This document shows, in pieces, positions 1-64,000 of a DNA stretch of 64,000 nucleotides. Made by a program: the position numbers and the translations under genes. Source of the stretch: an uncultured Chthonomonas sp. (lineage in GTDB: Bacteria; Armatimonadota; Chthonomonadetes; Chthonomonadales; CAJBBX01); contig CAISJD010000072.1 in NCBI GenBank assembly GCA_903885605.1, positions 39 through 64,038 of the forward strand. Reading direction: 5' to 3'. The first letter of the stretch is position 1, and every line of letters begins with the position of its first letter. The notes below the pieces were generated by a model that worked only from the letters and a program-made list of their open reading frames with translations, had not been told where the DNA came from and did no database searches.

Positions 1-1
1 G

Positions 2-2908
2 GCGGGATCGCTCACCGCGACCGCCTCCGACGGCTCGACCGTTCCGCTGGACGACCTGCTTCACGGCGCCGGCCGCGACCTGTTCGAGAGCGTCTTCGCC
101 TTCAGCCTCACCGACATCGACGTGGCCGGCGCGCTGAACAAGGGCGACCTGCAGAACCGCATCTTCGCGGCGACGGCGGGCACCGGCGCCGCCGCGGCCC
201 CGGATATCGTGGCGAGGCTGAACAAGGACGCCGAGGGCATCTTCAAGCCCAACGCCTCCAACCCCGAGCTGAACATGCTTCTGGCGGCCTATCGCGAGCT
301 GGTAAGCAAACGGAAGGGCCTGCTGGGAGGATCCGATCGGTACGCTCGGGCCGTCGAGGCCCGGCGCGAGGCCGAGGCGCGCCTCGCCGCCGCCGAGATC
401 GCCCAGCAGGAGGCCGAAGCGTGGCAGGCGGATCTGCGGCGCCTGAGCCAGGCGCACCCGATCTGGCTGGCAGCCGAGACCCTCCGCATCCGCGTCGAGG
501 CCCACGACGGGCCTGACAGCATCCCGCCGGACGCCGAGAGGCGGCTGGACGCCATCGAGGCCGACCAGAGCCGGCGCGCCGAGGCCCTCGCCAAAGACGA
601 GGGCAGGATGCGCGATCTGACCGCGGAGATGGCGGGCATCGCGGTGGATGAGCGGCTCCTGGAGCGCCAGGGCGACGTGGACGACATCGTAGGCCGGAAG
701 GCCGCCTATGATGCCGCGCGGGATGCGTTGCCCACTATCGAGAGCGGGTTGGCGAGCGAGGAGGGCCACCTCGCATCGGCCGTTCATCAACTGGGTCCCG
801 GATGGGATCTGCACCGGCTAACAGGGCACGTGACGACGGTGGAGATCACTCAGGGCGTCGCGGAGTGGGCAGCCAAGCTGACCCGGGCGGAGGCGGACCA
901 CGGCAAGGCGCAATCACTGGCGGACTCGGCTGCCGGTTCCGCCGCCGGGGCGGAGAGCTCGGCCGAGGCGACCCTGGCGGCGTTCGCCGCCGACCACCCG
1001 GGAGCCGCTCCCGACCATGCCGAGATCGAAGCGCGCCAGGCGGATGTGGCGGCCACCCGGCAGGACCTGAACGAGCGGGTCATGCTGGAGTTGCAGCTCA
1101 AGTCCGCCGAAGGCGACGTGCGCCAGGCCGAGTCGAACGCCGCTGATCCAGCCGCGGCGGAGGCGGCGGAGGGGCGCATCGGCCTCTGGGTCGTGCCGTT
1201 GCAGGCCGCGGCGATCATCCTCTGCACGCTCCTCATGGGGGCCACCCTGGCCGCCGCGGCTGTGGCGGCCGCCGCCGTGGTGGCTCTGGGCATCGGTGCG
1301 TACCGGCTCCAGCGCGCCAAGGTGGCCGAGCGCGCTTCGGCGGCGGCCAGGTCCCGGCAGTCCGATGCCGCCGTGCAGGCCGCCCGAGCCGAGGTGGACA
1401 GGATTCAGCGGGAGATCTCCGTGCTTGGCCGCCGTGTGGAGGAGCGCGCCGGGCGGCTCGGCCTCTCGGTCGTTCCGAGCCTGACCGACCTGGACGAGAA
1501 GGCCTCCGCTCTGAACCGGCTCGTGCAGGCGGCGCAGTCGCGCATCCAGGCGCAGGCGGCGCTCCGAGGGCAGGTGGATGCCGCGAAGTCGGCGCGGGCC
1601 GCGGCCGATCAGCTGGCGAACCAGGCCCGGGCCGCCGCCCAGGCGCTGCAGGCGGCGCAGGACGGGTGGCAGGCATGGATCGGCGACCACGGAATCGACC
1701 CCGCACTCTCGCCGGCCGGCGCCGATAGGCTGCTCCAAGGCGTCGCCTCAGCCAAGCAGATCGAGGCGCTGTGCCGCCGCCTGCGCGCCCAGAAGGCGGC
1801 GGAGGAGCGCACAATCAGCCAGGTGATGACCTGTGCGGCCGGGCTCGCGTCGGAACTGGAAGAAGCGGCGCCCACCGCGGCCGCCTGTTCCGGGATGATC
1901 GCGCAGTGGCAGAGCCGTATGCGCGAGGCCGACCTGGCTAGAACGAGGCTCGCCGGCCTGCAGGCGCAACGGCGCGGCCTGGAGAGCGCCATCTCCACGG
2001 CACAGCAGGCGCTGGTCGCTAGCAACGCGGCGCTGGCCGACCTTCTGGCGGAGGCGGAGTGCGGCTCCGCGGCGGAGCTGCGAGACCGGATCGGCCTCTA
2101 CGTCGAGAGGGAGCAGCTGAAGAGGGAGCACCAGCAGCACCGAACGAGGTTGCTGGTGCTCTACGGAACCGCCGAGGCGCTGGAGGCCGACCGGGAGCAA
2201 CTGACCCGGATCGACGCCGAGGGACTGGCCGCCCTGGTCAAGGCGGCGGAGGACGAGGTGGCGCGGCGCAGGACCGACACGGCAGGCATCCAGCAGGATG
2301 TCGGCCGCAACGCCAAGGCGGTGGAGGACCTGGAGACCGCCTCCGACCTGGAGCGGACCGGCCTGCAACTGGCCGACACCCAGAGGCAGATGCAGGAGGC
2401 GGCCGATCGGTGGATCGTCCTGCGGACCTGCGAGTGGCTGATGGTTAAGGCGGTCAAGGTCCACGAGACCACGCGGCAACCCGAGGTGCTGCGGCTGGCA
2501 GGGGAGCATCTGAAGGCCATCACCGCTGGGAGTTACCGGGGCATGTTCACGCCGGCCGGTCAGAAGGACGTGGTCGTGATGCCCGCCACAGGGGAACCCA
2601 AGATCTCCAACCTGTGGAACCGGGGCCTGAAGGAGCAGACCTACCTGGCGCTCCGGCTGGGGTTCATACAGAACTACTGCGCCTCATCGGAGCCGTTGCC
2701 CATCGTCATCGACGACGTACTGGCGAATTCGGACCCTGACCATGGGCGCAGGGCCGCAGAGAGGCTGTGCGAGATGGCCGAGGCGCTGCAGATCATCTAC
2801 CTCACCTGCCACCCGGAGACCGTCGATGGGTTCCGCTCGATTGCGGGGAACGCGGCAACCTACATGGAACTGGGCGACCGGAAGCTGCGAGAGCTTCCGG
2901 CCGCGTGA
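2..2908 (+). CDS. YhaN-like SMC/Rad50-type coiled-coil ATPase (5'-truncated by window edge)
   Basis: Frame is open from base 2 (...DDLLHGAGRDLFESVFAFSLTDI...). Long coiled coil; C-terminal ABC half WNRGLKEQTYLALRL...PLPIVIDDVLANSD...QIIYLTCH typical of YhaN/AAA_27. Confidence 0.85.
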   Translation, partial: AGSLTATASDGSTVPLDDLLHGAGRDLFESVFAFSLTDIDVAGALNKGDLQNRIFAATAGTGAAAAPDIVARLNKDAEGIFKPNASNPELNMLLAAYRELVSKRKGLLGGSDRYARAVEARREAEARLAAAEIAQQEAEAWQADLRRLSQAHPIWLAAETLRIRVEAHDGPDSIPPDAERRLDAIEADQSRRAEALAKDEGRMRDLTAEMAGIAVDERLLERQGDVDDIVGRKAAYDAARDALPTIESGLASEEGHLASAVHQLGPGWDLHRLTGHVTTVEITQGVAEWAAKLTRAEADHGKAQSLADSAAGSAAGAESSAEATLAAFAADHPGAAPDHAEIEARQADVAATRQDLNERVMLELQLKSAEGDVRQAESNAADPAAAEAAEGRIGLWVVPLQAAAIILCTLLMGATLAAAAVAAAAVVALGIGAYRLQRAKVAERASAAARSRQSDAAVQAARAEVDRIQREISVLGRRVEERAGRLGLSVVPSLTDLDEKASALNRLVQAAQSRIQAQAALRGQVDAAKSARAAADQLANQARAAAQALQAAQDGWQAWIGDHGIDPALSPAGADRLLQGVASAKQIEALCRRLRAQKAAEERTISQVMTCAAGLASELEEAAPTAAACSGMIAQWQSRMREADLARTRLAGLQAQRRGLESAISTAQQALVASNAALADLLAEAECGSAAELRDRIGLYVEREQLKREHQQHRTRLLVLYGTAEALEADREQLTRIDAEGLAALVKAAEDEVARRRTDTAGIQQDVGRNAKAVEDLETASDLERTGLQLADTQRQMQEAADRWIVLRTCEWLMVKAVKVHETTRQPEVLRLAGEHLKAITAGSYRGMFTPAGQKDVVVMPATGEPKISNLWNRGLKEQTYLALRLGFIQNYCASSEPLPIVIDDVLANSDPDHGRRAAERLCEMAEALQIIYLTCHPETVDGFRSIAGNAATYMELGDRKLRELPAA

Positions 2909-2935
2909 ACGCTACCGGCTACGGGAGCACTCGCG

Positions 2936-3148
2936 TCAGCGCCGGCCGAAGCCGCCTGTGCGCAACTGCTCCCGCAGCTTCTCGACATCGACCTTCACCT
3001 TGCCGCTGGCCGGCCGGGTGATGGCGGCCCTGCGAGCGCTGACCGCGCCCCATATGATCAGGGCCAGCAGGATTGCCGCCGCCGCCCCGATGGCGGCGGG
3101 CGACTTGATCAGCACTTCCCATGGGGACGGCTTCTTGCTGTGTCCCAC
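2936..3148 (-). CDS. Small single-pass membrane protein downstream of prepilin-like gene
   Basis: 70 aa, hydrophobic AAIGAAAAILLALIIWGAV followed by a basic tail; starts 4 bp after the stop of the DUF1559 gene. Confidence 0.65.
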   Translation of the reverse strand: MGHSKKPSPWEVLIKSPAAIGAAAAILLALIIWGAVSARRAAITRPASGKVKVDVEKLREQLRTGGFGRR

Positions 3149-3152
3149 GGGC

Positions 3153-3986
<834 letters not shown>

Positions 3987-4102
3987 CTTGCGCTTCTCCT
4001 TCAGGTTTGGCCCGCTCCCGGGCGCCGCGGCGTCCGGCCAGGTCTGGGTATGGATATGATGCTGTACGGTGAAACTGCCCAACCGCCTCCAATTGCAGGC
4101 CC

Positions 4103-4131
4103 ATCATACGACGGGTGCGTCCGGTTGTCAA
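4103..4131 (-). promoter_or_regulatory. Sigma70-type promoter for the DUF1559 gene
   Basis: Minus strand TTGACA-N17-TATGAT about 120 bp upstream of the ATG. Confidence 0.7.
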
Positions 4132-4276
4132 TGCACTGCCCGTGCGCCGCGAGGCGCACTCGTTCGAGTGTATGCAGCGAATGACTATCATCTGCGCCGG
4201 TCCAGTGCGCCCGACCCGGCGGCGGGTGCGGGCTGATCCGGCCGGTGCGATGCCGGCGGGGCGGCGGCTCCCGGCC

Positions 4277-4804
4277 CTACTTCTGCAGCTTGCCGTCGCG
4301 TGTGATGCGCTCCCAGAGGCACTGCGCCCGCCGGATGCGCCAGCCCTGCGGCGTCTTAACCCATGTGTCGCGCTCGCGGCCGGTGGCGACCATAGCGTGG
4401 GAGGCGCCCGTGGCGGCGTCGCGGGTGGTGTAGGTCACCTCGTACTTCGCCGTGGATACCGCCGTGCCGTCGGGCCTGAGGGAGAGGTCCAGCGTCTGAC
4501 CCGCGAAGCGCTTCATGGTCTCGACCTCCTTCATCCAGTTCAGGAAGGTCGAAGCGACGCGCACGCGCCCGCGGACCGGCGAGCCGTCGGCCCAGATGCT
4601 GACGCAGTCGGTGGTGAAGAGCGCCTCTACGGCCGCCTTCACCTCGGTTGCGCTTTTGGTCCGGGCGACCGATTCCATGGAACGGCCCCACTTCCGCAGG
4701 GCGGCGTCGGCCTCCTTGCGTACGGCCTGGGGCGACTCCTGCGCCGAGCAGGCGGCGGCCGCGAGGAGCGCTGCGACGCAGGCCAGCCGATGCTTCATGA
4801 ACAT
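4277..4804 (-). CDS. Secreted NTF2-like (DUF4440/SnoaL-like) protein
   Basis: Signal peptide; ALFTTDCVSIWADG...GR and C-terminal RDTWVKTPQGWRI pattern. Confidence 0.7.
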   Translation of the reverse strand: MFMKHRLACVAALLAAAACSAQESPQAVRKEADAALRKWGRSMESVARTKSATEVKAAVEALFTTDCVSIWADGSPVRGRVRVASTFLNWMKEVETMKRFAGQTLDLSLRPDGTAVSTAKYEVTYTTRDAATGASHAMVATGRERDTWVKTPQGWRIRRAQCLWERITRDGKLQK

Positions 4805-4838
4805 GGTGTGTCTCCCTCCGCCGCCCGTCCGGGCAGCC

Positions 4839-6725
4839 CTATCGTTCGATGGCGCCGATGTCGCCCGCCGAGCCGCGGGGGCGCCGTACGCCGAGTTGGT
4901 CCGAGCCCGTCAGCTCCACGGTATGGGTGGTCGTGCTCACGGTCATGGCCAGGCGCTCACCCAGCGGGCCCGTGGCGAACGAGCCCCAGTAGTCGTCATT
5001 CAGCCCCGCCGAGCCGAGCCTCCCGCCGATCTCCGCGTCCACATCGCGCCAGAAGGCGATCCAGGCCGCGTTCTGCGGGTTGCTTGGCCACGTCACCCTC
5101 GGCCCGTACCAGGTGACGCCCGTCTTGTCGCCGAAGCCCGCGCCGAAGCCGTCGCCCAGCGTGGCGGAGTACTGGGTGCGGATGCGGGCGAGGGCGTGGT
5201 TCAGGAAGTCGTCGGTCGGCTCCCCGAAGCCGGTGTAGCCGGCGGAGACCACCGGCACGGTGACCCGGTGCGCGGGAGCCTGGTCGACCGAGGCCGCGCC
5301 GGGCGCGTACCAGAGCAGGGCGGGACGGCCGGCATCGGTCCCCGCCGAGGTCACGGTGGCGCTCAACTGCGCGCCCGCCAGGTCGAGGGCCGCGGCGGCC
5401 GCCACGCCGTCCTGGTCGCCGATCTTGGGGTAGTGCTTGCGGCTGAGCATCATCCAGTCCGGCACGGGCGCCAGAATCTGGCTGAAGTCCAGCGCGCCGA
5501 AGCGGTTGTAGCCCAGGCTCACGAAGTCCAGCAGGGATCCCGTGAACCAGTCGGCCGGCTCGCCGTTCATGCGGTTGCCGACGACGATGGAGTGCTGCAC
5601 CCAGACGGTCTCCACGGTGTGGGCGTTGCCCACGGTGGCGGCCACGCCCCCGCCGCCCATGTTCGGCTTGCCGGAGAAGGTGGCGGGCGTGCCGTTCACC
5701 TCGTTCTCGGCGATGGTGCAGCTGATGGCGGCCAGCGACCCGCCGCCCATGTAGATACCGCCGCCCCGGTAGTAGTACTGGCCGGCCTGCGGCAGGTCGG
5801 GGTTGTCCTCCACCAGGTTGCGGGCGATGGTGCAGTTGGTCAGGTACACGGTAGCCAGGTTCGTCGGCCCGCCGGAGAGCGTGAAGACGCCTCCGCCGTA
5901 GGCGTGCTGGGCCGTGACGCGGTTGCCGGAGACGGTGCAGCGGCTGAGGACGGCGTCGTTGCCCCGGCCCGTGGCGTTCGCGGCGCCGCCCACCGAGTAG
6001 ACGCCCCCGCCCGCGGCGCCGTACCCCGAGGCGGTATTGCCGCTGATGACGCAGTCGGTCATCTCCAGCCCGTCGGCGTAGATGCCCCCGCCATACGCGC
6101 CCCGGTCGCGGCTGGCGCCGGCATCGCCCGCGCACCTATTGTCTGCCACCGTGCAGCGCGTGAGCCGCGCCGTGCCCCAGACGGCCAGGCCGCCGCCCCG
6201 TGCCAGCGTGTAGGGCTGGTCCGCGCTGTTGGTGGTCTCGGCCACGGAGCGCCCGCCGGAGACGGTGACGCCCTGCATCGTCAGATTGCCGTAGACGGCC
6301 AGCACACGGGCGGGGTTCGCGTCGCCTCCCGCCCAGTGGATCGTGACGCCGCGCGCCAGCGTGGAGGCATCCAGCCAGAGGTCCTTGCGGGCGTAGAGGG
6401 CCGAACGGCCGTAGTCGCGCTCCTGGTAGCCGAGGTAGGTCATGCCCGAGTAGGCTTCGCCCAGGAGGACGCTGTGCGCCTCACCCACCTGCGTGAGCTG
6501 GATGACGGCGCCGTCGAGGCCCGGCGCGAAGACGATGGCGTCGCCCGGCTGCGCTTCCGCGATGGCGCTCCGCAGCGTGACCACGCCGGCAGGCGGCGAG
6601 GCCGGGTCCGCGGCGGAGTTCACGATGATGGCCCGCCCCGTATGGCCTCCTCCGCCCCCGCCGCAACCCGCAAGCGCCAGGCAGCAACCGGCCGCGACCA
6701 GTAGACGCAACACCCTCAGTGGCAT
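4839..6725 (-). CDS. Lipoprotein with parallel beta-helix repeats and choice-of-anchor-Q-like C-terminus
   Basis: Lipobox LALAGC; CSLREA-like VNSAAD...TLRSAIAEA; repeated GGGIY / CTISGN units; ends DQLGVRRPRGSAGDIGAIE. True start ATG 6725, not 7091. Confidence 0.8.
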   Translation of the reverse strand: MPLRVLRLLVAAGCCLALAGCGGGGGGHTGRAIIVNSAADPASPPAGVVTLRSAIAEAQPGDAIVFAPGLDGAVIQLTQVGEAHSVLLGEAYSGMTYLGYQERDYGRSALYARKDLWLDASTLARGVTIHWAGGDANPARVLAVYGNLTMQGVTVSGGRSVAETTNSADQPYTLARGGGLAVWGTARLTRCTVADNRCAGDAGASRDRGAYGGGIYADGLEMTDCVISGNTASGYGAAGGGVYSVGGAANATGRGNDAVLSRCTVSGNRVTAQHAYGGGVFTLSGGPTNLATVYLTNCTIARNLVEDNPDLPQAGQYYYRGGGIYMGGGSLAAISCTIAENEVNGTPATFSGKPNMGGGGVAATVGNAHTVETVWVQHSIVVGNRMNGEPADWFTGSLLDFVSLGYNRFGALDFSQILAPVPDWMMLSRKHYPKIGDQDGVAAAAALDLAGAQLSATVTSAGTDAGRPALLWYAPGAASVDQAPAHRVTVPVVSAGYTGFGEPTDDFLNHALARIRTQYSATLGDGFGAGFGDKTGVTWYGPRVTWPSNPQNAAWIAFWRDVDAEIGGRLGSAGLNDDYWGSFATGPLGERLAMTVSTTTHTVELTGSDQLGVRRPRGSAGDIGAIER

Positions 6726-6790
6726 GGGCGACCTCCGGTGGCGGCACCCCGCCGCCAGTCCCATTGTACACGCGGCGGGCCGACGCCCCC

Positions 6791-7792
6791 CTACCCCCTC
6801 ACCGCCCTCTCGGCGTACTCGCGGAAGAGGGCCATGTACGTCCGGTAGTTCTCCAGCGAGACGCCGGGCGGGGTCTGGTGGTCCACCGACGGGATGAAGC
6901 CGCCTCCGCGCATGACGGGCAGCAGCCGCTCGAACTCGGCGCGCATGGCGGCCTCGCCGTGCGGCATGACCATCTTGTCGTAGCCGCCCATCATGAGGAG
7001 GGTCGGGAACTGCCGCCGCAGCGCCGCCACGTCGACGCCGGCCTGCCGCTCCAGCGGGTAGACGCCCTCGATGCCCACATCCAGCAGCCATGGGGCCATG
7101 CGCGTGATGTCGCCGTCGCTATCGACCAGCACGCGGACGCCGTGGCCCGCGATGACCGGGTTCAGCCGCCGGTAGTAGGGCGCGAGGAACGTCTCGAACT
7201 GCCGCTCCGAGAGCATGGGGCCGTGGTTGTACGACATGTCCTCGGCGAAGCCCACCATGTCCGGCTTCAGCACCGGGAAGAGGGCCTCTACCGCCCGCAG
7301 GTTGAACCGGGTGAGGTCCTCATTGATGCGGTGGAGCAGCGCGGGCTGGTCATGGAATGCGTAGAGGTGCGGCTCGATGCCCAGGAGGATGCGCGGAAAC
7401 CAGAAGAAGCCGTCCAGCCAGAGCCGGATGACGATCTCGCCCCGGTCGTGCCGCTCCTTCAGCGAGGCCGCCGAGGCCAGGAGCGCTTCGATGGTGGCGT
7501 CGGCGTAGAGGTGCGGCAGCACGGCCTCGTAGTCGGCCTCGTCGCGGACGATGGCGCCGCCATGGGACGTGGCCCGTGGGCAGTCGGGCCCGATGCCGCC
7601 GGCGCCGATGCAGACCAGCGGATCCAGCCCGAAGTGGCGCAGCGACTCGTCCCAGCCCATGTCGGCCGGAAGCCCCTCGGTCTTCCATCGGCTGAAGGTG
7701 GTATCCCACCAGGCGGCCCACTCCACCATGGGCATCCGGTCGTCCGGCACACGAAACTCCAGCACGCTGCAGAAGCGCTCACGAGGCGTCAT
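6791..7792 (-). CDS. Uroporphyrinogen decarboxylase / MtaA-CmuA methyltransferase-family protein
   Basis: MTPRERF start with CAGGAG RBS; EDMSYNHGPMLS, VDSDG, GGFIPSVDHQTPPGVSLENY motifs. Confidence 0.85.
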   Translation of the reverse strand: MTPRERFCSVLEFRVPDDRMPMVEWAAWWDTTFSRWKTEGLPADMGWDESLRHFGLDPLVCIGAGGIGPDCPRATSHGGAIVRDEADYEAVLPHLYADATIEALLASAASLKERHDRGEIVIRLWLDGFFWFPRILLGIEPHLYAFHDQPALLHRINEDLTRFNLRAVEALFPVLKPDMVGFAEDMSYNHGPMLSERQFETFLAPYYRRLNPVIAGHGVRVLVDSDGDITRMAPWLLDVGIEGVYPLERQAGVDVAALRRQFPTLLMMGGYDKMVMPHGEAAMRAEFERLLPVMRGGGFIPSVDHQTPPGVSLENYRTYMALFREYAERAVRG

Positions 7793-7820
7793 CGGTTTCT
7801 CCTGTGGGGCGGCGGTGATC
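7742..7820. repeat. Direct repeat A1: RBS plus first ~17 codons of the URO-D gene (functional copy)
   Basis: Matches 9683-9758 with 2 substitutions and one 3-bp indel (manual alignment). Confidence 0.95.
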
Positions 7821-7833
7821 AACGCGGACCGGT

Positions 7834-8379
7834 TCAGGCCGAGCCGAGCCTCGCCTGGACCCGGGTCACGAGCCGCTCAAACGATGGACAAGCTTCCAGC
7901 ATCCGGCGGCGCTGGTCGGGCGAGCCGGTCCACGCCATCCTGTTCAGGATGCGGTCGCGGACCGGGTGCGAGTGCAGGCTATCCGGGGCCGGCTCGTTCA
8001 GCGCATCGAAGCAGGCCCGAACCAGCGTCTCCACGTTCGCTTGCAGCAACACGATGTCGATGTCCGCGCCGGCTTGGCGCCGAACCTGCGCAAGAACCTC
8101 CGACTTACAGGCGGCAGGCGGCAGACGGACCAGGTCCCGCACCCGATCGTCGTCGAACACCGCGTAAACGGGGCCACGGTCAAGCGCCCTGTGTCCAGGA
8201 CCACTGAGTTGCGAGAGCAGCTTGCTGTTCCCTTTGGTAGGTATGGCCGCCACCAGACCCTCGATCCTGTTTGGTGAGCGGCCTGTACGGTCAGCGAGGC
8301 ACTGCACGAGCAACGCGTGCGGGCCGAAGTCGCGCACCTGATGCCCACGCTGGTCCTCGTAGAAGACGGAAACAATCAT
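7834..8379 (-). CDS. TOPRIM-like partner of ABC ATPase (DUF4276/DUF4435-like)
   Basis: 181 aa; N-terminal strand VSVFYED, later YAVFDDD (DxD) and LQANVE; ATGA overlap with the ATPase stop. Confidence 0.65.
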   Translation of the reverse strand: MIVSVFYEDQRGHQVRDFGPHALLVQCLADRTGRSPNRIEGLVAAIPTKGNSKLLSQLSGPGHRALDRGPVYAVFDDDRVRDLVRLPPAACKSEVLAQVRRQAGADIDIVLLQANVETLVRACFDALNEPAPDSLHSHPVRDRILNRMAWTGSPDQRRRMLEACPSFERLVTRVQARLGSA

Positions 8380-9629
8380 CCCGCCATGCCTTCAGCTGCC
8401 GGCGCCTGGAGCACGTGCGGCAGGAACCCGTTCTCACGTAGCTCACCGAGCCCACGGTAGTCGGTGAGCCAGTCGGCCAGCGCCACGGGGTCGAGGCGCC
8501 GGAGCCGGGTGGCGCGGGCTTCATCGAGCTCGCAGACGACGACAGATGAGGCAGGATCGGCGAGGGCGTCGAGCAGCCGGTCCGAGTGCGTGCCGATGAG
8601 GGCCGGCGTCGTGTCGCCCAGCTCTTCAAGCATCCAGACCACCCGCGTCAGCATGGCAGGGTGGAGGTGGTTCTCGGGCTCGTCGAAGCAGAGCAAGGAA
8701 CGCTCGCGGGCCGTCTCGCAGGCGGCGATGCAGGCGAGGTACGTGAGCTGCCCCTCGGAGAGGGCCCAGCCCGGCACCGTCTTCTCGCCCAGGCCGGCAA
8801 GGTGGACCTGCATGGTGACGAAGCCTGGCGGACCCTCCTGCGGGAAAAGGATGTCGCGGAGGTCGTGGCCGAGGCCGTGGCTCGCCCGCTCGATCACCCG
8901 TTGCCAGGCGCCGTTCGTCCCGTTGCGGAGCGCGTTGAGCACATTGGGCAGGTTGGAGCCGTCGGCTTCCAGCCGGTTGGAGCGCTCCACGCGCTGGGTA
9001 TGGCGCATGCTCGCGTCACGGCCGGCCGCCCTTGCCCACGAGGGCACCGTGTCGAGGTACGGGTGGACCTCGATGCCGCCCAGGGCCTGGACGAGCCGCT
9101 TCTGGGCGGGTTGCGCCACCAAACCCATGGAGGTTGATGCCAGGGCGGCCGGGTCCAGGGCGCCCTGGGGGAACTGGACCTGGGAGCCCGAGTCCACGTC
9201 GAGGATCGTGGCCTCGGTGCCCTTCCGCGATACCGCGTCCAAGGGCCGGCTTGCCGAGGGATCGGCCCACACTGTCAGGCTTTCGGTTTCAATGTATGAG
9301 GAAGTCGCCGTGAAGCCCAGCGTGACGTTGTACGCCATGGGCGGACCCTCGCCCTCGATGTCGGCGCCGAGGGTGAGGGTCGATGCACCATGGCGGAGCA
9401 GGCCGCCGCGCCCGCCGTGCAGGCGGTCCACGATGTCGGTCGCGAAGGCACCGGGCTGGGCCATCTTCCGAAGGAGCTCCAGAGCCTCCAGCAGGCTGCT
9501 CTTCCCGGAGCCGTTCTCGCCGATGAGAACGGTGAGCCCGCGCAAGTCCAGGGACACGTCGGCGAGGCAGCGCATGCCGGCAACGCGGATACGTCTGATC
9601 GTGGGTCGGTCACCGGCGAACTGTCTCAT
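8376..9629 (-). CDS. ABC-type AAA_21/AbiEii-like ATPase
   Basis: Walker A GENGSGKS, signature LSEGQ, Walker B/D-loop CFDEPENHLHP, H-loop IGTHS. Confidence 0.9.
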   Translation of the reverse strand: MRQFAGDRPTIRRIRVAGMRCLADVSLDLRGLTVLIGENGSGKSSLLEALELLRKMAQPGAFATDIVDRLHGGRGGLLRHGASTLTLGADIEGEGPPMAYNVTLGFTATSSYIETESLTVWADPSASRPLDAVSRKGTEATILDVDSGSQVQFPQGALDPAALASTSMGLVAQPAQKRLVQALGGIEVHPYLDTVPSWARAAGRDASMRHTQRVERSNRLEADGSNLPNVLNALRNGTNGAWQRVIERASHGLGHDLRDILFPQEGPPGFVTMQVHLAGLGEKTVPGWALSEGQLTYLACIAACETARERSLLCFDEPENHLHPAMLTRVVWMLEELGDTTPALIGTHSDRLLDALADPASSVVVCELDEARATRLRRLDPVALADWLTDYRGLGELRENGFLPHVLQAPAAEGMAG

Positions 9630-9682
9630 GCTTGCCCATCCTCGCTACCATGGCGTACGCGAGTATTGTGGCACCTCCGCAG

Positions 9683-9758
9683 GTCCGGCGCACGGAACTC
9701 CAGCACGCTGCAGAAGCGCTCACGAGGCGTCATCGGTTTCTCCTGTGGGGCGGTGATC
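9683..9758. repeat. Direct repeat A2: orphan copy of the URO-D 5' end directly after the thuA-like stop
   Basis: See A1; encodes MTPRERFCSVLEFRAPD on the minus strand. Confidence 0.95.
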
Positions 9759-10520
9759 CTACTTGCGGGCGCACCACTCCACGGCGTTGCGGAAGATGCG
9801 GGCCACTTCCGGCATGGTGTAGTAGGGGTAGGTCTCGTGGACGGGCTGGAAGTAGAAGATGCGCCCCTTGCCCACCGTCCATGTCATGCCCTGCTGGGCG
9901 TTCTGCTTGGAGCCGTTGGGCAGCGTATAGACGCCGTCGAAGACGAGGGCCTCCGGTGTCGGGACCTCGAACGGGTCGCAGTAGCGCTCGGTCTTCGGGA
10001 TCACGAAGTTGCTGACGCCGCGGGCGATGGGGTGCTTCGGGGCCTTGACGATGATCTCCACCGGCGAGCCGTCCTCGAAGTAGCCGCCCGCCCACCCGCA
10101 GTTGGTGCCCAGCACGGCGCGCAGCGGCTTGGCGTAGTGCGCCGAGTGCGTGGGGATGAAGCCCATGCCGTCGACCTTCACGCGCCTCACGATCTTCTCG
10201 ACCAGGGCGTCCTGCACGTCGCCGTGCCGGGCGTGGCCCCACCAGATCAGCACGTCCGTGCTGTTGAGCAGGTCGTCGGGCAGGCCCTGCTCCGGCTCGT
10301 TGATGTTGGCGACCCGGATGTCCCAGCCCTTCAGCGGCTTCAGTCCGTCGGCGATGGCCCCGTTGATATCGTTCGGGTAGACGCCCTTGGGCGCCGTGCC
10401 CTCGGACCAGACCACCACGCGCCGCTTCCTGGCGGCCTCGGCTTCGACCGGCAGCAGCAGCCCGCCGGCCGCGGCGATCCCGCCTCCGATGAGAGCCCTG
10501 CGGCTCAACTCCACGCTCAC
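9759..10520 (-). CDS. ThuA-like (trehalose utilisation, class I GATase-like) protein with Tat signal
   Basis: SRRALIGGG twin-arginine signal; VVVWSE, DVLIWWGHARH, GFIPTHSAH, GRIFYFQPVHETYP. Confidence 0.85.
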   Translation of the reverse strand: MSVELSRRALIGGGIAAAGGLLLPVEAEAARKRRVVVWSEGTAPKGVYPNDINGAIADGLKPLKGWDIRVANINEPEQGLPDDLLNSTDVLIWWGHARHGDVQDALVEKIVRRVKVDGMGFIPTHSAHYAKPLRAVLGTNCGWAGGYFEDGSPVEIIVKAPKHPIARGVSNFVIPKTERYCDPFEVPTPEALVFDGVYTLPNGSKQNAQQGMTWTVGKGRIFYFQPVHETYPYYTMPEVARIFRNAVEWCARK

Positions 10521-10693
10521 GATGCACCTCTTCCCTCGGGCATGGCGCCGGCTTCGGCGGCTCCCCGTTATTGCAGCGATTTCTGGACCGATGTTCGACA
10601 CGCATGCGCCCGGCACCTGCCTACCGGCGGTAACTGACAGGCGGCGGCGGCCGTCACAACTGGTGACTCGACAACGGGTCAGGAGGTTGCCCC

Positions 10694-12433
10694 ATGCGCA
10701 CCTGGATCGCCGCGATCGCCGTCCTCGCCGCCGCCGCCGCTCACGCCGGGCCGGAGCAGGCTCAGCCCCTCAGCGCGCTGGCCCGAATGCCCGTGCGCGA
10801 GGTGACCCTCTTCAAGGACGGCCACGCGCTGCTGCTCCATCAGGGCGCCATGCCTCTCTCCGCCGGTGGGCACGTGGCCATGGACTACCTGCCCGCGCCG
10901 GTGCTGGGGACCTTCTGGGTCTCCACGGCGGCCAAGGGTCTCAAGGTGACCTCCGTCACGGCTACCCGCCGCCGCGTGCTGGCCGAGCGAACCTGCCTGA
11001 CGCAGCAGGAGCTGATCGAGGCCAACCCCGGCGCCGATGTCGTCATCGAGGAGAAGGAGGCCCGCGACGGCAAGCCCCTCGAGGCCCGCATCGTGGGCAT
11101 TCCCACGCGCGACGCCGCCGAGCTGGCCTCGCTGGACCCGCCCTTCTCGCCCGAGAAGCTGCCCGAGAGGGCCCCGGCGGTGCTGCTGAAGACGGCCGCC
11201 GGGCTCACACTGATGCCCTTCGACCGCATCAAGAGCCTCACCTTCAAGGCCGAACCGAAGCGCAAGGTGGCCCAGGAGGAGTTCCGTAGCCTCCTCACCG
11301 CCTCCGTCCGGGGCGAGGGCGCCGCACCCGCCACGGCCGACATGGCGATGATGTACGTGCAGAAGGGCCTCCGATGGATACCCTCCTACAAGGTGACGGT
11401 GGACGGCAAGGGGTTCGCGGTCGTCAAGCTCCAGGCCACGCTGGTCAACGAGTTGATTGACCTGGAGGACGTGACAGCCAACCTGGTGGTCGGCGTGCCC
11501 ACCTTCGCCTTCAAGGAGATGACCGACCCCATGGCCCTGCAGGAGCAGGTGGCGCGCCTGGGCCAGTACTTCCAGGCCGACGCGGGCACCAGCCAGATGT
11601 TGGGCAACGCCATCATGTCGCAGGCCCGCTTCGGGGAGCGCCCCGGCGGCATGGGCGGCGCCGCAGCCCCTGCGCCCGAGCCCGAGGCGGCCGGCCAGGA
11701 GCAGGCCGAGGACCTCTTCGTCTACACCGTCAAGCACATCAGCCTGAAGAAGGGCGCCCGCATGGTGGCCCCCATCGCCGAGTTCACGCTCAAGTACCGC
11801 GATATCTACACGCTGGAGGTCCCCTTCGCGCCGCCGCCGGAGGTCCGGGCCGGCAGCAGCGGCGGGCGCGATGCCGAGATGGCGCTCCTCCTGACCTCGC
11901 TGAAGGTCGCGCACAAGCTCCGCATCACCAACAAGAGCGAGTACCCGCTCACCACTGCCCCCGCCCTCGTCTGCCTGGGCGACCGCGTGCTGGCGCAGGG
12001 CCTCATGACCTACACGGCCATCGGAGGCGACGGTGACCTGGATGTGACACAGGCGGTGGACGTGCGGGCCAAGCGGACCGACAAGGAGACCGCCCGGAAA
12101 TCCGGCGCCCTGGAGTGGAACGGCGCCTCCTACAGCCGCATCGACCTCTCGGGTTCGCTGACGCTGGACAACTTCCGGAGCGAGGCGGTGGACGTAGAGG
12201 TCACCCGCTTCGTCCTCGGCCACCCGGACACGGTGGGCGCAGGCGGCAAGTCCGAGATGGTCAACGCCTTCGAGGAGAGCCGCGCCACGGCCGCGCCGCA
12301 CTGGTGGGGCTGGTACGGCTGGCCGGGCTGGTGGAGCCACGTGAACGGCACAGGCCGCTTCACCTGGCACGTGAAGGTGCCGGCGCGCAAGTCCATGGAG
12401 CTACCGTACACGTGGCACTACTTCTGGCGGTAG
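10694..12433 (+). CDS. Secreted DUF4139-like protein
   Basis: Signal peptide, AGGAGG RBS; VREVTLFKDGHA and GLRWIPSYKV...LQATLVNELIDL pattern. Confidence 0.65.
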   Translation: MRTWIAAIAVLAAAAAHAGPEQAQPLSALARMPVREVTLFKDGHALLLHQGAMPLSAGGHVAMDYLPAPVLGTFWVSTAAKGLKVTSVTATRRRVLAERTCLTQQELIEANPGADVVIEEKEARDGKPLEARIVGIPTRDAAELASLDPPFSPEKLPERAPAVLLKTAAGLTLMPFDRIKSLTFKAEPKRKVAQEEFRSLLTASVRGEGAAPATADMAMMYVQKGLRWIPSYKVTVDGKGFAVVKLQATLVNELIDLEDVTANLVVGVPTFAFKEMTDPMALQEQVARLGQYFQADAGTSQMLGNAIMSQARFGERPGGMGGAAAPAPEPEAAGQEQAEDLFVYTVKHISLKKGARMVAPIAEFTLKYRDIYTLEVPFAPPPEVRAGSSGGRDAEMALLLTSLKVAHKLRITNKSEYPLTTAPALVCLGDRVLAQGLMTYTAIGGDGDLDVTQAVDVRAKRTDKETARKSGALEWNGASYSRIDLSGSLTLDNFRSEAVDVEVTRFVLGHPDTVGAGGKSEMVNAFEESRATAAPHWWGWYGWPGWWSHVNGTGRFTWHVKVPARKSMELPYTWHYFWR

Positions 12434-12848
12434 GCCGGACGGCAGGGGAAAGTCGACAGGCGAAAGTGCGGAGGGCGGGGCGCGATCGGGGGGCGGGCGT
12501 CGACCGAAGCGGGATCCCTCAGACGCATTCGGGTTCTCGGAATGGCGCCAATGGAAAGCAGCGTAGCCGCGCCGTGACCATGCGGCCGATGGGTGGTCTG
12601 TCTGCCCACTGAGCGGCAGGTTCTGTTCATCGCCTATGACCGGCCTGCCCTTGGGTATAGCCGGAACGGACTTGCTTGGAGTGAGACACCGGCGCATGGG
12701 ACGCAGTCCTGCCATAGGTAGCGCTCGTTGTATGAGTGAGTGGCATCGGGGCAGGAGTTACTTGAAACATCCTGTCGTATACGTGATGCGGTCGGTGGCA
12801 GTATTGCTTGAGTAACTGCAACCTACCCCTGTCGTCCAGGCTCGCCGC

Positions 12849-13997
12849 CTACCCGTAGGCGCCGAACTCCGCCAGGGCGTCTCGCATGGCGAGGATGTTG
12901 GCCGCAGGGACGTCCTGGATGTTGTGCACCGAGGCGAAGACGAATCCGCCGCCGGGCGCCATGTCGTCGATGCGGCGCTTCACCTCGTCGCGGACCTGCT
13001 GCGGCGTGCCGCGGGGCAGCACCTGCTGGGTATCCACGCCGCCGCCCCAGAACGTCAGATTGCTGCCGAAGTCGCGCTTCAGTTCGCGCGTGTCCATGTG
13101 GGCAGCGCTCACCTGGACCGGGTTGAGCACCTCCATACCGCACTCGATCAGGTCCGGCAGGATGGCCCGCACGCTCCCGCAGGAGTGGTAGAGGAGCCGC
13201 ACGCCCGGCGCGGCGCGCTTGATGACGCTGAACAGGTGCGCCACCCGCGGCCGGAAGATGCGCCGCCACGTGGGCAGCGACATGAGGAGGCCATGCTGCC
13301 CGCCGAAGTCGTCGCCCTCCTGCACCACGTCCACCACGTCGCCCAGGCGGCTCAGGGCCAGCGGCCAGTAGGCGCACTTGAGCTCCAGGACCTTGTCGGC
13401 GATGGCCTCAAGGATCGACGTGTCGCCGGCCAGGTCGCAGTAGAACTGCTCGAAGCCGCGCATGGCCTGGCAGAACTCCATCATGCCCGAGCCCACACCG
13501 CCGAGCAGCACGGCCTTGCCCTGGGCGCGGATGGCCTCGCACCGGGCTCGGACGCCCTCCAGCCGGGCATCGTCGGCCGGGGCGGGCCAGGGGTAGGCGG
13601 CGACGTCGTCGGCGGCCTCCACCGCGCCCAGCGGGGCGGCGCAGAGGTCGTAGTAGTAGCCACGGTCGCGCTGCGTGCGCCGCGTCAGGCCCCACTCGTC
13701 GACGAAGTAGGAGAAGTCGGCGTCGTGGGTCAGCTCCAGCCGCCAGCCCGCCGGAGGATTGGGGCGCACGCCGCGGCAGTCGGTGCGCATGGCCTCGTGG
13801 ACGTCCTCATCGACCACGGCGAGCTGCTGCATCATGTGGTAGATGGCGACCTCGCGGGCGGACAGGCCCAGCGCGGCGCGCAGGTTCACGTAGGCCACGC
13901 GGTGGATCCCCGTCACCGGCAGGCTGCCCATATCGAAGGGCACGCGGTCGGGCTCCGTGTGCGCCAGGGCAGCCAGGATGCGCTCGCGGGAGGTCAT
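12849..13997 (-). CDS. Uroporphyrinogen decarboxylase / MtaA-family protein
   Basis: MTSRERILAALAHTEPDRVP, GDDFGGQ, YHSCG, LNPVQ, FWGGGVDTQ, GGFVFASVHNIQ. Confidence 0.9.
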   Translation of the reverse strand: MTSRERILAALAHTEPDRVPFDMGSLPVTGIHRVAYVNLRAALGLSAREVAIYHMMQQLAVVDEDVHEAMRTDCRGVRPNPPAGWRLELTHDADFSYFVDEWGLTRRTQRDRGYYYDLCAAPLGAVEAADDVAAYPWPAPADDARLEGVRARCEAIRAQGKAVLLGGVGSGMMEFCQAMRGFEQFYCDLAGDTSILEAIADKVLELKCAYWPLALSRLGDVVDVVQEGDDFGGQHGLLMSLPTWRRIFRPRVAHLFSVIKRAAPGVRLLYHSCGSVRAILPDLIECGMEVLNPVQVSAAHMDTRELKRDFGSNLTFWGGGVDTQQVLPRGTPQQVRDEVKRRIDDMAPGGGFVFASVHNIQDVPAANILAMRDALAEFGAYG

Positions 13998-14013
13998 CTG
14001 GTCGGGCGCCCCC

Positions 14014-15090
14014 TCACAGCGCCGCCTTCAGCCGCTTGAGCTGCGCCACGGCATCGGCGCCGAGGCGGCCTTCCTGATAGATGCCCACGTTCAGCGTCAC
14101 GGCTCCGCCGGCGTGCCGGAAGTTTCGCACGAACTTGAACAGCTGGTCGTCGGTGTAGAGGAGCGGCTCCATGGGGCCCGGCTTGGCGTGGCCCCAGAAG
14201 GCGTCGATGAAGAGTAGCGCGTGGTTCAGGCAGCGGGTGCCCGTGGCGTAGCGGCCGTCGGGCAGGTAGAGCGGAACGGTCTCCTCGCGGCCCAGGCGTA
14301 CCCGGCCGTCGACGATCTTCTCGATCTCACCGGAGATGAAGTCCTGCTCGGCGTTGACGGGCTTGGTGATGCCGATGCAGTAGGAGCCGTCGTTCCAGGC
14401 GACCGCCGCGTTGGGGTTGCCGGCCCGGGCGGCGTCGTACCAGAGCGGCCACTTGTAGAGGCTGTTGTGGAAGACGGGCCAGGTATAGCATCCGTCGAAC
14501 CACCAGCCGTCGCAGAGCTTGCCGAACCGCTCGGAGTACTCACGGATGAAGGAGGTGTAGCGCCGCTGGAACTCGTCCTGGTTCTCGGGGTTCCAGCCGA
14601 AGCCACTGTGGACCGCCTCGGACTGCGCGGCCACCTCGGCGGGCAGGTAGGCGATGAACCGCTTGCCCATCTTGTGCACGCCCCTGGCGATCTCCAGGGC
14701 CAGGTCGCGCTTCGAGCAGTGGCCGGGGCCGACGAGGCGATCCATGGTGGCGTTGGGGCTGCAGTAGTAGCCGCTGTTCTGCCCCAGGGTGAGGATGACC
14801 CACCCGGCGCCGGACTCGCGGACCTGCGCAAGGAAGCCCTGCACGTCGAACGCATCGACCGCGCGGTCGTTGTCCTGAACCCACTCGCCCTTCTCGGGAG
14901 CCGGGCCGGGGGCGATCCAGTGGACCATGATGCCGAAGGAGCCCCTCGTCATCCAGTCGGCTCGGCACCTGGGCGCCGGGGCCAGCAACGAGGCCCCCAG
15001 GCCCAGCATGCCGCCGGGCTTGGTGGTGGCGGCCGCCAGCGCGGCGCCGTAGCTCCTCAATGCGTCGCGGCGTGATACGTTGTCTGCCAA
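14014..15090 (-). CDS. GH29-like alpha-L-fucosidase catalytic domain protein, Tat-exported
   Basis: SRRDAL signal after GAGGAG RBS / TTG; FGIMVHW, GAGWVILT, DGWWFDG nucleophile motif. Confidence 0.7.
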   Translation of the reverse strand: MADNVSRRDALRSYGAALAAATTKPGGMLGLGASLLAPAPRCRADWMTRGSFGIMVHWIAPGPAPEKGEWVQDNDRAVDAFDVQGFLAQVRESGAGWVILTLGQNSGYYCSPNATMDRLVGPGHCSKRDLALEIARGVHKMGKRFIAYLPAEVAAQSEAVHSGFGWNPENQDEFQRRYTSFIREYSERFGKLCDGWWFDGCYTWPVFHNSLYKWPLWYDAARAGNPNAAVAWNDGSYCIGITKPVNAEQDFISGEIEKIVDGRVRLGREETVPLYLPDGRYATGTRCLNHALLFIDAFWGHAKPGPMEPLLYTDDQLFKFVRNFRHAGGAVTLNVGIYQEGRLGADAVAQLKRLKAAL

Positions 15091-15174
15091 GTTGCGTGGT
15101 TCTCCTCGTGGTGTGGGGCGCGGCGGCCCATGCATCTATTCTACGCTGCATGTCCGGCCATCGCGCCCGCGGTG

Positions 15175-16092
15175 CTACGGAAGCGAGTTGCCCGCCGCCC
15201 GGTAGATCTCGTACCAGTGCGGCCGCGTCAGGGCCACGTCGCAGGCCTCGGCGGCCTTGCGCACGCGGTCGGGGTTGGTGCTGCCGATGATCGGCTGCAT
15301 CTTCGCCGGGTGGCGCAGGATCCAGGCGATGGCCAGGCAGGTGCTGGAGACGCCGTACTGCTCCGCGATGGCCTCCAGCGTGGCGTTGAGGGCCGCGAAC
15401 TCCTGGCTTCCCAGGAAGGCCCCGCGGAAGAAGCCGTGCTGCAGCGGCGACCAGGGCTGCACGGTCATCTGCTGCAATCGGCAGAAGTCCAGCACGCCGC
15501 CGTCGCGGTCCACCGAGCGGTCGATCTCCATGTTGACGTTGAGGCCCTGGTCGATCATGCCCGTGTTGGTGATGCTGAACTGGAGCTGGTTGGCCTGGAG
15601 CCGCATGGGAAGTCCCGCCTGCAGCAGCTTGATCTGGCCGGGGTTGTGGTTGCTGACGCCGAAATGGCGCACCTTGCCGCTCTCGAGAAGCTGCGTGAAG
15701 GCCTCCGCCACCTCTTCGGGTTCGACCAGCGCGTCGGGACGATGGAGCAGCAGCACGTCGATGAAGTCGGTCCGCAGGCGCCGGAGCATGCCGTCCACCG
15801 AGGCCAGGATGTGCTCCTTGGAGAAGTCGAAGAAGCCCGACCGGATGCCGCACTTGTCCTGGATGATGAGGCGGCCGCGGTCGATGCCCAGCCGCGCGAT
15901 GGATGCCGCGAAGACCTCCTCGCTCTTGCCGCCGCCGTAGATGTCGGCGTGGTCGAAGAAGGTGATCCCGGTCTCCATGGCCGTACTGATGAGGGCGTCT
16001 ACCGCCTTCTCGTCCAGACCGGCGATCCGCATGCAGCCCAGGGCGACTTGCGGGACCCGCAGGTCGCTGGTCCCAAGGTTCAGGGTGTTCAT
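15175..16092 (-). CDS. Aldo/keto reductase (YdhF/YcsN-like)
   Basis: LGCMR, FFDHADIYGGG, LLLHRPD, GKVRHFGVSN, WSPL, PIIGS motifs. Confidence 0.92.
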   Translation of the reverse strand: MNTLNLGTSDLRVPQVALGCMRIAGLDEKAVDALISTAMETGITFFDHADIYGGGKSEEVFAASIARLGIDRGRLIIQDKCGIRSGFFDFSKEHILASVDGMLRRLRTDFIDVLLLHRPDALVEPEEVAEAFTQLLESGKVRHFGVSNHNPGQIKLLQAGLPMRLQANQLQFSITNTGMIDQGLNVNMEIDRSVDRDGGVLDFCRLQQMTVQPWSPLQHGFFRGAFLGSQEFAALNATLEAIAEQYGVSSTCLAIAWILRHPAKMQPIIGSTNPDRVRKAAEACDVALTRPHWYEIYRAAGNSLP

Positions 16093-16298
16093 CTCGGCCT
16101 CCTTGCCGTCAGGCGTCTCATGCGCCGGATGGTGCGCTTGTCTGTTCGGACACCGAAGCCCGATTAGTTTCGCCGTCCCGACGGCAATCCCTATTTCGGT
16201 CGCGCATCCGCCGCGTAAGTATGGCTACAAGCGACGCACCAACCGGTCACACTGCCGGCGGCGCCCTCGTTTCACCTACCCAGAGGAGGTCTGTTCAC

Positions 16299-16829
16299 AT
16301 GCAACTCCGAGTTCTGCCGGCCGTAGCGGCCGCCGCTCTGCTCTTCTCTGTCGCGCTGCTCCCAGCCGGGGCGCAGGTCAAGTCCAAGAGCGCCAAGAGC
16401 TCCCGCAGCATCCAGATCGCCCAGGGCGGACCCATGCAGGGCGACCCCATGCAGGGCGGCATGGGAATGGGCCAGGGCGGCCCCATGGAAGGCGGCATGG
16501 GCCAGGGAATGGGAATGGGAATGGGCCAGGGCGGCCCAGGCATGGGCGGTCCCGGCATGGGTCAGGGCATGCCCGGCATGGGTGGCCCCGGCATGATGGG
16601 CATGATGCCCGGCATGGGCCGGCCCGGCCAGGCGCCCGTGATGGTCGCCACCGCCGAGTACGTCTACATCCTGCGCGGCAACACGCTGTTCCAGTTCTCC
16701 GCCAAGGAGCTGAAGCTGCTCAACAAGGTGACGCTGGAAGAGGAGATGCCCGGCATGCGCCCCGGCGGCCGGCCCGGCGGAATGCAGGGCGGGATGCAGG
16801 GCGGCGGCATGCAACAGCGCCCCAAGTAA
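16299..16829 (+). CDS. Secreted Gly/Met/Pro-rich protein with one short beta-rich module
   Basis: GAGGAGG RBS, signal peptide, GGPMQG/GMG repeats flanking VMVATAEYVYILRGNTLFQFSAKELKLLNKVTL. Confidence 0.8.
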   Translation: MQLRVLPAVAAAALLFSVALLPAGAQVKSKSAKSSRSIQIAQGGPMQGDPMQGGMGMGQGGPMEGGMGQGMGMGMGQGGPGMGGPGMGQGMPGMGGPGMMGMMPGMGRPGQAPVMVATAEYVYILRGNTLFQFSAKELKLLNKVTLEEEMPGMRPGGRPGGMQGGMQGGGMQQRPK

Positions 16830-16949
16830 CAGGCGTCGCTCCTGACTGACCGACCCGCTGAACCCGATGAGTGTCCCACACGTCCCGGCCGAGCCCTGCG
16901 CCCGGCCGGGACGCCTTATCCACCCAGGATGGTTGGAGGCCCAGGTTCC

Positions 16950-18257
16950 ATGACATCGACCACGGTGCATCGGTTGTGTGCGCTCCTCGCGGCGGCCACG
17001 GCGCTGCTTGATGGACACGCCCCGGCCCGAGCCGATGACTGGGCCCAGTTCCGCGGCCCCGGAGCCGCGGGCATCGCCGCCGAGAAGGGCCTGCCCGTGC
17101 GGTGGAGCGCCGGCGAAGGCATCGCCTGGAAGGCTCCCCTGCCGGGACCGGGCAGCTCCAGCCCCATCGTCTTCGGCGACAGGGTCTTCGTCACCTGCTA
17201 TAGCGGCTACGGCATCCCCGGCGCCGCCGCGAACGACCCGGCTGCCCTCAAGCGGCACCTGATCTGCTTCGACAAGCGCACCGGCAAGCAGCTCTGGAAC
17301 CAGGCCGTTCCCGCCACGCACCCCGAGGACCCCTTTGCCGGGTACCTCGCCGAGCATGGGTACGCCAGCAGCACGCCGGTCACCGACGGCGAGCGGGTCT
17401 ACGTCTTCCTCGGCAAGAGCGGAGCCCTGGCGTTCGACCTCCAGGGCAAGAGGCTCTGGCAGACCAGCCTGGGGACCAGTTCAAGCAACCGGCGCTGGGG
17501 ATCAGGCGCCAGCCCCGTCCTCTATAAGGACTGGGTGATCGTGAACGCCTCGGAGGAGAGCCGGTCGATCCGCGCGCTGGACAAGAAGACCGGCGCCGTG
17601 GCCTGGACCGCCGAAGCCGCCGGCGCCGAGCTCTGCTATGCCACGCCGCTCGTCCTCGAAGTGGCGCCGGGCCGCACGGATTTGGTGGTACCCGTCGCAG
17701 GCGAGGTCTGGGGATTAAACGCCGACACGGGCAAGCTGCGCTGGTACGCGCGGGTCGACACCGCCGGCAACGTCTGCCCCAGCCCGGTGGCTGCCGGCGG
17801 CGTGATCTACATCGCGGGGGGCTTCAACCGGCGGTCCATGGCGGCGATCCGCGCCGGCGGTGAGGGCGACGTGACGGAGACGCACCTCCTCTGGTCCAGC
17901 GCGCAGGCCCCCTACGTGCCGTCGCCGGTGGTCAGCCAGGGTCGCCTGATGTGGGTCAACGAGCAGGGCTACGCCTGCTGCGCCGACGCCCAGACGGGCA
18001 AGCCGATCTACCGCGAGAGGCTGGACGCTCCGTCGAATAAGATGCCTGTCTACGCCTCGGTGGTGCTGGCGGACGGCAGGATCTACGCCGCGAGCCGAAC
18101 CAACGGCACCTTCCTCCTGGGTAGCGGGCCGCAGTTCGAGCAGATCGCCGTGAACAAGATCGCCGACGACGCCTCCGACTGCAGCGCGAGCCCGGCCATC
18201 AGCCAGGGGCGCATCTACCTGCGGTCGCAGCGTTTCCTGTACTGCATCGGTAAGTAG
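16950..18257 (+). CDS. PQQ-binding-like beta-propeller protein (BamB-like)
   Basis: DWAQFRGP start, SSPIVFGDRVFV, ASSTPVTDGERVYV, TGKLRW blade repeats, SASPAISQGRIYLRS end. Confidence 0.9.
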   Translation: MTSTTVHRLCALLAAATALLDGHAPARADDWAQFRGPGAAGIAAEKGLPVRWSAGEGIAWKAPLPGPGSSSPIVFGDRVFVTCYSGYGIPGAAANDPAALKRHLICFDKRTGKQLWNQAVPATHPEDPFAGYLAEHGYASSTPVTDGERVYVFLGKSGALAFDLQGKRLWQTSLGTSSSNRRWGSGASPVLYKDWVIVNASEESRSIRALDKKTGAVAWTAEAAGAELCYATPLVLEVAPGRTDLVVPVAGEVWGLNADTGKLRWYARVDTAGNVCPSPVAAGGVIYIAGGFNRRSMAAIRAGGEGDVTETHLLWSSAQAPYVPSPVVSQGRLMWVNEQGYACCADAQTGKPIYRERLDAPSNKMPVYASVVLADGRIYAASRTNGTFLLGSGPQFEQIAVNKIADDASDCSASPAISQGRIYLRSQRFLYCIGK

Positions 18258-18271
18258 GAAGGGATTCGACC

Positions 18272-19783
18272 ATGATGCTCCATCGCCGGCTGTTGTCAGC
18301 GGTCTTGCTGGCCGCATCGCTGGGCCAGGCTGTGGCGGCTCCGCCCGGGCGGGCCGCCAGGACGAAGCCGCTCTCGTCTCCCTTGCCGGATACGGGCCAG
18401 ACGCGCATCTTCTCGGATCGCGGGCAGATGCTCGCCGCGCCGGGGCCGACGGAGCCCTTCTACGGGCAGGACGGCCAGTTCGAGGGCAGGCGGCCCGCCT
18501 ACGCCGTAAGCAAGGACGGCAAGGTGGTGCGCGACCTCGTCACGGGCCTCATGTGGCAGAGGAGTCCGGAGCTGAACGGCGATGGTCAACTCACCGCCGC
18601 GGACAAGCTGACATGGGATGCCGTCCAGAAGCGCCCCGCGGCCCTCAACGCCGCGCGCTTCGGCGGCTACACCGACTGGCGGCTGCCCACCATCAAGGAG
18701 CTCTACTCGCTGATCGACTTCCGGGGCGTCGATCCCAGCCCGATGGCCGCCGCGACCGGTGGGCTCATCCCGTTCATCGACACCAAGGCGTTCCAGTTCG
18801 CCTACGGCAGGCAGGAGGACGGCGACAGGGTCATCGACTCGCAGTACGCCTCGAGCACGCTCTACGTGGCGAAGGGCGGCTTCATCGGAATGCTGCTCTT
18901 CGGCGTAAACTTCGCCGACGGCCGGATCAAGGGCTACGGGCTCACCATGCCCGGCGGGCGGCAGAAGGCCTTCTACGTCCAGTGCGTCCGAGGCCCCAGG
19001 GGCTACGGCGTGAACCTGCTCAAGCCGGCCGGCAAGGGGCTGGTGCTGGATCAGGCGACCGGCCTGATGTGGGAGCAGGACGACAGCGGCAAGGGCATGG
19101 CCTGGCAGGAGGCGCTGGCGCTGGCCCAGCAGCGGAACCGGACCAAGCACCTGGGCTACTCTGACTGGCGCCTGCCCAACGCCAAGGAGCTCCAGAGCCT
19201 CGTCGACTACAGCCGCTCACCGGATTCCACGCAGTCGGCCGCCATCTCGCCGCTCTTCCGGTGTACCGCCATCACCAACGAGGCCGGGCAGACCGACTAC
19301 CCCTTCTACTGGACCTCGACGACCCACGGCGAAGGGCGAGGCGAGGCGGCCGTCTACGTCGCCTTCGGCAGGTCGCTCGGCAAGATGGGGCGGTGGATCG
19401 ACATCCATGGCGCCGGTAGCCAGCGGAGCGATCCCAAGTCGGGCGACCCGTCGGTGTTCGCCTCGGGCCGCGGGCCGCAGGGCGACGCCATACACATCCT
19501 GAACTACGTCCGGCTCGTCCGCGATGCCGCGCCCGGCGCCACTCGGCTGGTGAAGCCCAATCTGACGGCGATCCCGCGGGCCGCCGCCGACTCGGGTCCC
19601 GGCATGCCGGCCATGGGTGCGCCGGACGGCAACCCGGACATGGAGAGCCGAATGGAGGCGTCGCCGGGCGGGGTCGTCATCCTGCGCAACGGTGTGCTCT
19701 ACGAGTACTCGGCCGACGGCCTGAAGCTGCTGCACAAGGCGCCGCTGGACCAACCGAAGCCGGAGGGTCAGCCCCGGTTGTAG
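18272..19783 (+). CDS. DUF1566 (Lcl C-terminal-like) domain protein
   Basis: LPDTGQ start; two repeats of D..TGLMW and GYTDWRLPTIKEL / GYSDWRLPNAKEL. Confidence 0.85.
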   Translation: MMLHRRLLSAVLLAASLGQAVAAPPGRAARTKPLSSPLPDTGQTRIFSDRGQMLAAPGPTEPFYGQDGQFEGRRPAYAVSKDGKVVRDLVTGLMWQRSPELNGDGQLTAADKLTWDAVQKRPAALNAARFGGYTDWRLPTIKELYSLIDFRGVDPSPMAAATGGLIPFIDTKAFQFAYGRQEDGDRVIDSQYASSTLYVAKGGFIGMLLFGVNFADGRIKGYGLTMPGGRQKAFYVQCVRGPRGYGVNLLKPAGKGLVLDQATGLMWEQDDSGKGMAWQEALALAQQRNRTKHLGYSDWRLPNAKELQSLVDYSRSPDSTQSAAISPLFRCTAITNEAGQTDYPFYWTSTTHGEGRGEAAVYVAFGRSLGKMGRWIDIHGAGSQRSDPKSGDPSVFASGRGPQGDAIHILNYVRLVRDAAPGATRLVKPNLTAIPRAAADSGPGMPAMGAPDGNPDMESRMEASPGGVVILRNGVLYEYSADGLKLLHKAPLDQPKPEGQPRL

Positions 19784-20880
19784 CGGTCCGCCAGCGCCCG
19801 GCGCACCATCATCACCACCTCGCCGGTCTCAATGGCGCCCATGCAGCGCGGCGAGTCGGCGAGGCACTTCTGGGTAGTGTTGATCGCGCCGGTCTCGTGG
19901 AAGCGGCGGCAGACGTCGTGGCATGCCTCGCGGTGGTGCACCACGTACTGCCGGTACCCGTAGGGGCAGACGCGATCGGGGTTGGATCGCCCGAAGACGG
20001 TCACCGCCGGCACTCCGACCGCCGCCGCGATGTGGGATGATCCCGTATCGCCGCTGAGGTGGACGGCCGCCAGCCGGATCACGGCGGCCAGCTGCCTCAG
20101 GCTGGTGCGTCCCACGAGGCTAGCCGGCGCGGGCGTGTGGGCGGCGCAGAGCCGGTCGGCGATCTCCTTGTCGGCCGGCGATCCCACCAGCACCACGGGT
20201 AGCCCATCCTCGGCCTGCAGCCGCCGCACGGCCTCGGCCATGCGGTCCGGGGCCCATCCCTTCTGGCCGGTGCCGCCCCCTTCGGTGGGATTGCAGACCG
20301 CGAAGCGCTGGGCCGCATCGATGCCCACCCCGGACAGCGCGGCGCGGGCCTCCTCCATCTCGGCGGCCGTCAGCGTTAGAGGGAAGGCGGGGTTGCTGAT
20401 GTCTGCGCCCAGGAAGGCGGCCACGTCGAGGAGCTGGTCCACGACGTGCAGGCTCGCCTCGGCACGCGGTATACGGCGCTCGAAGAGGGGCGCCAGTTCG
20501 CGGATCCAGTCATAGCCATAGCGGCGGGGCGCACCGGAGAGGGCGGTGAGGAGGGCGCTCTTGGTGAGGCCCTGTAGGTCCAGAGCCACGTCGTAGCCCG
20601 TGGCCCGCAGGCGGCGGCCCATCTCCAGGGTTTCGCGCAGGGCTTTGGCCTTGAACCGTTCGGAGCGGCGCCGCTTGGCGGTGAACACGATCTGGTCTAT
20701 GGCCGGGCAGTGCTGCAGCAGCGGCGCCGCCAGCGGCTCGGCGACCCAGTCGATGGCGAGGTTGGGGAAGCTGCGCTTGAGCGCGGCCGCCACCGGCAGG
20801 GCGTGGACCACATCGCCGATGGCAGAGAGCTTCACGATGAGCACGCGCCGCGCGCGGCCAAGGTCAGGCGGTTGATGCAC
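19768..20880 (-). CDS. Glycosyltransferase family 9 (LPS heptosyltransferase-like)
   Basis: VLIVKLSAIGDVVH, DLQGLTKS, SGDTGSSHIAAAVG. Confidence 0.9.
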   Translation of the reverse strand: MHQPPDLGRARRVLIVKLSAIGDVVHALPVAAALKRSFPNLAIDWVAEPLAAPLLQHCPAIDQIVFTAKRRRSERFKAKALRETLEMGRRLRATGYDVALDLQGLTKSALLTALSGAPRRYGYDWIRELAPLFERRIPRAEASLHVVDQLLDVAAFLGADISNPAFPLTLTAAEMEEARAALSGVGIDAAQRFAVCNPTEGGGTGQKGWAPDRMAEAVRRLQAEDGLPVVLVGSPADKEIADRLCAAHTPAPASLVGRTSLRQLAAVIRLAAVHLSGDTGSSHIAAAVGVPAVTVFGRSNPDRVCPYGYRQYVVHHREACHDVCRRFHETGAINTTQKCLADSPRCMGAIETGEVVMMVRRALADRYNRG

Positions 20881-21137
20881 GGTTACTCCTTGAGGGTCGG
20901 TGCGGCGGCGGCGCCATACGCGCGACCGGACGACATGATACGATACACGATGCAGGGGGAAAGCAGTGTGCGCTCGTGGGCGGGATTACCTCAGAACGGC
21001 ATTACCGATGTCCTGAGCGCCGCGCCGGCCCGGGGCCGTCGCCGGCGCCGTTGCACCCGGTCTGTGCCGAATCGGGGGGGGGCATCACCGAGTCCATCCG
21101 ATTGCATGCCCTGCTGGACTCCATATTCCCAGACGTG

Positions 21138-21153
21138 ATACAATCGATTGTAT
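21138..21153. promoter_or_regulatory. Perfect 16-bp palindrome, probable LacI-family operator
   Basis: ATACAATCGATTGTAT with the LacI-type AANCGNTT core, ~30 bp upstream of the LacI gene. Confidence 0.7.
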
Positions 21154-21181
21154 TCTGTACCCACCACGGGAGGTCCGGGCT

Positions 21182-22153
21182 GTGCCTCGCATCACGCTCC
21201 GCGATATAGCCCGCTACTGCGGCGTCGATAGGTCCACGGTGTCGCGGGCGCTTCGTGACGACCCTCTGGTTACCCCGGCCACCCGCCTGCGCGTCCTGGA
21301 CGCCGCGGACCGGCTGAACTACCGGCCGAACATCACCGCCCGGTCGCTGGCCGGCGGGCGGTCGGAGGCCCTCGGCTTCGTCGCGGGGTCCCTGGCGGCC
21401 CCGATCGACTGGCGTCTCGTGGTACACGCTACTCAGCGATCGACGGAGCGAGCATACAACCTCTTCGTCACGCTGTACGACTCAGACGATGCGCTGTACC
21501 GGAGAGCAGTCGATCGACTCGGACAGGGCCTGGCGGACGGCGCGATCGTCCTACCCCGGCGCTCGCAGTCCGACGTCGAGGTGCTGCGCGATGCCGCACT
21601 GCGCGGGTTCCCCATGGTCTTCATCGATAACTGGGTCGAGGAGTTGCCCGCGCCCGTCGTGACGACCGACAACCGCTCCGCGGCCCAGGAGCTGGTTCGG
21701 CGATGTCTTGACGCCGGCGCCGAGGAGATGGTCCTGGCGTTTCCGGCCCTGCCGAACCCGGTGGAGATGGAGCGGCTGGCGGGAGCGGAGGACGCGGCGC
21801 GGCAGGCCGGCGTGCGGCGCCTCCAGACCGTCGGGCCCGACGACGCGATCGATGGGGGTGCGTCGCAAGGTCCGATCGGCATTGTCGGCTCCTCGCAGGG
21901 GCTGCTTCACAGCCTGATGAGCCGGTCGGCCGCGCAGCTGCGGCTTCGGCGAATGACTATCGGCTGCTTTGACGCCTGGCTCGGGGAGCCGCATCCCGCG
22001 GACACCGTGATCGTCGCACTCCAGGACATCGAGGGGCTCGCGCGGGTCGCCGTTGACCGGGCCCTTGCGCTGGTCGCGGGTGAGGCGATCGAGGGACCAC
22101 GCATCGTGCGCCTGCCGGCGCTGGAGTTCCGCACCATACATCCATCGTTCTAG
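21182..22153 (+). CDS. LacI-family transcriptional regulator
   Basis: ITLRDIARYCGVDRSTVSRAL HTH, YRPNITARSL hinge, periplasmic-binding-like C-terminus. Confidence 0.92.
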   Translation: MPRITLRDIARYCGVDRSTVSRALRDDPLVTPATRLRVLDAADRLNYRPNITARSLAGGRSEALGFVAGSLAAPIDWRLVVHATQRSTERAYNLFVTLYDSDDALYRRAVDRLGQGLADGAIVLPRRSQSDVEVLRDAALRGFPMVFIDNWVEELPAPVVTTDNRSAAQELVRRCLDAGAEEMVLAFPALPNPVEMERLAGAEDAARQAGVRRLQTVGPDDAIDGGASQGPIGIVGSSQGLLHSLMSRSAAQLRLRRMTIGCFDAWLGEPHPADTVIVALQDIEGLARVAVDRALALVAGEAIEGPRIVRLPALEFRTIHPSF

Positions 22154-22199
22154 TCACGGCGAGAGGGCGTGCGCCGATGGCCCGTCCGGGGGACTGCCC

Positions 22200-23306
22200 A
22201 TGAACTCACTCCTGGTTGTGCCGGTCCTGATTGGGTGCCTGCGGATGGGCGCACCGGCGCCGCCTGACGCGCCCTCGTTCCGCTACCCATACGCGCCGTA
22301 CAACGCCGGCAAGGTCGATCCGCAGGTCAGCGGGTGGCCCCTTAGCGACCCCGAGCGCGCACACGCGCTGAAGCCGGAGCACGAGCGGCGGCCCGGCCGC
22401 GAGGCGAACCAGCACTTGCCGGCCATGTGGCCCGTCACGCCGGCCGCGGGGTTCTGGGGTGGGACGAGCTGGCTGGATACCCACGCGAACCTGGTGAAGG
22501 TCGCGCAGGCAAGCAAAGGTCCCATCGACGTCTTGCTCGTCGGCGACAGCATCACCATGCAGTGGGGCGCGGCGTGGCCGAAGCACTTCCCGACGCTGAA
22601 GACGGTCAACATCGGCATCGGCGGCGACAAGACGCAGAACGTGCTGTGGCGTCTCGACCACGGTGGCGTGGAGGGGCTGGAGCCACGGCTCATAGTCCTG
22701 CTCATCGGCAACAATAACATGTTCCTCACGCCGGAGACGGGCATCGGGCCGGCGGCGCAAGGCATCAAGCTCTGTGCGGACAACCTGCGCGCCAGGTTCC
22801 CCAGGGCGCCCGTCATCGTGGTGAAGGTGTTTCCGGCGCACGCTCCGGGCAACCCGTTCTACGAAGACATCAAGAAAGTGAACGCAGCGCTCGACAAGCT
22901 GGACCTGGAGGCCGACCCCAAGGTCAGAGTGCTGGATATCTGGGGCGACATGGTGAGCGCGGACGGCACCCTGAAGAAGGGCCTGTTCACACCGGACAAC
23001 ATCCACCTGACCCAGGACGGGGGCTACGGGCTCTATGCCGCGAAGCTGAAGCCCCTGCTTGAGGCCCTCCTGGCCGGGAAGCCCGTGCCCAGGTCGGCGC
23101 CCAGGCCCGGTCAGGCTCCATCACCTGCCGCATCACGGCCCGCACCGGCCGCCGGCCCGGTGCGCCGTTCCATGCGGCCTGGAAGCAGCGCTTCGCCCAA
23201 CGCAAGACCGTCAACCTCGGCATCGGCGGCAACCGCATGGAGAACGTCCTCTGGCGGCTGGACCACGGCGCGCTCGACGGCGCTGCCCCCAACGTCATTG
23301 TGCTGA
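22200..23306 (+). CDS. SGNH/GDSL hydrolase (first domain intact, tail frameshifted)
   Basis: LLVGDSIT, GIGGDKTQNVLWRL, LIGNNN, DNIHL; sequence after the Pro-rich linker loses similarity. Confidence 0.8.
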   Translation: MNSLLVVPVLIGCLRMGAPAPPDAPSFRYPYAPYNAGKVDPQVSGWPLSDPERAHALKPEHERRPGREANQHLPAMWPVTPAAGFWGGTSWLDTHANLVKVAQASKGPIDVLLVGDSITMQWGAAWPKHFPTLKTVNIGIGGDKTQNVLWRLDHGGVEGLEPRLIVLLIGNNNMFLTPETGIGPAAQGIKLCADNLRARFPRAPVIVVKVFPAHAPGNPFYEDIKKVNAALDKLDLEADPKVRVLDIWGDMVSADGTLKKGLFTPDNIHLTQDGGYGLYAAKLKPLLEALLAGKPVPRSAPRPGQAPSPAASRPAPAAGPVRRSMRPGSSASPNARPSTSASAATAWRTSSGGWTTARSTALPPTSLC

Positions 23307-23776
23307 TGATCGGCGTGAACAACGCCCCGCTGGTCTTCGCCAACGGCGCTCCCGCTGCAACAGCCGCCCACGCCATCAAGCTCTGCCGTGAGAACCTCCG
23401 ACTGCGCTGTTCCGGGTCGCAGATCGTCCTGGTGAAGATCCTGCCGGCCTTGGACCCGGCCAAGGAAGCCGGGAAGGCGGTGGTGGACATCAACACCGTC
23501 CTCGACAGGCTCAACTTGGACCGCGACCCGCAGGTGCAGGTGCTTGATCTCTGGGCCGACCTCGCCAACCCCGACAACACGCTGAAGACCGCCCTCTACT
23601 CCGACGGCCACCTGCATCTCGGTCCGGCCGGCTACGAGGCGCTCGCGAGCCGGCGGCCCGGTTCCGCTGTGGCCGGACCCTTTGCGGCACTGCGGAGCGG
23701 GAGGAACGCCATCTTCTTCTCGGCAGGATGCTCCGTCCGGCAGTTCTGCCGGGAGACCATGCCGCACCCGCCGTAG
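23165..23776 (+). pseudogene. Out-of-frame second SGNH domain lacking the catalytic GDS block
   Basis: Frame of ORF 23237 reads AAWKQRFAQRKTVNLGIGGNRMENVLWRLDHG...DGHLHL, paralogous to the first domain but with no GDS motif. Confidence 0.7.
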
Positions 23777-23793
23777 TGGCGCGGGCCCGTGAC

Positions 23794-23866
23794 GGAGTGA
23801 GCCTCCCGCACAGGCCTACCGCCCCGGCGTGATAGTGTAGCTTCGTCCGCGCTGCGTGGCGAAGCG
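23794..23866. repeat. Direct repeat B1: orphan copy of the GH95 gene 3' end
   Basis: 73 bp, 6 mismatches to 25626-25698; minus strand encodes RFATQRGRSYTITPGR* versus GH95 RFATRRGRSYIITPGR*. Confidence 0.95.
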
Positions 23867-23963
23867 CCGCGCGCAGGGGTAAAGTAGGGCGCGCCGGCCG
23901 GCGGGAAGCCAGCTGTACGCCCTCCGCGGGCGGCGCCCGTGCGGCTCGGACATGGAGATCATC

Positions 23964-25070
23964 GTGATTACGCATTTGTACGTCAATAATTTCCGATGCC
24001 TCGTGGCGTTCGAGGCGAAGCTCGGGCCCTTCGGTGTGCTGTGCGGGCCCAACGGCGCCGGCAAGAGTTCGGTCTTCGATGCCGTGGCCATTATCCGCGA
24101 CCTTGCCGTCGCCGAGGCCACGGTGGACCAGGCCTTCAGGTTCGACGATCACACGCGCTGGCTCTCCGGCGATACCATTGAGTTTGAGATCGGCCTACGT
24201 GACGATAGGCTTGAGTTCATGTACAGGCTCCATGTACAACAGACCCACGAGACCGTCAAGCCGAGGATTGTCCTGGAAGAGGCCCTATGCGACGGACGGA
24301 CGCTCTTCGCCCGGGACCTGGACGGCGTCCGGTTCGTAAAGGCCTCTGGTGCGGAATCCGGGTTCCCGCTGGACTGGCGCCAGGCTGCGATCGGAGCCAT
24401 CCAGCCCGCGGCCGACCGCCGCGAGATCGAGGCGCTCCAGGGGCTTCTGGCGAACCTGCTTGTGCTACGTCCGAACCCCATGGCCATGGAGGCCGAGGCC
24501 GAGAGCCGCCAGGAGCGGCAGCGGCCGGCCGTCCACCTCGGCGACATCGTCTCGTGGTACCGGTACCTGGCGCTGGATCAGGACCGAACCGACCATCTGC
24601 GCGAACTCCTGGCAGGCGTCTGGCCGGACTTTCGCTCCTTCGGGCTGGTCAGCACCGGCCTGCAGGCCAAGGCCCTGCAGCTCAAGTTTGACGGAGCAGA
24701 CCGCCAGGAAGCGGGCACGCTCTTCTTCCACCAGTTGTCCGCCGGCGAGAAGATGCTCGTGGGCCTCTACATGGTGCGGACGGCGCTGGCCACGGGCCTC
24801 ACACAGACAGTGCTCATCGACGAGCCCGACAACTTCGTGGGCCTGCCGGAACTCCAGCCCTGGGTCACGAGCACGATGGAACTCCTTGGGGATCGGCGCC
24901 AAGCCATCATGATCTCACACCATCCGGAGATACTGTCCCTCGCTGGTGAGCAGTTCGGAAGGTACCTCTGGCGCGACAACCACACCGCTCCCACCCGAAT
25001 CGGGCCGCTGCGCACTCCGCCGGAGCTATCCATCGGCGAGGCCGTGACGCGAGGATGGGTCAATGCCTAG
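23964..25070 (+). CDS. ABC-type AAA_21/AbiEii-like ATPase
   Basis: ITHLYVNNFRCL, GPNGAGKS, LSAGE, LIDEPDNF, ISHH; GTG 23964 has a GGAG RBS (alternative ATG 23952). Confidence 0.9.
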   Translation: MITHLYVNNFRCLVAFEAKLGPFGVLCGPNGAGKSSVFDAVAIIRDLAVAEATVDQAFRFDDHTRWLSGDTIEFEIGLRDDRLEFMYRLHVQQTHETVKPRIVLEEALCDGRTLFARDLDGVRFVKASGAESGFPLDWRQAAIGAIQPAADRREIEALQGLLANLLVLRPNPMAMEAEAESRQERQRPAVHLGDIVSWYRYLALDQDRTDHLRELLAGVWPDFRSFGLVSTGLQAKALQLKFDGADRQEAGTLFFHQLSAGEKMLVGLYMVRTALATGLTQTVLIDEPDNFVGLPELQPWVTSTMELLGDRRQAIMISHHPEILSLAGEQFGRYLWRDNHTAPTRIGPLRTPPELSIGEAVTRGWVNA

Positions 25071-25632
25071 GCGGACCCAGATCGTCTGCCTCCACGAAGG
25101 CGTGGCAGGGCGGAGCATCGACCCGGTCTTCTACCTCCGGCTGGTACAGGTCCTCGACCCCAAATGGGTTCGGCCCTGGACCGGCAGGAACGCAGTGCGC
25201 ATGGTGAACGGTAACGGCAGGAAGGACCTCATGGCGCAGACGCCGGGCCAGATCCAAGCCTGCCGAGCCACCGGCGGGCTGACGACGCTGGTGGTATGCG
25301 GCGATCTTGACGACGACATGCCCGACGGCGAAACGCTTCGCAAGGAGTTCTGGATCACCTGCAATGCCGCGGGCATCAGCAGGGCCGACTTCGAGACGGT
25401 CGTCTTCATCTTCGCCAAGGATCGGCTCGAGAACTGGATCGAGTTTCTGCTTACCGGCTCCACGGACGAAGGCCGCGAGGGGCCGCGCGTCGCCGACCTG
25501 GAACGCGTTGCCCTGGCAGCCCAGGCGCTCGGGCAACGCTGTAACGCTGCGGGCGCCGGGCCCCCGATGCCGCCGTCGCTGGAGTGGTCGTGCGCCAACT
25601 GGCGCGCCCTGGTGGAGCGGATGAAGGAGTGA
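25063..25632 (+). CDS. TOPRIM-like partner of ABC ATPase (DUF4276-like)
   Basis: IVCLHEG, VVCGDLDDD, RLENWIE motifs; overlaps the ATPase stop. Confidence 0.7.
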   Translation: MPRRTQIVCLHEGVAGRSIDPVFYLRLVQVLDPKWVRPWTGRNAVRMVNGNGRKDLMAQTPGQIQACRATGGLTTLVVCGDLDDDMPDGETLRKEFWITCNAAGISRADFETVVFIFAKDRLENWIEFLLTGSTDEGREGPRVADLERVALAAQALGQRCNAAGAGPPMPPSLEWSCANWRALVERMKE

Positions 25633-25698
25633 GCCTCCCGCACAGGCCTACCGCCCGGGCGTGATGATGTAGCTACGGCCGCGCCGCGTGGCGAAGCG
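25626..25698. repeat. Direct repeat B2: functional GH95 3' end plus stop of the TOPRIM-like gene
   Basis: See B1. Confidence 0.95.
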
Positions 25699-28326
25699 GA
25701 GCAGGCCGCCTGCCGCCGTGGCGCGAACGCGCTCACCCTCCAGTGTACTCACAGCCGCGCCGACCGGACCGCCCGGAAGGCGCAGAACCGCCTCGCCGCC
25801 CAGCGTGGAGCGCAGCGTGGCCGATAGGAGCTTCCTTCCCCGCCACTCGGCCCCGACCTCGAAGCCGCCACGGGCGCGCAGGCCCGCGAAGGAGCCCTCG
25901 GGCCAGGCCGCGGGCAGCGCCGGCAGGATGCCGATCTCGTGGGTGATGGAGCCGGGCAGGGCGCCGGGAGCCCGCACGTGCGACTGCAGGAGCATCTCGC
26001 CCATGCCACCCACAATGCCGAAGTTGCCGTCCATCTGGAAGGGCGGGTGGACCGTGAAGAGGTTCTCCATGGTGTTGTAGCGCAGGAGGCTCGCCACCAT
26101 TTCGTGCGCCTTCTCCGGCCGGCCCAGCCGCGCCCAGAAGGCGGTGCGCCAGGGCCACGTCCACGACCTGCGCGAGTCGCCCGTGGTGGCGCGGCCCTCC
26201 AGCGAGACGATAGCCGCCTTCGCCCACTCCGGCGTGGCGCTGAGGCTGATCTGCCTGCCCGGGTAGACGGCAAAGAGGTGCGACGTGTGGCGGTGGTCGC
26301 TCTTCTCCAGCTCGGGGCGCTCGGTGGTCCACTCCATGATCTGCCCCCACGAGCCCACCTGCGGCCCCAGCAGCCGGTCGCGTGCGGCGGCCACGCGGTT
26401 GCGGAACTCGCGATCGGCTCCCAGGGCATCGGCGGCGTGGATCGTATGGCTGAAGAGGTCCCAGACGATCTGCTGGTCGTGGGCCACGCCGTCCTCGCGG
26501 GGGCCATGCTCCGGCGACCAGCCCATGGGAGCCACGAGCTTGCCGTTTCGCTCCACCAGGTGGTGCAGCCAGAACTCGCTCACGTCGCGCAGGATGGGCC
26601 ACGCCGACGCGCGCAGGAAGGCCCGGTCGCCGGTGAACTCATAGTGGTCCATGAAGTGCTGTGCCAGCCAGGCCGAGGCGGGCAGGTTCCACTCCCAACC
26701 GTTGCCGCCGTAGGCGTTGACGCTGGTGCGCATGGTCCAGCCCGGCGTCTCTTTGCCGAACGAGGCCAGCGTCGCCTCGCGGCTCGCCGGAGCCATGGCC
26801 TCCACCCATCGGAGCAGCGGCAGGGCGCACTCGCTCAGGTTGCCGGGTTCGGCGCCCCAGTAGTTCATCTGCAGGTTGATGTTGGTGTGGTAGTCGGCGA
26901 ACCAGGCGGGCTGGAGCCCATCGGCCCAGAGCCCCTGCAGGTTGGCCGGGAGCGCGGTGCGGGAGCAGGAGAGGAGCAGGTAGCGCCCGTACTGGAAGAG
27001 CGTCGCCTCCAGGTCGTCGTCGGGCTTGCCGGCGGCGTAGGACTTCAGCCGCGCATGCGTGTCCAGCCCCGCCGGCGGGACGCCGAGGTCCAGCTTCACC
27101 CGCCCGAAGAGCGCGGCGTGGGCGCGGACGTGGTCGGCGCGAAGCTGCTCGTAGGGCAGTCGGGCGGCGGCGGCCACGCGGCGCGAGGCGGCCCCGGCCG
27201 GCTCCTTGCCCGAGCGGAAGCCGACGGCGGGGTCCAGAGCGTAGTCGGTGCCGCAGCCGAGGATGAGCGTCAGGCCGTCGCAGCCCTGGTACCGCAGGGC
27301 GCCGGCGGCGGCCGTCACGGTTCCGCCCTGTGCCACGGCCCGCAGCCGCGCGGCGTAGCGCAGGCCGTTCTCCAGAGCGCCGGCGAAGGTCAGCGTGGCG
27401 GCGGCGGCGCGCGTGGCCGATTTCCGGGCATCGGCCAGTCGAACCACGCCGCCGAGCTTGCCCGGCTGGTCTGCCGTGAGTCGAACTACGATGGCCTGGC
27501 CCGGACCGGAGGCGAACGCCTCGCGGGTGTAGGCGACGCCGCCCTCGGTCCAAGAGGTCCGCACGACGCCTGTGCCGAGGTCAAGCACGCGCTGGTAGCC
27601 CGCCGGAACCTGGTCGGCGGAGACGCCCTCCAGCGCGATCTCTGCGATCTGGAAGTGCGTGGCGTCGGACGCGGGCTGGAAGACGAGGCGGTAGTGACGG
27701 TAGCCGCGCTGGTTGCCGAATGCGAAGCGGCGCGTCTCGTGCCGGGCGGCGAAGGGCGGCTCGTTGTCGTGCCAGTCCAGCGGGGTCCAGAGCTGGCCGT
27801 CATCGGAACCGTCGAGACGCCAGGTGCGGGGGTCGCGCAGGGGCATATCGTCGGCGGAGGTGAGGCTGTAGGCGGCCACCACCCGCTGCTGCGGCAGGTC
27901 GACCTGCCAGATGAGCGGCTTGCCTTCGTGGATGACACACCACTTGGTGCCCGGGTCGCCGTCCATGGTGGCGGTGATCGGGTTGCCCTCGTGGTCGGGC
28001 GCATGGCCGCTGGCGCAGGTCAGCCGCGGGCCGCCGCCGGACGCGGTCTCGATGGTCAGGTCGCCGAAGCTCTGGTAGGTGCCGAACGTCTTCACGTCAT
28101 AGGCGCCCGAGGGGTTCTTCCCGCCGGACCAGAGCGTGATGTCGTTGAACTGAATCCGCTCCGTGTCGGTCCGCCCGAAGACCATGGCGCCGATCCGCCC
28201 GTTGCCGATGGGCAGCGCCTCGCGGTCCCAAGCGCGGGCCGGTCGGCTGAAACGTATCTCCGGCGAGGCGATCGCGGCCCCTGCCAGCACCATCACGGCC
28301 ACGATGGCCGGCGCCCATTGCATCAT
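25648..28326 (-). CDS. GH95 alpha-L-fucosidase with inserted F5/8-type module
   Basis: EALPIGNGRIGAM, FQYGRYLL, PANLQGLW, YHTNINLQMNYW, HRHTSHL, PFQMDGNFG, GLRARGGF; GGAGG RBS before ATG 28326. Confidence 0.92.
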   Translation of the reverse strand: MMQWAPAIVAVMVLAGAAIASPEIRFSRPARAWDREALPIGNGRIGAMVFGRTDTERIQFNDITLWSGGKNPSGAYDVKTFGTYQSFGDLTIETASGGGPRLTCASGHAPDHEGNPITATMDGDPGTKWCVIHEGKPLIWQVDLPQQRVVAAYSLTSADDMPLRDPRTWRLDGSDDGQLWTPLDWHDNEPPFAARHETRRFAFGNQRGYRHYRLVFQPASDATHFQIAEIALEGVSADQVPAGYQRVLDLGTGVVRTSWTEGGVAYTREAFASGPGQAIVVRLTADQPGKLGGVVRLADARKSATRAAAATLTFAGALENGLRYAARLRAVAQGGTVTAAAGALRYQGCDGLTLILGCGTDYALDPAVGFRSGKEPAGAASRRVAAAARLPYEQLRADHVRAHAALFGRVKLDLGVPPAGLDTHARLKSYAAGKPDDDLEATLFQYGRYLLLSCSRTALPANLQGLWADGLQPAWFADYHTNINLQMNYWGAEPGNLSECALPLLRWVEAMAPASREATLASFGKETPGWTMRTSVNAYGGNGWEWNLPASAWLAQHFMDHYEFTGDRAFLRASAWPILRDVSEFWLHHLVERNGKLVAPMGWSPEHGPREDGVAHDQQIVWDLFSHTIHAADALGADREFRNRVAAARDRLLGPQVGSWGQIMEWTTERPELEKSDHRHTSHLFAVYPGRQISLSATPEWAKAAIVSLEGRATTGDSRRSWTWPWRTAFWARLGRPEKAHEMVASLLRYNTMENLFTVHPPFQMDGNFGIVGGMGEMLLQSHVRAPGALPGSITHEIGILPALPAAWPEGSFAGLRARGGFEVGAEWRGRKLLSATLRSTLGGEAVLRLPGGPVGAAVSTLEGERVRATAAGGLLRFATRRGRSYIITPGR

Positions 28327-28484
28327 CCAAGCACCTCCGCGGCGCGGCCGGGGCATCCCATCGCCGGCGCGCTCCCTCCACGTTACCCCAGACAGGCAGG
28401 GCGAAGGAGCCGAGCGCCTGGTGCGGTAGCATGATCGGTACATTGACCGCCGCAAGCATCCGCACGGAGCCGGGGAGGATTGGC

Positions 28485-31400
28485 ATGGAGCTTCGCGTAG
28501 CCCTGTTCGTGATCGGCGCCCTGATGGCCTCCGCCGCCGGGGCGGCCCTGCCCTCGCCCGCGGCAGCGCGTGCGCCGATCCGCGCCTTCTGCATCGACTT
28601 CAACTGGGGCGAAGGGGGCGTGGGCGGCTTCGCCAAGCCGGGGCTTTGGGCCGATGCCTCGCCGGCCGACCATGTGGCCTGGTACAAGGCGCTGGGCTGC
28701 GACACCATCCAGACCTTCGCGGTCTCCTGCAACGGCTACGCCTGGTACAAGGGCGGCAAGGTGCCCGCGCAGCCGGGCCTTCTGCACGACTTCCTGCCCG
28801 AGACGGTGCGCCTGGGCCACCGGCGCGGCATGAAGGTGATGGGTTACTTCTGCGCGGCGGCCAACATCCGCTGGTCGCAGGAGCACCCCGAACTGAGCTA
28901 CGGTGCGCAGGGCGACCAGTGCATCCCCTTCACCGACGCCTACCTCGCGTACCTTAAGGAAGCCGTGGAGGAGGGGCTGCGGCTGGGCAAGATGGACGGC
29001 TTCATGGTCGACTGGCTCTTCTGCCCCAGCGATGGCGCCCGGCAGCATGCGACGGGCGGCAAGGGGCTGGCATGTGAGCGCGACCTCTTCGAGAAGCTCC
29101 TCTCGAAGCGCTTCCCCGGCGAGTCCGCGCTGACCGCCGATGATCGCGCCGCCTACGAGAGCCGCGCCGTGGAGCGCTGCTGGCGCGTGATCCACGACAC
29201 CGCGAAACGCGTGAAGCGGGACTGCACGATCTGGCTCTCCTGCCACAACCCGCGCACGCCAGGCCTCGTGGGCAACAGCGTCCTGAAGGAGGTCGATTGG
29301 TTCATGGAGGAGGGAGGGCGGCCCGGCGAGCTGCAGGCCATCGCGCCACGCTTCGGTCCCCAGACGCGGCCGCTCCTCTGCCTGGTCGGCTGGGGTGACG
29401 GCCATGATGCCGCGGAGACGCTATCGGACCCCGCCAACCGCGCCTACGGCATCTACGGCTTCGCGAAGCCCGACGGCTCCTCCCTGCCGCGGCCGGTGGC
29501 GCTCTATCGATCCAAGCCCTCGGCCGCCTTCTCGGGCAACGACCGCAACATCGCCGTCCTCGCCCGCTGGTTCAACGGACGTCCGCTGGACGAGGTGCGG
29601 CCCCTGCGCGCGCCCCTCGCCCGGCCCAGCGCCGCCCAGTACGCATGGCACGAACAGGAGCGCCTCCTCTTCGTCTGCCTCGGCGTGGCCACGTGGCTCG
29701 GCACGGAGTACGACACCGACGGCAAGTTCGACCTGACCAGGATGGACCCCAGCCGGTTCGACGCCGACGAGGTCTGCCGAGCTGCCGAGGCCTGGGGAGC
29801 CAGGGAGGTGCTGCTGGTCGCCAGCCACGTGGGCGGCTTCTGCTGGTGGCCCTCCACGACCACCGAGTACTGCGTGCGCAACATCGCCTGGCGCGGCGGC
29901 AAGGGCAACCTGGTGAAGGAGGTGGCTGACGCCTGCCGCAGGCACGGGCTGAGCATCGGCATCTACCTCTACCCGGACGACGTGCGCTTCACCAAGTCCA
30001 TCGGCGCCGGCGGCAAGACCGACGATCCCGCCAGGCAGGCGGAGTGGACACGCCTCTTCCGCACCCAGTGGGAAGAGGTGCTGGGCTTCTGCGGTCCCGA
30101 CCTGGTGCGCGAGGTCTGGCTGGACGGCGGCTCGATCATCGACCTGTCGGACATCCTGAAGCGCCTGGCGCCCAATGCCGTGGTCTTCCAGGGCCGGAAC
30201 GCCTCGATCCGCTGGGTGGGCAACGAGGCGGGCGTCTCCCGCGACCCGAACTGGAACAGCCTGCGGCGCGCCGACCTGGCCTCCGGCGGGGCATCGCAGG
30301 AGCAGAGCGACCCCGACGGCGACGCCTGGGCCCCGGTGGAGTGCGACACGCCGCTCTACGACCACAACTGGTTCTGGAACCCCGGCAACGAGCGGAAGCG
30401 CAAGAGCACGGAGAAGCTGCTGGACCTCTACGTGCAGTCGGCCGGGCGCGGCTCCGTGCTGCTGCTCAACGCCACGCCGAACACCTCGGGCCGCATCCCT
30501 GACGGCGATATGGCTCGCTACACCGAGCTCGGCCAGGCTATCGAGCGCAACTTCGGCCACCCCGTGGCGGCCGTGAAGTCCGTCAGGGGACGCACCGCGA
30601 CCCTCGAGCTGGGCGGACCGAAGCAGGTGAACTGCGTCGACCTCTGGGAGGAGTACCGCGAGGGGCACCGCATCCGCGCCTACACGGTGGAGGGGCGCGC
30701 GGGCGGCAAGTGGCAGAGGCTGGCCTCGGGCACGGCCGTGGGACGGAGGAAGGTCGACCTCTTCGCGCCCGTCACGGTCGACATGATTCGCGTGCGCATC
30801 ACCGAAGCCGTCGGTACACCGACCCTCCGGCTGCTGCAGGCCCACCGCGTCGATGAGCGGCTGGCGCAGGCGCACCAGACGCCGCTGAGCCAGGGCTGCG
30901 CCGCCACGGCCTCGACCAGCCACAGCGCGCCCTACGAGCCGAAGTACCTGGTCGATGGCGACACGGGCAGCCGCTGGGGCTCCATCGACGGCGATCCCGA
31001 TCCGTGGGCGGAGATCGACCTGGGCCGCCCGCGCAAGTTCGCACGGGCCCGCATCATGGAGCTGGCGGACCGCGTGCAGGCCTTCACCATCGAGACGCGG
31101 AGTGCACCGGACCAGCCGTGGCGCACCGTGCAACCCGGCTCCACCATCGGGGCGGACTGGCAGGCCGACTTCGAGCGCGTCACGGGCCGGTACGTCCGCT
31201 TCCACATCCTCAAGTACACCGGACCGGGCCCAACGCTCTGGGAGTTCCAGATCTTCGACCGGCCCGAGGCATGGGAGACGGCCGGCCAGTGGCGCGGCGC
31301 CGAAGCGACCGTCGACCTCTCCGCCGTCGTCACCGAGGCGGGGCAGTACGACGTGCAGTTTGTGGGCGCCGACGGCAAGCCCGTGCCCATCACCGAGGCA

Positions 31401-31577
31401 AAGGCCATCCTGGAGCGGCGCCCGGCAGCGTCAGGCGTCGTAACAGGGGCCGGAACCGACACGGTCACGCTGAACCGAACGCAAGCCATCGGCCCCGGCG
31501 CATCGACGGCGATCCAGGTGCGGCTCAAGGCCGACGCGGGAACGGAGGGCGTGGTGAAGGTCCGAGCACGGGGGTAG
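28485..31577 (+). CDS. Multidomain alpha-L-fucosidase (GH29) with an extra N-terminal GH-like barrel and F5/8 domains
   Basis: Second half HVGGFCWWPS, EVWLDGG, IRWVGNEAG, SAGRGSVLLLN; first half CNGYAWY, GMKVMGYF, GFMVDW; C-terminal VDGDTGSRW discoidin. Confidence 0.8.
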   Translation: MELRVALFVIGALMASAAGAALPSPAAARAPIRAFCIDFNWGEGGVGGFAKPGLWADASPADHVAWYKALGCDTIQTFAVSCNGYAWYKGGKVPAQPGLLHDFLPETVRLGHRRGMKVMGYFCAAANIRWSQEHPELSYGAQGDQCIPFTDAYLAYLKEAVEEGLRLGKMDGFMVDWLFCPSDGARQHATGGKGLACERDLFEKLLSKRFPGESALTADDRAAYESRAVERCWRVIHDTAKRVKRDCTIWLSCHNPRTPGLVGNSVLKEVDWFMEEGGRPGELQAIAPRFGPQTRPLLCLVGWGDGHDAAETLSDPANRAYGIYGFAKPDGSSLPRPVALYRSKPSAAFSGNDRNIAVLARWFNGRPLDEVRPLRAPLARPSAAQYAWHEQERLLFVCLGVATWLGTEYDTDGKFDLTRMDPSRFDADEVCRAAEAWGAREVLLVASHVGGFCWWPSTTTEYCVRNIAWRGGKGNLVKEVADACRRHGLSIGIYLYPDDVRFTKSIGAGGKTDDPARQAEWTRLFRTQWEEVLGFCGPDLVREVWLDGGSIIDLSDILKRLAPNAVVFQGRNASIRWVGNEAGVSRDPNWNSLRRADLASGGASQEQSDPDGDAWAPVECDTPLYDHNWFWNPGNERKRKSTEKLLDLYVQSAGRGSVLLLNATPNTSGRIPDGDMARYTELGQAIERNFGHPVAAVKSVRGRTATLELGGPKQVNCVDLWEEYREGHRIRAYTVEGRAGGKWQRLASGTAVGRRKVDLFAPVTVDMIRVRITEAVGTPTLRLLQAHRVDERLAQAHQTPLSQGCAATASTSHSAPYEPKYLVDGDTGSRWGSIDGDPDPWAEIDLGRPRKFARARIMELADRVQAFTIETRSAPDQPWRTVQPGSTIGADWQADFERVTGRYVRFHILKYTGPGPTLWEFQIFDRPEAWETAGQWRGAEATVDLSAVVTEAGQYDVQFVGADGKPVPITEAKAILERRPAASGVVTGAGTDTVTLNRTQAIGPGASTAIQVRLKADAGTEGVVKVRARG

Positions 31578-31612
31578 AGGTAGTAGGCTGTGAGGTGGGA
31601 GGCGATTCCGCC

Positions 31613-31999
31613 ATGCCGCTCGTTCTGAGCCACATCGAGAAGGCCGTGCAGTCGCTGAGGCGTTCGCTCGACCAACCGCTCGATGAGTTCTCGCGCGATG
31701 CAGTGATCCAGCGGTTCGCGTACACCTATGAACTCGCCTGGAAGCTGCTTCGCCGGGTGTTGCTGCACGAGTTCGGCCGGACCCATATCGACGGCGCGCC
31801 CCGCAGGGAGCTGTTCCGGGCCGCAGCACAACATGGGCTGATCCCGGATCCTGCTCCGTGGTTCGACTTCCATGATGCTCGGAACCTCGCCTCGCACACC
31901 TACAACGAGGTCATTTCGGACGAGGTGCACCGCGTAGCCGCCGGCTTCCTGCCGGCCGCGGAGGCGCTACTGACCGCCTTGGAGCCATTCGGTGCCTAG
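31613..31999 (+). CDS. HEPN / nucleotidyltransferase substrate-binding protein (HI0074 family)
   Basis: RDAVIQRFAYTYELAWK and RNLASHTY (R-X4-H) motifs. Confidence 0.9.
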   Translation: MPLVLSHIEKAVQSLRRSLDQPLDEFSRDAVIQRFAYTYELAWKLLRRVLLHEFGRTHIDGAPRRELFRAAAQHGLIPDPAPWFDFHDARNLASHTYNEVISDEVHRVAAGFLPAAEALLTALEPFGA

Positions 32000-32291
32000 C
32001 CTCGCCCTTGCCGCCGGCGACCTGGCGCTGGTCCGTCAGATCCTCGCCCGGCACGTGGCGGGAACGCCGGTGGTCGCCTTCGGGAGCCGCGTCACGGGTG
32101 AGGCCCGGACGTGGTCCGACCTCGACCTCATGCTCCTCACGCAGTCGCCGCCGCCGGCGCCGGCTCTGGCCGACCTGCGCGAGGAGTTCATGGTGTCGGA
32201 TCTGCCCATCAGCGTTGACGTCATCGATGCGTCACGGGCCGATCCGGCGTTCGTCGAGGCCGCGCTCCGTGGAGCTCTACCGATCGCGTAG
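31992..32291 (+). CDS. Minimal nucleotidyltransferase (MNT) antitoxin
   Basis: AFGSRVTG..SDLDL and LPISVDVID motifs; overlaps the HEPN stop. Confidence 0.9.
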   Translation: MPSLALAAGDLALVRQILARHVAGTPVVAFGSRVTGEARTWSDLDLMLLTQSPPPAPALADLREEFMVSDLPISVDVIDASRADPAFVEAALRGALPIA

Positions 32292-32341
32292 CATGGGCAT
32301 CCCATGGAGGTGCGCCGATCACGTAGCGCCTCCTCTGCTCC

Positions 32342-33799
32342 TTACTGCCGTATCGTCGCCCACTCCTTCAGCAGCTCCGGACCGCCGCCGCTGAGGAACT
32401 TCAGCATCGTCGGCGCGGCTCTGTAGGGCTTCCCGGCGGGGCCGCCCTTGCAGTCCACGAGGGATAGCTCCACCCCGACGGGCGCGCCCTTCAGCTCGCC
32501 TGGGCGGGGCCAGTTGCCGTCGTCGCGCGGGGTGCCGGCCGACGACGGGACCAGCTCCAGCCGCACGTAGAGCTGCCGGTCGGTCGGATCCAGCGCCCCG
32601 ATCTGCACGGCGCGGTCGGCCTTCGGCGCACGGAAGGCCACCCAGGGCTGCGGCTGCGCCTCGGGATAGCTGTAGTACTGCTCCGGTCCCTGATCGCCGA
32701 ACGGCGACATGTTGTTGAAGACGCTGAAGATCGTGGCCGCCGTGGTGGCCGGCGCCGCCGCCGTGCCGGAGGGGCGCACCATCTCCGTGGCCTTCAGGGC
32801 GCCGCGCGTGGCGCCGAGCCCCTGGATGCCGCCAAGCACCGGGAAGTAGGTCTCGCCCACGGGCAGGTCAGTGCGGTTGTCGATGGCCAGTTCGAAGAGC
32901 GCGCCGCCGTCGCGCAGCCGCACGGTGAGCGTGGCCGAGGCGTCGTAGGCCTCGCCCAGGTAGTTGCACAGGGGGCCATCCCATCGCAGCGTCAGCTTCC
33001 GGCCCTCGACGGCGGCGCTGCTCAGCTTCTGGTCGCGGCCGAAGATCCAGTTGGCTTCCAGCGTCTGCCATGGCTCCTTGCCGGGGATCGGCAGCGCGAA
33101 GCGGAAGCTGCCCGCCAGCCGCGGCTCCAGGATCAGGTCGAAGCCCGTCGACTTGTCCAGGATGCGCGTGATGGAGCCGTTGGCGCGGTCGGCCTCGATG
33201 GCCAGGGCCGCGTCCTCCAGGCGGAGGCTCTTGCGCGGGTCGAAGCGCCCGGACCGGCGCACGGGCTGCACGAAATCGGCCGGGAAGTCCGCCGTTCGCA
33301 CGTCGTCGATGCAGAGCATGGAGTAGGTCGCCATCTCGGCATCGTCCACGGCCTCCACGTAGACGCTCTTGCCCTTGTGCTTGGAGCCGTCGAGGTAGGC
33401 GGGCACGAAGACGGTGGTGTCGGGCGCGTAGACGCGGTCGATCTCGGTCCCGTCTGCCAGCTTCAGGGAGACGTGGTTCCAGCGCCGCGGCTGGCCGGTC
33501 CCGTGGATGGAGCTCCAGCCGGAGACGAGCAGGCGCACGGCGTCCTTATCCATGGTGAAGGGCTTGGACTTGAGAACGCCCAGCGCGGGCTCGCCCTTGC
33601 CGCCGCTCCAGGCCCAGCTCTTGCCTGCCCAGCCGGAGTAGTAGCCGCAGGAGTTGTCCACGACCACCCAGTTCGGGTCGGCAACCCAGCCGGCGAAGCC
33701 GCCGCTCTCGAACCCGCCGTTCTCGATGCCCTGCGCCCGCGCCGCCCCCGGCCAGAGGCAGGCCGCCAGAAGGGCCGTCAACGCCGCCGCTCGCCTCAT
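32342..33799 (-). CDS. Secreted carbohydrate-binding-like protein, partial paralog of neighbour
   Basis: Signal peptide, IENGGFESG module; C-half shares LTLRWDGPL segment with the 33796-35892 product. Confidence 0.7.
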   Translation of the reverse strand: MRRAAALTALLAACLWPGAARAQGIENGGFESGGFAGWVADPNWVVVDNSCGYYSGWAGKSWAWSGGKGEPALGVLKSKPFTMDKDAVRLLVSGWSSIHGTGQPRRWNHVSLKLADGTEIDRVYAPDTTVFVPAYLDGSKHKGKSVYVEAVDDAEMATYSMLCIDDVRTADFPADFVQPVRRSGRFDPRKSLRLEDAALAIEADRANGSITRILDKSTGFDLILEPRLAGSFRFALPIPGKEPWQTLEANWIFGRDQKLSSAAVEGRKLTLRWDGPLCNYLGEAYDASATLTVRLRDGGALFELAIDNRTDLPVGETYFPVLGGIQGLGATRGALKATEMVRPSGTAAAPATTAATIFSVFNNMSPFGDQGPEQYYSYPEAQPQPWVAFRAPKADRAVQIGALDPTDRQLYVRLELVPSSAGTPRDDGNWPRPGELKGAPVGVELSLVDCKGGPAGKPYRAAPTMLKFLSGGGPELLKEWATIRQ

Positions 33800-35892
33800 G
33801 GCTTGCCTCCCACTTCCTCGACGAAGACGACCCGCTCAGCGGGCACGGTGAGGACGGCCGGCACCTCCAGCGTCCTCACCTTGTGGCCCGGCACGTGCAG
33901 CCGAACCCGGCCCGACGCCGCTCCGGCGAAGCCTGGGAACGTCAGAGCGCGCGGCTCCATGCGGCTGTTGGTGAGGATGCAGACCCGGCGCCCCGTGCGG
34001 CGGTCCACCCAGACGTTGTACGCCACGCCGTCCGGCGGCCCGCCCTCCAGCTTCACCGGCTCCTGCCCCAGCGACCGGCCATAGAAGACGGCATCGGCCA
34101 GCTGGTCGCGGATCAGCTTCACCTGACGCACGTAGTCGGCCAGACCCCGCACGGGCGCCCAGTCGAGGCCCCTGCCGAAGCTCATGGGGGCCAGCATCAC
34201 CACGTGGCCGTCGCGCACCAGGTTGTTGACGCCCAGGATGTCATAGGCCTGCGTGATGCTTGTGGTCTCCACGTGCTCGGGGAAGACCTTCCGCGTGATG
34301 AGCTGGTTGCCGACCCACCAGGTGGCGCCGCCGAACTGCAGCATCCGGTCCCAGTTGCACTCGAACGACATGCACCAGTCCGGGTTCAGCTTGCGGCACG
34401 CGGCCATGATCTCCTTGCTCAGCGTGATGGCCCCCTCCCATGTGGCGCTGTCGGGGCTCAGCGGGCTGTCCGGGTTGTAGTCGATGCCCGAAGGGAACAT
34501 CTTGTCGACGTGCACGCCGTCGGCGCCGATGCTCGCCAGCCGCGCAAAGTAGTCCACGATCACCCGGCGGAACTGCGGGAAGGCGAGGTTGGCCCAGGTC
34601 ATCAGCTTCGGGTGCCCGGCCCGCGCCCAGACCGTTCCCATGCCCCACCCGGCCATCCAGGTGTAGCCGCCGCCCGGCGCCATCTCGCGGTACTTGCTCC
34701 ACTCGGTCTTGTAGCGCTCCATCTCCACCATCATGGGCTGGTAGTTGGCGAAGAAGTAGACCTTGAGGCCCAGCTTGTGGCAGTACCGGATGCCCGCCGC
34801 CAACTCCTCCCATGTGCCCAGCCGCGGGTCGGGCTCGTAGAGCGGGTAGCCGTTGTCGTGCCCGCCCATCTGCCACCCGCTCACCTGCACGGCGCCGAGC
34901 CCGGCCTTCTTCGCGGCAAGCGCCCAGCGGGGGATATCCTTGAACGTGTAGCCGATGGTGCCCTCGGGCATCATGAACATGGTCATGACGAAGAACGACT
35001 GCCGCCGTATCCAGTCCTCCGACGGCTGCACGATGCCGAACGCGCCCTGGAAGAACTCGCGGTAGAGGCGGGAGGCCGCCAGCCAGTCGCCCTTGACCAC
35101 CTGGAACATGACCGGCGAGCCGTCGAACGAGCCGCCCGGCGGCACGAAGGGGGTGTGCTGCACCGAGGCTGCCAGGTCACCGCCGCCGGCCTCGGTGAGC
35201 CGGAAGCCCTTGCTGCGCGCCACCGGGTCATGCATACCCATGTAGAGCGTCTGGCCCGTCGCCTTGCTCTGCAGGCAGGCGAAGCCCATGTTGAGCTGGC
35301 CCGGGTAGGCGAGGCCCGCGCCGCCCGCCGTGGGGAGCATCGGCCTCTCCGTCGGCGTGGAGGTCGGGAACCAGATCGTAGCGTCGGAGGGTTTGCCGTC
35401 GGCCGCGCCGAAGCCGGTGATGCCGCCGAGGTAGGGGTATGAGACCTCCTGCACCTTGCCCGGCGTCCCGTTCTCCAGGTGCAGCGCGAAGGTGAGCCCG
35501 GCGCCGGCCGCACGCGCCGTCATCCGCACCGCGATCTTGTGCTCGGAGCCGGCAGTGTCCTTCAGCGGACCATCCCAGCGGAGGGTGAGCGTGCCCCGGT
35601 TCACCGTCGAGCCCGTGAGCCGCTGCTCCCTGCCCAGGATCGTCGCCACGGACTTGTCCGGCCCCACCACCAGCAGGCGGTAGTTCCCCGCCGCGCCGGC
35701 CGGGGCCGTGAGCGTCACATCGCGGCTCGCGAAGGCCACCCGGAGCAGCGCGCCGGATTGCCGGTCGGCGTCCAGCTCCACCTGGCCGACCCGTAGCGTG
35801 ATGGGCGGCGCGGCCGGAGCCGCCAAAGCGCACGCACCCAGGACAAGGACGGCGCAAGCGGCCGATGGCCGCAGGAGCGAGTTCAGGAGCAA
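33796..35892 (-). CDS. DUF6259-like putative glycoside hydrolase
   Basis: Signal peptide; GWQMGGHDNGYPLYEPDPRLG, GLKVYFFAN, GADGVHVD barrel motifs. Confidence 0.7.
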   Translation of the reverse strand: MLLNSLLRPSAACAVLVLGACALAAPAAPPITLRVGQVELDADRQSGALLRVAFASRDVTLTAPAGAAGNYRLLVVGPDKSVATILGREQRLTGSTVNRGTLTLRWDGPLKDTAGSEHKIAVRMTARAAGAGLTFALHLENGTPGKVQEVSYPYLGGITGFGAADGKPSDATIWFPTSTPTERPMLPTAGGAGLAYPGQLNMGFACLQSKATGQTLYMGMHDPVARSKGFRLTEAGGGDLAASVQHTPFVPPGGSFDGSPVMFQVVKGDWLAASRLYREFFQGAFGIVQPSEDWIRRQSFFVMTMFMMPEGTIGYTFKDIPRWALAAKKAGLGAVQVSGWQMGGHDNGYPLYEPDPRLGTWEELAAGIRYCHKLGLKVYFFANYQPMMVEMERYKTEWSKYREMAPGGGYTWMAGWGMGTVWARAGHPKLMTWANLAFPQFRRVIVDYFARLASIGADGVHVDKMFPSGIDYNPDSPLSPDSATWEGAITLSKEIMAACRKLNPDWCMSFECNWDRMLQFGGATWWVGNQLITRKVFPEHVETTSITQAYDILGVNNLVRDGHVVMLAPMSFGRGLDWAPVRGLADYVRQVKLIRDQLADAVFYGRSLGQEPVKLEGGPPDGVAYNVWVDRRTGRRVCILTNSRMEPRALTFPGFAGAASGRVRLHVPGHKVRTLEVPAVLTVPAERVVFVEEVGGKP

Positions 35893-36064
35893 GGTTCCCC
35901 TCCATCGCCGGCGAGGCTATGGGCCACACCCACCGGCAAGAAGCAGGTTCGCCCCTCGGCGGCCGGTCTCCTGCCTGGCCAAGAGCATGAGGCGATCACT
36001 GCGGGTCAGCAGACGCAGAGGGTAGAGTAGTGCCATGGCGCCATGTGCGAGCAGGAGTGAACCC

Positions 36065-36289
36065 ATGTCAGGACTTCAGGCCCCACAATCGACGCGGTTC
36101 GTGACCGTAGACGGCCGTCGGCTCGCCGTGATGGATGCCGGCGACTGGGAGGCGGTAGTGGAGTGGCTCGAGGCGCTGGAGGACGCCGGCATCGCCGCCG
36201 CGGCTCGCAGCATCCTGGCGGCGGCGCACGGCGACCGGGCCCGAGCCGGTTGGGCCAAGTGGGATAGCGTCCGCGCCGACCTCGCGTGA
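36065..36289 (+). CDS. Antitoxin copy 1 (orphan)
   Basis: MSGLQAPQSTRFVTVDGRRLAVMDAGDWEAVVEWLEALED, near-identical to 37389-37613. Confidence 0.75.
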   Translation: MSGLQAPQSTRFVTVDGRRLAVMDAGDWEAVVEWLEALEDAGIAAAARSILAAAHGDRARAGWAKWDSVRADLA

Positions 36290-36316
36290 GCGACTACACG
36301 GTCTGGGTGACGCCGC
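36286..36316 (+). pseudogene. RelE toxin remnant (10 codons)
   Basis: VSDYTVWVTP versus intact VSSYAVWVTPQ..., then similarity ends. Confidence 0.8.
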
Positions 36317-36323
36317 CCTTGAC

Positions 36324-36368
36324 GTCGCCCTGAGTGAAGCGAAGGGCCCCGACTCCTTCGCCGCGCCC
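36324..36368. repeat. Degenerate REP-like palindromic element
   Basis: GTCGCCCTGAGTGAAGCGAAGG...CCTTCGCCGCGC resembles the recalled GTCATCCTGAGCGAAGCGAAGG...CCTTCGCTGCGCTCAGGATGAC repeat class. Confidence 0.5.
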
Positions 36369-36387
36369 TCGTACCCCTGCCCCGCCC

Positions 36388-37239
36388 CTACCGCACCCCG
36401 ACCATCAGCCCCTTGCAGTAGCCCACGCTCTCGGCGAGGCCCGGTAGCGGGTCGGCGCCGTCCTTCTCGTACTCGAAGTCGGCCATGCCGCGGAAGTCGA
36501 TCTTAACCAGCGCGGCCAGCACGGCCTTCAGGTCCAGCACGCCGCGGCCGGCCTCCAGCGTGCCGCCCTTGGGCTCGGCGCGGTCCACGTCCTTCAGGTG
36601 CACGTCGTAGAGCCGATCGCGGTGCTTGAGGATGGCCTTTGCCGGATCGACCCCGGCGCGGAGCGTGTGGCCCACGTCGATGCAGAAGCCGATCCGCTTG
36701 TCGTGGTCCTTGATGGTCTCCCAGACCACGTCGGGAGTGGCGAAGCGCTTGTCGCCGGGGCCGTGGTTGTGGATGGCGAGCCGGATGTCGAACTCCGCCA
36801 CGTAGCGGTCCAGCAGGCCCACGATGGCCGGGTCGAAGCTGCAGACCATGACCGGCGCGCCCAGGTCGCGGGTGTACTCGAAGGCGTTGCGGATGCCCGG
36901 TTCGTCGTTGGGCAGGTAGACGACCCCGCAGCTCAGCGGCGCGACGCCTGCCTCCCGAAGCTTGGCGGCCACGGCCTTGCGCTGCTCGGGCGCGCTCTTC
37001 AGCGGCAGGTGCATCTCCTTCAGCGAGACGCAGTCCAGCCCCACGCGCCTGGTCCCGGCGATGAGCACGTCGAGCCCGAAGCTCCGGAAGGTGTAGCTGG
37101 CCACGCCGATCCGGAGGCCGTGCCACGGGCCCGCGGGCGGGGCGGGTTCGGCCCGGGCCTCGCCGGCAAGGGCGGGCATCCCCGCCACCGCCAGACCCGC
37201 GCCCAGCAACTCACGTCGGTTCACCAGCGCACCAGCCAT
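36388..37239 (-). CDS. Sugar phosphate isomerase/epimerase (xylose isomerase-like TIM barrel), Tat-exported
   Basis: NRRELLGAG signal; LAIHNHG, CIDVGH, VHLKD, FEYE. Confidence 0.9.
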   Translation of the reverse strand: MAGALVNRRELLGAGLAVAGMPALAGEARAEPAPPAGPWHGLRIGVASYTFRSFGLDVLIAGTRRVGLDCVSLKEMHLPLKSAPEQRKAVAAKLREAGVAPLSCGVVYLPNDEPGIRNAFEYTRDLGAPVMVCSFDPAIVGLLDRYVAEFDIRLAIHNHGPGDKRFATPDVVWETIKDHDKRIGFCIDVGHTLRAGVDPAKAILKHRDRLYDVHLKDVDRAEPKGGTLEAGRGVLDLKAVLAALVKIDFRGMADFEYEKDGADPLPGLAESVGYCKGLMVGVR

Positions 37240-37340
37240 GTCGGCCCCTCCTGTCGTGCGGTTCCCACGGACTCCCCTGCAGGTTACCCGACGCTGGGCT
37301 GGGCGGCGCGGCAAAACGATGGCCGCATTCTGACAAGCGT

Positions 37341-37640
37341 AGAGGGTAGAGTAGTGCCATGGTGCCATGCGCGAGCAGGAGTGAACCCATGTCAGGACTT
37401 CAGGCCCTACAATCGACGCAGTTTGTTACCGTTGACGGTCGCCGCCTGGCCGTGATGGATGCCGGGGACTGGGAGGCGGTAGTGGAGTGGCTCGAATCGC
37501 TGGAGGATGCCTCCATCGCCGCCGCGGCGCGGAGCGCCCTGGCCGCGACACACGGCGACCGTGCACGAGCAGGCTGGGCCAGGTGGGATGACGTTCGCGC
37601 AGACCTGCTGTGAGCAGCTACGCCGTCTGGGTCACGCCGC
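37341..37640. repeat. Second copy of the 300-bp duplicate (intact TA locus)
   Basis: See 36017-36316. Confidence 0.95.
37389..37613 (+). CDS. Antitoxin of RelE/ParE-type TA pair
   Basis: AGGAG RBS; acidic ELED-like core, ends WDDVRADLL; GTGA overlap with the toxin. Confidence 0.8.
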   Translation: MSGLQALQSTQFVTVDGRRLAVMDAGDWEAVVEWLESLEDASIAAAARSALAATHGDRARAGWARWDDVRADLL

Positions 37641-37912
37641 AGGCGCTCGCTGAGATACGTGACCTCCCGGGCCATATGCGCCAGCGAGTCCGCCGTGCGG
37701 TCGATGGGCTAGCAGTAGAGCCCCGTCCATCCCTCAGTAGTGTGTTGGGGGCTCACGAGACTCAAAGCCAGGTTCGGCGTCTCCGCCTTGATCGATGGCG
37801 GATCGTCTACACCGTGGACGACGTTGAACGAGCCATTGATGTACTCGCAGTGCGAAAGCGCCCACCCTACGACTACAAAGACCTGGAGCGCCTTCTGACG
37901 TGTGGTATGTAG
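37610..37912 (+). CDS. relE: RelE/ParE-family toxin
   Basis: YAVWVTPQALAEIRDL, RRLRLDRWRIVY, VLAVRKRPPYDY. Confidence 0.85.
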   Translation: MSSYAVWVTPQALAEIRDLPGHMRQRVRRAVDGLAVEPRPSLSSVLGAHETQSQVRRLRLDRWRIVYTVDDVERAIDVLAVRKRPPYDYKDLERLLTCGM

Positions 37913-37973
37913 CGCCCTCTCCAACCGACCCGACGCCGGGCCGGGCGGCGCGGAGTGTGGCATGATGGAGGGT

Positions 37974-38639
37974 ATGGAGCCCACGCCACCCAACCGAGCC
38001 GCACCGTCGACCGCCTCCCATGACCTCGCCCATGCCATCCGGCTGGAGGCCCTGACGCTTGCCTGGATGGTGGCCGAGGCGACGCTGGCGCTCTGGGCGG
38101 GGATCGCGGCGGGCAGCGTGCTGCTGGTGGCCTTCGGTGCCGACAGCATCATCGAGCTGGCCTCGGCCGTCGTGCTCATGGCGCGGCTGCTGGGCCAGTG
38201 GCGGGGCAGGCTGGACGAGGCCGGCATCGAGCGCGCCGAGGCCCGGGCGGGGCGCATCGCCGGGGCGCTCCTCTACCTGCTGGCCGCCTACGTGGTCATC
38301 GAGAGCGGGCTGGCGCTCTGGCAGCGCGAGGCGGCGGGTGAGTCGTGGCTTGGCATGGCCGTGACGGGCGCGGCGGCTCTGGGGATGCCGGTGCTGGCGC
38401 GGGCCAAGCTGCGCGTGGCGGCGCGGATCGGCAGCGGAGCGCTCCGGGCCGACGCCATGGAGACGCTCACGTGCGGCTACCTCTCGTGGGCCGTGCTGGC
38501 GGGGCTCGCGGCGAACCGGCTCCTCGGCTGGTGGTGGCTCGACGCGGCGGCGGCGCTGGCCATCGTGCCGATCCTGGTCAAAGAGGGCCGCGAGGCGCTC
38601 TCCGGCGGCTGCTCCTGCTGCCACGGCGAGGAAGCGTAG
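37974..38639 (+). CDS. Cation-efflux (CDF/TMEM163-like) membrane protein
   Basis: LVAFGADSIIELAS, ALRADAME, GWWWLD, KEGREA, C-terminal CSCCH. Confidence 0.85.
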   Translation: MEPTPPNRAAPSTASHDLAHAIRLEALTLAWMVAEATLALWAGIAAGSVLLVAFGADSIIELASAVVLMARLLGQWRGRLDEAGIERAEARAGRIAGALLYLLAAYVVIESGLALWQREAAGESWLGMAVTGAAALGMPVLARAKLRVAARIGSGALRADAMETLTCGYLSWAVLAGLAANRLLGWWWLDAAAALAIVPILVKEGREALSGGCSCCHGEEA

Positions 38640-38650
38640 GACCGCGCCGC

Positions 38651-38680
38651 TCGGTGCTTCACGCCGGCGAGCTTCGGCAT
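38651..38680 (-). pseudogene. hicA: HicA toxin N-terminal remnant
   Basis: ATG 1 bp after the hicB stop, MPKLAGVKHR typical HicA start, then runs into the convergent CDF gene. Confidence 0.6.
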
Positions 38681-38681
38681 G

Positions 38682-38906
38682 TCAGACGCGTACTGAGATC
38701 GTCCGGGAGACCGCGCCGGCCAACCTGGCCAGATCGCCCTGAACGGCCAGGTAGTCGCATATCGCGTCGCGAATGTTGTCCAGGGCTTCGTCCTCGGTGG
38801 CTCCTTGCGAGGCGCAGCCGGGCAACCCCGGCACCCAGACCGCCCAGCCCTCCTCCGACGGAAGCACGGCAACCGAGTACCCCTGCTGCATTGCGTCCAT
38901 GGTCAT
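38682..38906 (-). CDS. hicB: HicB-family antitoxin
   Basis: YSVAVLPSEEGWAVWVPGLPGCASQGATEDEALDNIRDAI; GGGAGG RBS. Confidence 0.88.
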   Translation of the reverse strand: MTMDAMQQGYSVAVLPSEEGWAVWVPGLPGCASQGATEDEALDNIRDAICDYLAVQGDLARLAGAVSRTISVRV

Positions 38907-39057
38907 CGCGTCCCTCCCAAGCCCCGATGCGGCCTCCCTGGCCGGTCTCGACCTTCCACTGCAGGTTACCCGAACCCGGAGCGCCGCGCCTGCGCAGGCA
39001 GGAACCCGGCGCGGCGGCGGCGAAGTGTGGGGCACCATCGCCGGTAGGAGGCCCGCC

Positions 39058-39849
39058 ATGCGCAACGTGAACATCGGAGGCTGCGCCGTCAGCCGCTTCA
39101 TCCTGGGCAGCAACCCCTTCAGCGGCTTTTCGCACCAGTCGCCCGAGACGGACCTGGCCATGAAGCGCCACTTCACCACGGCGCGCATCAAGCAGACCTT
39201 GCGCGAAGCCGAGGGGCTGGGCATCAACACGCTCATCGCCCGGACCGACCACCACGTCATGCGCGTGCTGCTGGAGTACGGCGACGAGGGCGGCAGCCTC
39301 CAGTGGTTCGCCCAGACCTGCCCCGAGGTCGGCAGCCACCAGGTCTGCGTGGAGCGCGCCGGCTGGGGAGGCGCCCGCGCGTGCCACATCCACGGCGGCG
39401 TCATGGACTACCTGGTGGCGAACAAGCGGCTGGACGAGATCCCCGGCGTCATCGACCTGATCCGCTCCAAGGGCATGCTGGCGGGCATCGCGGGGCACAA
39501 CCCGGCCGTCTTCGAGTGGGCCGAGGAGCACCTCGACACCGACTACTACCTCTGCTGCTACTACAACTCGGCCAACCGCGATGAGCGCGCCGAGCACGTC
39601 AGCGGCCAGAAGGAGTGGTTCCTCGAGGAGGACCGCCTGCGCATGACGGAGCTGATCGCCGGCATCAAGCGCCCGGTCATCCACTACAAGATCATGGCCG
39701 CCGGCCGCAACGACCCAGCCGAAGCCTTCGCCACCGCCGCCCGCCACATGCACGCCAACGACGCCGTCTGCGTGGGCATCTATGACCCGGAGGGGCAGGG
39801 CCTCCTGGCAGAGGACGTGCGGCTCCTCAACCAGGCCCTGGGGGAGTAG
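39058..39849 (+). CDS. Aldo/keto-reductase-like TIM-barrel protein
   Basis: VSRFILGSNPFSGFSH, AGIAGHNP, PVIHYKIMAAGR; AGGAGG RBS. Confidence 0.75.
   Translation: MRNVNIGGCAVSRFILGSNPFSGFSHQSPETDLAMKRHFTTARIKQTLREAEGLGINTLIARTDHHVMRVLLEYGDEGGSLQWFAQTCPEVGSHQVCVERAGWGGARACHIHGGVMDYLVANKRLDEIPGVIDLIRSKGMLAGIAGHNPAVFEWAEEHLDTDYYLCCYYNSANRDERAEHVSGQKEWFLEEDRLRMTELIAGIKRPVIHYKIMAAGRNDPAEAFATAARHMHANDAVCVGIYDPEGQGLLAEDVRLLNQALGE
39730..39849. repeat. Direct repeat C1: functional 3' end of the 39058 gene
   Basis: About 12 mismatches in 117 nt to 43937-44059, half of them synonymous. Confidence 0.95.
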
Positions 39850-39855
39850 AGGGGC

Positions 39856-40479
39856 TCAGGTCTGCGGCTCCAGACCCAGCGCACCAACCTGCTGCAGGCC
39901 GTCGCCCAGGATGCACCGGCATAGGGCAAATGCGGTATCGGGGTCCATCTCCTCGAAGGGATGGATCATGACGGACATCGGCATCGGCGGCTGCCAGCCG
40001 ACAGACAGCGTGAACGCAATCCCCGAGAGGAGACATGCCCCGTTCCTCTTGTAGAACGAGATTCGCCGCTCGGCATCGGCTCGGCACTCGCTACCGTGAC
40101 AGGAAGCGGGATCCTCGACCTCGATGACCAGCGCCCTCGCACCGCAGCACCGGCACTGGCGCGCGATATGCCTGTACATGGCTGAGCCAACACCCCGGCT
40201 CCGTTCGGTGGGCTTAACGGCGAGATACCAAAGCGCGGCGGCATCGGTCTGCGGTACCATCTCCCAGTTACTGAGTCCAAGGAAAAGCCCGTCCTCGTCA
40301 GTAGCAGCCATGTGGATGGCATGCGACTGAGCGCCACATGCCCGCTGCCCGATCTCCGTGAGATGTGTGCTGACTAGTGCCTGTTCACCTAAGGGGAATG
40401 ACTTCTGGTACAAGTCAAGCCATGGCCCTAACAGAGGGTCCTGCAGCGCTGTGATCTCCATCATCCGCAGATCGCTCAC
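39856..40479 (-). CDS. GNAT N-acetyltransferase
   Basis: LWYLAVKPTERSRGVGS acetyl-CoA motif A, RRISFYKRNG; GTGA overlap with the ATPase stop. Confidence 0.88.
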   Translation of the reverse strand: MSDLRMMEITALQDPLLGPWLDLYQKSFPLGEQALVSTHLTEIGQRACGAQSHAIHMAATDEDGLFLGLSNWEMVPQTDAAALWYLAVKPTERSRGVGSAMYRHIARQCRCCGARALVIEVEDPASCHGSECRADAERRISFYKRNGACLLSGIAFTLSVGWQPPMPMSVMIHPFEEMDPDTAFALCRCILGDGLQQVGALGLEPQT

Positions 40480-43004
40480 TGAAGGTCGCCTTTGCGCAAC
40501 CTTTCGGCCAGCGACGTTAGTTCCATACTGTGTGCATACTGACCAATCACGGTCATCAGTTGATTACTGTTTTCGAGTGCACTTCTACGTATCATTACGT
40601 CGCCTCTCTGCTTCGCGTAGCGCTCATCGCCCAGTGCCGGCACCGGAGGAGCGATGTACGCACGCAGGCGAACAGCCGCATGGGCCTCGAGAAGGTTATC
40701 CTCCCATACCGCGGTCTCGTGACCGGTATGAAACCAGTACGGTTCCCACTCACTATGCAGGTGTTCACACGCGCTGCGGGCGTAGGCCGACCCGATCGCA
40801 GACAGATAACTAATCCCGATCATGATACGAGCGTGAATATTTGCATACATATCTACGGCATATGAATCAATTGGATATAACCCTTGGATGCTATATACCC
40901 AAACAGAAGCCTTGACCCACTGAGTCGCTATGGTCTTTGCGATAACGGAAACCGACGGGTCGGGCTCGTCACCTACGCATGGGAGCTCAGTCAGAGTGGT
41001 GCGTCTGGAGCGCAGTTCATCTAGCAGCACGTCAGCTTGGGCCATCGAGGCAAGAGCGCGAACGTCGTGGCCTTCCTCTCCGGCGTCGTCAAACGCCTGC
41101 GTCGCCAGATTCCGTGCCGTGTCAAACTGGGATCGCTCGCGGGCGTGCCTCGATCGCTGAAGCAGAATGAACGAATTCGTCCATGCCCACTCCTGCACTG
41201 ACAAGAGGTCCTGAGTGGCCTCTTGGTACAGTTGGTCAGACAGGTCGAAGTCAGGACAACTCTCATCCTGAAACGAGCAACATTGCGCCTGCCCGTATTT
41301 TATGCATGCTGAGACAAACCATCGCTCTTCTGTGTCTGTCGTCCGTTCGCATAATAACAGCTGTTCTGTGGTTCGAATGGCCTCAAGTGCCTTGCGGCAA
41401 GCGTCCGGCTTCGGCCGCTCCGTCCAGAGGGCACGTGGGCTGTGAGTCCTGAACGTGATCAGCGACTCGGTGAGCCGGCGCATGAGGGATTGCGAGCCGG
41501 CAGTGGTGCCATCGGTATCGATCACAGCCAACCGCATCTCGTCTATCAATGTATCTATATACTTCCACTCACACACCTCATCCCAGTACCACCAGGCACG
41601 CAGGAACACATAACATAATCGGACCAGTGGATTCTTAACCGCAGATAGTTTGGGTAGCCTGCTGAGGTAGTGAAGGTAAGTGACTGTCACTCGCTGGTAC
41701 GCTGGATGTTCCACGAGGTATTCGCCTGCAACAGGCGATACAACGAGGCGCGTGTCCTTACCATAGCCCAGGAGCATCGCCTCAAGAGCGTTCAGCCGGA
41801 AGTCGGACCAGATGGTGTCTTTGGACCCCTGCCACTCAATACAATCCGTGAGGGCCTTCCGAGCGTACAGCGCTGTTGCATCAGATGCCTTGAACGTACC
41901 CCGCTCCATGTGGCGCTCGACGTGGTTGCCCGGCACAAGCGCCACGAGTAGCCGCTGGACCGCCTGTAGCGGGTCTTCCAGTTCTGAATCCGGGGCATCG
42001 TCGCCTTCCGGTCTGGACCCAGCCAGGCGGCGAGCCTCGTCGCTCACTTCGTTCGGAAGCGTGAGGGTCGCCGCCGTTAGCAGTACCTTCACGACGCGGA
42101 GTACCATGGCCGGCGTGCATTCCGTCTCCGCCAAAGCCAAGCACATGAGCACAACCCTCCAAGCGGCGGGCATACGGTCCAGCCAGTCCATCGCTAGTAG
42201 GTGCAGCACCTGCTCGGCCGGTGCGCCTTCGGGAATGACCAGCGATGTTGGGCGCACGCCGCCAGGCCGCATGAACATTAGCGCGCGGGGGCTCCATTGG
42301 CATGCCGTCCCGATGGTCTGAAGGTGCCCTTTGAATCCCTGATCGGCCTCCGACGCGGCAAGGGCCAGCCAGTCCTCCGGCGTCAGGCCGGTCTTGATAT
42401 CCAGGTAAGAGACATTGACTCGCTGTAAATCGTCTGGCCACGGCTGTGTTGTCTCAATAATTAAGCGCGGAATGCCTATAGTGGTGCGACAGAACTCGAA
42501 CAGATCATAGTAAGGGTACTTGGGGACTAACTGGGCATAGTGAAGTACGAGTTCAAAATTTGAAATAATGATACTCGTGTCTGCTCGACCGGAACAGATG
42601 TCTGCCAGTGCACTGCGGGTCTGGCCGTCAGCAATCTGCCCAAGCGATGATGCCCTGCAGTTGAGCTGCCGGTCGATCTCGGCAATCAGATCGCCGACTG
42701 GCTCAACGCCGCCGGGCCCCTGGGCGCAACTCACGCGTGCAAATGCGCGGCTGGCCCTCATATGCGCGTAGTCAACCAGGTGTGTCTTGCCGTAACCCGC
42801 AGGTCCGTACACGATGATCACACGGACTCTGGCGTCTTTTAGCCAGTCTCCAAGCATAGCTACCTCGCTGCTGCGCCCTTTGTGCCTACAGTTGGCCCAT
42901 CTGGGGTCATCGCTGCGAGGAGCTTGAAGAGGCGGCGGCGGTGACGGCAGCGCCAGTTTAACTGGGTGGTCGCCATTCGGTGCTGACACGACAACGCTAT
43001 GCAT
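40476..43004 (-). CDS. STAND/NB-ARC-like P-loop ATPase with helical TPR-like C-terminus
   Basis: KGRSSEVAMLGDWL, Walker A VYGPAGYGKT, degenerate Walker B IIISNFE, LIIETT, helical C-terminal half; visibly lower GC. Confidence 0.75.
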   Translation of the reverse strand: MHSVVVSAPNGDHPVKLALPSPPPPLQAPRSDDPRWANCRHKGRSSEVAMLGDWLKDARVRVIIVYGPAGYGKTHLVDYAHMRASRAFARVSCAQGPGGVEPVGDLIAEIDRQLNCRASSLGQIADGQTRSALADICSGRADTSIIISNFELVLHYAQLVPKYPYYDLFEFCRTTIGIPRLIIETTQPWPDDLQRVNVSYLDIKTGLTPEDWLALAASEADQGFKGHLQTIGTACQWSPRALMFMRPGGVRPTSLVIPEGAPAEQVLHLLAMDWLDRMPAAWRVVLMCLALAETECTPAMVLRVVKVLLTAATLTLPNEVSDEARRLAGSRPEGDDAPDSELEDPLQAVQRLLVALVPGNHVERHMERGTFKASDATALYARKALTDCIEWQGSKDTIWSDFRLNALEAMLLGYGKDTRLVVSPVAGEYLVEHPAYQRVTVTYLHYLSRLPKLSAVKNPLVRLCYVFLRAWWYWDEVCEWKYIDTLIDEMRLAVIDTDGTTAGSQSLMRRLTESLITFRTHSPRALWTERPKPDACRKALEAIRTTEQLLLCERTTDTEERWFVSACIKYGQAQCCSFQDESCPDFDLSDQLYQEATQDLLSVQEWAWTNSFILLQRSRHARERSQFDTARNLATQAFDDAGEEGHDVRALASMAQADVLLDELRSRRTTLTELPCVGDEPDPSVSVIAKTIATQWVKASVWVYSIQGLYPIDSYAVDMYANIHARIMIGISYLSAIGSAYARSACEHLHSEWEPYWFHTGHETAVWEDNLLEAHAAVRLRAYIAPPVPALGDERYAKQRGDVMIRRSALENSNQLMTVIGQYAHSMELTSLAERLRKGDLQ

Positions 43005-43083
43005 CTATCTCCTCCGGGATCGGCGCGTGCGCGGGTTCTGCACCTGCCGATGGTGCCGCTGTGGCCGTAGTACCCGAGGTCGT

Positions 43084-43764
43084 CTAGGCAACGTCCTTAG
43101 TCCCTACTTTATCATTAAGCCATTGAGATAGTTCATCACTCGTGTCAATATTCATCATGTTCTGGACCCATTTCATGCACCATGCAATTTGCTTCTTGCC
43201 GCTCTTAAGCATGTCATCTGATAATTCGTTACTATGCAGGGCTTCATTATAATAGACAGCAAAAGAGTGCTTCATGAGTCCTAGAGTTCTCAACAATTCA
43301 TCAGTATCAATTCTCTCGACTCTATGCCGACGACTAGGCGCTATGTGAATCGATACAAGTTTGTGGTGCAAGATTGCATTCGCAACAATGTGTGCTGACA
43401 TATAAGACTGCAACGGATGAAATACATATAGATGCCAGTCGTTATATATCGCGTCCGCCCACTTCTCTCTCTCTGAGTCTGCAATGTGAACCATATTCCA
43501 CCACACAGCGATCCCCGCGATGCCGATGCCCCATGTCATCAGGCCGCCGGTCAGTCCAGGCCAGAACGAACCCCAATCATGCGCTCCGGAGCGGGGAAGG
43601 TGGGACAACACGCTACTCAGTGAATCCCTCGGCACTGCGGCACAACAGATGATGGCTGCACCCAACGCAACAATCCAGAGCGCTCCGAAGTCCAAACGCG
43701 ATAGCGCTGACCGGCGCTCAGGGACCCCATTGTCACCGGAACCGCCTGTACTCTCTGATGTCAT
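43084..43764 (-). CDS. Hypothetical protein with two N-terminal TM segments
   Basis: Hydrophobic FGALWIVALGAAIICCAAV and LMTWGIGIAGIAVWW; AT-rich soluble C-terminus; GGAGG RBS. Confidence 0.7.
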   Translation of the reverse strand: MTSESTGGSGDNGVPERRSALSRLDFGALWIVALGAAIICCAAVPRDSLSSVLSHLPRSGAHDWGSFWPGLTGGLMTWGIGIAGIAVWWNMVHIADSEREKWADAIYNDWHLYVFHPLQSYMSAHIVANAILHHKLVSIHIAPSRRHRVERIDTDELLRTLGLMKHSFAVYYNEALHSNELSDDMLKSGKKQIAWCMKWVQNMMNIDTSDELSQWLNDKVGTKDVA

Positions 43765-43936
43765 TCCGACCCTCCGGTGCGGCGAGTGTGCCTCAACGCC
43801 ACCATCATATCACTCTATCGTGAGAGCATCGTGAGAGAACCGGCCGTTTTGGGGCGTTCTGGGGCTGTCGGCGGGGCTATTTCGAAAAATCGCCTGTAGA
43901 CGGGCATCGATGTGGGGTGGCCGACTTGCTGGTGGG

Positions 43937-44059
43937 GCCACCGCCGCCCCCCATATGCACGCCGACGACGCCGTCTGCGTGGGCATCTATGACCCGGAGG
44001 GGCAGGGCCTCCTGGCCCAGGACGTGCGTCTGCTGGAGGAGGCCCTGGGCGAGGGGTAG
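43937..44059. repeat. Direct repeat C2: orphan 3' end of the 39058 gene
   Basis: Encodes ATAAPHMHADDAVCVGIYDPEGQGLLAQDVRLLEEALGEG* versus ATAARHMHANDAVCVGIYDPEGQGLLAEDVRLLNQALGE*. Confidence 0.95.
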
Positions 44060-44204
44060 CGATCTGAGACCTGCCCGACGCGTCCGACTGGTCAGCCCTA
44101 GCCGGCGAGCGCGTCCACGGCAGGACTCCGCCGCCTGCCCGGCGTATCCTCTGGATGCTCGGGCGGGGTCTGCGCCGCCCCTTCTTGCGTCTGGAGGCGC
44201 CCCT

Positions 44205-47200
44205 ATGCTTCGATCGGTTCTGACTGCCCTCTGCCTTGCGGCCGCCTGCTCGGCTCTGGCCGCGCCGCCCGCCTCGATCCGGCCCGAACGGCTGCGGTGC
44301 GAGTACCTTCAGGAACCGCTGGGGTTGGATGTCGCCCGTCCGCGGCTCGGTTGGACCGCGGTGGCCACGGGCGCCTCGGGGCCGGATGCCGTGCAGACGG
44401 CCTACCAGGTGCGCGTGGCATCGACGCGGGACGGGCTGGCGCGGAGATCTGCGGACCTCTGGGACGGAGGACGGACCGCCTCGGACCGCACGGCGCAGGT
44501 CGAGTACGCCGGCCGCGCGCTGACGCCGCACCAGGAGTGCTGGTGGACCGTGCGCCTGTGGGACCGCGCGGGCCGGGCCTCGGGCTGGGCCGCGCCGCAG
44601 CGCTGGAGCATGGGCCCGGCCTCGGAGGGCGGCTGGGCCGGAGCATGGATCGAGGACCCCAACCCCGCGCCCGGCGGCAAGGGCCCGGCGGCCCAGATGC
44701 GCAACGGGTACCACAGCAAGCTGGAGACAGGCCCCGACGCCGCGAAGTGGGTGCAGGTGGACCTGGGCTCCCTGCGGCGCATCGACGGCGTCTGCCTCTG
44801 GCCCGCCCGCCCGGTGGACTGGGCGCAAGACGTGCCCGGCTTCCTCTTCCCGGTGCGCTACCGCATCGAGACCGCCGAGAAGCCCGGCGGACCGTTCGTA
44901 CCATTGGTAGATAGAACAGCCGCCGATGCGCCCAACCCCGGCGACGGCCCGGTGACGCACCGCTGCGAGGCCCGCCGCGCCCGCATCGTGCGGCTGACCG
45001 CCACGCGGCTCGCCATGCGCGATCCCGGCAACTACGCCCTCTGCTTGAGCGCCCTGGAGGCGCTGGACGGCGAGGCCGACGTGGCTCGCGGTTGCGCGGT
45101 GACGGCGCTGGACAGCCTGGAGCAGGGCGGATGGTCGGCGGCGCGGCTCACCGACGGCGAAAAGAGGTCGCGCCAGGCCCAGCCGCAGCTCGCGCTGCCC
45201 GCGCCCATGCTGCGCCGGGATTTCGCTGTACCGGGCCGCGTGCGCCGGGCCGTGCTCTACGCTTCGGCGCTGGGGCTCATGGAGCTGCGCCTCAACGGCT
45301 CGCGGGTGGGGCCGAACCTGCTGGCGCCGGAGTGGACCGACTACGGCCTCCGCGTGCAGTACCAGGCCTTCGACGTCACCCGCTCCCTGCGGCCCGGCCC
45401 CAACGCGCTCGGCGCCATGCTGGGCGACGGCTGGTACGCCGGGCGCATAGGGCTGTTCCCAGGGCGCGCGAACTACGGCCGCAAGCCGGCGCTCCGGCTC
45501 CATCTGCGCATGGAGATGGCCGACGGCTCGGTACGGACGCTGGTCACCGACGGCAAGTGGCGATCGACGCTGGAGGGCCCCGTCCGCGCCGCCGACATCC
45601 TCGACGGCGAGACGGTGGACCTGCGCCGCGCCATGCCCGGATGGGACCTGCCGGGGTTCGATGACCACGCATGGCGGCCCGCCGCCACGGTGGCCGGGGT
45701 CAAGGCGAAGCTGGTCCGCCAGCGCAACGAGCCGATCCGCGTGGTGCAGGAGCTGAGGCCCGTGGCGGTCACCGAGCCGAAGCCGGGCGTCATCATCTTC
45801 GACCTGGGCCAGAACATGGTGGGTTGGCCGCGCCTGCGGATCACAGGCAAACCGGGGGCCATGGTGCAGGTGCGCCACGCTGAGATGCTCAACGACGACG
45901 GCACCATCTACGTGACCAACCTGCGCGGAGCGCCGCAGATCGACCGCTACTTCCTTGCCGGCTCCGGCTCCGAGGTCTGCGAGCCGCGCTTCACCTACCA
46001 CGGCTTCCGCTACGTGGAGGTGACCGGCTCGTTCATCAAGCCCACGACGGCCGACCTGGTGGGGCGCGTCTTCTGCTCCTCCTCGCCCGAGGTGGGCCGC
46101 TTCGCCTGCTCCAGCCCCATGCTCACGAAGCTGATGCAGAACGTCTTCTGGACCCAGCGCGCCAACCTCATGAGCACGCCCACCGACTGCCCGCAGCGCG
46201 ACGAGCGGCTGGGATGGATGGGCGATATCCAGTCGTTCAGCCAGTCGGCCATCATGAATATGGACATGGCCGGCTTCTTCACCAAGTGGCTGCAGGACGT
46301 GCGCGACGCCCAGATGCCCGACGGCCGCTTCCCGGACTTCGCGCCGAACCCCGGCAAGGCGTCGGAGAGCTTCAGCGGCGTGCCGGCGTGGGGAGATGCC
46401 GGCGTGGTGGTCCCCTGGCGGGTCTGGGTGAACTACGGCGACAAGCGGCTGCTCGCCGACAGCTACCCGAGCTGCCGCCGCTGGCTGGAGTACGTCCGCA
46501 GGCTCAACCCCGACCTGGTCTGGCGCAACGGCCGCAACGCCGACTACAACGACTGGCTGAACGGCGACACGCTGGTGCTGCAGGGCTGGCCCAAGAGCGG
46601 CGGCGCCGTGCCCAACGACCTCTTCGCCACCGCCTTCTTCGCCCATTCCACCGACCTGACGCTCCGCATGGCCCGCGTGCTGGGCCTCAGCCGCGACGCC
46701 GCCGAGCTGGAGAAGCAGCTGGCGGGCATCAAGGCGGCCTTCAACAAGGCGTTCGTGCGGCCCGACGGCAGCCTGGCGGGCGACACGCAGGCCGGCTACG
46801 CGCTGGCCCTCCACTTCGACCTGCTGCCCGAGGCCGCGCGCCCCAGGGCCGTGGAGCGGCTCGTGGCGGCCATCCACCGGTACGGCGACCACGTCTCTAC
46901 CGGCATCCAGTCGACCCACCGCATGATGCTGGAGCTCTCGCGCTGGGGGCAGGGCGACCTGGCCTACACGCTGGCGAACCGCACCGACTTTCCCTCGTGG
47001 GGCTTCATGATCGGGAACGGGGCCACCACCATCTGGGAGCGCTGGGACGGCTACGTGAAAGGACGCGGCTTCCAGGACCCCGGCATGAACTCCTTCAACC
47101 ACTGGGCGCTGGGCTCCGTGGCCGAGTGGCTCTGGAGCAGCGTCGTCGGGCTAGCGCCGGACGAGGACGCCCCCGGCTGGCGGCGCTTCCGAGTGCGGCC

Positions 47201-47393
47201 CATCCCCGGAGGCGGCCTCACCTGGGCCAAGGGCGAGTTTGAAGCGCCCACGGGCCGCATCGCCGTCCACTGGCGCACCCAGGGCGGACGCCTGGTCCTG
47301 AACCTGACGGTGCCGCCCAACACCCAGGCCCTGGTGACGCTTCCCGGCCGGCCGGAGCGGACGGTGGGCCCCGGCGCCCACGTCCTGCGGTGA
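44205..47393 (+). CDS. GH78 alpha-L-rhamnosidase
   Basis: LRCEYLQEPLGLD, FDLGQNMVGW, FTYHGFRYVE, PTDCPQRDERLGWMGD, GATTIWERW, MNSFNH; GGAGG RBS before ATG 44205. Confidence 0.93.
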   Translation: MLRSVLTALCLAAACSALAAPPASIRPERLRCEYLQEPLGLDVARPRLGWTAVATGASGPDAVQTAYQVRVASTRDGLARRSADLWDGGRTASDRTAQVEYAGRALTPHQECWWTVRLWDRAGRASGWAAPQRWSMGPASEGGWAGAWIEDPNPAPGGKGPAAQMRNGYHSKLETGPDAAKWVQVDLGSLRRIDGVCLWPARPVDWAQDVPGFLFPVRYRIETAEKPGGPFVPLVDRTAADAPNPGDGPVTHRCEARRARIVRLTATRLAMRDPGNYALCLSALEALDGEADVARGCAVTALDSLEQGGWSAARLTDGEKRSRQAQPQLALPAPMLRRDFAVPGRVRRAVLYASALGLMELRLNGSRVGPNLLAPEWTDYGLRVQYQAFDVTRSLRPGPNALGAMLGDGWYAGRIGLFPGRANYGRKPALRLHLRMEMADGSVRTLVTDGKWRSTLEGPVRAADILDGETVDLRRAMPGWDLPGFDDHAWRPAATVAGVKAKLVRQRNEPIRVVQELRPVAVTEPKPGVIIFDLGQNMVGWPRLRITGKPGAMVQVRHAEMLNDDGTIYVTNLRGAPQIDRYFLAGSGSEVCEPRFTYHGFRYVEVTGSFIKPTTADLVGRVFCSSSPEVGRFACSSPMLTKLMQNVFWTQRANLMSTPTDCPQRDERLGWMGDIQSFSQSAIMNMDMAGFFTKWLQDVRDAQMPDGRFPDFAPNPGKASESFSGVPAWGDAGVVVPWRVWVNYGDKRLLADSYPSCRRWLEYVRRLNPDLVWRNGRNADYNDWLNGDTLVLQGWPKSGGAVPNDLFATAFFAHSTDLTLRMARVLGLSRDAAELEKQLAGIKAAFNKAFVRPDGSLAGDTQAGYALALHFDLLPEAARPRAVERLVAAIHRYGDHVSTGIQSTHRMMLELSRWGQGDLAYTLANRTDFPSWGFMIGNGATTIWERWDGYVKGRGFQDPGMNSFNHWALGSVAEWLWSSVVGLAPDEDAPGWRRFRVRPIPGGGLTWAKGEFEAPTGRIAVHWRTQGGRLVLNLTVPPNTQALVTLPGRPERTVGPGAHVLR

Positions 47394-47424
47394 GGCTAAC
47401 CCATCCGATGAACGGAGGTGAGGA

Positions 47425-48543
47425 ATGAGCCGGCCTACCAGTACCCTCGCGTCGGCGGCGCTCCTGCTGCTGCCCACAGTCGCCTCGTGCGCACCGGCGC
47501 CCTGGCCCGCCGCCTATCGCTTCTTCGGGCGGTGGGACCTGCGCGCCGCCGGACGCGCCGTGACCGTAAACAGCGGCAGCTACGTCCGGGCGCGGTTCTC
47601 GGGAACGGGTCTCAGCGCCACCTTCGACCTATCGGCCAACCGGCCGCACTGCGTCTGCACCCCGCAGGGCTCGTACCCGACGATCGCGTGGCGGATCGAT
47701 GCGGGCGAGTGGCAGGAGGCCGAGATCGCCGCCTCCGTGAAGCTGGCGGAGGGGCTGGGCAACGGGCGGCACAGCGTCATGCTCATGGTCCGCGGCCTGG
47801 ACGAGCACCAGAGCCGATGGACGCCGCCGCTGGTTGCCTGCGTCACGTTCACCGGTTTCGCGACGACCAAGGGCGGTAGGCTGGCGCCGCCGTTGCGCGA
47901 ATGGTTGAAGCCCGCCCTGACCCTCGAGTTCCTGGGCGACAGCATCACCGAGGGCGTGGTGGTCAACGAGGGCCGCGCAGGCGTGGTCAAGGGCATCCCG
48001 TTCACGTGGCCCTGGCTTGCGGACGCACGGCAGTCCTACGTGGGCCAGACCGCCATGGCGCTGGGCGCCGAGTGGCGTCAGGTGGGGTTCGGCGCGACGG
48101 GCCTCCTGCTCGTCGGCAGCGGCGGCGCGCCGGGCGCACTGGAAGCATTCAACTCCTTCTACGCCGGTTGCCCGCGAGACGCCTGGCAGCCCGATGTGGC
48201 GATCATCAACCAGGGCACCAACGAGGGATCGATCCCGCCGGATGAGTACCGGCAGCACTACACCAGGTACCTGGCCATGATCCGAGCGGCCTACCCGAAG
48301 GCGAAGATCGTGGCCCTGCGGCCCTTCTGCGGCGCCCAGGAGGCCGCCATCCCGGCCGCGGTCGATGCCCGCCATGCCGCCGGCGACGACCGGGTCTTCT
48401 ACATCGATGCCGCCGGCTGGTACCAGGGCCCCTTGCACCCCGACATCGCCGGTAGCGCCGCGTTGTCGCGGAAGCTGGTCGCTGCCCTTCGCACGCAAGT
48501 GCTGTACACCGGCGCACGGAGGGTGCCGGGTCAGGGAGGATGA
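47425..48543 (+). CDS. SGNH/GDSL esterase (CE2-like architecture)
   Basis: EFLGDSITEG, INQGTNE, LHP motifs after a beta-sandwich N-domain. Confidence 0.85.
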   Translation: MSRPTSTLASAALLLLPTVASCAPAPWPAAYRFFGRWDLRAAGRAVTVNSGSYVRARFSGTGLSATFDLSANRPHCVCTPQGSYPTIAWRIDAGEWQEAEIAASVKLAEGLGNGRHSVMLMVRGLDEHQSRWTPPLVACVTFTGFATTKGGRLAPPLREWLKPALTLEFLGDSITEGVVVNEGRAGVVKGIPFTWPWLADARQSYVGQTAMALGAEWRQVGFGATGLLLVGSGGAPGALEAFNSFYAGCPRDAWQPDVAIINQGTNEGSIPPDEYRQHYTRYLAMIRAAYPKAKIVALRPFCGAQEAAIPAAVDARHAAGDDRVFYIDAAGWYQGPLHPDIAGSAALSRKLVAALRTQVLYTGARRVPGQGG

Positions 48544-48732
48544 TCCGGCGCCGCGCAGGCTACTATCGGCACACAGGCTTTCTGTTCGCAGGCCGGGCAC
48601 ATCGTGACATGAACCATCGTAATGTACTGGAGACATCGGATTGCGCGTCTGCTGGGTGCCGCCCCTGCCGAGTGCCCAGAGTCGCGCAAGCCTCTGCTAC
48701 CTGTATGCGCATCTAGAAAGGAGCGCGGTTGC

Positions 48733-49548
48733 ATGGCAAGAAAGCACGGATTTACCCTGATCGAACTGCTGGTGGTGATCGCGATCATTGCGATCCTGGC
48801 TGCAATCCTGTTCCCGGTCTTTGCCCAGGCCCGGGAGCAAGCGCGCAAGACTTCGTGCCTCTCGAACATCAAGCAGGTCGCCCTCGGCGCGATCATGTAC
48901 TCGCAGGACTACGATGAGGTGCTCGTCGGGCCGGCTACGCGCCGCCGCGGCGGTCCCGCACCCACCCAGTACTCGTACTACTTCTGGAGTGCGAACTGGA
49001 TGTGCTGGCCCGAGGCGATCATGCCCTACATGAAGAACCTCGACATCTACACCTGCCCGGATCGCCGCAACAGCCCCTACTTCGGCTACACCATCAACGT
49101 CAACTCGTCGAACGACGACTTCCCCGGCGCCCCGACGCCGCCCGGCAACTGGAACGACGGCTACAGCGGCACCAACCTGACGCCCAAGCCCGGTCAGTAC
49201 AGCCCCGCCCTGGCGGAACTCGTGGCCCCGGCCAGCACGATCTGGTTCTATGACTCCAACGCCTCGATCTTCCAGTCGGGGCTGACCAACTGGACCAACC
49301 TGGAAGCCCTGGCGCTCACCGATCCCGGTTCCGCCGCCAGCGTCGAACTCGACGGTAGCCAGACCATCGCCCAGCTCTTCCTCACCGGCGGCGGCCGGGT
49401 AGACAACAGCACGCTGATCAAGGACCCCCACCGCCACCAGCAGACGATGAACATCTCATGGTGCGATGGTCATGCCAAGTCGATCCGTCCGTCCGCCATC
49501 AAGGGTGAGTGGTGGAACATGGAGCAGATCGCTCAGCCGGTCGAGTAG
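48733..49548 (+). CDS. Prepilin-type DUF1559-family protein with H-X9-DG motif
   Basis: MARKHG|[48 protein letters not shown]; AAGGAG RBS. Confidence 0.9.
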
Positions 49549-49552
49549 GCCC

Positions 49553-49813
49553 ATGGCAAGTCTCCGCGACAAGCAGGTGAACCCTCTGCCGTTCGTGATC
49601 GCCCTGGTGGTGGTCGTGCTCGGAGTGGTCTACTTCGCCTTCATCAAGCCCGCGTCGGACGATGCGCGCGTCGCAAAGCAGTGGGCTACGGCAGAGGAGG
49701 CCGCCAAGCGAGGACCGGGTCGGCAGTACACTGAGCCCTACAAGGCCAAGCTGCAGGACCTCCTGCAGAAGGAAGGGCGCCGGGGCGCCACGTCGCGGCG
49801 GGAGCGCGAGTAG
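49553..49813 (+). CDS. Small single-pass membrane protein downstream of prepilin-like gene
   Basis: MASLRDKQVNPLPFVIALVVVVLGVVYFAFI plus charged tail, 4 bp after the upstream stop. Confidence 0.75.
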   Translation: MASLRDKQVNPLPFVIALVVVVLGVVYFAFIKPASDDARVAKQWATAEEAAKRGPGRQYTEPYKAKLQDLLQKEGRRGATSRRERE

Positions 49814-49853
49814 CAGCAGGGGCGCCTCGGGCTTCTTGAAGTGCCGTCGGCCG

Positions 49854-49883
49854 TTGACAGGCCGATGAATGAGGTGCTACAGT
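49854..49883 (+). promoter_or_regulatory. Sigma70-type promoter
   Basis: TTGACA-N18-TACAGT with TG extended -10. Confidence 0.6.
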
Positions 49884-49947
49884 CACCCATTGACCAACTC
49901 GGTTGACAGATGCAGGGAACCGCTGACACGGTTTCGTGCGACGCTGT

Positions 49948-50002
49948 AGGCCGGCACCGGGCCCTGTACGGCATTGCCGTATGGGGTCTGTGCCGGCCTT
50001 TT
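49948..50002 (+). terminator. Long hairpin plus U-tract (intrinsic terminator/attenuator in 5' leader)
   Basis: AGGCCGGCAC-CGGGCCCTGTACGGC-att-GCCGTATGGGGTCT-GTGCCGGCCT-TTT. Confidence 0.75.
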
Positions 50003-50039
50003 GCATTTGCGGCCGACAGGGATGAAGGGGTGCGATCCG

Positions 50040-50423
50040 GTGGACCAGCCGACCAAGGGCGCCGTGGAAGCGATGGTGGCCAACGCGGTGGTCCGGTTCC
50101 AGCGCGAATGGGAGGCCAATGTCGGCGACGAGGCGCCTCTGGTCATCCTGCAGTCGCCCTACCGGTCGTTCATCGGCCCGTTCATGGCCTACGTCGACGA
50201 GGTGATCCGGGAGCGGGAGGACCACACGGTCACGGTCGTGCTGCCCGAACTGGCGCCGCTCCGGTGGTGGCATTCGCTGCTGCACAACGCCAACGGTCCG
50301 CTGATCCGCTTCTACCTGGCCCAGAGGCCCGGCGTGGTGGTCGTCAACGTGCGGTACTTCCTGGATGACCGGCTCTACCCGCCGTCGGACCCGGTGGGCG
50401 CCGCGGGCCACTCGACGCACTGA
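50040..50423 (+). pseudogene. C-terminal cytoplasmic domain of an APC/KimA(YdaO)-like permease lacking the TM core
   Basis: PLVILQSPYRSFIGPFMAYVD, VTVVLPE, WWHSLLHN, VVVVNVRYFL; no TM segments upstream. Confidence 0.75.
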
Positions 50424-52435
50424 CCGGCGGCCGGCCCGGCCCCCAGAGCCTGCGCGGGTGAGCCGGGCTTGAGACGGAAGTCGCCTCGTTCCGGGGCCAC
50501 GAAGAGAGGATCGGCGACCTGCGATCCGACGTCGTGGCCCCGGGCGAGCCACTGCTCCCAGGTCAGGTCGCCGAAGCGCAGGCCGTACCCCCTGGCGCTC
50601 CAGTAGAGGTTGCGCTCCATGCTGAACGCGCTATCGGCCCATTCGCCGCCCAGGGGAAGCCCGCCGGAGCAGAGCACGATGTTCCGCTCAACCCGCAGCC
50701 CCGTGCTCTGCTCCGCCCGGTGACGCAGCACGTTGGGCTCGTCGGAGAGGGCGAAGACGTTGCGCCGGACGACGTTGTCGCGGCCGTAGTGGAGGAAGAA
50801 GCCCGCGCTGGTGGTGCGGTAGACGAGGTTGTCCTCCACCGTGACCCCGCTGCTCCCCTCGTCGAGGTAGATGCCCCAGCCGCCGCCCGCGCGGGAGCGC
50901 ACGTCGTAGACGCGGTTGCCCGCGATGCGCGTGCCGGGCTGCATCCCGAGCGTGTAGATGCCGCCCAGGTCCGAGAGCCGCCCCTGCCCGATCTGGTGCA
51001 CGCGGTTGCGGACGATCAGGTTGTCGCGTGCGGCGCTCGCCTCGAAGCCCCAGGACCACCCCGCCGAGATGCCGCTCTGCCAGGTGTCGGCCACCTCGCA
51101 GCCCTCGATGCGGTTGCCGCCGCTCTGGCCGATCCAGAGACCCACAGCCGCCGGGAAGACGCGCCCGATGCCCCGCACCAGGCACCGCTCCACGACGTGG
51201 CCGCCGCTCTGGTCGAAGTCGTCCGGCCTGCGGCAGAACTCGCCCAGCCGCGCGCCACCCGCGCCGAGGTCCTCCATGCGGCACCGGTCAAGACGGCAGG
51301 CCCGGCAGCCGCGGCCCATCTCCACGGCCCATCCGCCCAGCCCCGAGAACCGGCACCCCGCGAAAGCGACGCGCTCGGCGCCGGTGAGCCTCACCGCGGC
51401 GGGGATGTCGAACGCGGCCTGCACGTCGACGTACCCGTCGGCAGGCAATCGCCAGTCGGCGCAGCGGAACTCGATACCCTCCACCCGCACGTCGTGCACG
51501 AGCCGGCCGGCGGCGGGATCGCCCTCTACTCGAAGCAGCTCCGTGAGTGCCGGCGCCTCCACCACGCAGCGGCGCGGGTCCTCGTCGGGCATGGCGATGG
51601 TCCTGACCTCGCGGGCGACCGGGTCGGCGTACCATTCGCCCGGCGCGTCCAGGCATTCCGGGGCGTTCTCGACCCAGTACCGGGCGTCGCGCTCCCGGTT
51701 CGAGGGGCAGCACATGGCCGAGAGGGTGACACGCCGGGCGGCTTCGTCCACGGCGCGGATCGGCATGCGCAACTCGGCCCAGACCTGCAGCGCCACGACT
51801 TCCGCGCGCCCCGAAGTCGCCCACTGCGGGAGGATGTCGCCCGGCCTGTAGCGGAATGAGGCGGCGTCGCTACCCAGGCGAGAACCGTTGGGCCCCCAGG
51901 TCCACGCGCCGTCGACGGGCCCGTCTACAGTGAAGGCGCCCTCGTTCGGTGTGCGCGCCCGGGTTCGCCGGCGGCCATTGACGAAGAGCTGGTTGGGCAG
52001 GGGCACTCCCGCCGGCAGCGGCGCGACCCACTCGCGGCGCCGCCTTCGCCACCCGGTGAGGCGGCGCCCGCCGGTGATCACCACCCGTGCGCCCTTCGCC
52101 GCGGCGATGACGGTGGGGGCCGACGGCGTGCCCGAATCCGCCGGAATGAGCCGTACTGGCCCCTGCAGCCGGTAGATGCCGCCCTGCATCTCAATCCGCA
52201 GGGAGCGCCGGGCGTCTGGTCCCTGTCGCAGCCGCCTCGCCGACGCCAGCGCCGCCTCAAGCGAGGGTAGCCTGCCGCCGGGAGACACCACGAGCCGCAG
52301 GGGCGGCGCGGCGACCACCGGGGCGGCGCAGAGGTGGATCACAGCCGCGGCAAGGGCCGCCGGCACGGCCAGACGGGCCTGCGGCAGGCGCGAGGGTTGT
52401 TCGGTGACCGCGCCCCAGGCAGTATGCAGCGTCAC
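50375..52435 (-). CDS. Right-handed parallel beta-helix protein (GH141/pectate lyase-like)
   Basis: QLFVNGRRRTRARTPN, LDAPGEWY, SDLGGIYTLG, GIYLDEGSS, DPLFVAPERGDFRL. Confidence 0.85.
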   Translation of the reverse strand: MTLHTAWGAVTEQPSRLPQARLAVPAALAAAVIHLCAAPVVAAPPLRLVVSPGGRLPSLEAALASARRLRQGPDARRSLRIEMQGGIYRLQGPVRLIPADSGTPSAPTVIAAAKGARVVITGGRRLTGWRRRRREWVAPLPAGVPLPNQLFVNGRRRTRARTPNEGAFTVDGPVDGAWTWGPNGSRLGSDAASFRYRPGDILPQWATSGRAEVVALQVWAELRMPIRAVDEAARRVTLSAMCCPSNRERDARYWVENAPECLDAPGEWYADPVAREVRTIAMPDEDPRRCVVEAPALTELLRVEGDPAAGRLVHDVRVEGIEFRCADWRLPADGYVDVQAAFDIPAAVRLTGAERVAFAGCRFSGLGGWAVEMGRGCRACRLDRCRMEDLGAGGARLGEFCRRPDDFDQSGGHVVERCLVRGIGRVFPAAVGLWIGQSGGNRIEGCEVADTWQSGISAGWSWGFEASAARDNLIVRNRVHQIGQGRLSDLGGIYTLGMQPGTRIAGNRVYDVRSRAGGGWGIYLDEGSSGVTVEDNLVYRTTSAGFFLHYGRDNVVRRNVFALSDEPNVLRHRAEQSTGLRVERNIVLCSGGLPLGGEWADSAFSMERNLYWSARGYGLRFGDLTWEQWLARGHDVGSQVADPLFVAPERGDFRLKPGSPAQALGAGPAAGQCVEWPAAPTGSDGG

Positions 52436-52632
52436 GCGTCTGGGCCGGATGCTACCCGCCTGCCGCCTGCGGGGCCGATCGCGCCGTGTGTTGGCCTCTC
52501 GTGGTACGCCGCCACCCGGCGCCGGACGTCATCGCTCTCCTCTACAGGAGGCATCCCGCGGTGCCGATCAGCAAGGCGCTCCCGGATGGCGTGCTTCATC
52601 TCCACGTAGCGCTCGATGACCGGTTCAGGCAT
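52432..52632 (-). CDS. Small hypothetical protein coupled to the beta-helix gene
   Basis: GAGGAGG RBS, GTGA overlap with the downstream start, TATAAT upstream at 52700-52705. Confidence 0.5.
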   Translation of the reverse strand: MPEPVIERYVEMKHAIRERLADRHRGMPPVEESDDVRRRVAAYHERPTHGAIGPAGGRRVASGPDA

Positions 52633-52724
52633 CAGGCCACCTCCTCGGGTGAGTGGATGGGCGCGGGAGGATATCTGAGCGTCATGTTAACGCAAATATA
52701 TTATACTGGATTATCGTGGTGCAT

Positions 52725-53765
52725 TTAGAAGAAGCGCTTGACCAGGCCGAGGATGCCCTGCTTCCAGGGGACGCGGTGGCTCACGCCGCTCTTGTTCTCG
52801 AACTCCGCCTTGTGGGCGATGTACCACTCGTAGTTGCGGATCAGTGCGGCCTGGTTGGAGTGCTTCGGCTGCCAGCCCAGCACGCGCTGGGCCTTCTCGA
52901 TGGAGACGAACGAATCCTTGGCCGCCGTCTCATACACCCACTTGTAGAGCGGCGAGAGGTGCAGCGCCTCCAGCAGGCGCAGCGTGGCGATGACCGGCGC
53001 GGCGGGCGTCCCCTTGATCTTCTTGCCGAAGCCCGCCTTGTCCAGCACGGCCTGGTAGTCCTCCTTCATCGTGGCGAACTCGGCGGCGCCGATGTTGAAG
53101 GTGTCGTTCACGGTCTCGGCGGGCAGCGTCAGGCAGAGCCAGATCGCCTGGCAGAGATCCTCCACGTCGAGGAGCTGGTACCGGTTCGCGCCGGAGCCGA
53201 TCACCGGGAAGCCGTGGCCGCTCTGGGCCCAGTCGTAGAAGAGCGCGAAGACGCCCAGCCGCTCCGGCCCCACGAAGGACTTCGGGCGGACGATGGGCAC
53301 GCAGAGGCCCTTCTCGCGCATCTTGACGCACTCGCCCTCGGCCTCGACCTTGGCGATGCCGTAGGGGCCCACGCCCACCATCTGGTCATCCTCCACCAGC
53401 GGATGGTGGTCCGGGATCCCGTAGACGGCGGTGGAGGAGATCATCACCACGCGCGGGATGCCCAGTTCGTGGGCGATCTCCAGCACGTTGCGGGTGCCCA
53501 CCACGTCGGTGGTGTGGATGTCGTCCGGCGGGTAGAGGGGCAGCGCGGCGGCGGTATGCACCACCAGGCCGCAGCCCTGCATGGCCTGCTTCAGGGCGCG
53601 CCGGTCGCGGATATCGCCCTTCACCTCGGTCACGCGGCCACGCTCGGGGTAGTCGAACGGGGCCAGGTCGTAGCTGACGACGCCGCACCCCTCGGCCAGC
53701 AGCCGCCGAACCAGATTGATGCCGAGAAAACCGGCCCCGCCGGTGACGAAGACGTTAGAAGCCAT
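52725..53765 (-). CDS. NAD-dependent epimerase/dehydratase
   Basis: VFVTGGAGFLG, ISSTAVYG, YGIAK (YxxxK); true start ATG 53765. Confidence 0.92.
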   Translation of the reverse strand: MASNVFVTGGAGFLGINLVRRLLAEGCGVVSYDLAPFDYPERGRVTEVKGDIRDRRALKQAMQGCGLVVHTAAALPLYPPDDIHTTDVVGTRNVLEIAHELGIPRVVMISSTAVYGIPDHHPLVEDDQMVGVGPYGIAKVEAEGECVKMREKGLCVPIVRPKSFVGPERLGVFALFYDWAQSGHGFPVIGSGANRYQLLDVEDLCQAIWLCLTLPAETVNDTFNIGAAEFATMKEDYQAVLDKAGFGKKIKGTPAAPVIATLRLLEALHLSPLYKWVYETAAKDSFVSIEKAQRVLGWQPKHSNQAALIRNYEWYIAHKAEFENKSGVSHRVPWKQGILGLVKRFF

Positions 53766-53830
53766 GCGCGATCCCTCCCTGCGATGCCCGATGATAGCAC
53801 ACGCGCCGGAGGGGCGGGGGCGTGCCGAGG

Positions 53831-56800
53831 CTACACGAGCGCTTCGCTGCAGATGATGCGCGGCGCCTCGTCGGCCTCGCCGGTGCGCCGGTGCGCCGAG
53901 TCGGCCATCTCCGCCAGTCCGTGCTCGTGGTAGATGTCGGTCAGCAGCTCCACCAGCGGCCTGCCCGTCAGCCCGTTGCGGCGAGCCGTGTTCAGCTCGC
54001 GCCGAACCGCCGCCGGCACGGGCCTCCGGAACGCCTCCTCCAGCAACGAGACCTGCCGCCGGAGCGGGTCCGCCTCGGGCAGGGCTCCGCAGAAGCCGCG
54101 GAGCTCGCGCAGGGCGTAGGCCTGGGCCACGGTGAGCGCCGGGCTGTGCTTCTGCACGGCGCGCCGGTGCTCGGCCTCCGCCGCGAAGGTCTGCAACGCC
54201 GCCCCCACCGTGGCGTTGTAGCCCGCGGGCAGGAGCGTGGCGGGCTCCTCCGGGGCGCAGCGGATGGCGCCCAGCGCCGTCGGCATGTCCTTTGAGATGA
54301 CCTGCCCGGCGCCGTCGAGCAGCATCAGCTGCTGGTACTCGCCCGCCTGGCAGAAGAGGTACGCGCCGGCCCGGGCGGGCGCCTCGCGGCCGGTCCGGAT
54401 GCCGTCGGGCAGGTTGCGGATGCGCTCGAACTCCTCGGGATCGTCGCGCAGCAGGCGGCGCAGCAGCTCCTCGGCCTCGTTCAGGTCCACCAGGTCGCCG
54501 CCGCCCTCCTCGATGGCGCCGATCCGCCCGGCATCGCCGCCGTAGATGGCGAACATGGCCTCCTCGTTCAGCGTCTCGGTCCTGTCGAGGATGGCGGAAT
54601 CCTCGCCGATCGTATCGTGGATCTCTTTGATGCGCTGTTTGAGGACGTTCTGCAGACCCAGCTGCGCCTCGAGCTGCGTCTCGGGCAGGAAGTTGAAGCC
54701 CCAGATCCGCTCGTTCTCGGAGCCGATCCGGTCGATGCGGCCGAAGCGCTGGATCAGCCGCACCGGGTTCCAGTGGAGGTCGTAGTTCACCACCACGTCG
54801 CAATCCTGCAGGTTGAGGCCCTCGGACATGACGTCGGTGGCGATCAGCAGGCGCACTTCGTCCTGCACGGCCACGCGGATCTGCGGGTTGGCGCGGGGTG
54901 CAAAGCGGGCGGCCACCTGCGCCTTGTTCTTGTCGTTGCCGTAGACGCTCTCCACATCCTGCGCCTTGCCGCCGTCGCTCAGCGCGTCGTAGAGGTAGCG
55001 GGCGGTGTCGGCGTACTGGGTGAAGATGAGCGCCTTGCCGGTCTTCTGCGGGATGCCGCTCCGCAGCCGGGACTTCAGCTCCTGCAGCTTGGCGTCGGTC
55101 TCGGGTCCGATGGGCGCCACCAGCTCCAGCATCCGCCGGATCAGCGCCCGGTCGGCCTCCAGGTCGCGCCGCAGGCGGGGCGCGTCGAAGTCGGCCAGGG
55201 CGTAGCGGCCCGAGGCGGCGCGCAGGGCGTCCATCAGGTCCAGGTCGTCGGCCTGGTCGGCGTCGTAGAGCAGCCCCTGCGCCGCGTCGCCCGCGGGCAC
55301 GAAGCCCTGCTCCATGGCCGCCAGGAAGGCGCCGTGGATGCCCTCCAGCCGCTGGAGCGTGGCGCGGAAGGCCTGCACGCTCGACTCGAACCGCTTGAAG
55401 AGCATCACGCGGATGAGCCCGCGCAGGTTCATTCCGGCGCGCTGCAGGTCGCGGTAGGGGCTGGACTTCCTGCTCTCGGGCAGCACGTAGTGCCAGAGGC
55501 CGTACCGGGCGTAGGTGAGCGCCTCGGCCGGGCCCTGCGCCCCGACGGGCGGCGCCAGCCAGTTCCGTATCTGCTGGTAGAGCCCGGCGTAGGTCGCCTC
55601 GATGCTGTAGGCCACGGTCTCCAGCTCGCGCCGGGGGAAGAACTGCCGCCGCCCGCCCACGCGCACGTAGGCCCGCTGCCTGCCGTCGAGGTAGGGCTGC
55701 AGCCGGGCCTCGGGCAGTTCGCGCAGGGGCGTGTTTGAGCCCTCGGCGAAGCCGTAGTTGCGGAGGATGTCGCGCCGGGTCCGGCGGATCAGCACGTGGC
55801 GCAGGAGGTCCTGCAGCCGCCGCTGCCCCTTCTCCACCGCCTTGAAGTACTCCTTCAGGTTCGGCGGGTCCACGGGCAGCTCGGTGATGTCGTCCGGGTG
55901 GAAGAGCTTGAGCTGGTTGTAGACATCCATGGCCGACTTGTCGCGCGGGGTGGCCGTGAGCAGGCAGACCCGGCGCCCGGCGCGGGCCAGGTAGGTCTGG
56001 AGCGCCTCGTACCGCTGCGAGGCGTGGCTGCGGAAGTTGTGGCTCTCGTCCACCAGCACGAAGTCGCGGTCGCGGTACTGCACCTTGTCGAGGACGCCCG
56101 AGCCCTGCGAGAGGAAGCCCATGGAGAGCACCTGCGCGTTGAGCTGGTAGGTCTCGTTGTAGGCCTCCCACATGTCGACCAGCGACCGGGGGCAGAGGAT
56201 GAGCGCCCGGCGCCGCTCGGTCCGCTCGAAGTGCTTGACGATGGCCGCGCCCACGAAGCTCTTGCCCAGGCCCACCACGTCGGAGACGAAGGCGCCGCCC
56301 CGGTCCCGGATGGTCTGGATGGTCTGCCGCACGGCGTCGACCTGGAAGTCGGCCAGCGCCCGGGTGATCTCGTCGTCCCAGAGCACGCCGTCGCCGCCCC
56401 GGCCTTCGAGCCGGTCGCCCACCAGGGCGAAGAGCGACTTCATGTAGATATCGTACGGCCGCACCTGCACGGCCGCCCAGCAGGCCCGGAGCTGCTCCAG
56501 CAGGAGCTGGTCGAAGGGGAAGGCCTCCTCCCAGAGCCGGTCGAACCAGGCGGCGAGCTGGGCGTGGTTCTCGGCTCCGTGCACCACCACGTTGAGCTCG
56601 GAGTTGTGGGTGAGGCCCGAGAGGCTCAGGTTGGAGGAGCCGACGATGGCCACGCCGGGCTCGTAGCGGCCGGGGCCGTAGTCGAAGATGTAGGCCTTGG
56701 CGTGGAGCCGCCCCCTGGTGTAGACGCGCACCTCCAGCCGCCCCTGCTCGATGAGCCGCATGAGCGTCTGCACCAGGCTCTCGGCGCCGTCGGTCTGCTC

Positions 56801-57133
56801 CATGAGCTCGGCGGATCGGCCGATGGCGGCGGCGGTCTCCCGGGCGCGTTCCTCCTGCTCCACGCCGCGCAGGTAGCGCTCGCGGTCGGCGGCGGCGCGC
56901 ACCGGGGCCAGCCGCCCGGCGGCCTCGGCGAGCTGCTCCAGCGTCTCGCGGCTCCCCGTGTTGCCGATGAGGAGCCGCACGCGCCCCACGCCCTCCAGCT
57001 TCTCGTGGATCGCCTCGAAGCCGGAGAGGAAGAAGTAGCCCACGGCGAACCGCGCCGCGTCCGACGTGGCCAGGATGTCGTTGATATGGTCGGCCAGCCT
57101 CTGGTCGCGGTTATCGATGATGTCGTGGGGCAC
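53831..57133 (-). CDS. PLD(HKD)-nuclease fused SNF2-family helicase
   Basis: AVGYFFLSG, LHAKAYIFD..GSSNLS (HKD), SDVVGLGKS, VDESHNFR, LTATP, ATDVMSEGLNLQ, QRFGRIDRIG; GTG 57133 with GGGAGG RBS. Confidence 0.92.
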   Translation of the reverse strand: MPHDIIDNRDQRLADHINDILATSDAARFAVGYFFLSGFEAIHEKLEGVGRVRLLIGNTGSRETLEQLAEAAGRLAPVRAAADRERYLRGVEQEERARETAAAIGRSAELMEQTDGAESLVQTLMRLIEQGRLEVRVYTRGRLHAKAYIFDYGPGRYEPGVAIVGSSNLSLSGLTHNSELNVVVHGAENHAQLAAWFDRLWEEAFPFDQLLLEQLRACWAAVQVRPYDIYMKSLFALVGDRLEGRGGDGVLWDDEITRALADFQVDAVRQTIQTIRDRGGAFVSDVVGLGKSFVGAAIVKHFERTERRRALILCPRSLVDMWEAYNETYQLNAQVLSMGFLSQGSGVLDKVQYRDRDFVLVDESHNFRSHASQRYEALQTYLARAGRRVCLLTATPRDKSAMDVYNQLKLFHPDDITELPVDPPNLKEYFKAVEKGQRRLQDLLRHVLIRRTRRDILRNYGFAEGSNTPLRELPEARLQPYLDGRQRAYVRVGGRRQFFPRRELETVAYSIEATYAGLYQQIRNWLAPPVGAQGPAEALTYARYGLWHYVLPESRKSSPYRDLQRAGMNLRGLIRVMLFKRFESSVQAFRATLQRLEGIHGAFLAAMEQGFVPAGDAAQGLLYDADQADDLDLMDALRAASGRYALADFDAPRLRRDLEADRALIRRMLELVAPIGPETDAKLQELKSRLRSGIPQKTGKALIFTQYADTARYLYDALSDGGKAQDVESVYGNDKNKAQVAARFAPRANPQIRVAVQDEVRLLIATDVMSEGLNLQDCDVVVNYDLHWNPVRLIQRFGRIDRIGSENERIWGFNFLPETQLEAQLGLQNVLKQRIKEIHDTIGEDSAILDRTETLNEEAMFAIYGGDAGRIGAIEEGGGDLVDLNEAEELLRRLLRDDPEEFERIRNLPDGIRTGREAPARAGAYLFCQAGEYQQLMLLDGAGQVISKDMPTALGAIRCAPEEPATLLPAGYNATVGAALQTFAAEAEHRRAVQKHSPALTVAQAYALRELRGFCGALPEADPLRRQVSLLEEAFRRPVPAAVRRELNTARRNGLTGRPLVELLTDIYHEHGLAEMADSAHRRTGEADEAPRIICSEALV

Positions 57134-57147
57134 GGGGGCGGACCTCC

Positions 57148-60100
57148 CTAGAGACCGTAGAGCGCTTCCACGCGGGCGTTGATCTCCCGCTCCCAGGCCT
57201 CGCACTCCACGCCGCGGGCATCGACGCAGCGTCGCGCCAGGTCGGCGATGGCCGCCCGGTCGGCCTCGGAAGCCTCGGGGATGGGCAGGCGCTGTAAGTT
57301 GACCCACTGCAGCATGACGCGGCCGCGCTTGCCTGCGTCGCCAAGCACGGCACAGCAGGAGCTAGTGTATGCCCAGGCATCGGCGGAGTTGAGCACGCCG
57401 AGGAGGTACAGGTCGTCCGTGGGAATAACGAAGCCCTTATTGTTCGTATATATCCCGCCTGCGGCGTCATACGCAAATCGCTGCTCTAATGCTATTTCTG
57501 GGTAGAGGATTTTAGGCTGATCGAAGAGACCATAGTAGGAGCACGCCCGTAGCTCCCACCAATGGCTGCCCTGATCCTGGCGAGCCCGCAGTCGATCCTC
57601 CCACTGGCAGAGGTGGGCCATCACGGCGGAATGGCGCACCATGTCCACTCCAATGGCGGTCGTGATCAACCATCGGTCGTGGTTCTCTGCAGCCCAGCGC
57701 CGGATGTCCCGCCCGAGTAGCAAGGGCTTGATGATCTCGTCGTTGCGGGGGTCGGACTCGACCAGCTCGCGCCGTTTCGCGCCGTCGATGACGAATGCCG
57801 CGTTCAGGCCCGTCAGCACGCCTCGGTAGACTTGGCCACCGATGTACTCGCCCAGCGACGGGCCGGACCCGTCCATCTTGCGTAGCCGATCGGCGGTCTC
57901 GGATCCTGCCAACGTCCATCGTTCGCCGGCCAGCGCGCCCGCCGGCAGAGGGCGACCGAGCATCGTGTTCAGCGCCGCCACATCGGGATACGGCGGCTTA
58001 AGCGTAGTGACCTGTGTGTATATCGCGGAGCCGTCAGGACTGCCCTTCGACGCGATGAAGATCATCGGGAAGGTCGCAGCCGCCGCGAACACTGGTAGCT
58101 CACCAAAATCTGTGACGCGCCCAACCCGGCACGTCTCGGCGATGTACCTTCGTAGCTTGGCGCCGTAGGCTGCTCGGAACCACTTGTTTGAACTGATGTA
58201 GGCCAGAACGCCGCCGGTCAGCAGCACCTGCACGCCACGCATGTAGAAGTACGTGTAGAGGTCGGCGGTGCCGCAGTGCAACTCCCCATACACTGCCTTG
58301 AGCGCGGGTTTCTGGTCCGAGATGAGCTCCTGCCGCACATACGGCGGGTTGGCGACAACGATGTCGAAACCGCCGTTGCCGTCGGCGAAGACCTCGGCGA
58401 ACTCGACGAACCAGTTGAGCCCCGCGGAGGCCGCGCCGCCGCCAAGAGCCGCCTCGATCTGTTCGCGGGCCGCGCGGACCGCCGCGCCGGCCGTGGCCTT
58501 GGGGCCCGGCTCCGAGGCCTTGAGGTACTCCGCCTTGGCTCGTGCGTAGTCCTCCACCACGCCGTGGAAGAGGGCGAGGTGGCCCGAGGCTATGGCCTGC
58601 GGGTCGGGGCCGGTGAGGCTGTTGCCCTGCCGAATCTTGAAGTCCAGGTTGGGCAGCGGCGGCGGCGTCTCGTCGGCGCCTGCGGCGTACTCAACGGCCA
58701 GCGTGAGCCAGAGGCGCAGGCAGGTGATGTTCACGGCGGTGGGGTCCAGGTCCACGCCGTAGAGGTTGCGCCCGATGATCTGCAACTTGCGGTCGTAGAC
58801 CTCCTGCGCGCCCACCTTGTGCGCCACGAAGAGCGCGTCGCGGAGGTCCAGCAGCTCGTGCAGCATCCCCAGCAGGTAGGCGCCGCTTCCGCAGGCGGGG
58901 TCGCAGACGCGCAGGTCGGACAGGGCGGCGAGGACCCTCTCGATGTGGCCGATTGCGCTGGGGTCGTGGTCGTAGACGAAGGCCCGCGCCGCTTCCTCGG
59001 TCTGGCCCGTCCGCGCCACCAGGTGGCCCACCAGCGCCTCGCGGCACATGTAGGAGACGATGGGCTTGGGCGTGTAGTAGCTGCCGGAGCCGTGGCGGTC
59101 GGTGATGAGCCGCTCGAAGATGGTGCCCAGCATCTCCGGGTCGATGGCCACTTCCTGGTCCAGCGTGGTGCTTTCGGTGATGGTGAAGTTGTAGCCGGCG
59201 TAGAGGTCCAGGATGTCCCAGACGGCCTCGTCGGGCACGCCGGGGGCGCGGTTCAGTTCCGCCTCGGTCTCGGCGAAGAGGCCGCCGTTGAGGAACGGTA
59301 CGTGGCCGATGAGGTCCGTGAGGATGCCCCCGCCGTTGATGCCCACCAGGTCGGCGCCGTGGGGCGTGTTGAGGCCCGAGAAGAAGAGGAGCCGCAGCCG
59401 GGAGGCGTAGAAGCCCTCGGGGACGGGGCGCTTGAGGTAGTCGCGGCGGAGGGCCTGCAGGTAGTCGCGGTCCTCGCCGAAGCGGAGCCAGCCCTTCTTC
59501 TCGATGAAGGCCACGAACATGAGCCGGTTGAAGAGGTGCTGGGTAAAGAGGCGACGCGCCGCGTCCTCCTCATCGCCTTCGCCGAAACCGGTGACGAGGT
59601 CCGAGACCTTGCGGAAGACGGCCTCATACTCCTTGTAGAACCCGTCCGTGACGGCCTGCACGTCGAAGGCCCTGTCATGGGCCGCCTGGATGGCCGCGGC
59701 GTCGGCGGCCTCGCCGATCTTCGCGATGGCGATCGCCTGCAGGCGGTCCACGGCGGTGCGCCCGGTCTGGCAGGCCACGGCCATGCGGCGAAGGAGCGGC
59801 TTGGCCGCATCGCCGGCGACGTAGCGGGCGTTCACGAGGCGCCACTGGTCCATGGAGCGGTTGGAGAAGACGAAGAGGGCGCGGAGCGTGGGGTCGTCGT
59901 CGAGCATGCGGGTCACAGCGTCGCGCTCGGCCTTGACGCTCAGCCTCTCGTCGGTCAAGGGGAACCAGATGACCCTGAAGCCGTTGTGCTCGGCCACGCT
60001 CCGGGGCAGCGGGGCACCCTCAGGCAGGCCCGTGCAGGGCATGGCTTCGTCATCGTGGCCGTAGCCGAGCACGCCACAGAACAGGCGCCGCAGGGCCTCC

Positions 60101-60615
60101 GGGCCGTCGAGCCCCTCAAGCGCCTGCTGGAGGTTGCGCTTCTCGGTCCGCTCGGGCGCAACCTGCGGCAGCGGCGCGGCTCCCGCGGGCCGAACGGCGC
60201 ACTGATGCGTGGCGGGGTCGTAGGGGTCGGGGTTGAGGCAGATCTCGGTCACGCCATCGACGCGGATGAGGACGCACTCCTGCGTCAGGCGGCTCGCGAC
60301 GTCACATGCGAGCCGCCGAACATCGTCAATGTATTCGCTCAGCCCTGCGCTGTTGGTGCTACCCATCACGGCCGAGCACGCCTCGCTGGCCATCGTCCCA
60401 TCGTTGGCCATGTAGTCGCCCACCGTGGGCCGCATGCCGGCAAGGCCGTCGGCGTCAAGCGTGGTCCCGCCGAACCATCTGGCGATCAGCCGGCGCACTT
60501 CCTGCAGCACAACCTGGCGCACAGGTTCCGGCAGGGGCAGAGTGCATCGGCACTTAGTGGGAACAAGCAACTCAACGGAGTGTTGGTACCGGATGACCGA
60601 CGGCTGTGTCGACAT
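57148..60615 (-). CDS. Eco57I/type IIG-like N6-adenine DNA methyltransferase with TaqI-C-like TRD and extra N-terminal domain
   Basis: PFLNGGLF, DPEMLGTIFE, GSYYTP, DPACGSGAY, DIVVANPPYVRQE, ISSNKW, PKILYPEI, YLLGVLNS; CAGGAG RBS before ATG 60615. Confidence 0.92.
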   Translation of the reverse strand: MSTQPSVIRYQHSVELLVPTKCRCTLPLPEPVRQVVLQEVRRLIARWFGGTTLDADGLAGMRPTVGDYMANDGTMASEACSAVMGSTNSAGLSEYIDDVRRLACDVASRLTQECVLIRVDGVTEICLNPDPYDPATHQCAVRPAGAAPLPQVAPERTEKRNLQQALEGLDGPEALRRLFCGVLGYGHDDEAMPCTGLPEGAPLPRSVAEHNGFRVIWFPLTDERLSVKAERDAVTRMLDDDPTLRALFVFSNRSMDQWRLVNARYVAGDAAKPLLRRMAVACQTGRTAVDRLQAIAIAKIGEAADAAAIQAAHDRAFDVQAVTDGFYKEYEAVFRKVSDLVTGFGEGDEEDAARRLFTQHLFNRLMFVAFIEKKGWLRFGEDRDYLQALRRDYLKRPVPEGFYASRLRLLFFSGLNTPHGADLVGINGGGILTDLIGHVPFLNGGLFAETEAELNRAPGVPDEAVWDILDLYAGYNFTITESTTLDQEVAIDPEMLGTIFERLITDRHGSGSYYTPKPIVSYMCREALVGHLVARTGQTEEAARAFVYDHDPSAIGHIERVLAALSDLRVCDPACGSGAYLLGMLHELLDLRDALFVAHKVGAQEVYDRKLQIIGRNLYGVDLDPTAVNITCLRLWLTLAVEYAAGADETPPPLPNLDFKIRQGNSLTGPDPQAIASGHLALFHGVVEDYARAKAEYLKASEPGPKATAGAAVRAAREQIEAALGGGAASAGLNWFVEFAEVFADGNGGFDIVVANPPYVRQELISDQKPALKAVYGELHCGTADLYTYFYMRGVQVLLTGGVLAYISSNKWFRAAYGAKLRRYIAETCRVGRVTDFGELPVFAAAATFPMIFIASKGSPDGSAIYTQVTTLKPPYPDVAALNTMLGRPLPAGALAGERWTLAGSETADRLRKMDGSGPSLGEYIGGQVYRGVLTGLNAAFVIDGAKRRELVESDPRNDEIIKPLLLGRDIRRWAAENHDRWLITTAIGVDMVRHSAVMAHLCQWEDRLRARQDQGSHWWELRACSYYGLFDQPKILYPEIALEQRFAYDAAGGIYTNNKGFVIPTDDLYLLGVLNSADAWAYTSSCCAVLGDAGKRGRVMLQWVNLQRLPIPEASEADRAAIADLARRCVDARGVECEAWEREINARVEALYGL

Positions 60616-60679
60616 AAACCTCTCCTGAACCGGTGCGCTGAGGACTACCACCTAACTATAGCGCACCAAGCCGGACACC

Positions 60680-62122
60680 TCATCGCAGCGCCGGGAGCTT
60701 GACCACGGCCTCGACGTAGGGCGCCAGGTCGCGCACGTAGCCGCCCTGGATGACCCCTACGTAGAACTGGACGCCGCGCTGCCGGGTGGCCTGGCACTGG
60801 TCGGGCGTGGGCCGGCCGGTGTAGCCGTCGGTGAGGATGACGGCCCTGCGCGGCGTCTTGGCCCGGGGCAGGCCCAGCAGGTGATCGTAGACGCACTGGA
60901 TATCGGTGCCGCCCGTGGTCCGCACCCGGCCGGCGGCGAAGTCCTGCCTGGTGACCTCGGCGACCATGGTGCTGAAGAGCCGCACGTCAATGCTGCCGTC
61001 GCGCACCAGCGGACCCAGGGCGCTGAGGAGCCAGGGCAAGTCCGCAGACATCGACCCGCTCACATCCAGGTAGACGAACGCCGAAGCCGACGGCCTCAGG
61101 CGCGGGGCCGGGCGCACCACAGCGTCCTGGTAGAGCAGTTGATCGGTGTCCCACAGCTCGCCCTTGGCGGCTATGGTTCGGTCGCGGGCGGTGGGCTCGA
61201 ACGTCATGCGCTCAAACGTCCGCGGCTGGACCTCCCACGAGAGGGGTCCGTTGCGCTTACCGGAGGTGATGCCGGCGCGGCGCAGCAGGTCGCGCAGGGC
61301 CTCCAGGAACGAGGCTCGGGGCGGCTTCGGCTTGCCGAGGAGGAGCTCCTGCAGCTCTCGGAGGCCCAGCCCGGCCGCGCGGCTCAGCCCCTCCTGCGGC
61401 CACCTGGCCACGGCCTGTCCCAGCGCCGAGGAGACGAGTGGATCGCGCACGGCCGCCTCATCGGCCGGTCCGGACCCGTTGGGCCCGCTATGGTCGCCGA
61501 GGAGCGGCGGCTCGGATTCGCCGGCGCCCTCCGCGCCGTCGAACAGGGCGCGCACGTCGTCATAGGTCACCATGGAGGGAGAGCCTGCGGCGGAGGGCTC
61601 CTTGCCATAGAGCAGCCGCATCACGGCCGGCTCCCCCGGCCGTGCGGCGAAGGGAAGCACGCGGCGCGACAGATGCCAGCCCACCGGCGGCCGAAGGATG
61701 CGGTCGGGGAAGAGATCGGCCGAGTAGAGGCTGGTGAAGAGGTCGGTGTAGGCAGGCTCGGGAAACTGGCGGCAGAGGAGGGAGTTGATGACCGCGTCCA
61801 TGACGATGTTGTCCACGTCGGTGACGCGGGGCCACAGGCGCGTGTGGCCCAGCAGCACGTGGTAGAGCTCATGCATGATGAGCATGAAGAGCCGCTCGTC
61901 CGTGGCGCAGTGCTCCTCGATGAAGTCCGGGTTCACGAGCAATCGCGGCTGCGGGCCGGTCTCCACGGCGGCCGTCGCGCATCGGTCGTCGGCCACCACG
62001 TCGACGAGCGAGAGGAGCGTGAGCATCTCATAGCGGCCGGCCGGCAGGACGGACATGACGCGGGCGCGCATGCGCTGCGCTGCCTCGAGCCTCTCGGCTT
62101 CGGTAGTCACGGTGGCGCTCAT
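60680..62122 (-). CDS. DUF2201-like metallopeptidase-vWA protein
   Basis: TAAV..NPDF, HELYHVLLGH (HExxH), NIVMDAVIN; vWA MIDAS YLDVSGSM, TGGTD, ILTDG. Confidence 0.85.
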   Translation of the reverse strand: MSATVTTEAERLEAAQRMRARVMSVLPAGRYEMLTLLSLVDVVADDRCATAAVETGPQPRLLVNPDFIEEHCATDERLFMLIMHELYHVLLGHTRLWPRVTDVDNIVMDAVINSLLCRQFPEPAYTDLFTSLYSADLFPDRILRPPVGWHLSRRVLPFAARPGEPAVMRLLYGKEPSAAGSPSMVTYDDVRALFDGAEGAGESEPPLLGDHSGPNGSGPADEAAVRDPLVSSALGQAVARWPQEGLSRAAGLGLRELQELLLGKPKPPRASFLEALRDLLRRAGITSGKRNGPLSWEVQPRTFERMTFEPTARDRTIAAKGELWDTDQLLYQDAVVRPAPRLRPSASAFVYLDVSGSMSADLPWLLSALGPLVRDGSIDVRLFSTMVAEVTRQDFAAGRVRTTGGTDIQCVYDHLLGLPRAKTPRRAVILTDGYTGRPTPDQCQATRQRGVQFYVGVIQGGYVRDLAPYVEAVVKLPALR

Positions 62123-62619
62123 GCCTGCACCTGACCCAGGGCCACGGGCGTGCAGGGCGCGATGGGCTCGGGGATACGCACTACGCGGCCGAACAACCGG
62201 TCCCAGGTGAGAACGGGAGGGCGGTCGCGCAGGACCATCGAGCCCGTCAGCCGCGACAGCACGGCCACGCTCAGGGCGAGGTCGGTGCAGATGGGCACGT
62301 TCTCGAGGCCTGGCGCGCTCCCAGCGTCGGCGGCATGCACGATGTCGAGCCGGGCCGCGGCATCGCAGATGGCCTGCTGATCGCAGCCTACGCCGGCGGC
62401 CGCGTCGAGGAACCGTTGGACATCACACGAGAAGGCCTCGCGAACTGCGAAGAACAGCGCGTGAGGCGTCTTCGCGCCGCCGGGTACCAACCCGGCGGCC
62501 AGACAAGCGTAGTCGAGGTTGAAGCCACAGCCCATCCCATGCAGGTCCACGTTCGTATAGGGCCTGGCGTGCGGCTCGCTCCCCCCGCCCCACCGCGGGT
62601 AGGACCCTCCATGACACAT
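62119..62619 (-). CDS. Hypothetical protein, tandem paralog 2
   Basis: AAGGAGG RBS; shares YACLAAGLVP, FLDAAAG.GCDQQAI, TGSMVLRDRPPVLTW..LFGRVVRIPEP with 62687-63172; ATGA overlap with the vWA gene. Confidence 0.75.
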   Translation of the reverse strand: MCHGGSYPRWGGGSEPHARPYTNVDLHGMGCGFNLDYACLAAGLVPGGAKTPHALFFAVREAFSCDVQRFLDAAAGVGCDQQAICDAAARLDIVHAADAGSAPGLENVPICTDLALSVAVLSRLTGSMVLRDRPPVLTWDRLFGRVVRIPEPIAPCTPVALGQVQA

Positions 62620-62686
62620 TACACTGCCTCCTTCGCGGAGCCCGTTCGTCCGCGGCGTAGCCAACGCAGAACCCTCGATGCGGCGC

Positions 62687-63172
62687 TCACACCCGCACCG
62701 GATCCCAGGTTGCGCTTGTGCAGGGCACGATAGGCTCGGGAATCCGCACGACGCGGCCGAACAGCTGGGCCCAGGTGAGGACGGGAGGGCGGTCGCGCAG
62801 GACCATGGATCCCGTGTGACGGGACAGCACAGCCACCGTCAGGGCTACGTCGGTGCAGATCAGCACGCCATCGTGGAGGAACGCATGTTCAGTATCGACG
62901 ACGTGGACGATGCCAAGCCGGGACGCGGCCTCGCTGATCGCCTGCTGATCGCAGCCGATGCCGGCGGCCGCATCGAGAAACTTCCGGACATCACCCGAGA
63001 AAGTATCGCGGACCAGCTGATTCATTTCGGAATGTGTCTTTGCGCCGGCGGGCACCAGCCCGGCGGCCAGGCAGGCGTAGGCCAGGCAGAAGCGCGGTGT
63101 GCGCCGATGAAGGTCGACGCTGTAGTAGGGCCTCGGCAGGAAGCTGTGCGTGAAGAATGGCAACCCGGCCAT
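62687..63172 (-). CDS. Hypothetical protein, tandem paralog 1
   Basis: TGATG coupling with the ATPase stop, AGGAGG RBS. Confidence 0.75.
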   Translation of the reverse strand: MAGLPFFTHSFLPRPYYSVDLHRRTPRFCLAYACLAAGLVPAGAKTHSEMNQLVRDTFSGDVRKFLDAAAGIGCDQQAISEAASRLGIVHVVDTEHAFLHDGVLICTDVALTVAVLSRHTGSMVLRDRPPVLTWAQLFGRVVRIPEPIVPCTSATWDPVRV

Positions 63173-63999
63173 CACTGTGCCTCCTGTGAAGGGGTGTCGC
63201 AGCCGCATCGCAGGCGGTCCCATTGCTGCTCGAAATCGCTGCGGACCGCCCCCGGCGGGATGCCGGCGTTACCGACGACGAGCAGCCGGTTCAGGACATT
63301 GATGAGGTAGGCGGTCGCCAGCGTACCGGCGGCCAGGCCGTGCTCGAGCAGATCGTCATTCATCTTCTGGGCCCTCAAGTAGACTGAACGCGGCACCACT
63401 CCGGACTCGGTGGGAGCCGTGCCCGCAAACCCGAAGGAGACCGGAGCGACCCAAGCGGCCAGGGCCTCCCATGCCGTGGCGTGGAGGTGGCGGTCATGGC
63501 GGCAGGCCTCGTACATGGCCACGGCGGCGGGGAGCTTGCGTGCGTCCGGCGCCGAGCCGGCCAGACCGTCCAGGATCACCCGCGAGAGGGTGTCGTCGTC
63601 CATATCGTCGCGGCGGGCCACGGCCTCGAGGGCCCGGTCCAGCGGGTCCGTGATGGCCAGGATGGTGCGCCAGGGGTTGCGCTCGTCAAGCTGGGCGAGG
63701 GCCCAAGCCTGCCGGTGCGCGCCGAGCAGGTGGGCGGGGTCGGGCCCGGCGCCTGCGGCGATCTGCGGCAGGCTGTGGTTCAGCGACAGGAGGGCGGAGG
63801 TGTTCCAGTCCACGAGGAGCGCTTGCTCATCATCGACGGCGATGCCCAGCAGGGCGATGCGGGCGGCGTGTACCGCCAGGATGTTGCGGTGGATCATGGT
63901 GGCCCGGCGTGCGGAGATGGTGAGGCCCTTGCGGGCCAGTTGACTGACCACGGTGATGACGTAGTCGGTGAGGGCGGCCGGGGCGGCGCCTCGGAGGGC
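63172..63999 (-). CDS. C-terminal part of a probable MoxR-like AAA+ ATPase (start beyond window)
   Basis: Frame open to the window edge; ISARRATMIHRNILAVHAA resembles the sensor-2 lid of MoxR-type ATPases; adjacent to a vWA gene. Walker motifs lie outside the window. Confidence 0.6.
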   Translation of the reverse strand, partial: ALRGAAPAALTDYVITVVSQLARKGLTISARRATMIHRNILAVHAARIALLGIAVDDEQALLVDWNTSALLSLNHSLPQIAAGAGPDPAHLLGAHRQAWALAQLDERNPWRTILAITDPLDRALEAVARRDDMDDDTLSRVILDGLAGSAPDARKLPAAVAMYEACRHDRHLHATAWEALAAWVAPVSFGFAGTAPTESGVVPRSVYLRAQKMNDDLLEHGLAAGTLATAYLINVLNRLLVVGNAGIPPGAVRSDFEQQWDRLRCGCDTPSQEAQ

Positions 64000-64000
64000 C

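Follow-up and report, generated by a model that had tools for sequence, protein, structure and literature searches.

The window, that is, the whole stretch of 64,000 nucleotides that was analysed, carries at positions 39850-43936 an island of about 4.1 kb with three genes, all on the minus strand: those of a membrane protein of 226 aa (43084-43764), a STAND-like P-loop NTPase of 842 aa (40476-43004) and a GNAT acetyltransferase of 207 aa (39856-40479). The preliminary description of this DNA had spoken of three co-oriented genes, more AT-rich than their surroundings and bounded by a repeat, and was borne out on each count: the GC content is 0.50, 0.58 and 0.62 in the three genes and 0.574 over the island, against 0.70 in the flanks and 0.689 in the genome, GC3 is 0.53-0.73 against about 0.9 in the neighbouring genes, and one copy of a 117-nt direct repeat stands on each side. 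The left copy (39730-39846, plus strand) forms the functional 3' end of gene 38773-39849 on that flank, whose translation closes with LLNQALGE and a stop; the right copy (43937-44053, plus strand) is a remnant of the 3' end of this flanking gene, reading LLEEALGEG and a stop as in a same-genus genome. The copies are 90% identical to each other, and the right one is closer to the same-genus genome G001 (112 of 123 positions agree) than the left one (105 of 123). Direct repeats at both island ends that duplicate the end of the target gene are the arrangement expected of an integrative element; no integrase, transposase or other recombinase family was matched by any of the three island proteins. 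The island sequences had no match in two same-genus genomes, in one of which the site is occupied by a histidine kinase gene, and both this absence and the foreign composition are counted here as established. Contigs spanning the island and both junctions were found in three lake-water DNA runs of one study, whose contigs contained no joint skipping the island; no RNA run was among the listed sequencing runs containing it. All three reading frames are intact, two of them with good ribosome-binding sites, and promoter and terminator scans gave nothing beyond the shuffled expectation. None of the three proteins matched PHROGs, and their matches in NCBIfam were all below threshold.

The membrane protein gene has GGAGGG ahead of its ATG, and the C-terminal half of the product, about 130 aa, is soluble. 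The two transmembrane helices formerly assigned to it are supported in part, with one clear hydrophobic segment at residues 26-44 (Kyte-Doolittle 2.44) and a second, glycine-rich and weaker, at residues 70-88 (1.33). No family of Pfam, PADLOC, NCBIfam or PHROGs was matched; the ESM Atlas label "Retron Ec48 effector membrane protein" (0.80) was rejected as lying under the bar of 0.9, which no named family reached. The protein is specific to this island: it has no relative in the related loci or among 5.8 billion proteins, and the idea of the three genes as a conserved trio does not hold.

The NTPase gene is preceded by the Shine-Dalgarno sequence GGAGGA, 5 nt ahead of the ATG at 43004. The deposited form of the protein (P0001), starting at M50, is probably too short; residue 43, at which both the AAA_16 match and the match to the family profile begin, lies upstream of that start. 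The NTPase domain, delimited by the family profile and fold matches, covers residues 43-230 (42315-42878, minus strand) and contains the Walker A motif GPAGYGKT at residues 67-74 (42783-42806, minus strand) and the Walker B stretch IIISNFE at residues 145-151 (42552-42572, minus strand), with Ser at the place of the expected Asp; both were found as previously claimed, as was the near absence of an N-terminal effector domain, just 66 residues preceding the P-loop. The hhhhD pattern of Walker B is lacking in this protein, with the N-x-E after that column retained. Across the 14 rows of the family alignment this position is D eight times, E twice, S three times and G once, the family consensus being LLVxDNxE, and Walker A is kept, as judged by eye, in 12 of 14 rows of alignment A4. 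By single-sequence searches the protein is nearly isolated: among Pfam models only AAA_16 responded, at 27.2 bits under a cutoff of 32.6, and NACHT did not; phmmer against PDB sequences gave nothing at E <= 10, a word-index search returned the self-match only, and HMMER against 1.84 billion representatives gave three marginal matches (E 3e-5 to 8e-4). A profile built from 12 relatives, with the window protein left out, scored 31.2 bits over residues 43-230. AlphaFold2 without an alignment reached a mean pLDDT of 37.8, too low for use; in the AF2 model described below, residues 205-399, the stretch in which a helical or winged-helix module would be expected after the NTPase core, stay under 50. 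The Foldseek top match was 6mfv, a solved STAND-TPR protein (E 4.5e-5, though its TM-scores are low, 0.24/0.30), with SAMD9 and Avs3 (8dgc) ranking next, and the VIA matches of the NTPase part were ORC/Cdc6 and an AVAST5 filament (Z 10-11.7). The earlier assignment to the STAND class is supported by this best Foldseek match and by relatives that share the C-terminal domain and pass Pfam thresholds: NB-ARC in L046, L050 and L101, NACHT in L046 and NPHP3_N in L103. The window copy itself may be a weak or inactive member of the family because of the Ser at the Walker B Asp and the missing output domain.

The last approximately 400 residues, whose motifs had been flagged in the preliminary description, proved to be a conserved TPR-like domain (residues 427-825; 40530-41726, minus strand) common to 15 STAND NTPases of Armatimonadota, with the motifs RAWWYWDE, YPIDSYAVDMY, EWEPYW and APPVPALGD. 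All family motifs of this domain are kept by the window protein (alignments A2 and A3), a profile made without it gives 109.8 bits on residues 427-825, and blastp of the window NTPase against L050_920 extends over 416 aa with E 3.5e-12. The label "TPR" is supported by fold only, the structural matches being TPR-like; none of the TPR models of Pfam recognises the protein of the window. The AF2 model of the region, all-helical from about residue 400 to 830, has pLDDT mostly of 60-92 and resembles Rap, PlcR, NprR and MalT domain III at Z 11.7-13.9 (11.0-13.9 for the RRNPP receptors including AimR), a range which VIA calls common for helical repeats; as modelled, the domain would supply the repeat or superhelical sensor characteristic of STAND NTPases.

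The stop codon of the NTPase gene overlaps the start of the GNAT gene in GTGA at 40476-40479 (minus strand), as had been noted, and the two genes are, by this arrangement, translationally coupled; the GNAT homologs start at the position aligned with the window GNAT start. The acetyltransferase is recognised by Pfam Acetyltransf_1 (34.7 bits, cutoff 20.7) and Acetyltransf_7 (27.6, cutoff 27), and carries the subfamily marks LDLYQxSFPxxEQ and SVGWQPP. It has 28 homologs at 35-47% identity and retains 22 of the 22 invariant columns of their alignment A1, in which R93, G96 and G98 of the stretch RSRGVGS are invariant or nearly so; this stretch we take to be the acetyl-CoA motif, by comparison with the GNAT consensus R/Q-x-x-G-x-G/A. 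The nearest solved sequences (3ey5, RimI and a diamine acetyltransferase) have metabolic or unassigned substrates. The subfamily is widespread in the phylum and occurs without a STAND gene in about half of its loci, where it lies beside an FMN reductase, a sugar-isomerase-like gene and other ordinary genes, with an antidote-like partner absent. A search of viral contigs with the GNAT profile found no relative. A separate clade of STAND-linked GNATs was considered and rejected, as linked and unlinked members are interspersed (12 changes, where shuffled labels give a mean of 12.4, three short contigs with their flanks beyond the contig being counted as unlinked); the GNAT therefore has an independent existence, and its pairing with the STAND gene has arisen or broken up repeatedly.

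Genes adjoining GNAT homologs proved to be STAND NTPases that share the C-terminal domain of the window protein, and the conserved linkage for which a neighbourhood analysis had been proposed was confirmed: all 15 STAND proteins found with this domain adjoin a GNAT of the one subfamily, which is directly downstream in 11 of the 15 pairs, related genomes in these counts being non-independent samples. In the reverse direction, 401 genomes of the phylum were scanned with a profile of the C-terminal domain alone, which retrieved 13 genomes with one strong match each, six of them its own sources and seven new. Of the seven new loci, six could be judged by their flanks, and in all six the family GNAT was adjacent; the remaining one is cut by the end of its contig, and a second contig from that genome bears the end of the domain and then the GNAT. 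The strict STAND-to-GNAT linkage, the homology and the variable N-termini are thus direct observations. The distribution is patchy, with members in 9 of the 68 genomes from the order, and the flanking genes are different at every locus, which implies that the pair moves as a unit. At the N-terminus two members carry a ThsB-like TIR domain, that of L041 matching the Thoeris ThsB model at 7.4e-50, one carries a cyclase and one two TM helices, and several have no N-terminal domain; no family member showed an output domain for DNA binding or any other kind of regulation. As a lead only, L049 and L040 may begin with a domain of Lon-protease type, to judge by weak PDB matches (best E 0.068 and 0.93, respectively). 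The median branch length is 1.59 for the STAND domain against 0.63 for the GNAT; in the STAND tree, which is resolved too poorly for a co-phylogeny with the GNAT (2 of 11 branches supported), L100 and L102 are sisters, as they also are in the GNAT tree, and L104 and L105 are sisters in the STAND tree alone. Defence-like neighbours occur at two of 12 related loci, namely NurA-HerA-NYN at L040 and Mrr_N with another STAND at L003, and the neighbours at the other related loci are glycosidases, peptidases, transporters and flagellar genes.

Taken together, these data suggest, at a little under an even chance, that the island carries a single copy, acquired horizontally, of a two-gene module conserved in Armatimonadota and that this module is a conflict system of the NLR-like kind, directed most likely against phages, with the GNAT as the obligate partner of the STAND sensor. 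The module would consist of an NB-ARC-like STAND NTPase with the family-specific TPR-like C-terminal domain and a GNAT of one subfamily, encoded directly downstream and usually overlapping. The C-terminal domain would read the GNAT or its acetylated product, or would need the GNAT to be set, and nucleotide-dependent switching of the STAND protein would then release an output differing by member (a TIR, a cyclase, two TM helices at the N-terminus, or nothing). For the window copy, which has no output domain, the membrane protein encoded just upstream is a candidate output. The defence role, any contact of the C-terminal domain with the GNAT, whether physical or functional, and the part played by the membrane protein are inferred; the predicted complex of the domain (A3) with the GNAT (A1) scored 0.00, which counts neither for nor against binding. 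An unlikely but specific form of such sensing would be a hard-wired guard and guardee, in which the TPR-like domain monitors the GNAT or the molecule it acetylates and phage interference with either fires the variable output (TIR, cyclase or membrane protein).

The GNAT might instead be the effector, supplied in trans as proposed earlier, with the STAND protein sensing an invader through its C-terminal domain and switching on a toxic acetyltransferase against charged tRNA or another essential target, the TIR and cyclase domains being extra outputs. Toxic GNATs occur in toxin-antitoxin pairs, the STAND protein of the window lacks an output domain and its gene is translationally coupled to that of the GNAT, all of which would suit a toxic partner. 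GNATs are also listed, in the available part of the source, as effectors of other predicted conflict systems (bioRxiv 10.64898/2026.10.19.760177). However, this is not the simplest reading, because the GNAT is retained beside STAND proteins that already have a TIR or cyclase domain; the same subfamily, moreover, stands alone in many loci without an antidote-like partner, evolves more slowly than the STAND protein and has its nearest solved relatives among enzymes of metabolic or unassigned substrate, so that an effector GNAT appears improbable.

The two genes might also form a non-immune signalling pair, in which a MalT-like, ligand-gated STAND protein senses a small molecule or peptide and regulates, or is fed by, the metabolic or detoxifying acetylation of the GNAT. 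Such a pair would agree with the likeness of the C-terminal domain to MalT domain III and to TPR receptors that bind peptides and ligands (Z 11.7-13.9, within the range common for helical repeats), with the mostly metabolic neighbours, with the spread of the GNAT through the phylum without a STAND gene and with the adenylate/guanylate cyclase domain of one member, adenylate-cyclase-STAND-TPR proteins being also ordinary signalling proteins, which counts against the conflict reading. It is nevertheless considered unlikely, given the lack of a DNA-binding or regulatory output domain in any member, the ThsB-like TIR domains of two members, the patchy distribution and fast evolution, and the foreign composition of the island that carries the window copy. 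The window copy could, finally, be an inactive remnant with merely inherited adjacency, a STAND protein that no longer works and a membrane protein that is unrelated cargo. The Ser at the Walker B column where 8 of 14 members have Asp, the missing N-terminal domain, the island without an integrase, the divergence of its repeat copies to 90% and the membrane protein without relatives all point in this direction, but the three frames are intact, two with good ribosome-binding sites, all C-terminal motifs and the 22 of 22 invariant GNAT columns are kept, two other members have Ser at the same column and several have no N-terminal domain, which makes decay a very unlikely explanation.

If the guard-and-guardee form of the conflict reading were true, it would be a new sensing mode for bacterial NLR-like proteins and a new defence system, so far confined to Armatimonadota. 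An immune module of whichever form would provide a compact prokaryotic test case of indirect sensing, guard-type or modification-dependent, and a role for a GNAT subfamily of unassigned substrate. From the methodical point of view, a protein without detectable relatives among billions was assigned to a 15-member family by way of the relatives of its neighbour. No PADLOC model for the core or the GNAT was found, nor a description of the STAND-GNAT pair in the papers that the literature searches returned, the missing model being also what an undescribed system would give, and the pair may be an undescribed two-gene sensing, and probably immune, module.

Among the known systems, Avs/AVAST proteins are alike in the central STAND NTPase, the long helical C-terminal sensor and the variable N-terminal effector, and they appear among the fold matches (Avs3, 8dgc, by Foldseek; AVAST5/Avs5 by VIA for the NTPase part). 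However, Avs proteins are encoded by single genes, while the present family always has an adjoining GNAT and a C-terminal domain family of its own; the fused effector typical of Avs is absent from the window protein and present in some relatives as a TIR, a cyclase or two TM helices. None of the PADLOC Avs models was matched, the window protein giving only PDC-S27 at E 0.055, and 11 of 13 relatives were without a PADLOC match, TIR matches aside. In the MalT/AfsR-type regulators, too, a helical sensor of TPR-like form comes after the P-loop (MalT domain III, Z 11.7), but they differ by a DNA-binding domain, found in no member here, and the family Walker B LLVxDNxE presumably resembles that of bacterial NB-ARC proteins. 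With the RRNPP receptors (Rap, PlcR, NprR and AimR), which are the best C-terminal fold matches, the likeness is of fold only, at Z 11.0-13.9 in the range common for helical repeats; the sequences are not similar, and the family lacks an HTH or phosphatase part. The GNAT toxins of type II toxin-antitoxin systems (TacT, AtaT and ItaT) are comparable in the overlap of the GNAT start with the stop of the preceding gene; here this gene encodes a STAND protein of 750-1100 aa instead of a small antitoxin, which was not found upstream of any GNAT (an 842-aa NTPase in the window, a STAND or an unrelated gene in related loci), and the subfamily also occurs alone. bNACHT25, a bacterial NLR-like protein which, in the available part of the source, senses through the host DnaJ (PMC12169576), offers a precedent for indirect or guard-type sensing by an NLR-like sensor, and L046 passes the NACHT threshold; the window protein differs in having no NACHT match and a proposed partner, by putative contact, that is encoded next door. 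In BREX-related capture (BRC), a predicted defence system with a STAND NTPase, GNAT, TGT, HerA and PglZ (PMC12839542), a STAND NTPase is likewise combined with a GNAT, but, as far as the accessible part of that account goes, among seven components around HerA/FtsK and PglZ and with the GNAT acting alongside TGT in modifying DNA. The BRC partners (HerA/FtsK, PglZ and TGT) are all absent here. The usual picture of a bacterial NLR-like STAND protein is that of a sensor encoded by one gene and binding a phage protein directly; in contrast, the sensor domain of the present family has never been found without one particular acetyltransferase adjoining it, while the output domain is freely exchanged.

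The low-GC island at 39850-43936 was confirmed as three co-oriented open reading frames on the minus strand, called for a membrane protein (43084-43764, 226 aa, GC 0.50), a STAND-like P-loop NTPase (40476-43004, 842 aa, GC 0.58) and a GNAT acetyltransferase (39856-40479, 207 aa, GC 0.62). The island has a GC content of 0.574 against 0.70 on either flank and 0.689 in the whole genome, with 0.53-0.73 at the third codon position of its genes and about 0.9 in their neighbours. The stop of the NTPase gene overlaps the GNAT start in the GTGA at 40476-40479, as given in the preliminary description, and good Shine-Dalgarno sequences precede the membrane-protein ATG and the NTPase ATG at 43004. The NTPase as deposited begins at M50; the longer form from the ATG at 43004 is more likely, since residue 43 is the first position covered both by AAA_16 and by the profile of the family. 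The GNAT matched Pfam above thresholds, the NTPase gave a sub-threshold AAA_16 match only, and the membrane protein matched nothing in the family-model searches and found itself alone in the homology search. Of its two supposed transmembrane segments, that at residues 26-44 is strongly hydrophobic, while that at 70-88 is weaker and glycine-rich. A word search of 5.8 billion proteins returned no match to the NTPase but itself. HMMER, run in full against 1.84 billion representatives, yielded three marginal matches, two to NB-ARC/AAA_16 proteins and one to a TPR protein, and in the ESM Atlas the NTPase falls among AAA_16 + TPR_12 clusters (0.97). The genome contains no paralog of any of the three island proteins.

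The acetyltransferase belongs to a subfamily with 28 homologs (35-47% identity), which share the motifs LDLYQxSFPxxEQ and SVGWQPP and 22 invariant columns, each of which the window GNAT retains. A scan of 185,579 species genomes, limited by its search patterns, found 10 loci, all 10 in Armatimonadota; strong matches occur in 15 of 40 relatives of the window's genome, and none was found in the two same-genus genomes. In several GNAT loci of other genomes (L-numbers), the gene directly upstream encodes a large co-oriented STAND NTPase, often overlapping the GNAT (overlaps being approximate, because gene starts were taken from the longest ORF), with TIR-NB-ARC domains in L041, NACHT/NB-ARC in L046, AAA_16/nSTAND3 in L049 and AAA_16/NB-ARC/TPR_MalT in L050. 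These STANDs and the window NTPase have a C-terminal region in common: the L050 protein L050_920 aligns with the latter by blastp over 416 residues with 22% identity (E 3.5e-12 for a 19-sequence set). A profile of the domain from which the window protein was left out detects that protein with 109.8 bits at residues 427-825, and one made from the NTPase domains of the relatives gives 31.2 bits over residues 43-230. The C-terminal strings singled out earlier turned out to be family motifs (F-A-x-WWW-x-E, YP, D-x-Y-S/T, W-x-P-Y-W and PP-x-P-x-L-x-D). In L042, a different STAND, not matched by the C-terminal profile, stands upstream of the GNAT.

The proposed conservation of the GNAT linkage was borne out in the reverse direction, when 401 genomes of the phylum were searched with a profile built from 8 sequences of just the C-terminal domain. 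Thirteen genomes, from five taxonomic families in all, matched, comprising the 6 profile sources and 7 new ones, with one strong match per genome; at the order level, the domain is present in 9 of 68 genomes. In this search by STAND domain alone, the subfamily GNAT was adjacent in 6/6 new loci with usable flanks, being directly downstream in L099, L100 and L102, directly downstream in two tandem copies in L103, upstream, co-oriented and one gene apart in L104, and convergent in L105. The seventh locus runs off its contig, and another contig of the same genome carries the domain's end followed by the GNAT. Altogether, 15 distinct family members were found, 15/15 beside the GNAT, which lies directly downstream in 11 of the 15 pairs. 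The linkage is strict but one-way, as the GNAT frequently occurs where no family STAND is present, next to genes for FMN reductase, a sugar-isomerase-like protein or others, and linked and unlinked GNATs are intermingled in the tree. Among the STAND-less loci, a xylose-isomerase-like TIM-barrel gene adjoins the GNAT in three (L006, L007, L045), such a gene being also present in the window at 36388-37368, and an FMN reductase gene in two (L001, L004). The tandem GNATs of L103 (5021-6318) come from separate branches of the tree, and in L044 (2484-3643) the subfamily GNAT is overlapped by a GNAT of another family.

Relatives of the window NTPase in this STAND family score above the Pfam cut-offs of NB-ARC, NACHT or NPHP3_N. 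In the window protein, the Walker A motif GPAGYGKT (residues 67-74) and the string IIISNFE (145-151) are present as first noted. The AlphaFold2 model from a 14-sequence alignment has a mean pLDDT of 59.1, with mostly 60-92 in the C-terminal domain and poor values at residues 205-399; its top Foldseek matches, all with low TM-scores, were the solved STAND-TPR protein 6mfv (E 4.5e-5), SAMD9, Avs3 and Apaf-1. Residues 43-204 were aligned by VIA-align with ORC/Cdc6-type and AVAST5 NTPase domains (Z 10-11.7).

The N-termini of the family are variable. L041 and L103 carry a TIR domain (that of L041 matching the Thoeris ThsB model at 7.4e-50), L101 has an adenylate/guanylate cyclase and L046 a pair of strong TM helices; L050 matches DUF4145 weakly, and in the window protein, L003, L099, L104 and L105 the N-terminus is short and devoid of any recognised domain. 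The TM pair fused to the STAND of L046 is a parallel to the separate membrane protein of the window; no sequence similarity was detected between them. Among the loci compared, no third gene is common to the whole family. The pair has different, for the most part ordinary, neighbours at each locus, and defence-like ones in L040 (NurA, HerA, NYN) and L003 (Mrr_N and another STAND) only. Homologous ankyrin-repeat genes (33% identity), weakly matching PDC-M72A of PADLOC, directly precede the STAND in L099 (6451-7518) and L100 (3816-5066), which are from distant genomes.

The repeats reported to bound the island correspond to a 117-nt direct repeat (39730-39846 and 43937-44053, 90% identity); the repeated sequence is the 3'-terminal part of gene 38773-39849, which flanks the island. 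The same flanking genes, about 90% identical, were found in G001, one of the two same-genus genomes, where a 2.6-kb PAS histidine-kinase/receiver hybrid gene of normal GC lies exactly at the island position (L033, G001:C56, 3483-6305); in the second genome, the contigs break at this site. By this comparison, the island was inserted at a site whose content varies. The outer repeat copy agrees with G001 at 112/123 positions and ends in the G001-like ...LLEEALGEG*, and the inner, working copy agrees at 105/123 and ends in ...LLNQALGE*; this pattern fits an insertion that would have carried its own version of the gene end. Family searches of the three island proteins revealed no recombinase. Lake-water metagenome contigs from three runs of one study cover the island with both junctions, and none of the contigs of these runs was found to skip it.

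Elsewhere in the window, a ParE-type toxin gene (37610-37912, Pfam ParE_toxin 1.6e-7) follows that of an 84-aa partner (37359-37613), a second copy of which (36035-36289) lies 1.3 kb off inside a 300-nt repeat whose copies are 86% identical; in G001, the segment with the toxin pair gave no DNA match. About 70 nt at 36307-36380 recur with 80-93% identity at dozens of sites in both same-genus genomes and resemble a small REP- or MITE-type dispersed repeat. A small, 99-aa Pol-beta-type nucleotidyltransferase (31992-32291, plus strand) is of a type known from MNT/HEPN pairs. A defence-like 1158-aa protein with PLD-like nuclease, SNF2/ResIII helicase and NgoFVII-like domains (53831-57307, minus strand) is encoded 10 kb from the island, and a similar PLD-helicase-DUF3427 gene adjoins a GNAT homolog in L063. 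The 808-aa open frame 58276-60702 (plus strand) matches nothing in Pfam and has an odd GC pattern over the codon positions (0.91/0.45/0.70); it may encode a low-complexity protein or be no gene at all.

Several features point to the STAND-GNAT pair as a self-contained NLR-like conflict module, with the GNAT as the sensor's constant partner: a linkage that is strict in one direction, a conserved sensor domain with exchangeable outputs, immune-type TIR domains, a patchy single-copy distribution, the foreign island and the fast evolution of the STAND (median end branch 1.59 vs 0.63 for the GNAT). Alternatively, the GNAT may be a toxin switched by the STAND; its role as a partner (guardee, co-sensor or conditioner) is ranked above that of an effector, because it is kept beside STANDs with their own TIR or cyclase and also lives alone. 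The pair may also be a non-immune ligand-gated signalling system; residues ~394-812 were aligned with the TPR-like receptors Rap, PlcR, NprR and MalT domain III at Z 11.7-13.9, a range common for helical repeats. The window copy itself may be an inactive remnant in this genome; in the present alignment, Ser occupies the Asp column of the family Walker B (LLVxDNxE) in the window protein as well as in L041 and L105.

Neither the STAND core nor the C-terminal domain nor the GNAT is covered by a PADLOC model, and full-text literature searches yielded no description of the pair. For the partner role in the conflict module, a guard-type precedent is provided by bNACHT25 with DnaJ (PMC12169576). The nearest system found in the literature is a seven-component BREX-related one, with a STAND NTPase and a TGT-paired GNAT among its parts (PMC12839542). 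ParA-type systems have GNATs among their optional effectors (bioRxiv 10.64898/2026.10.19.760177).
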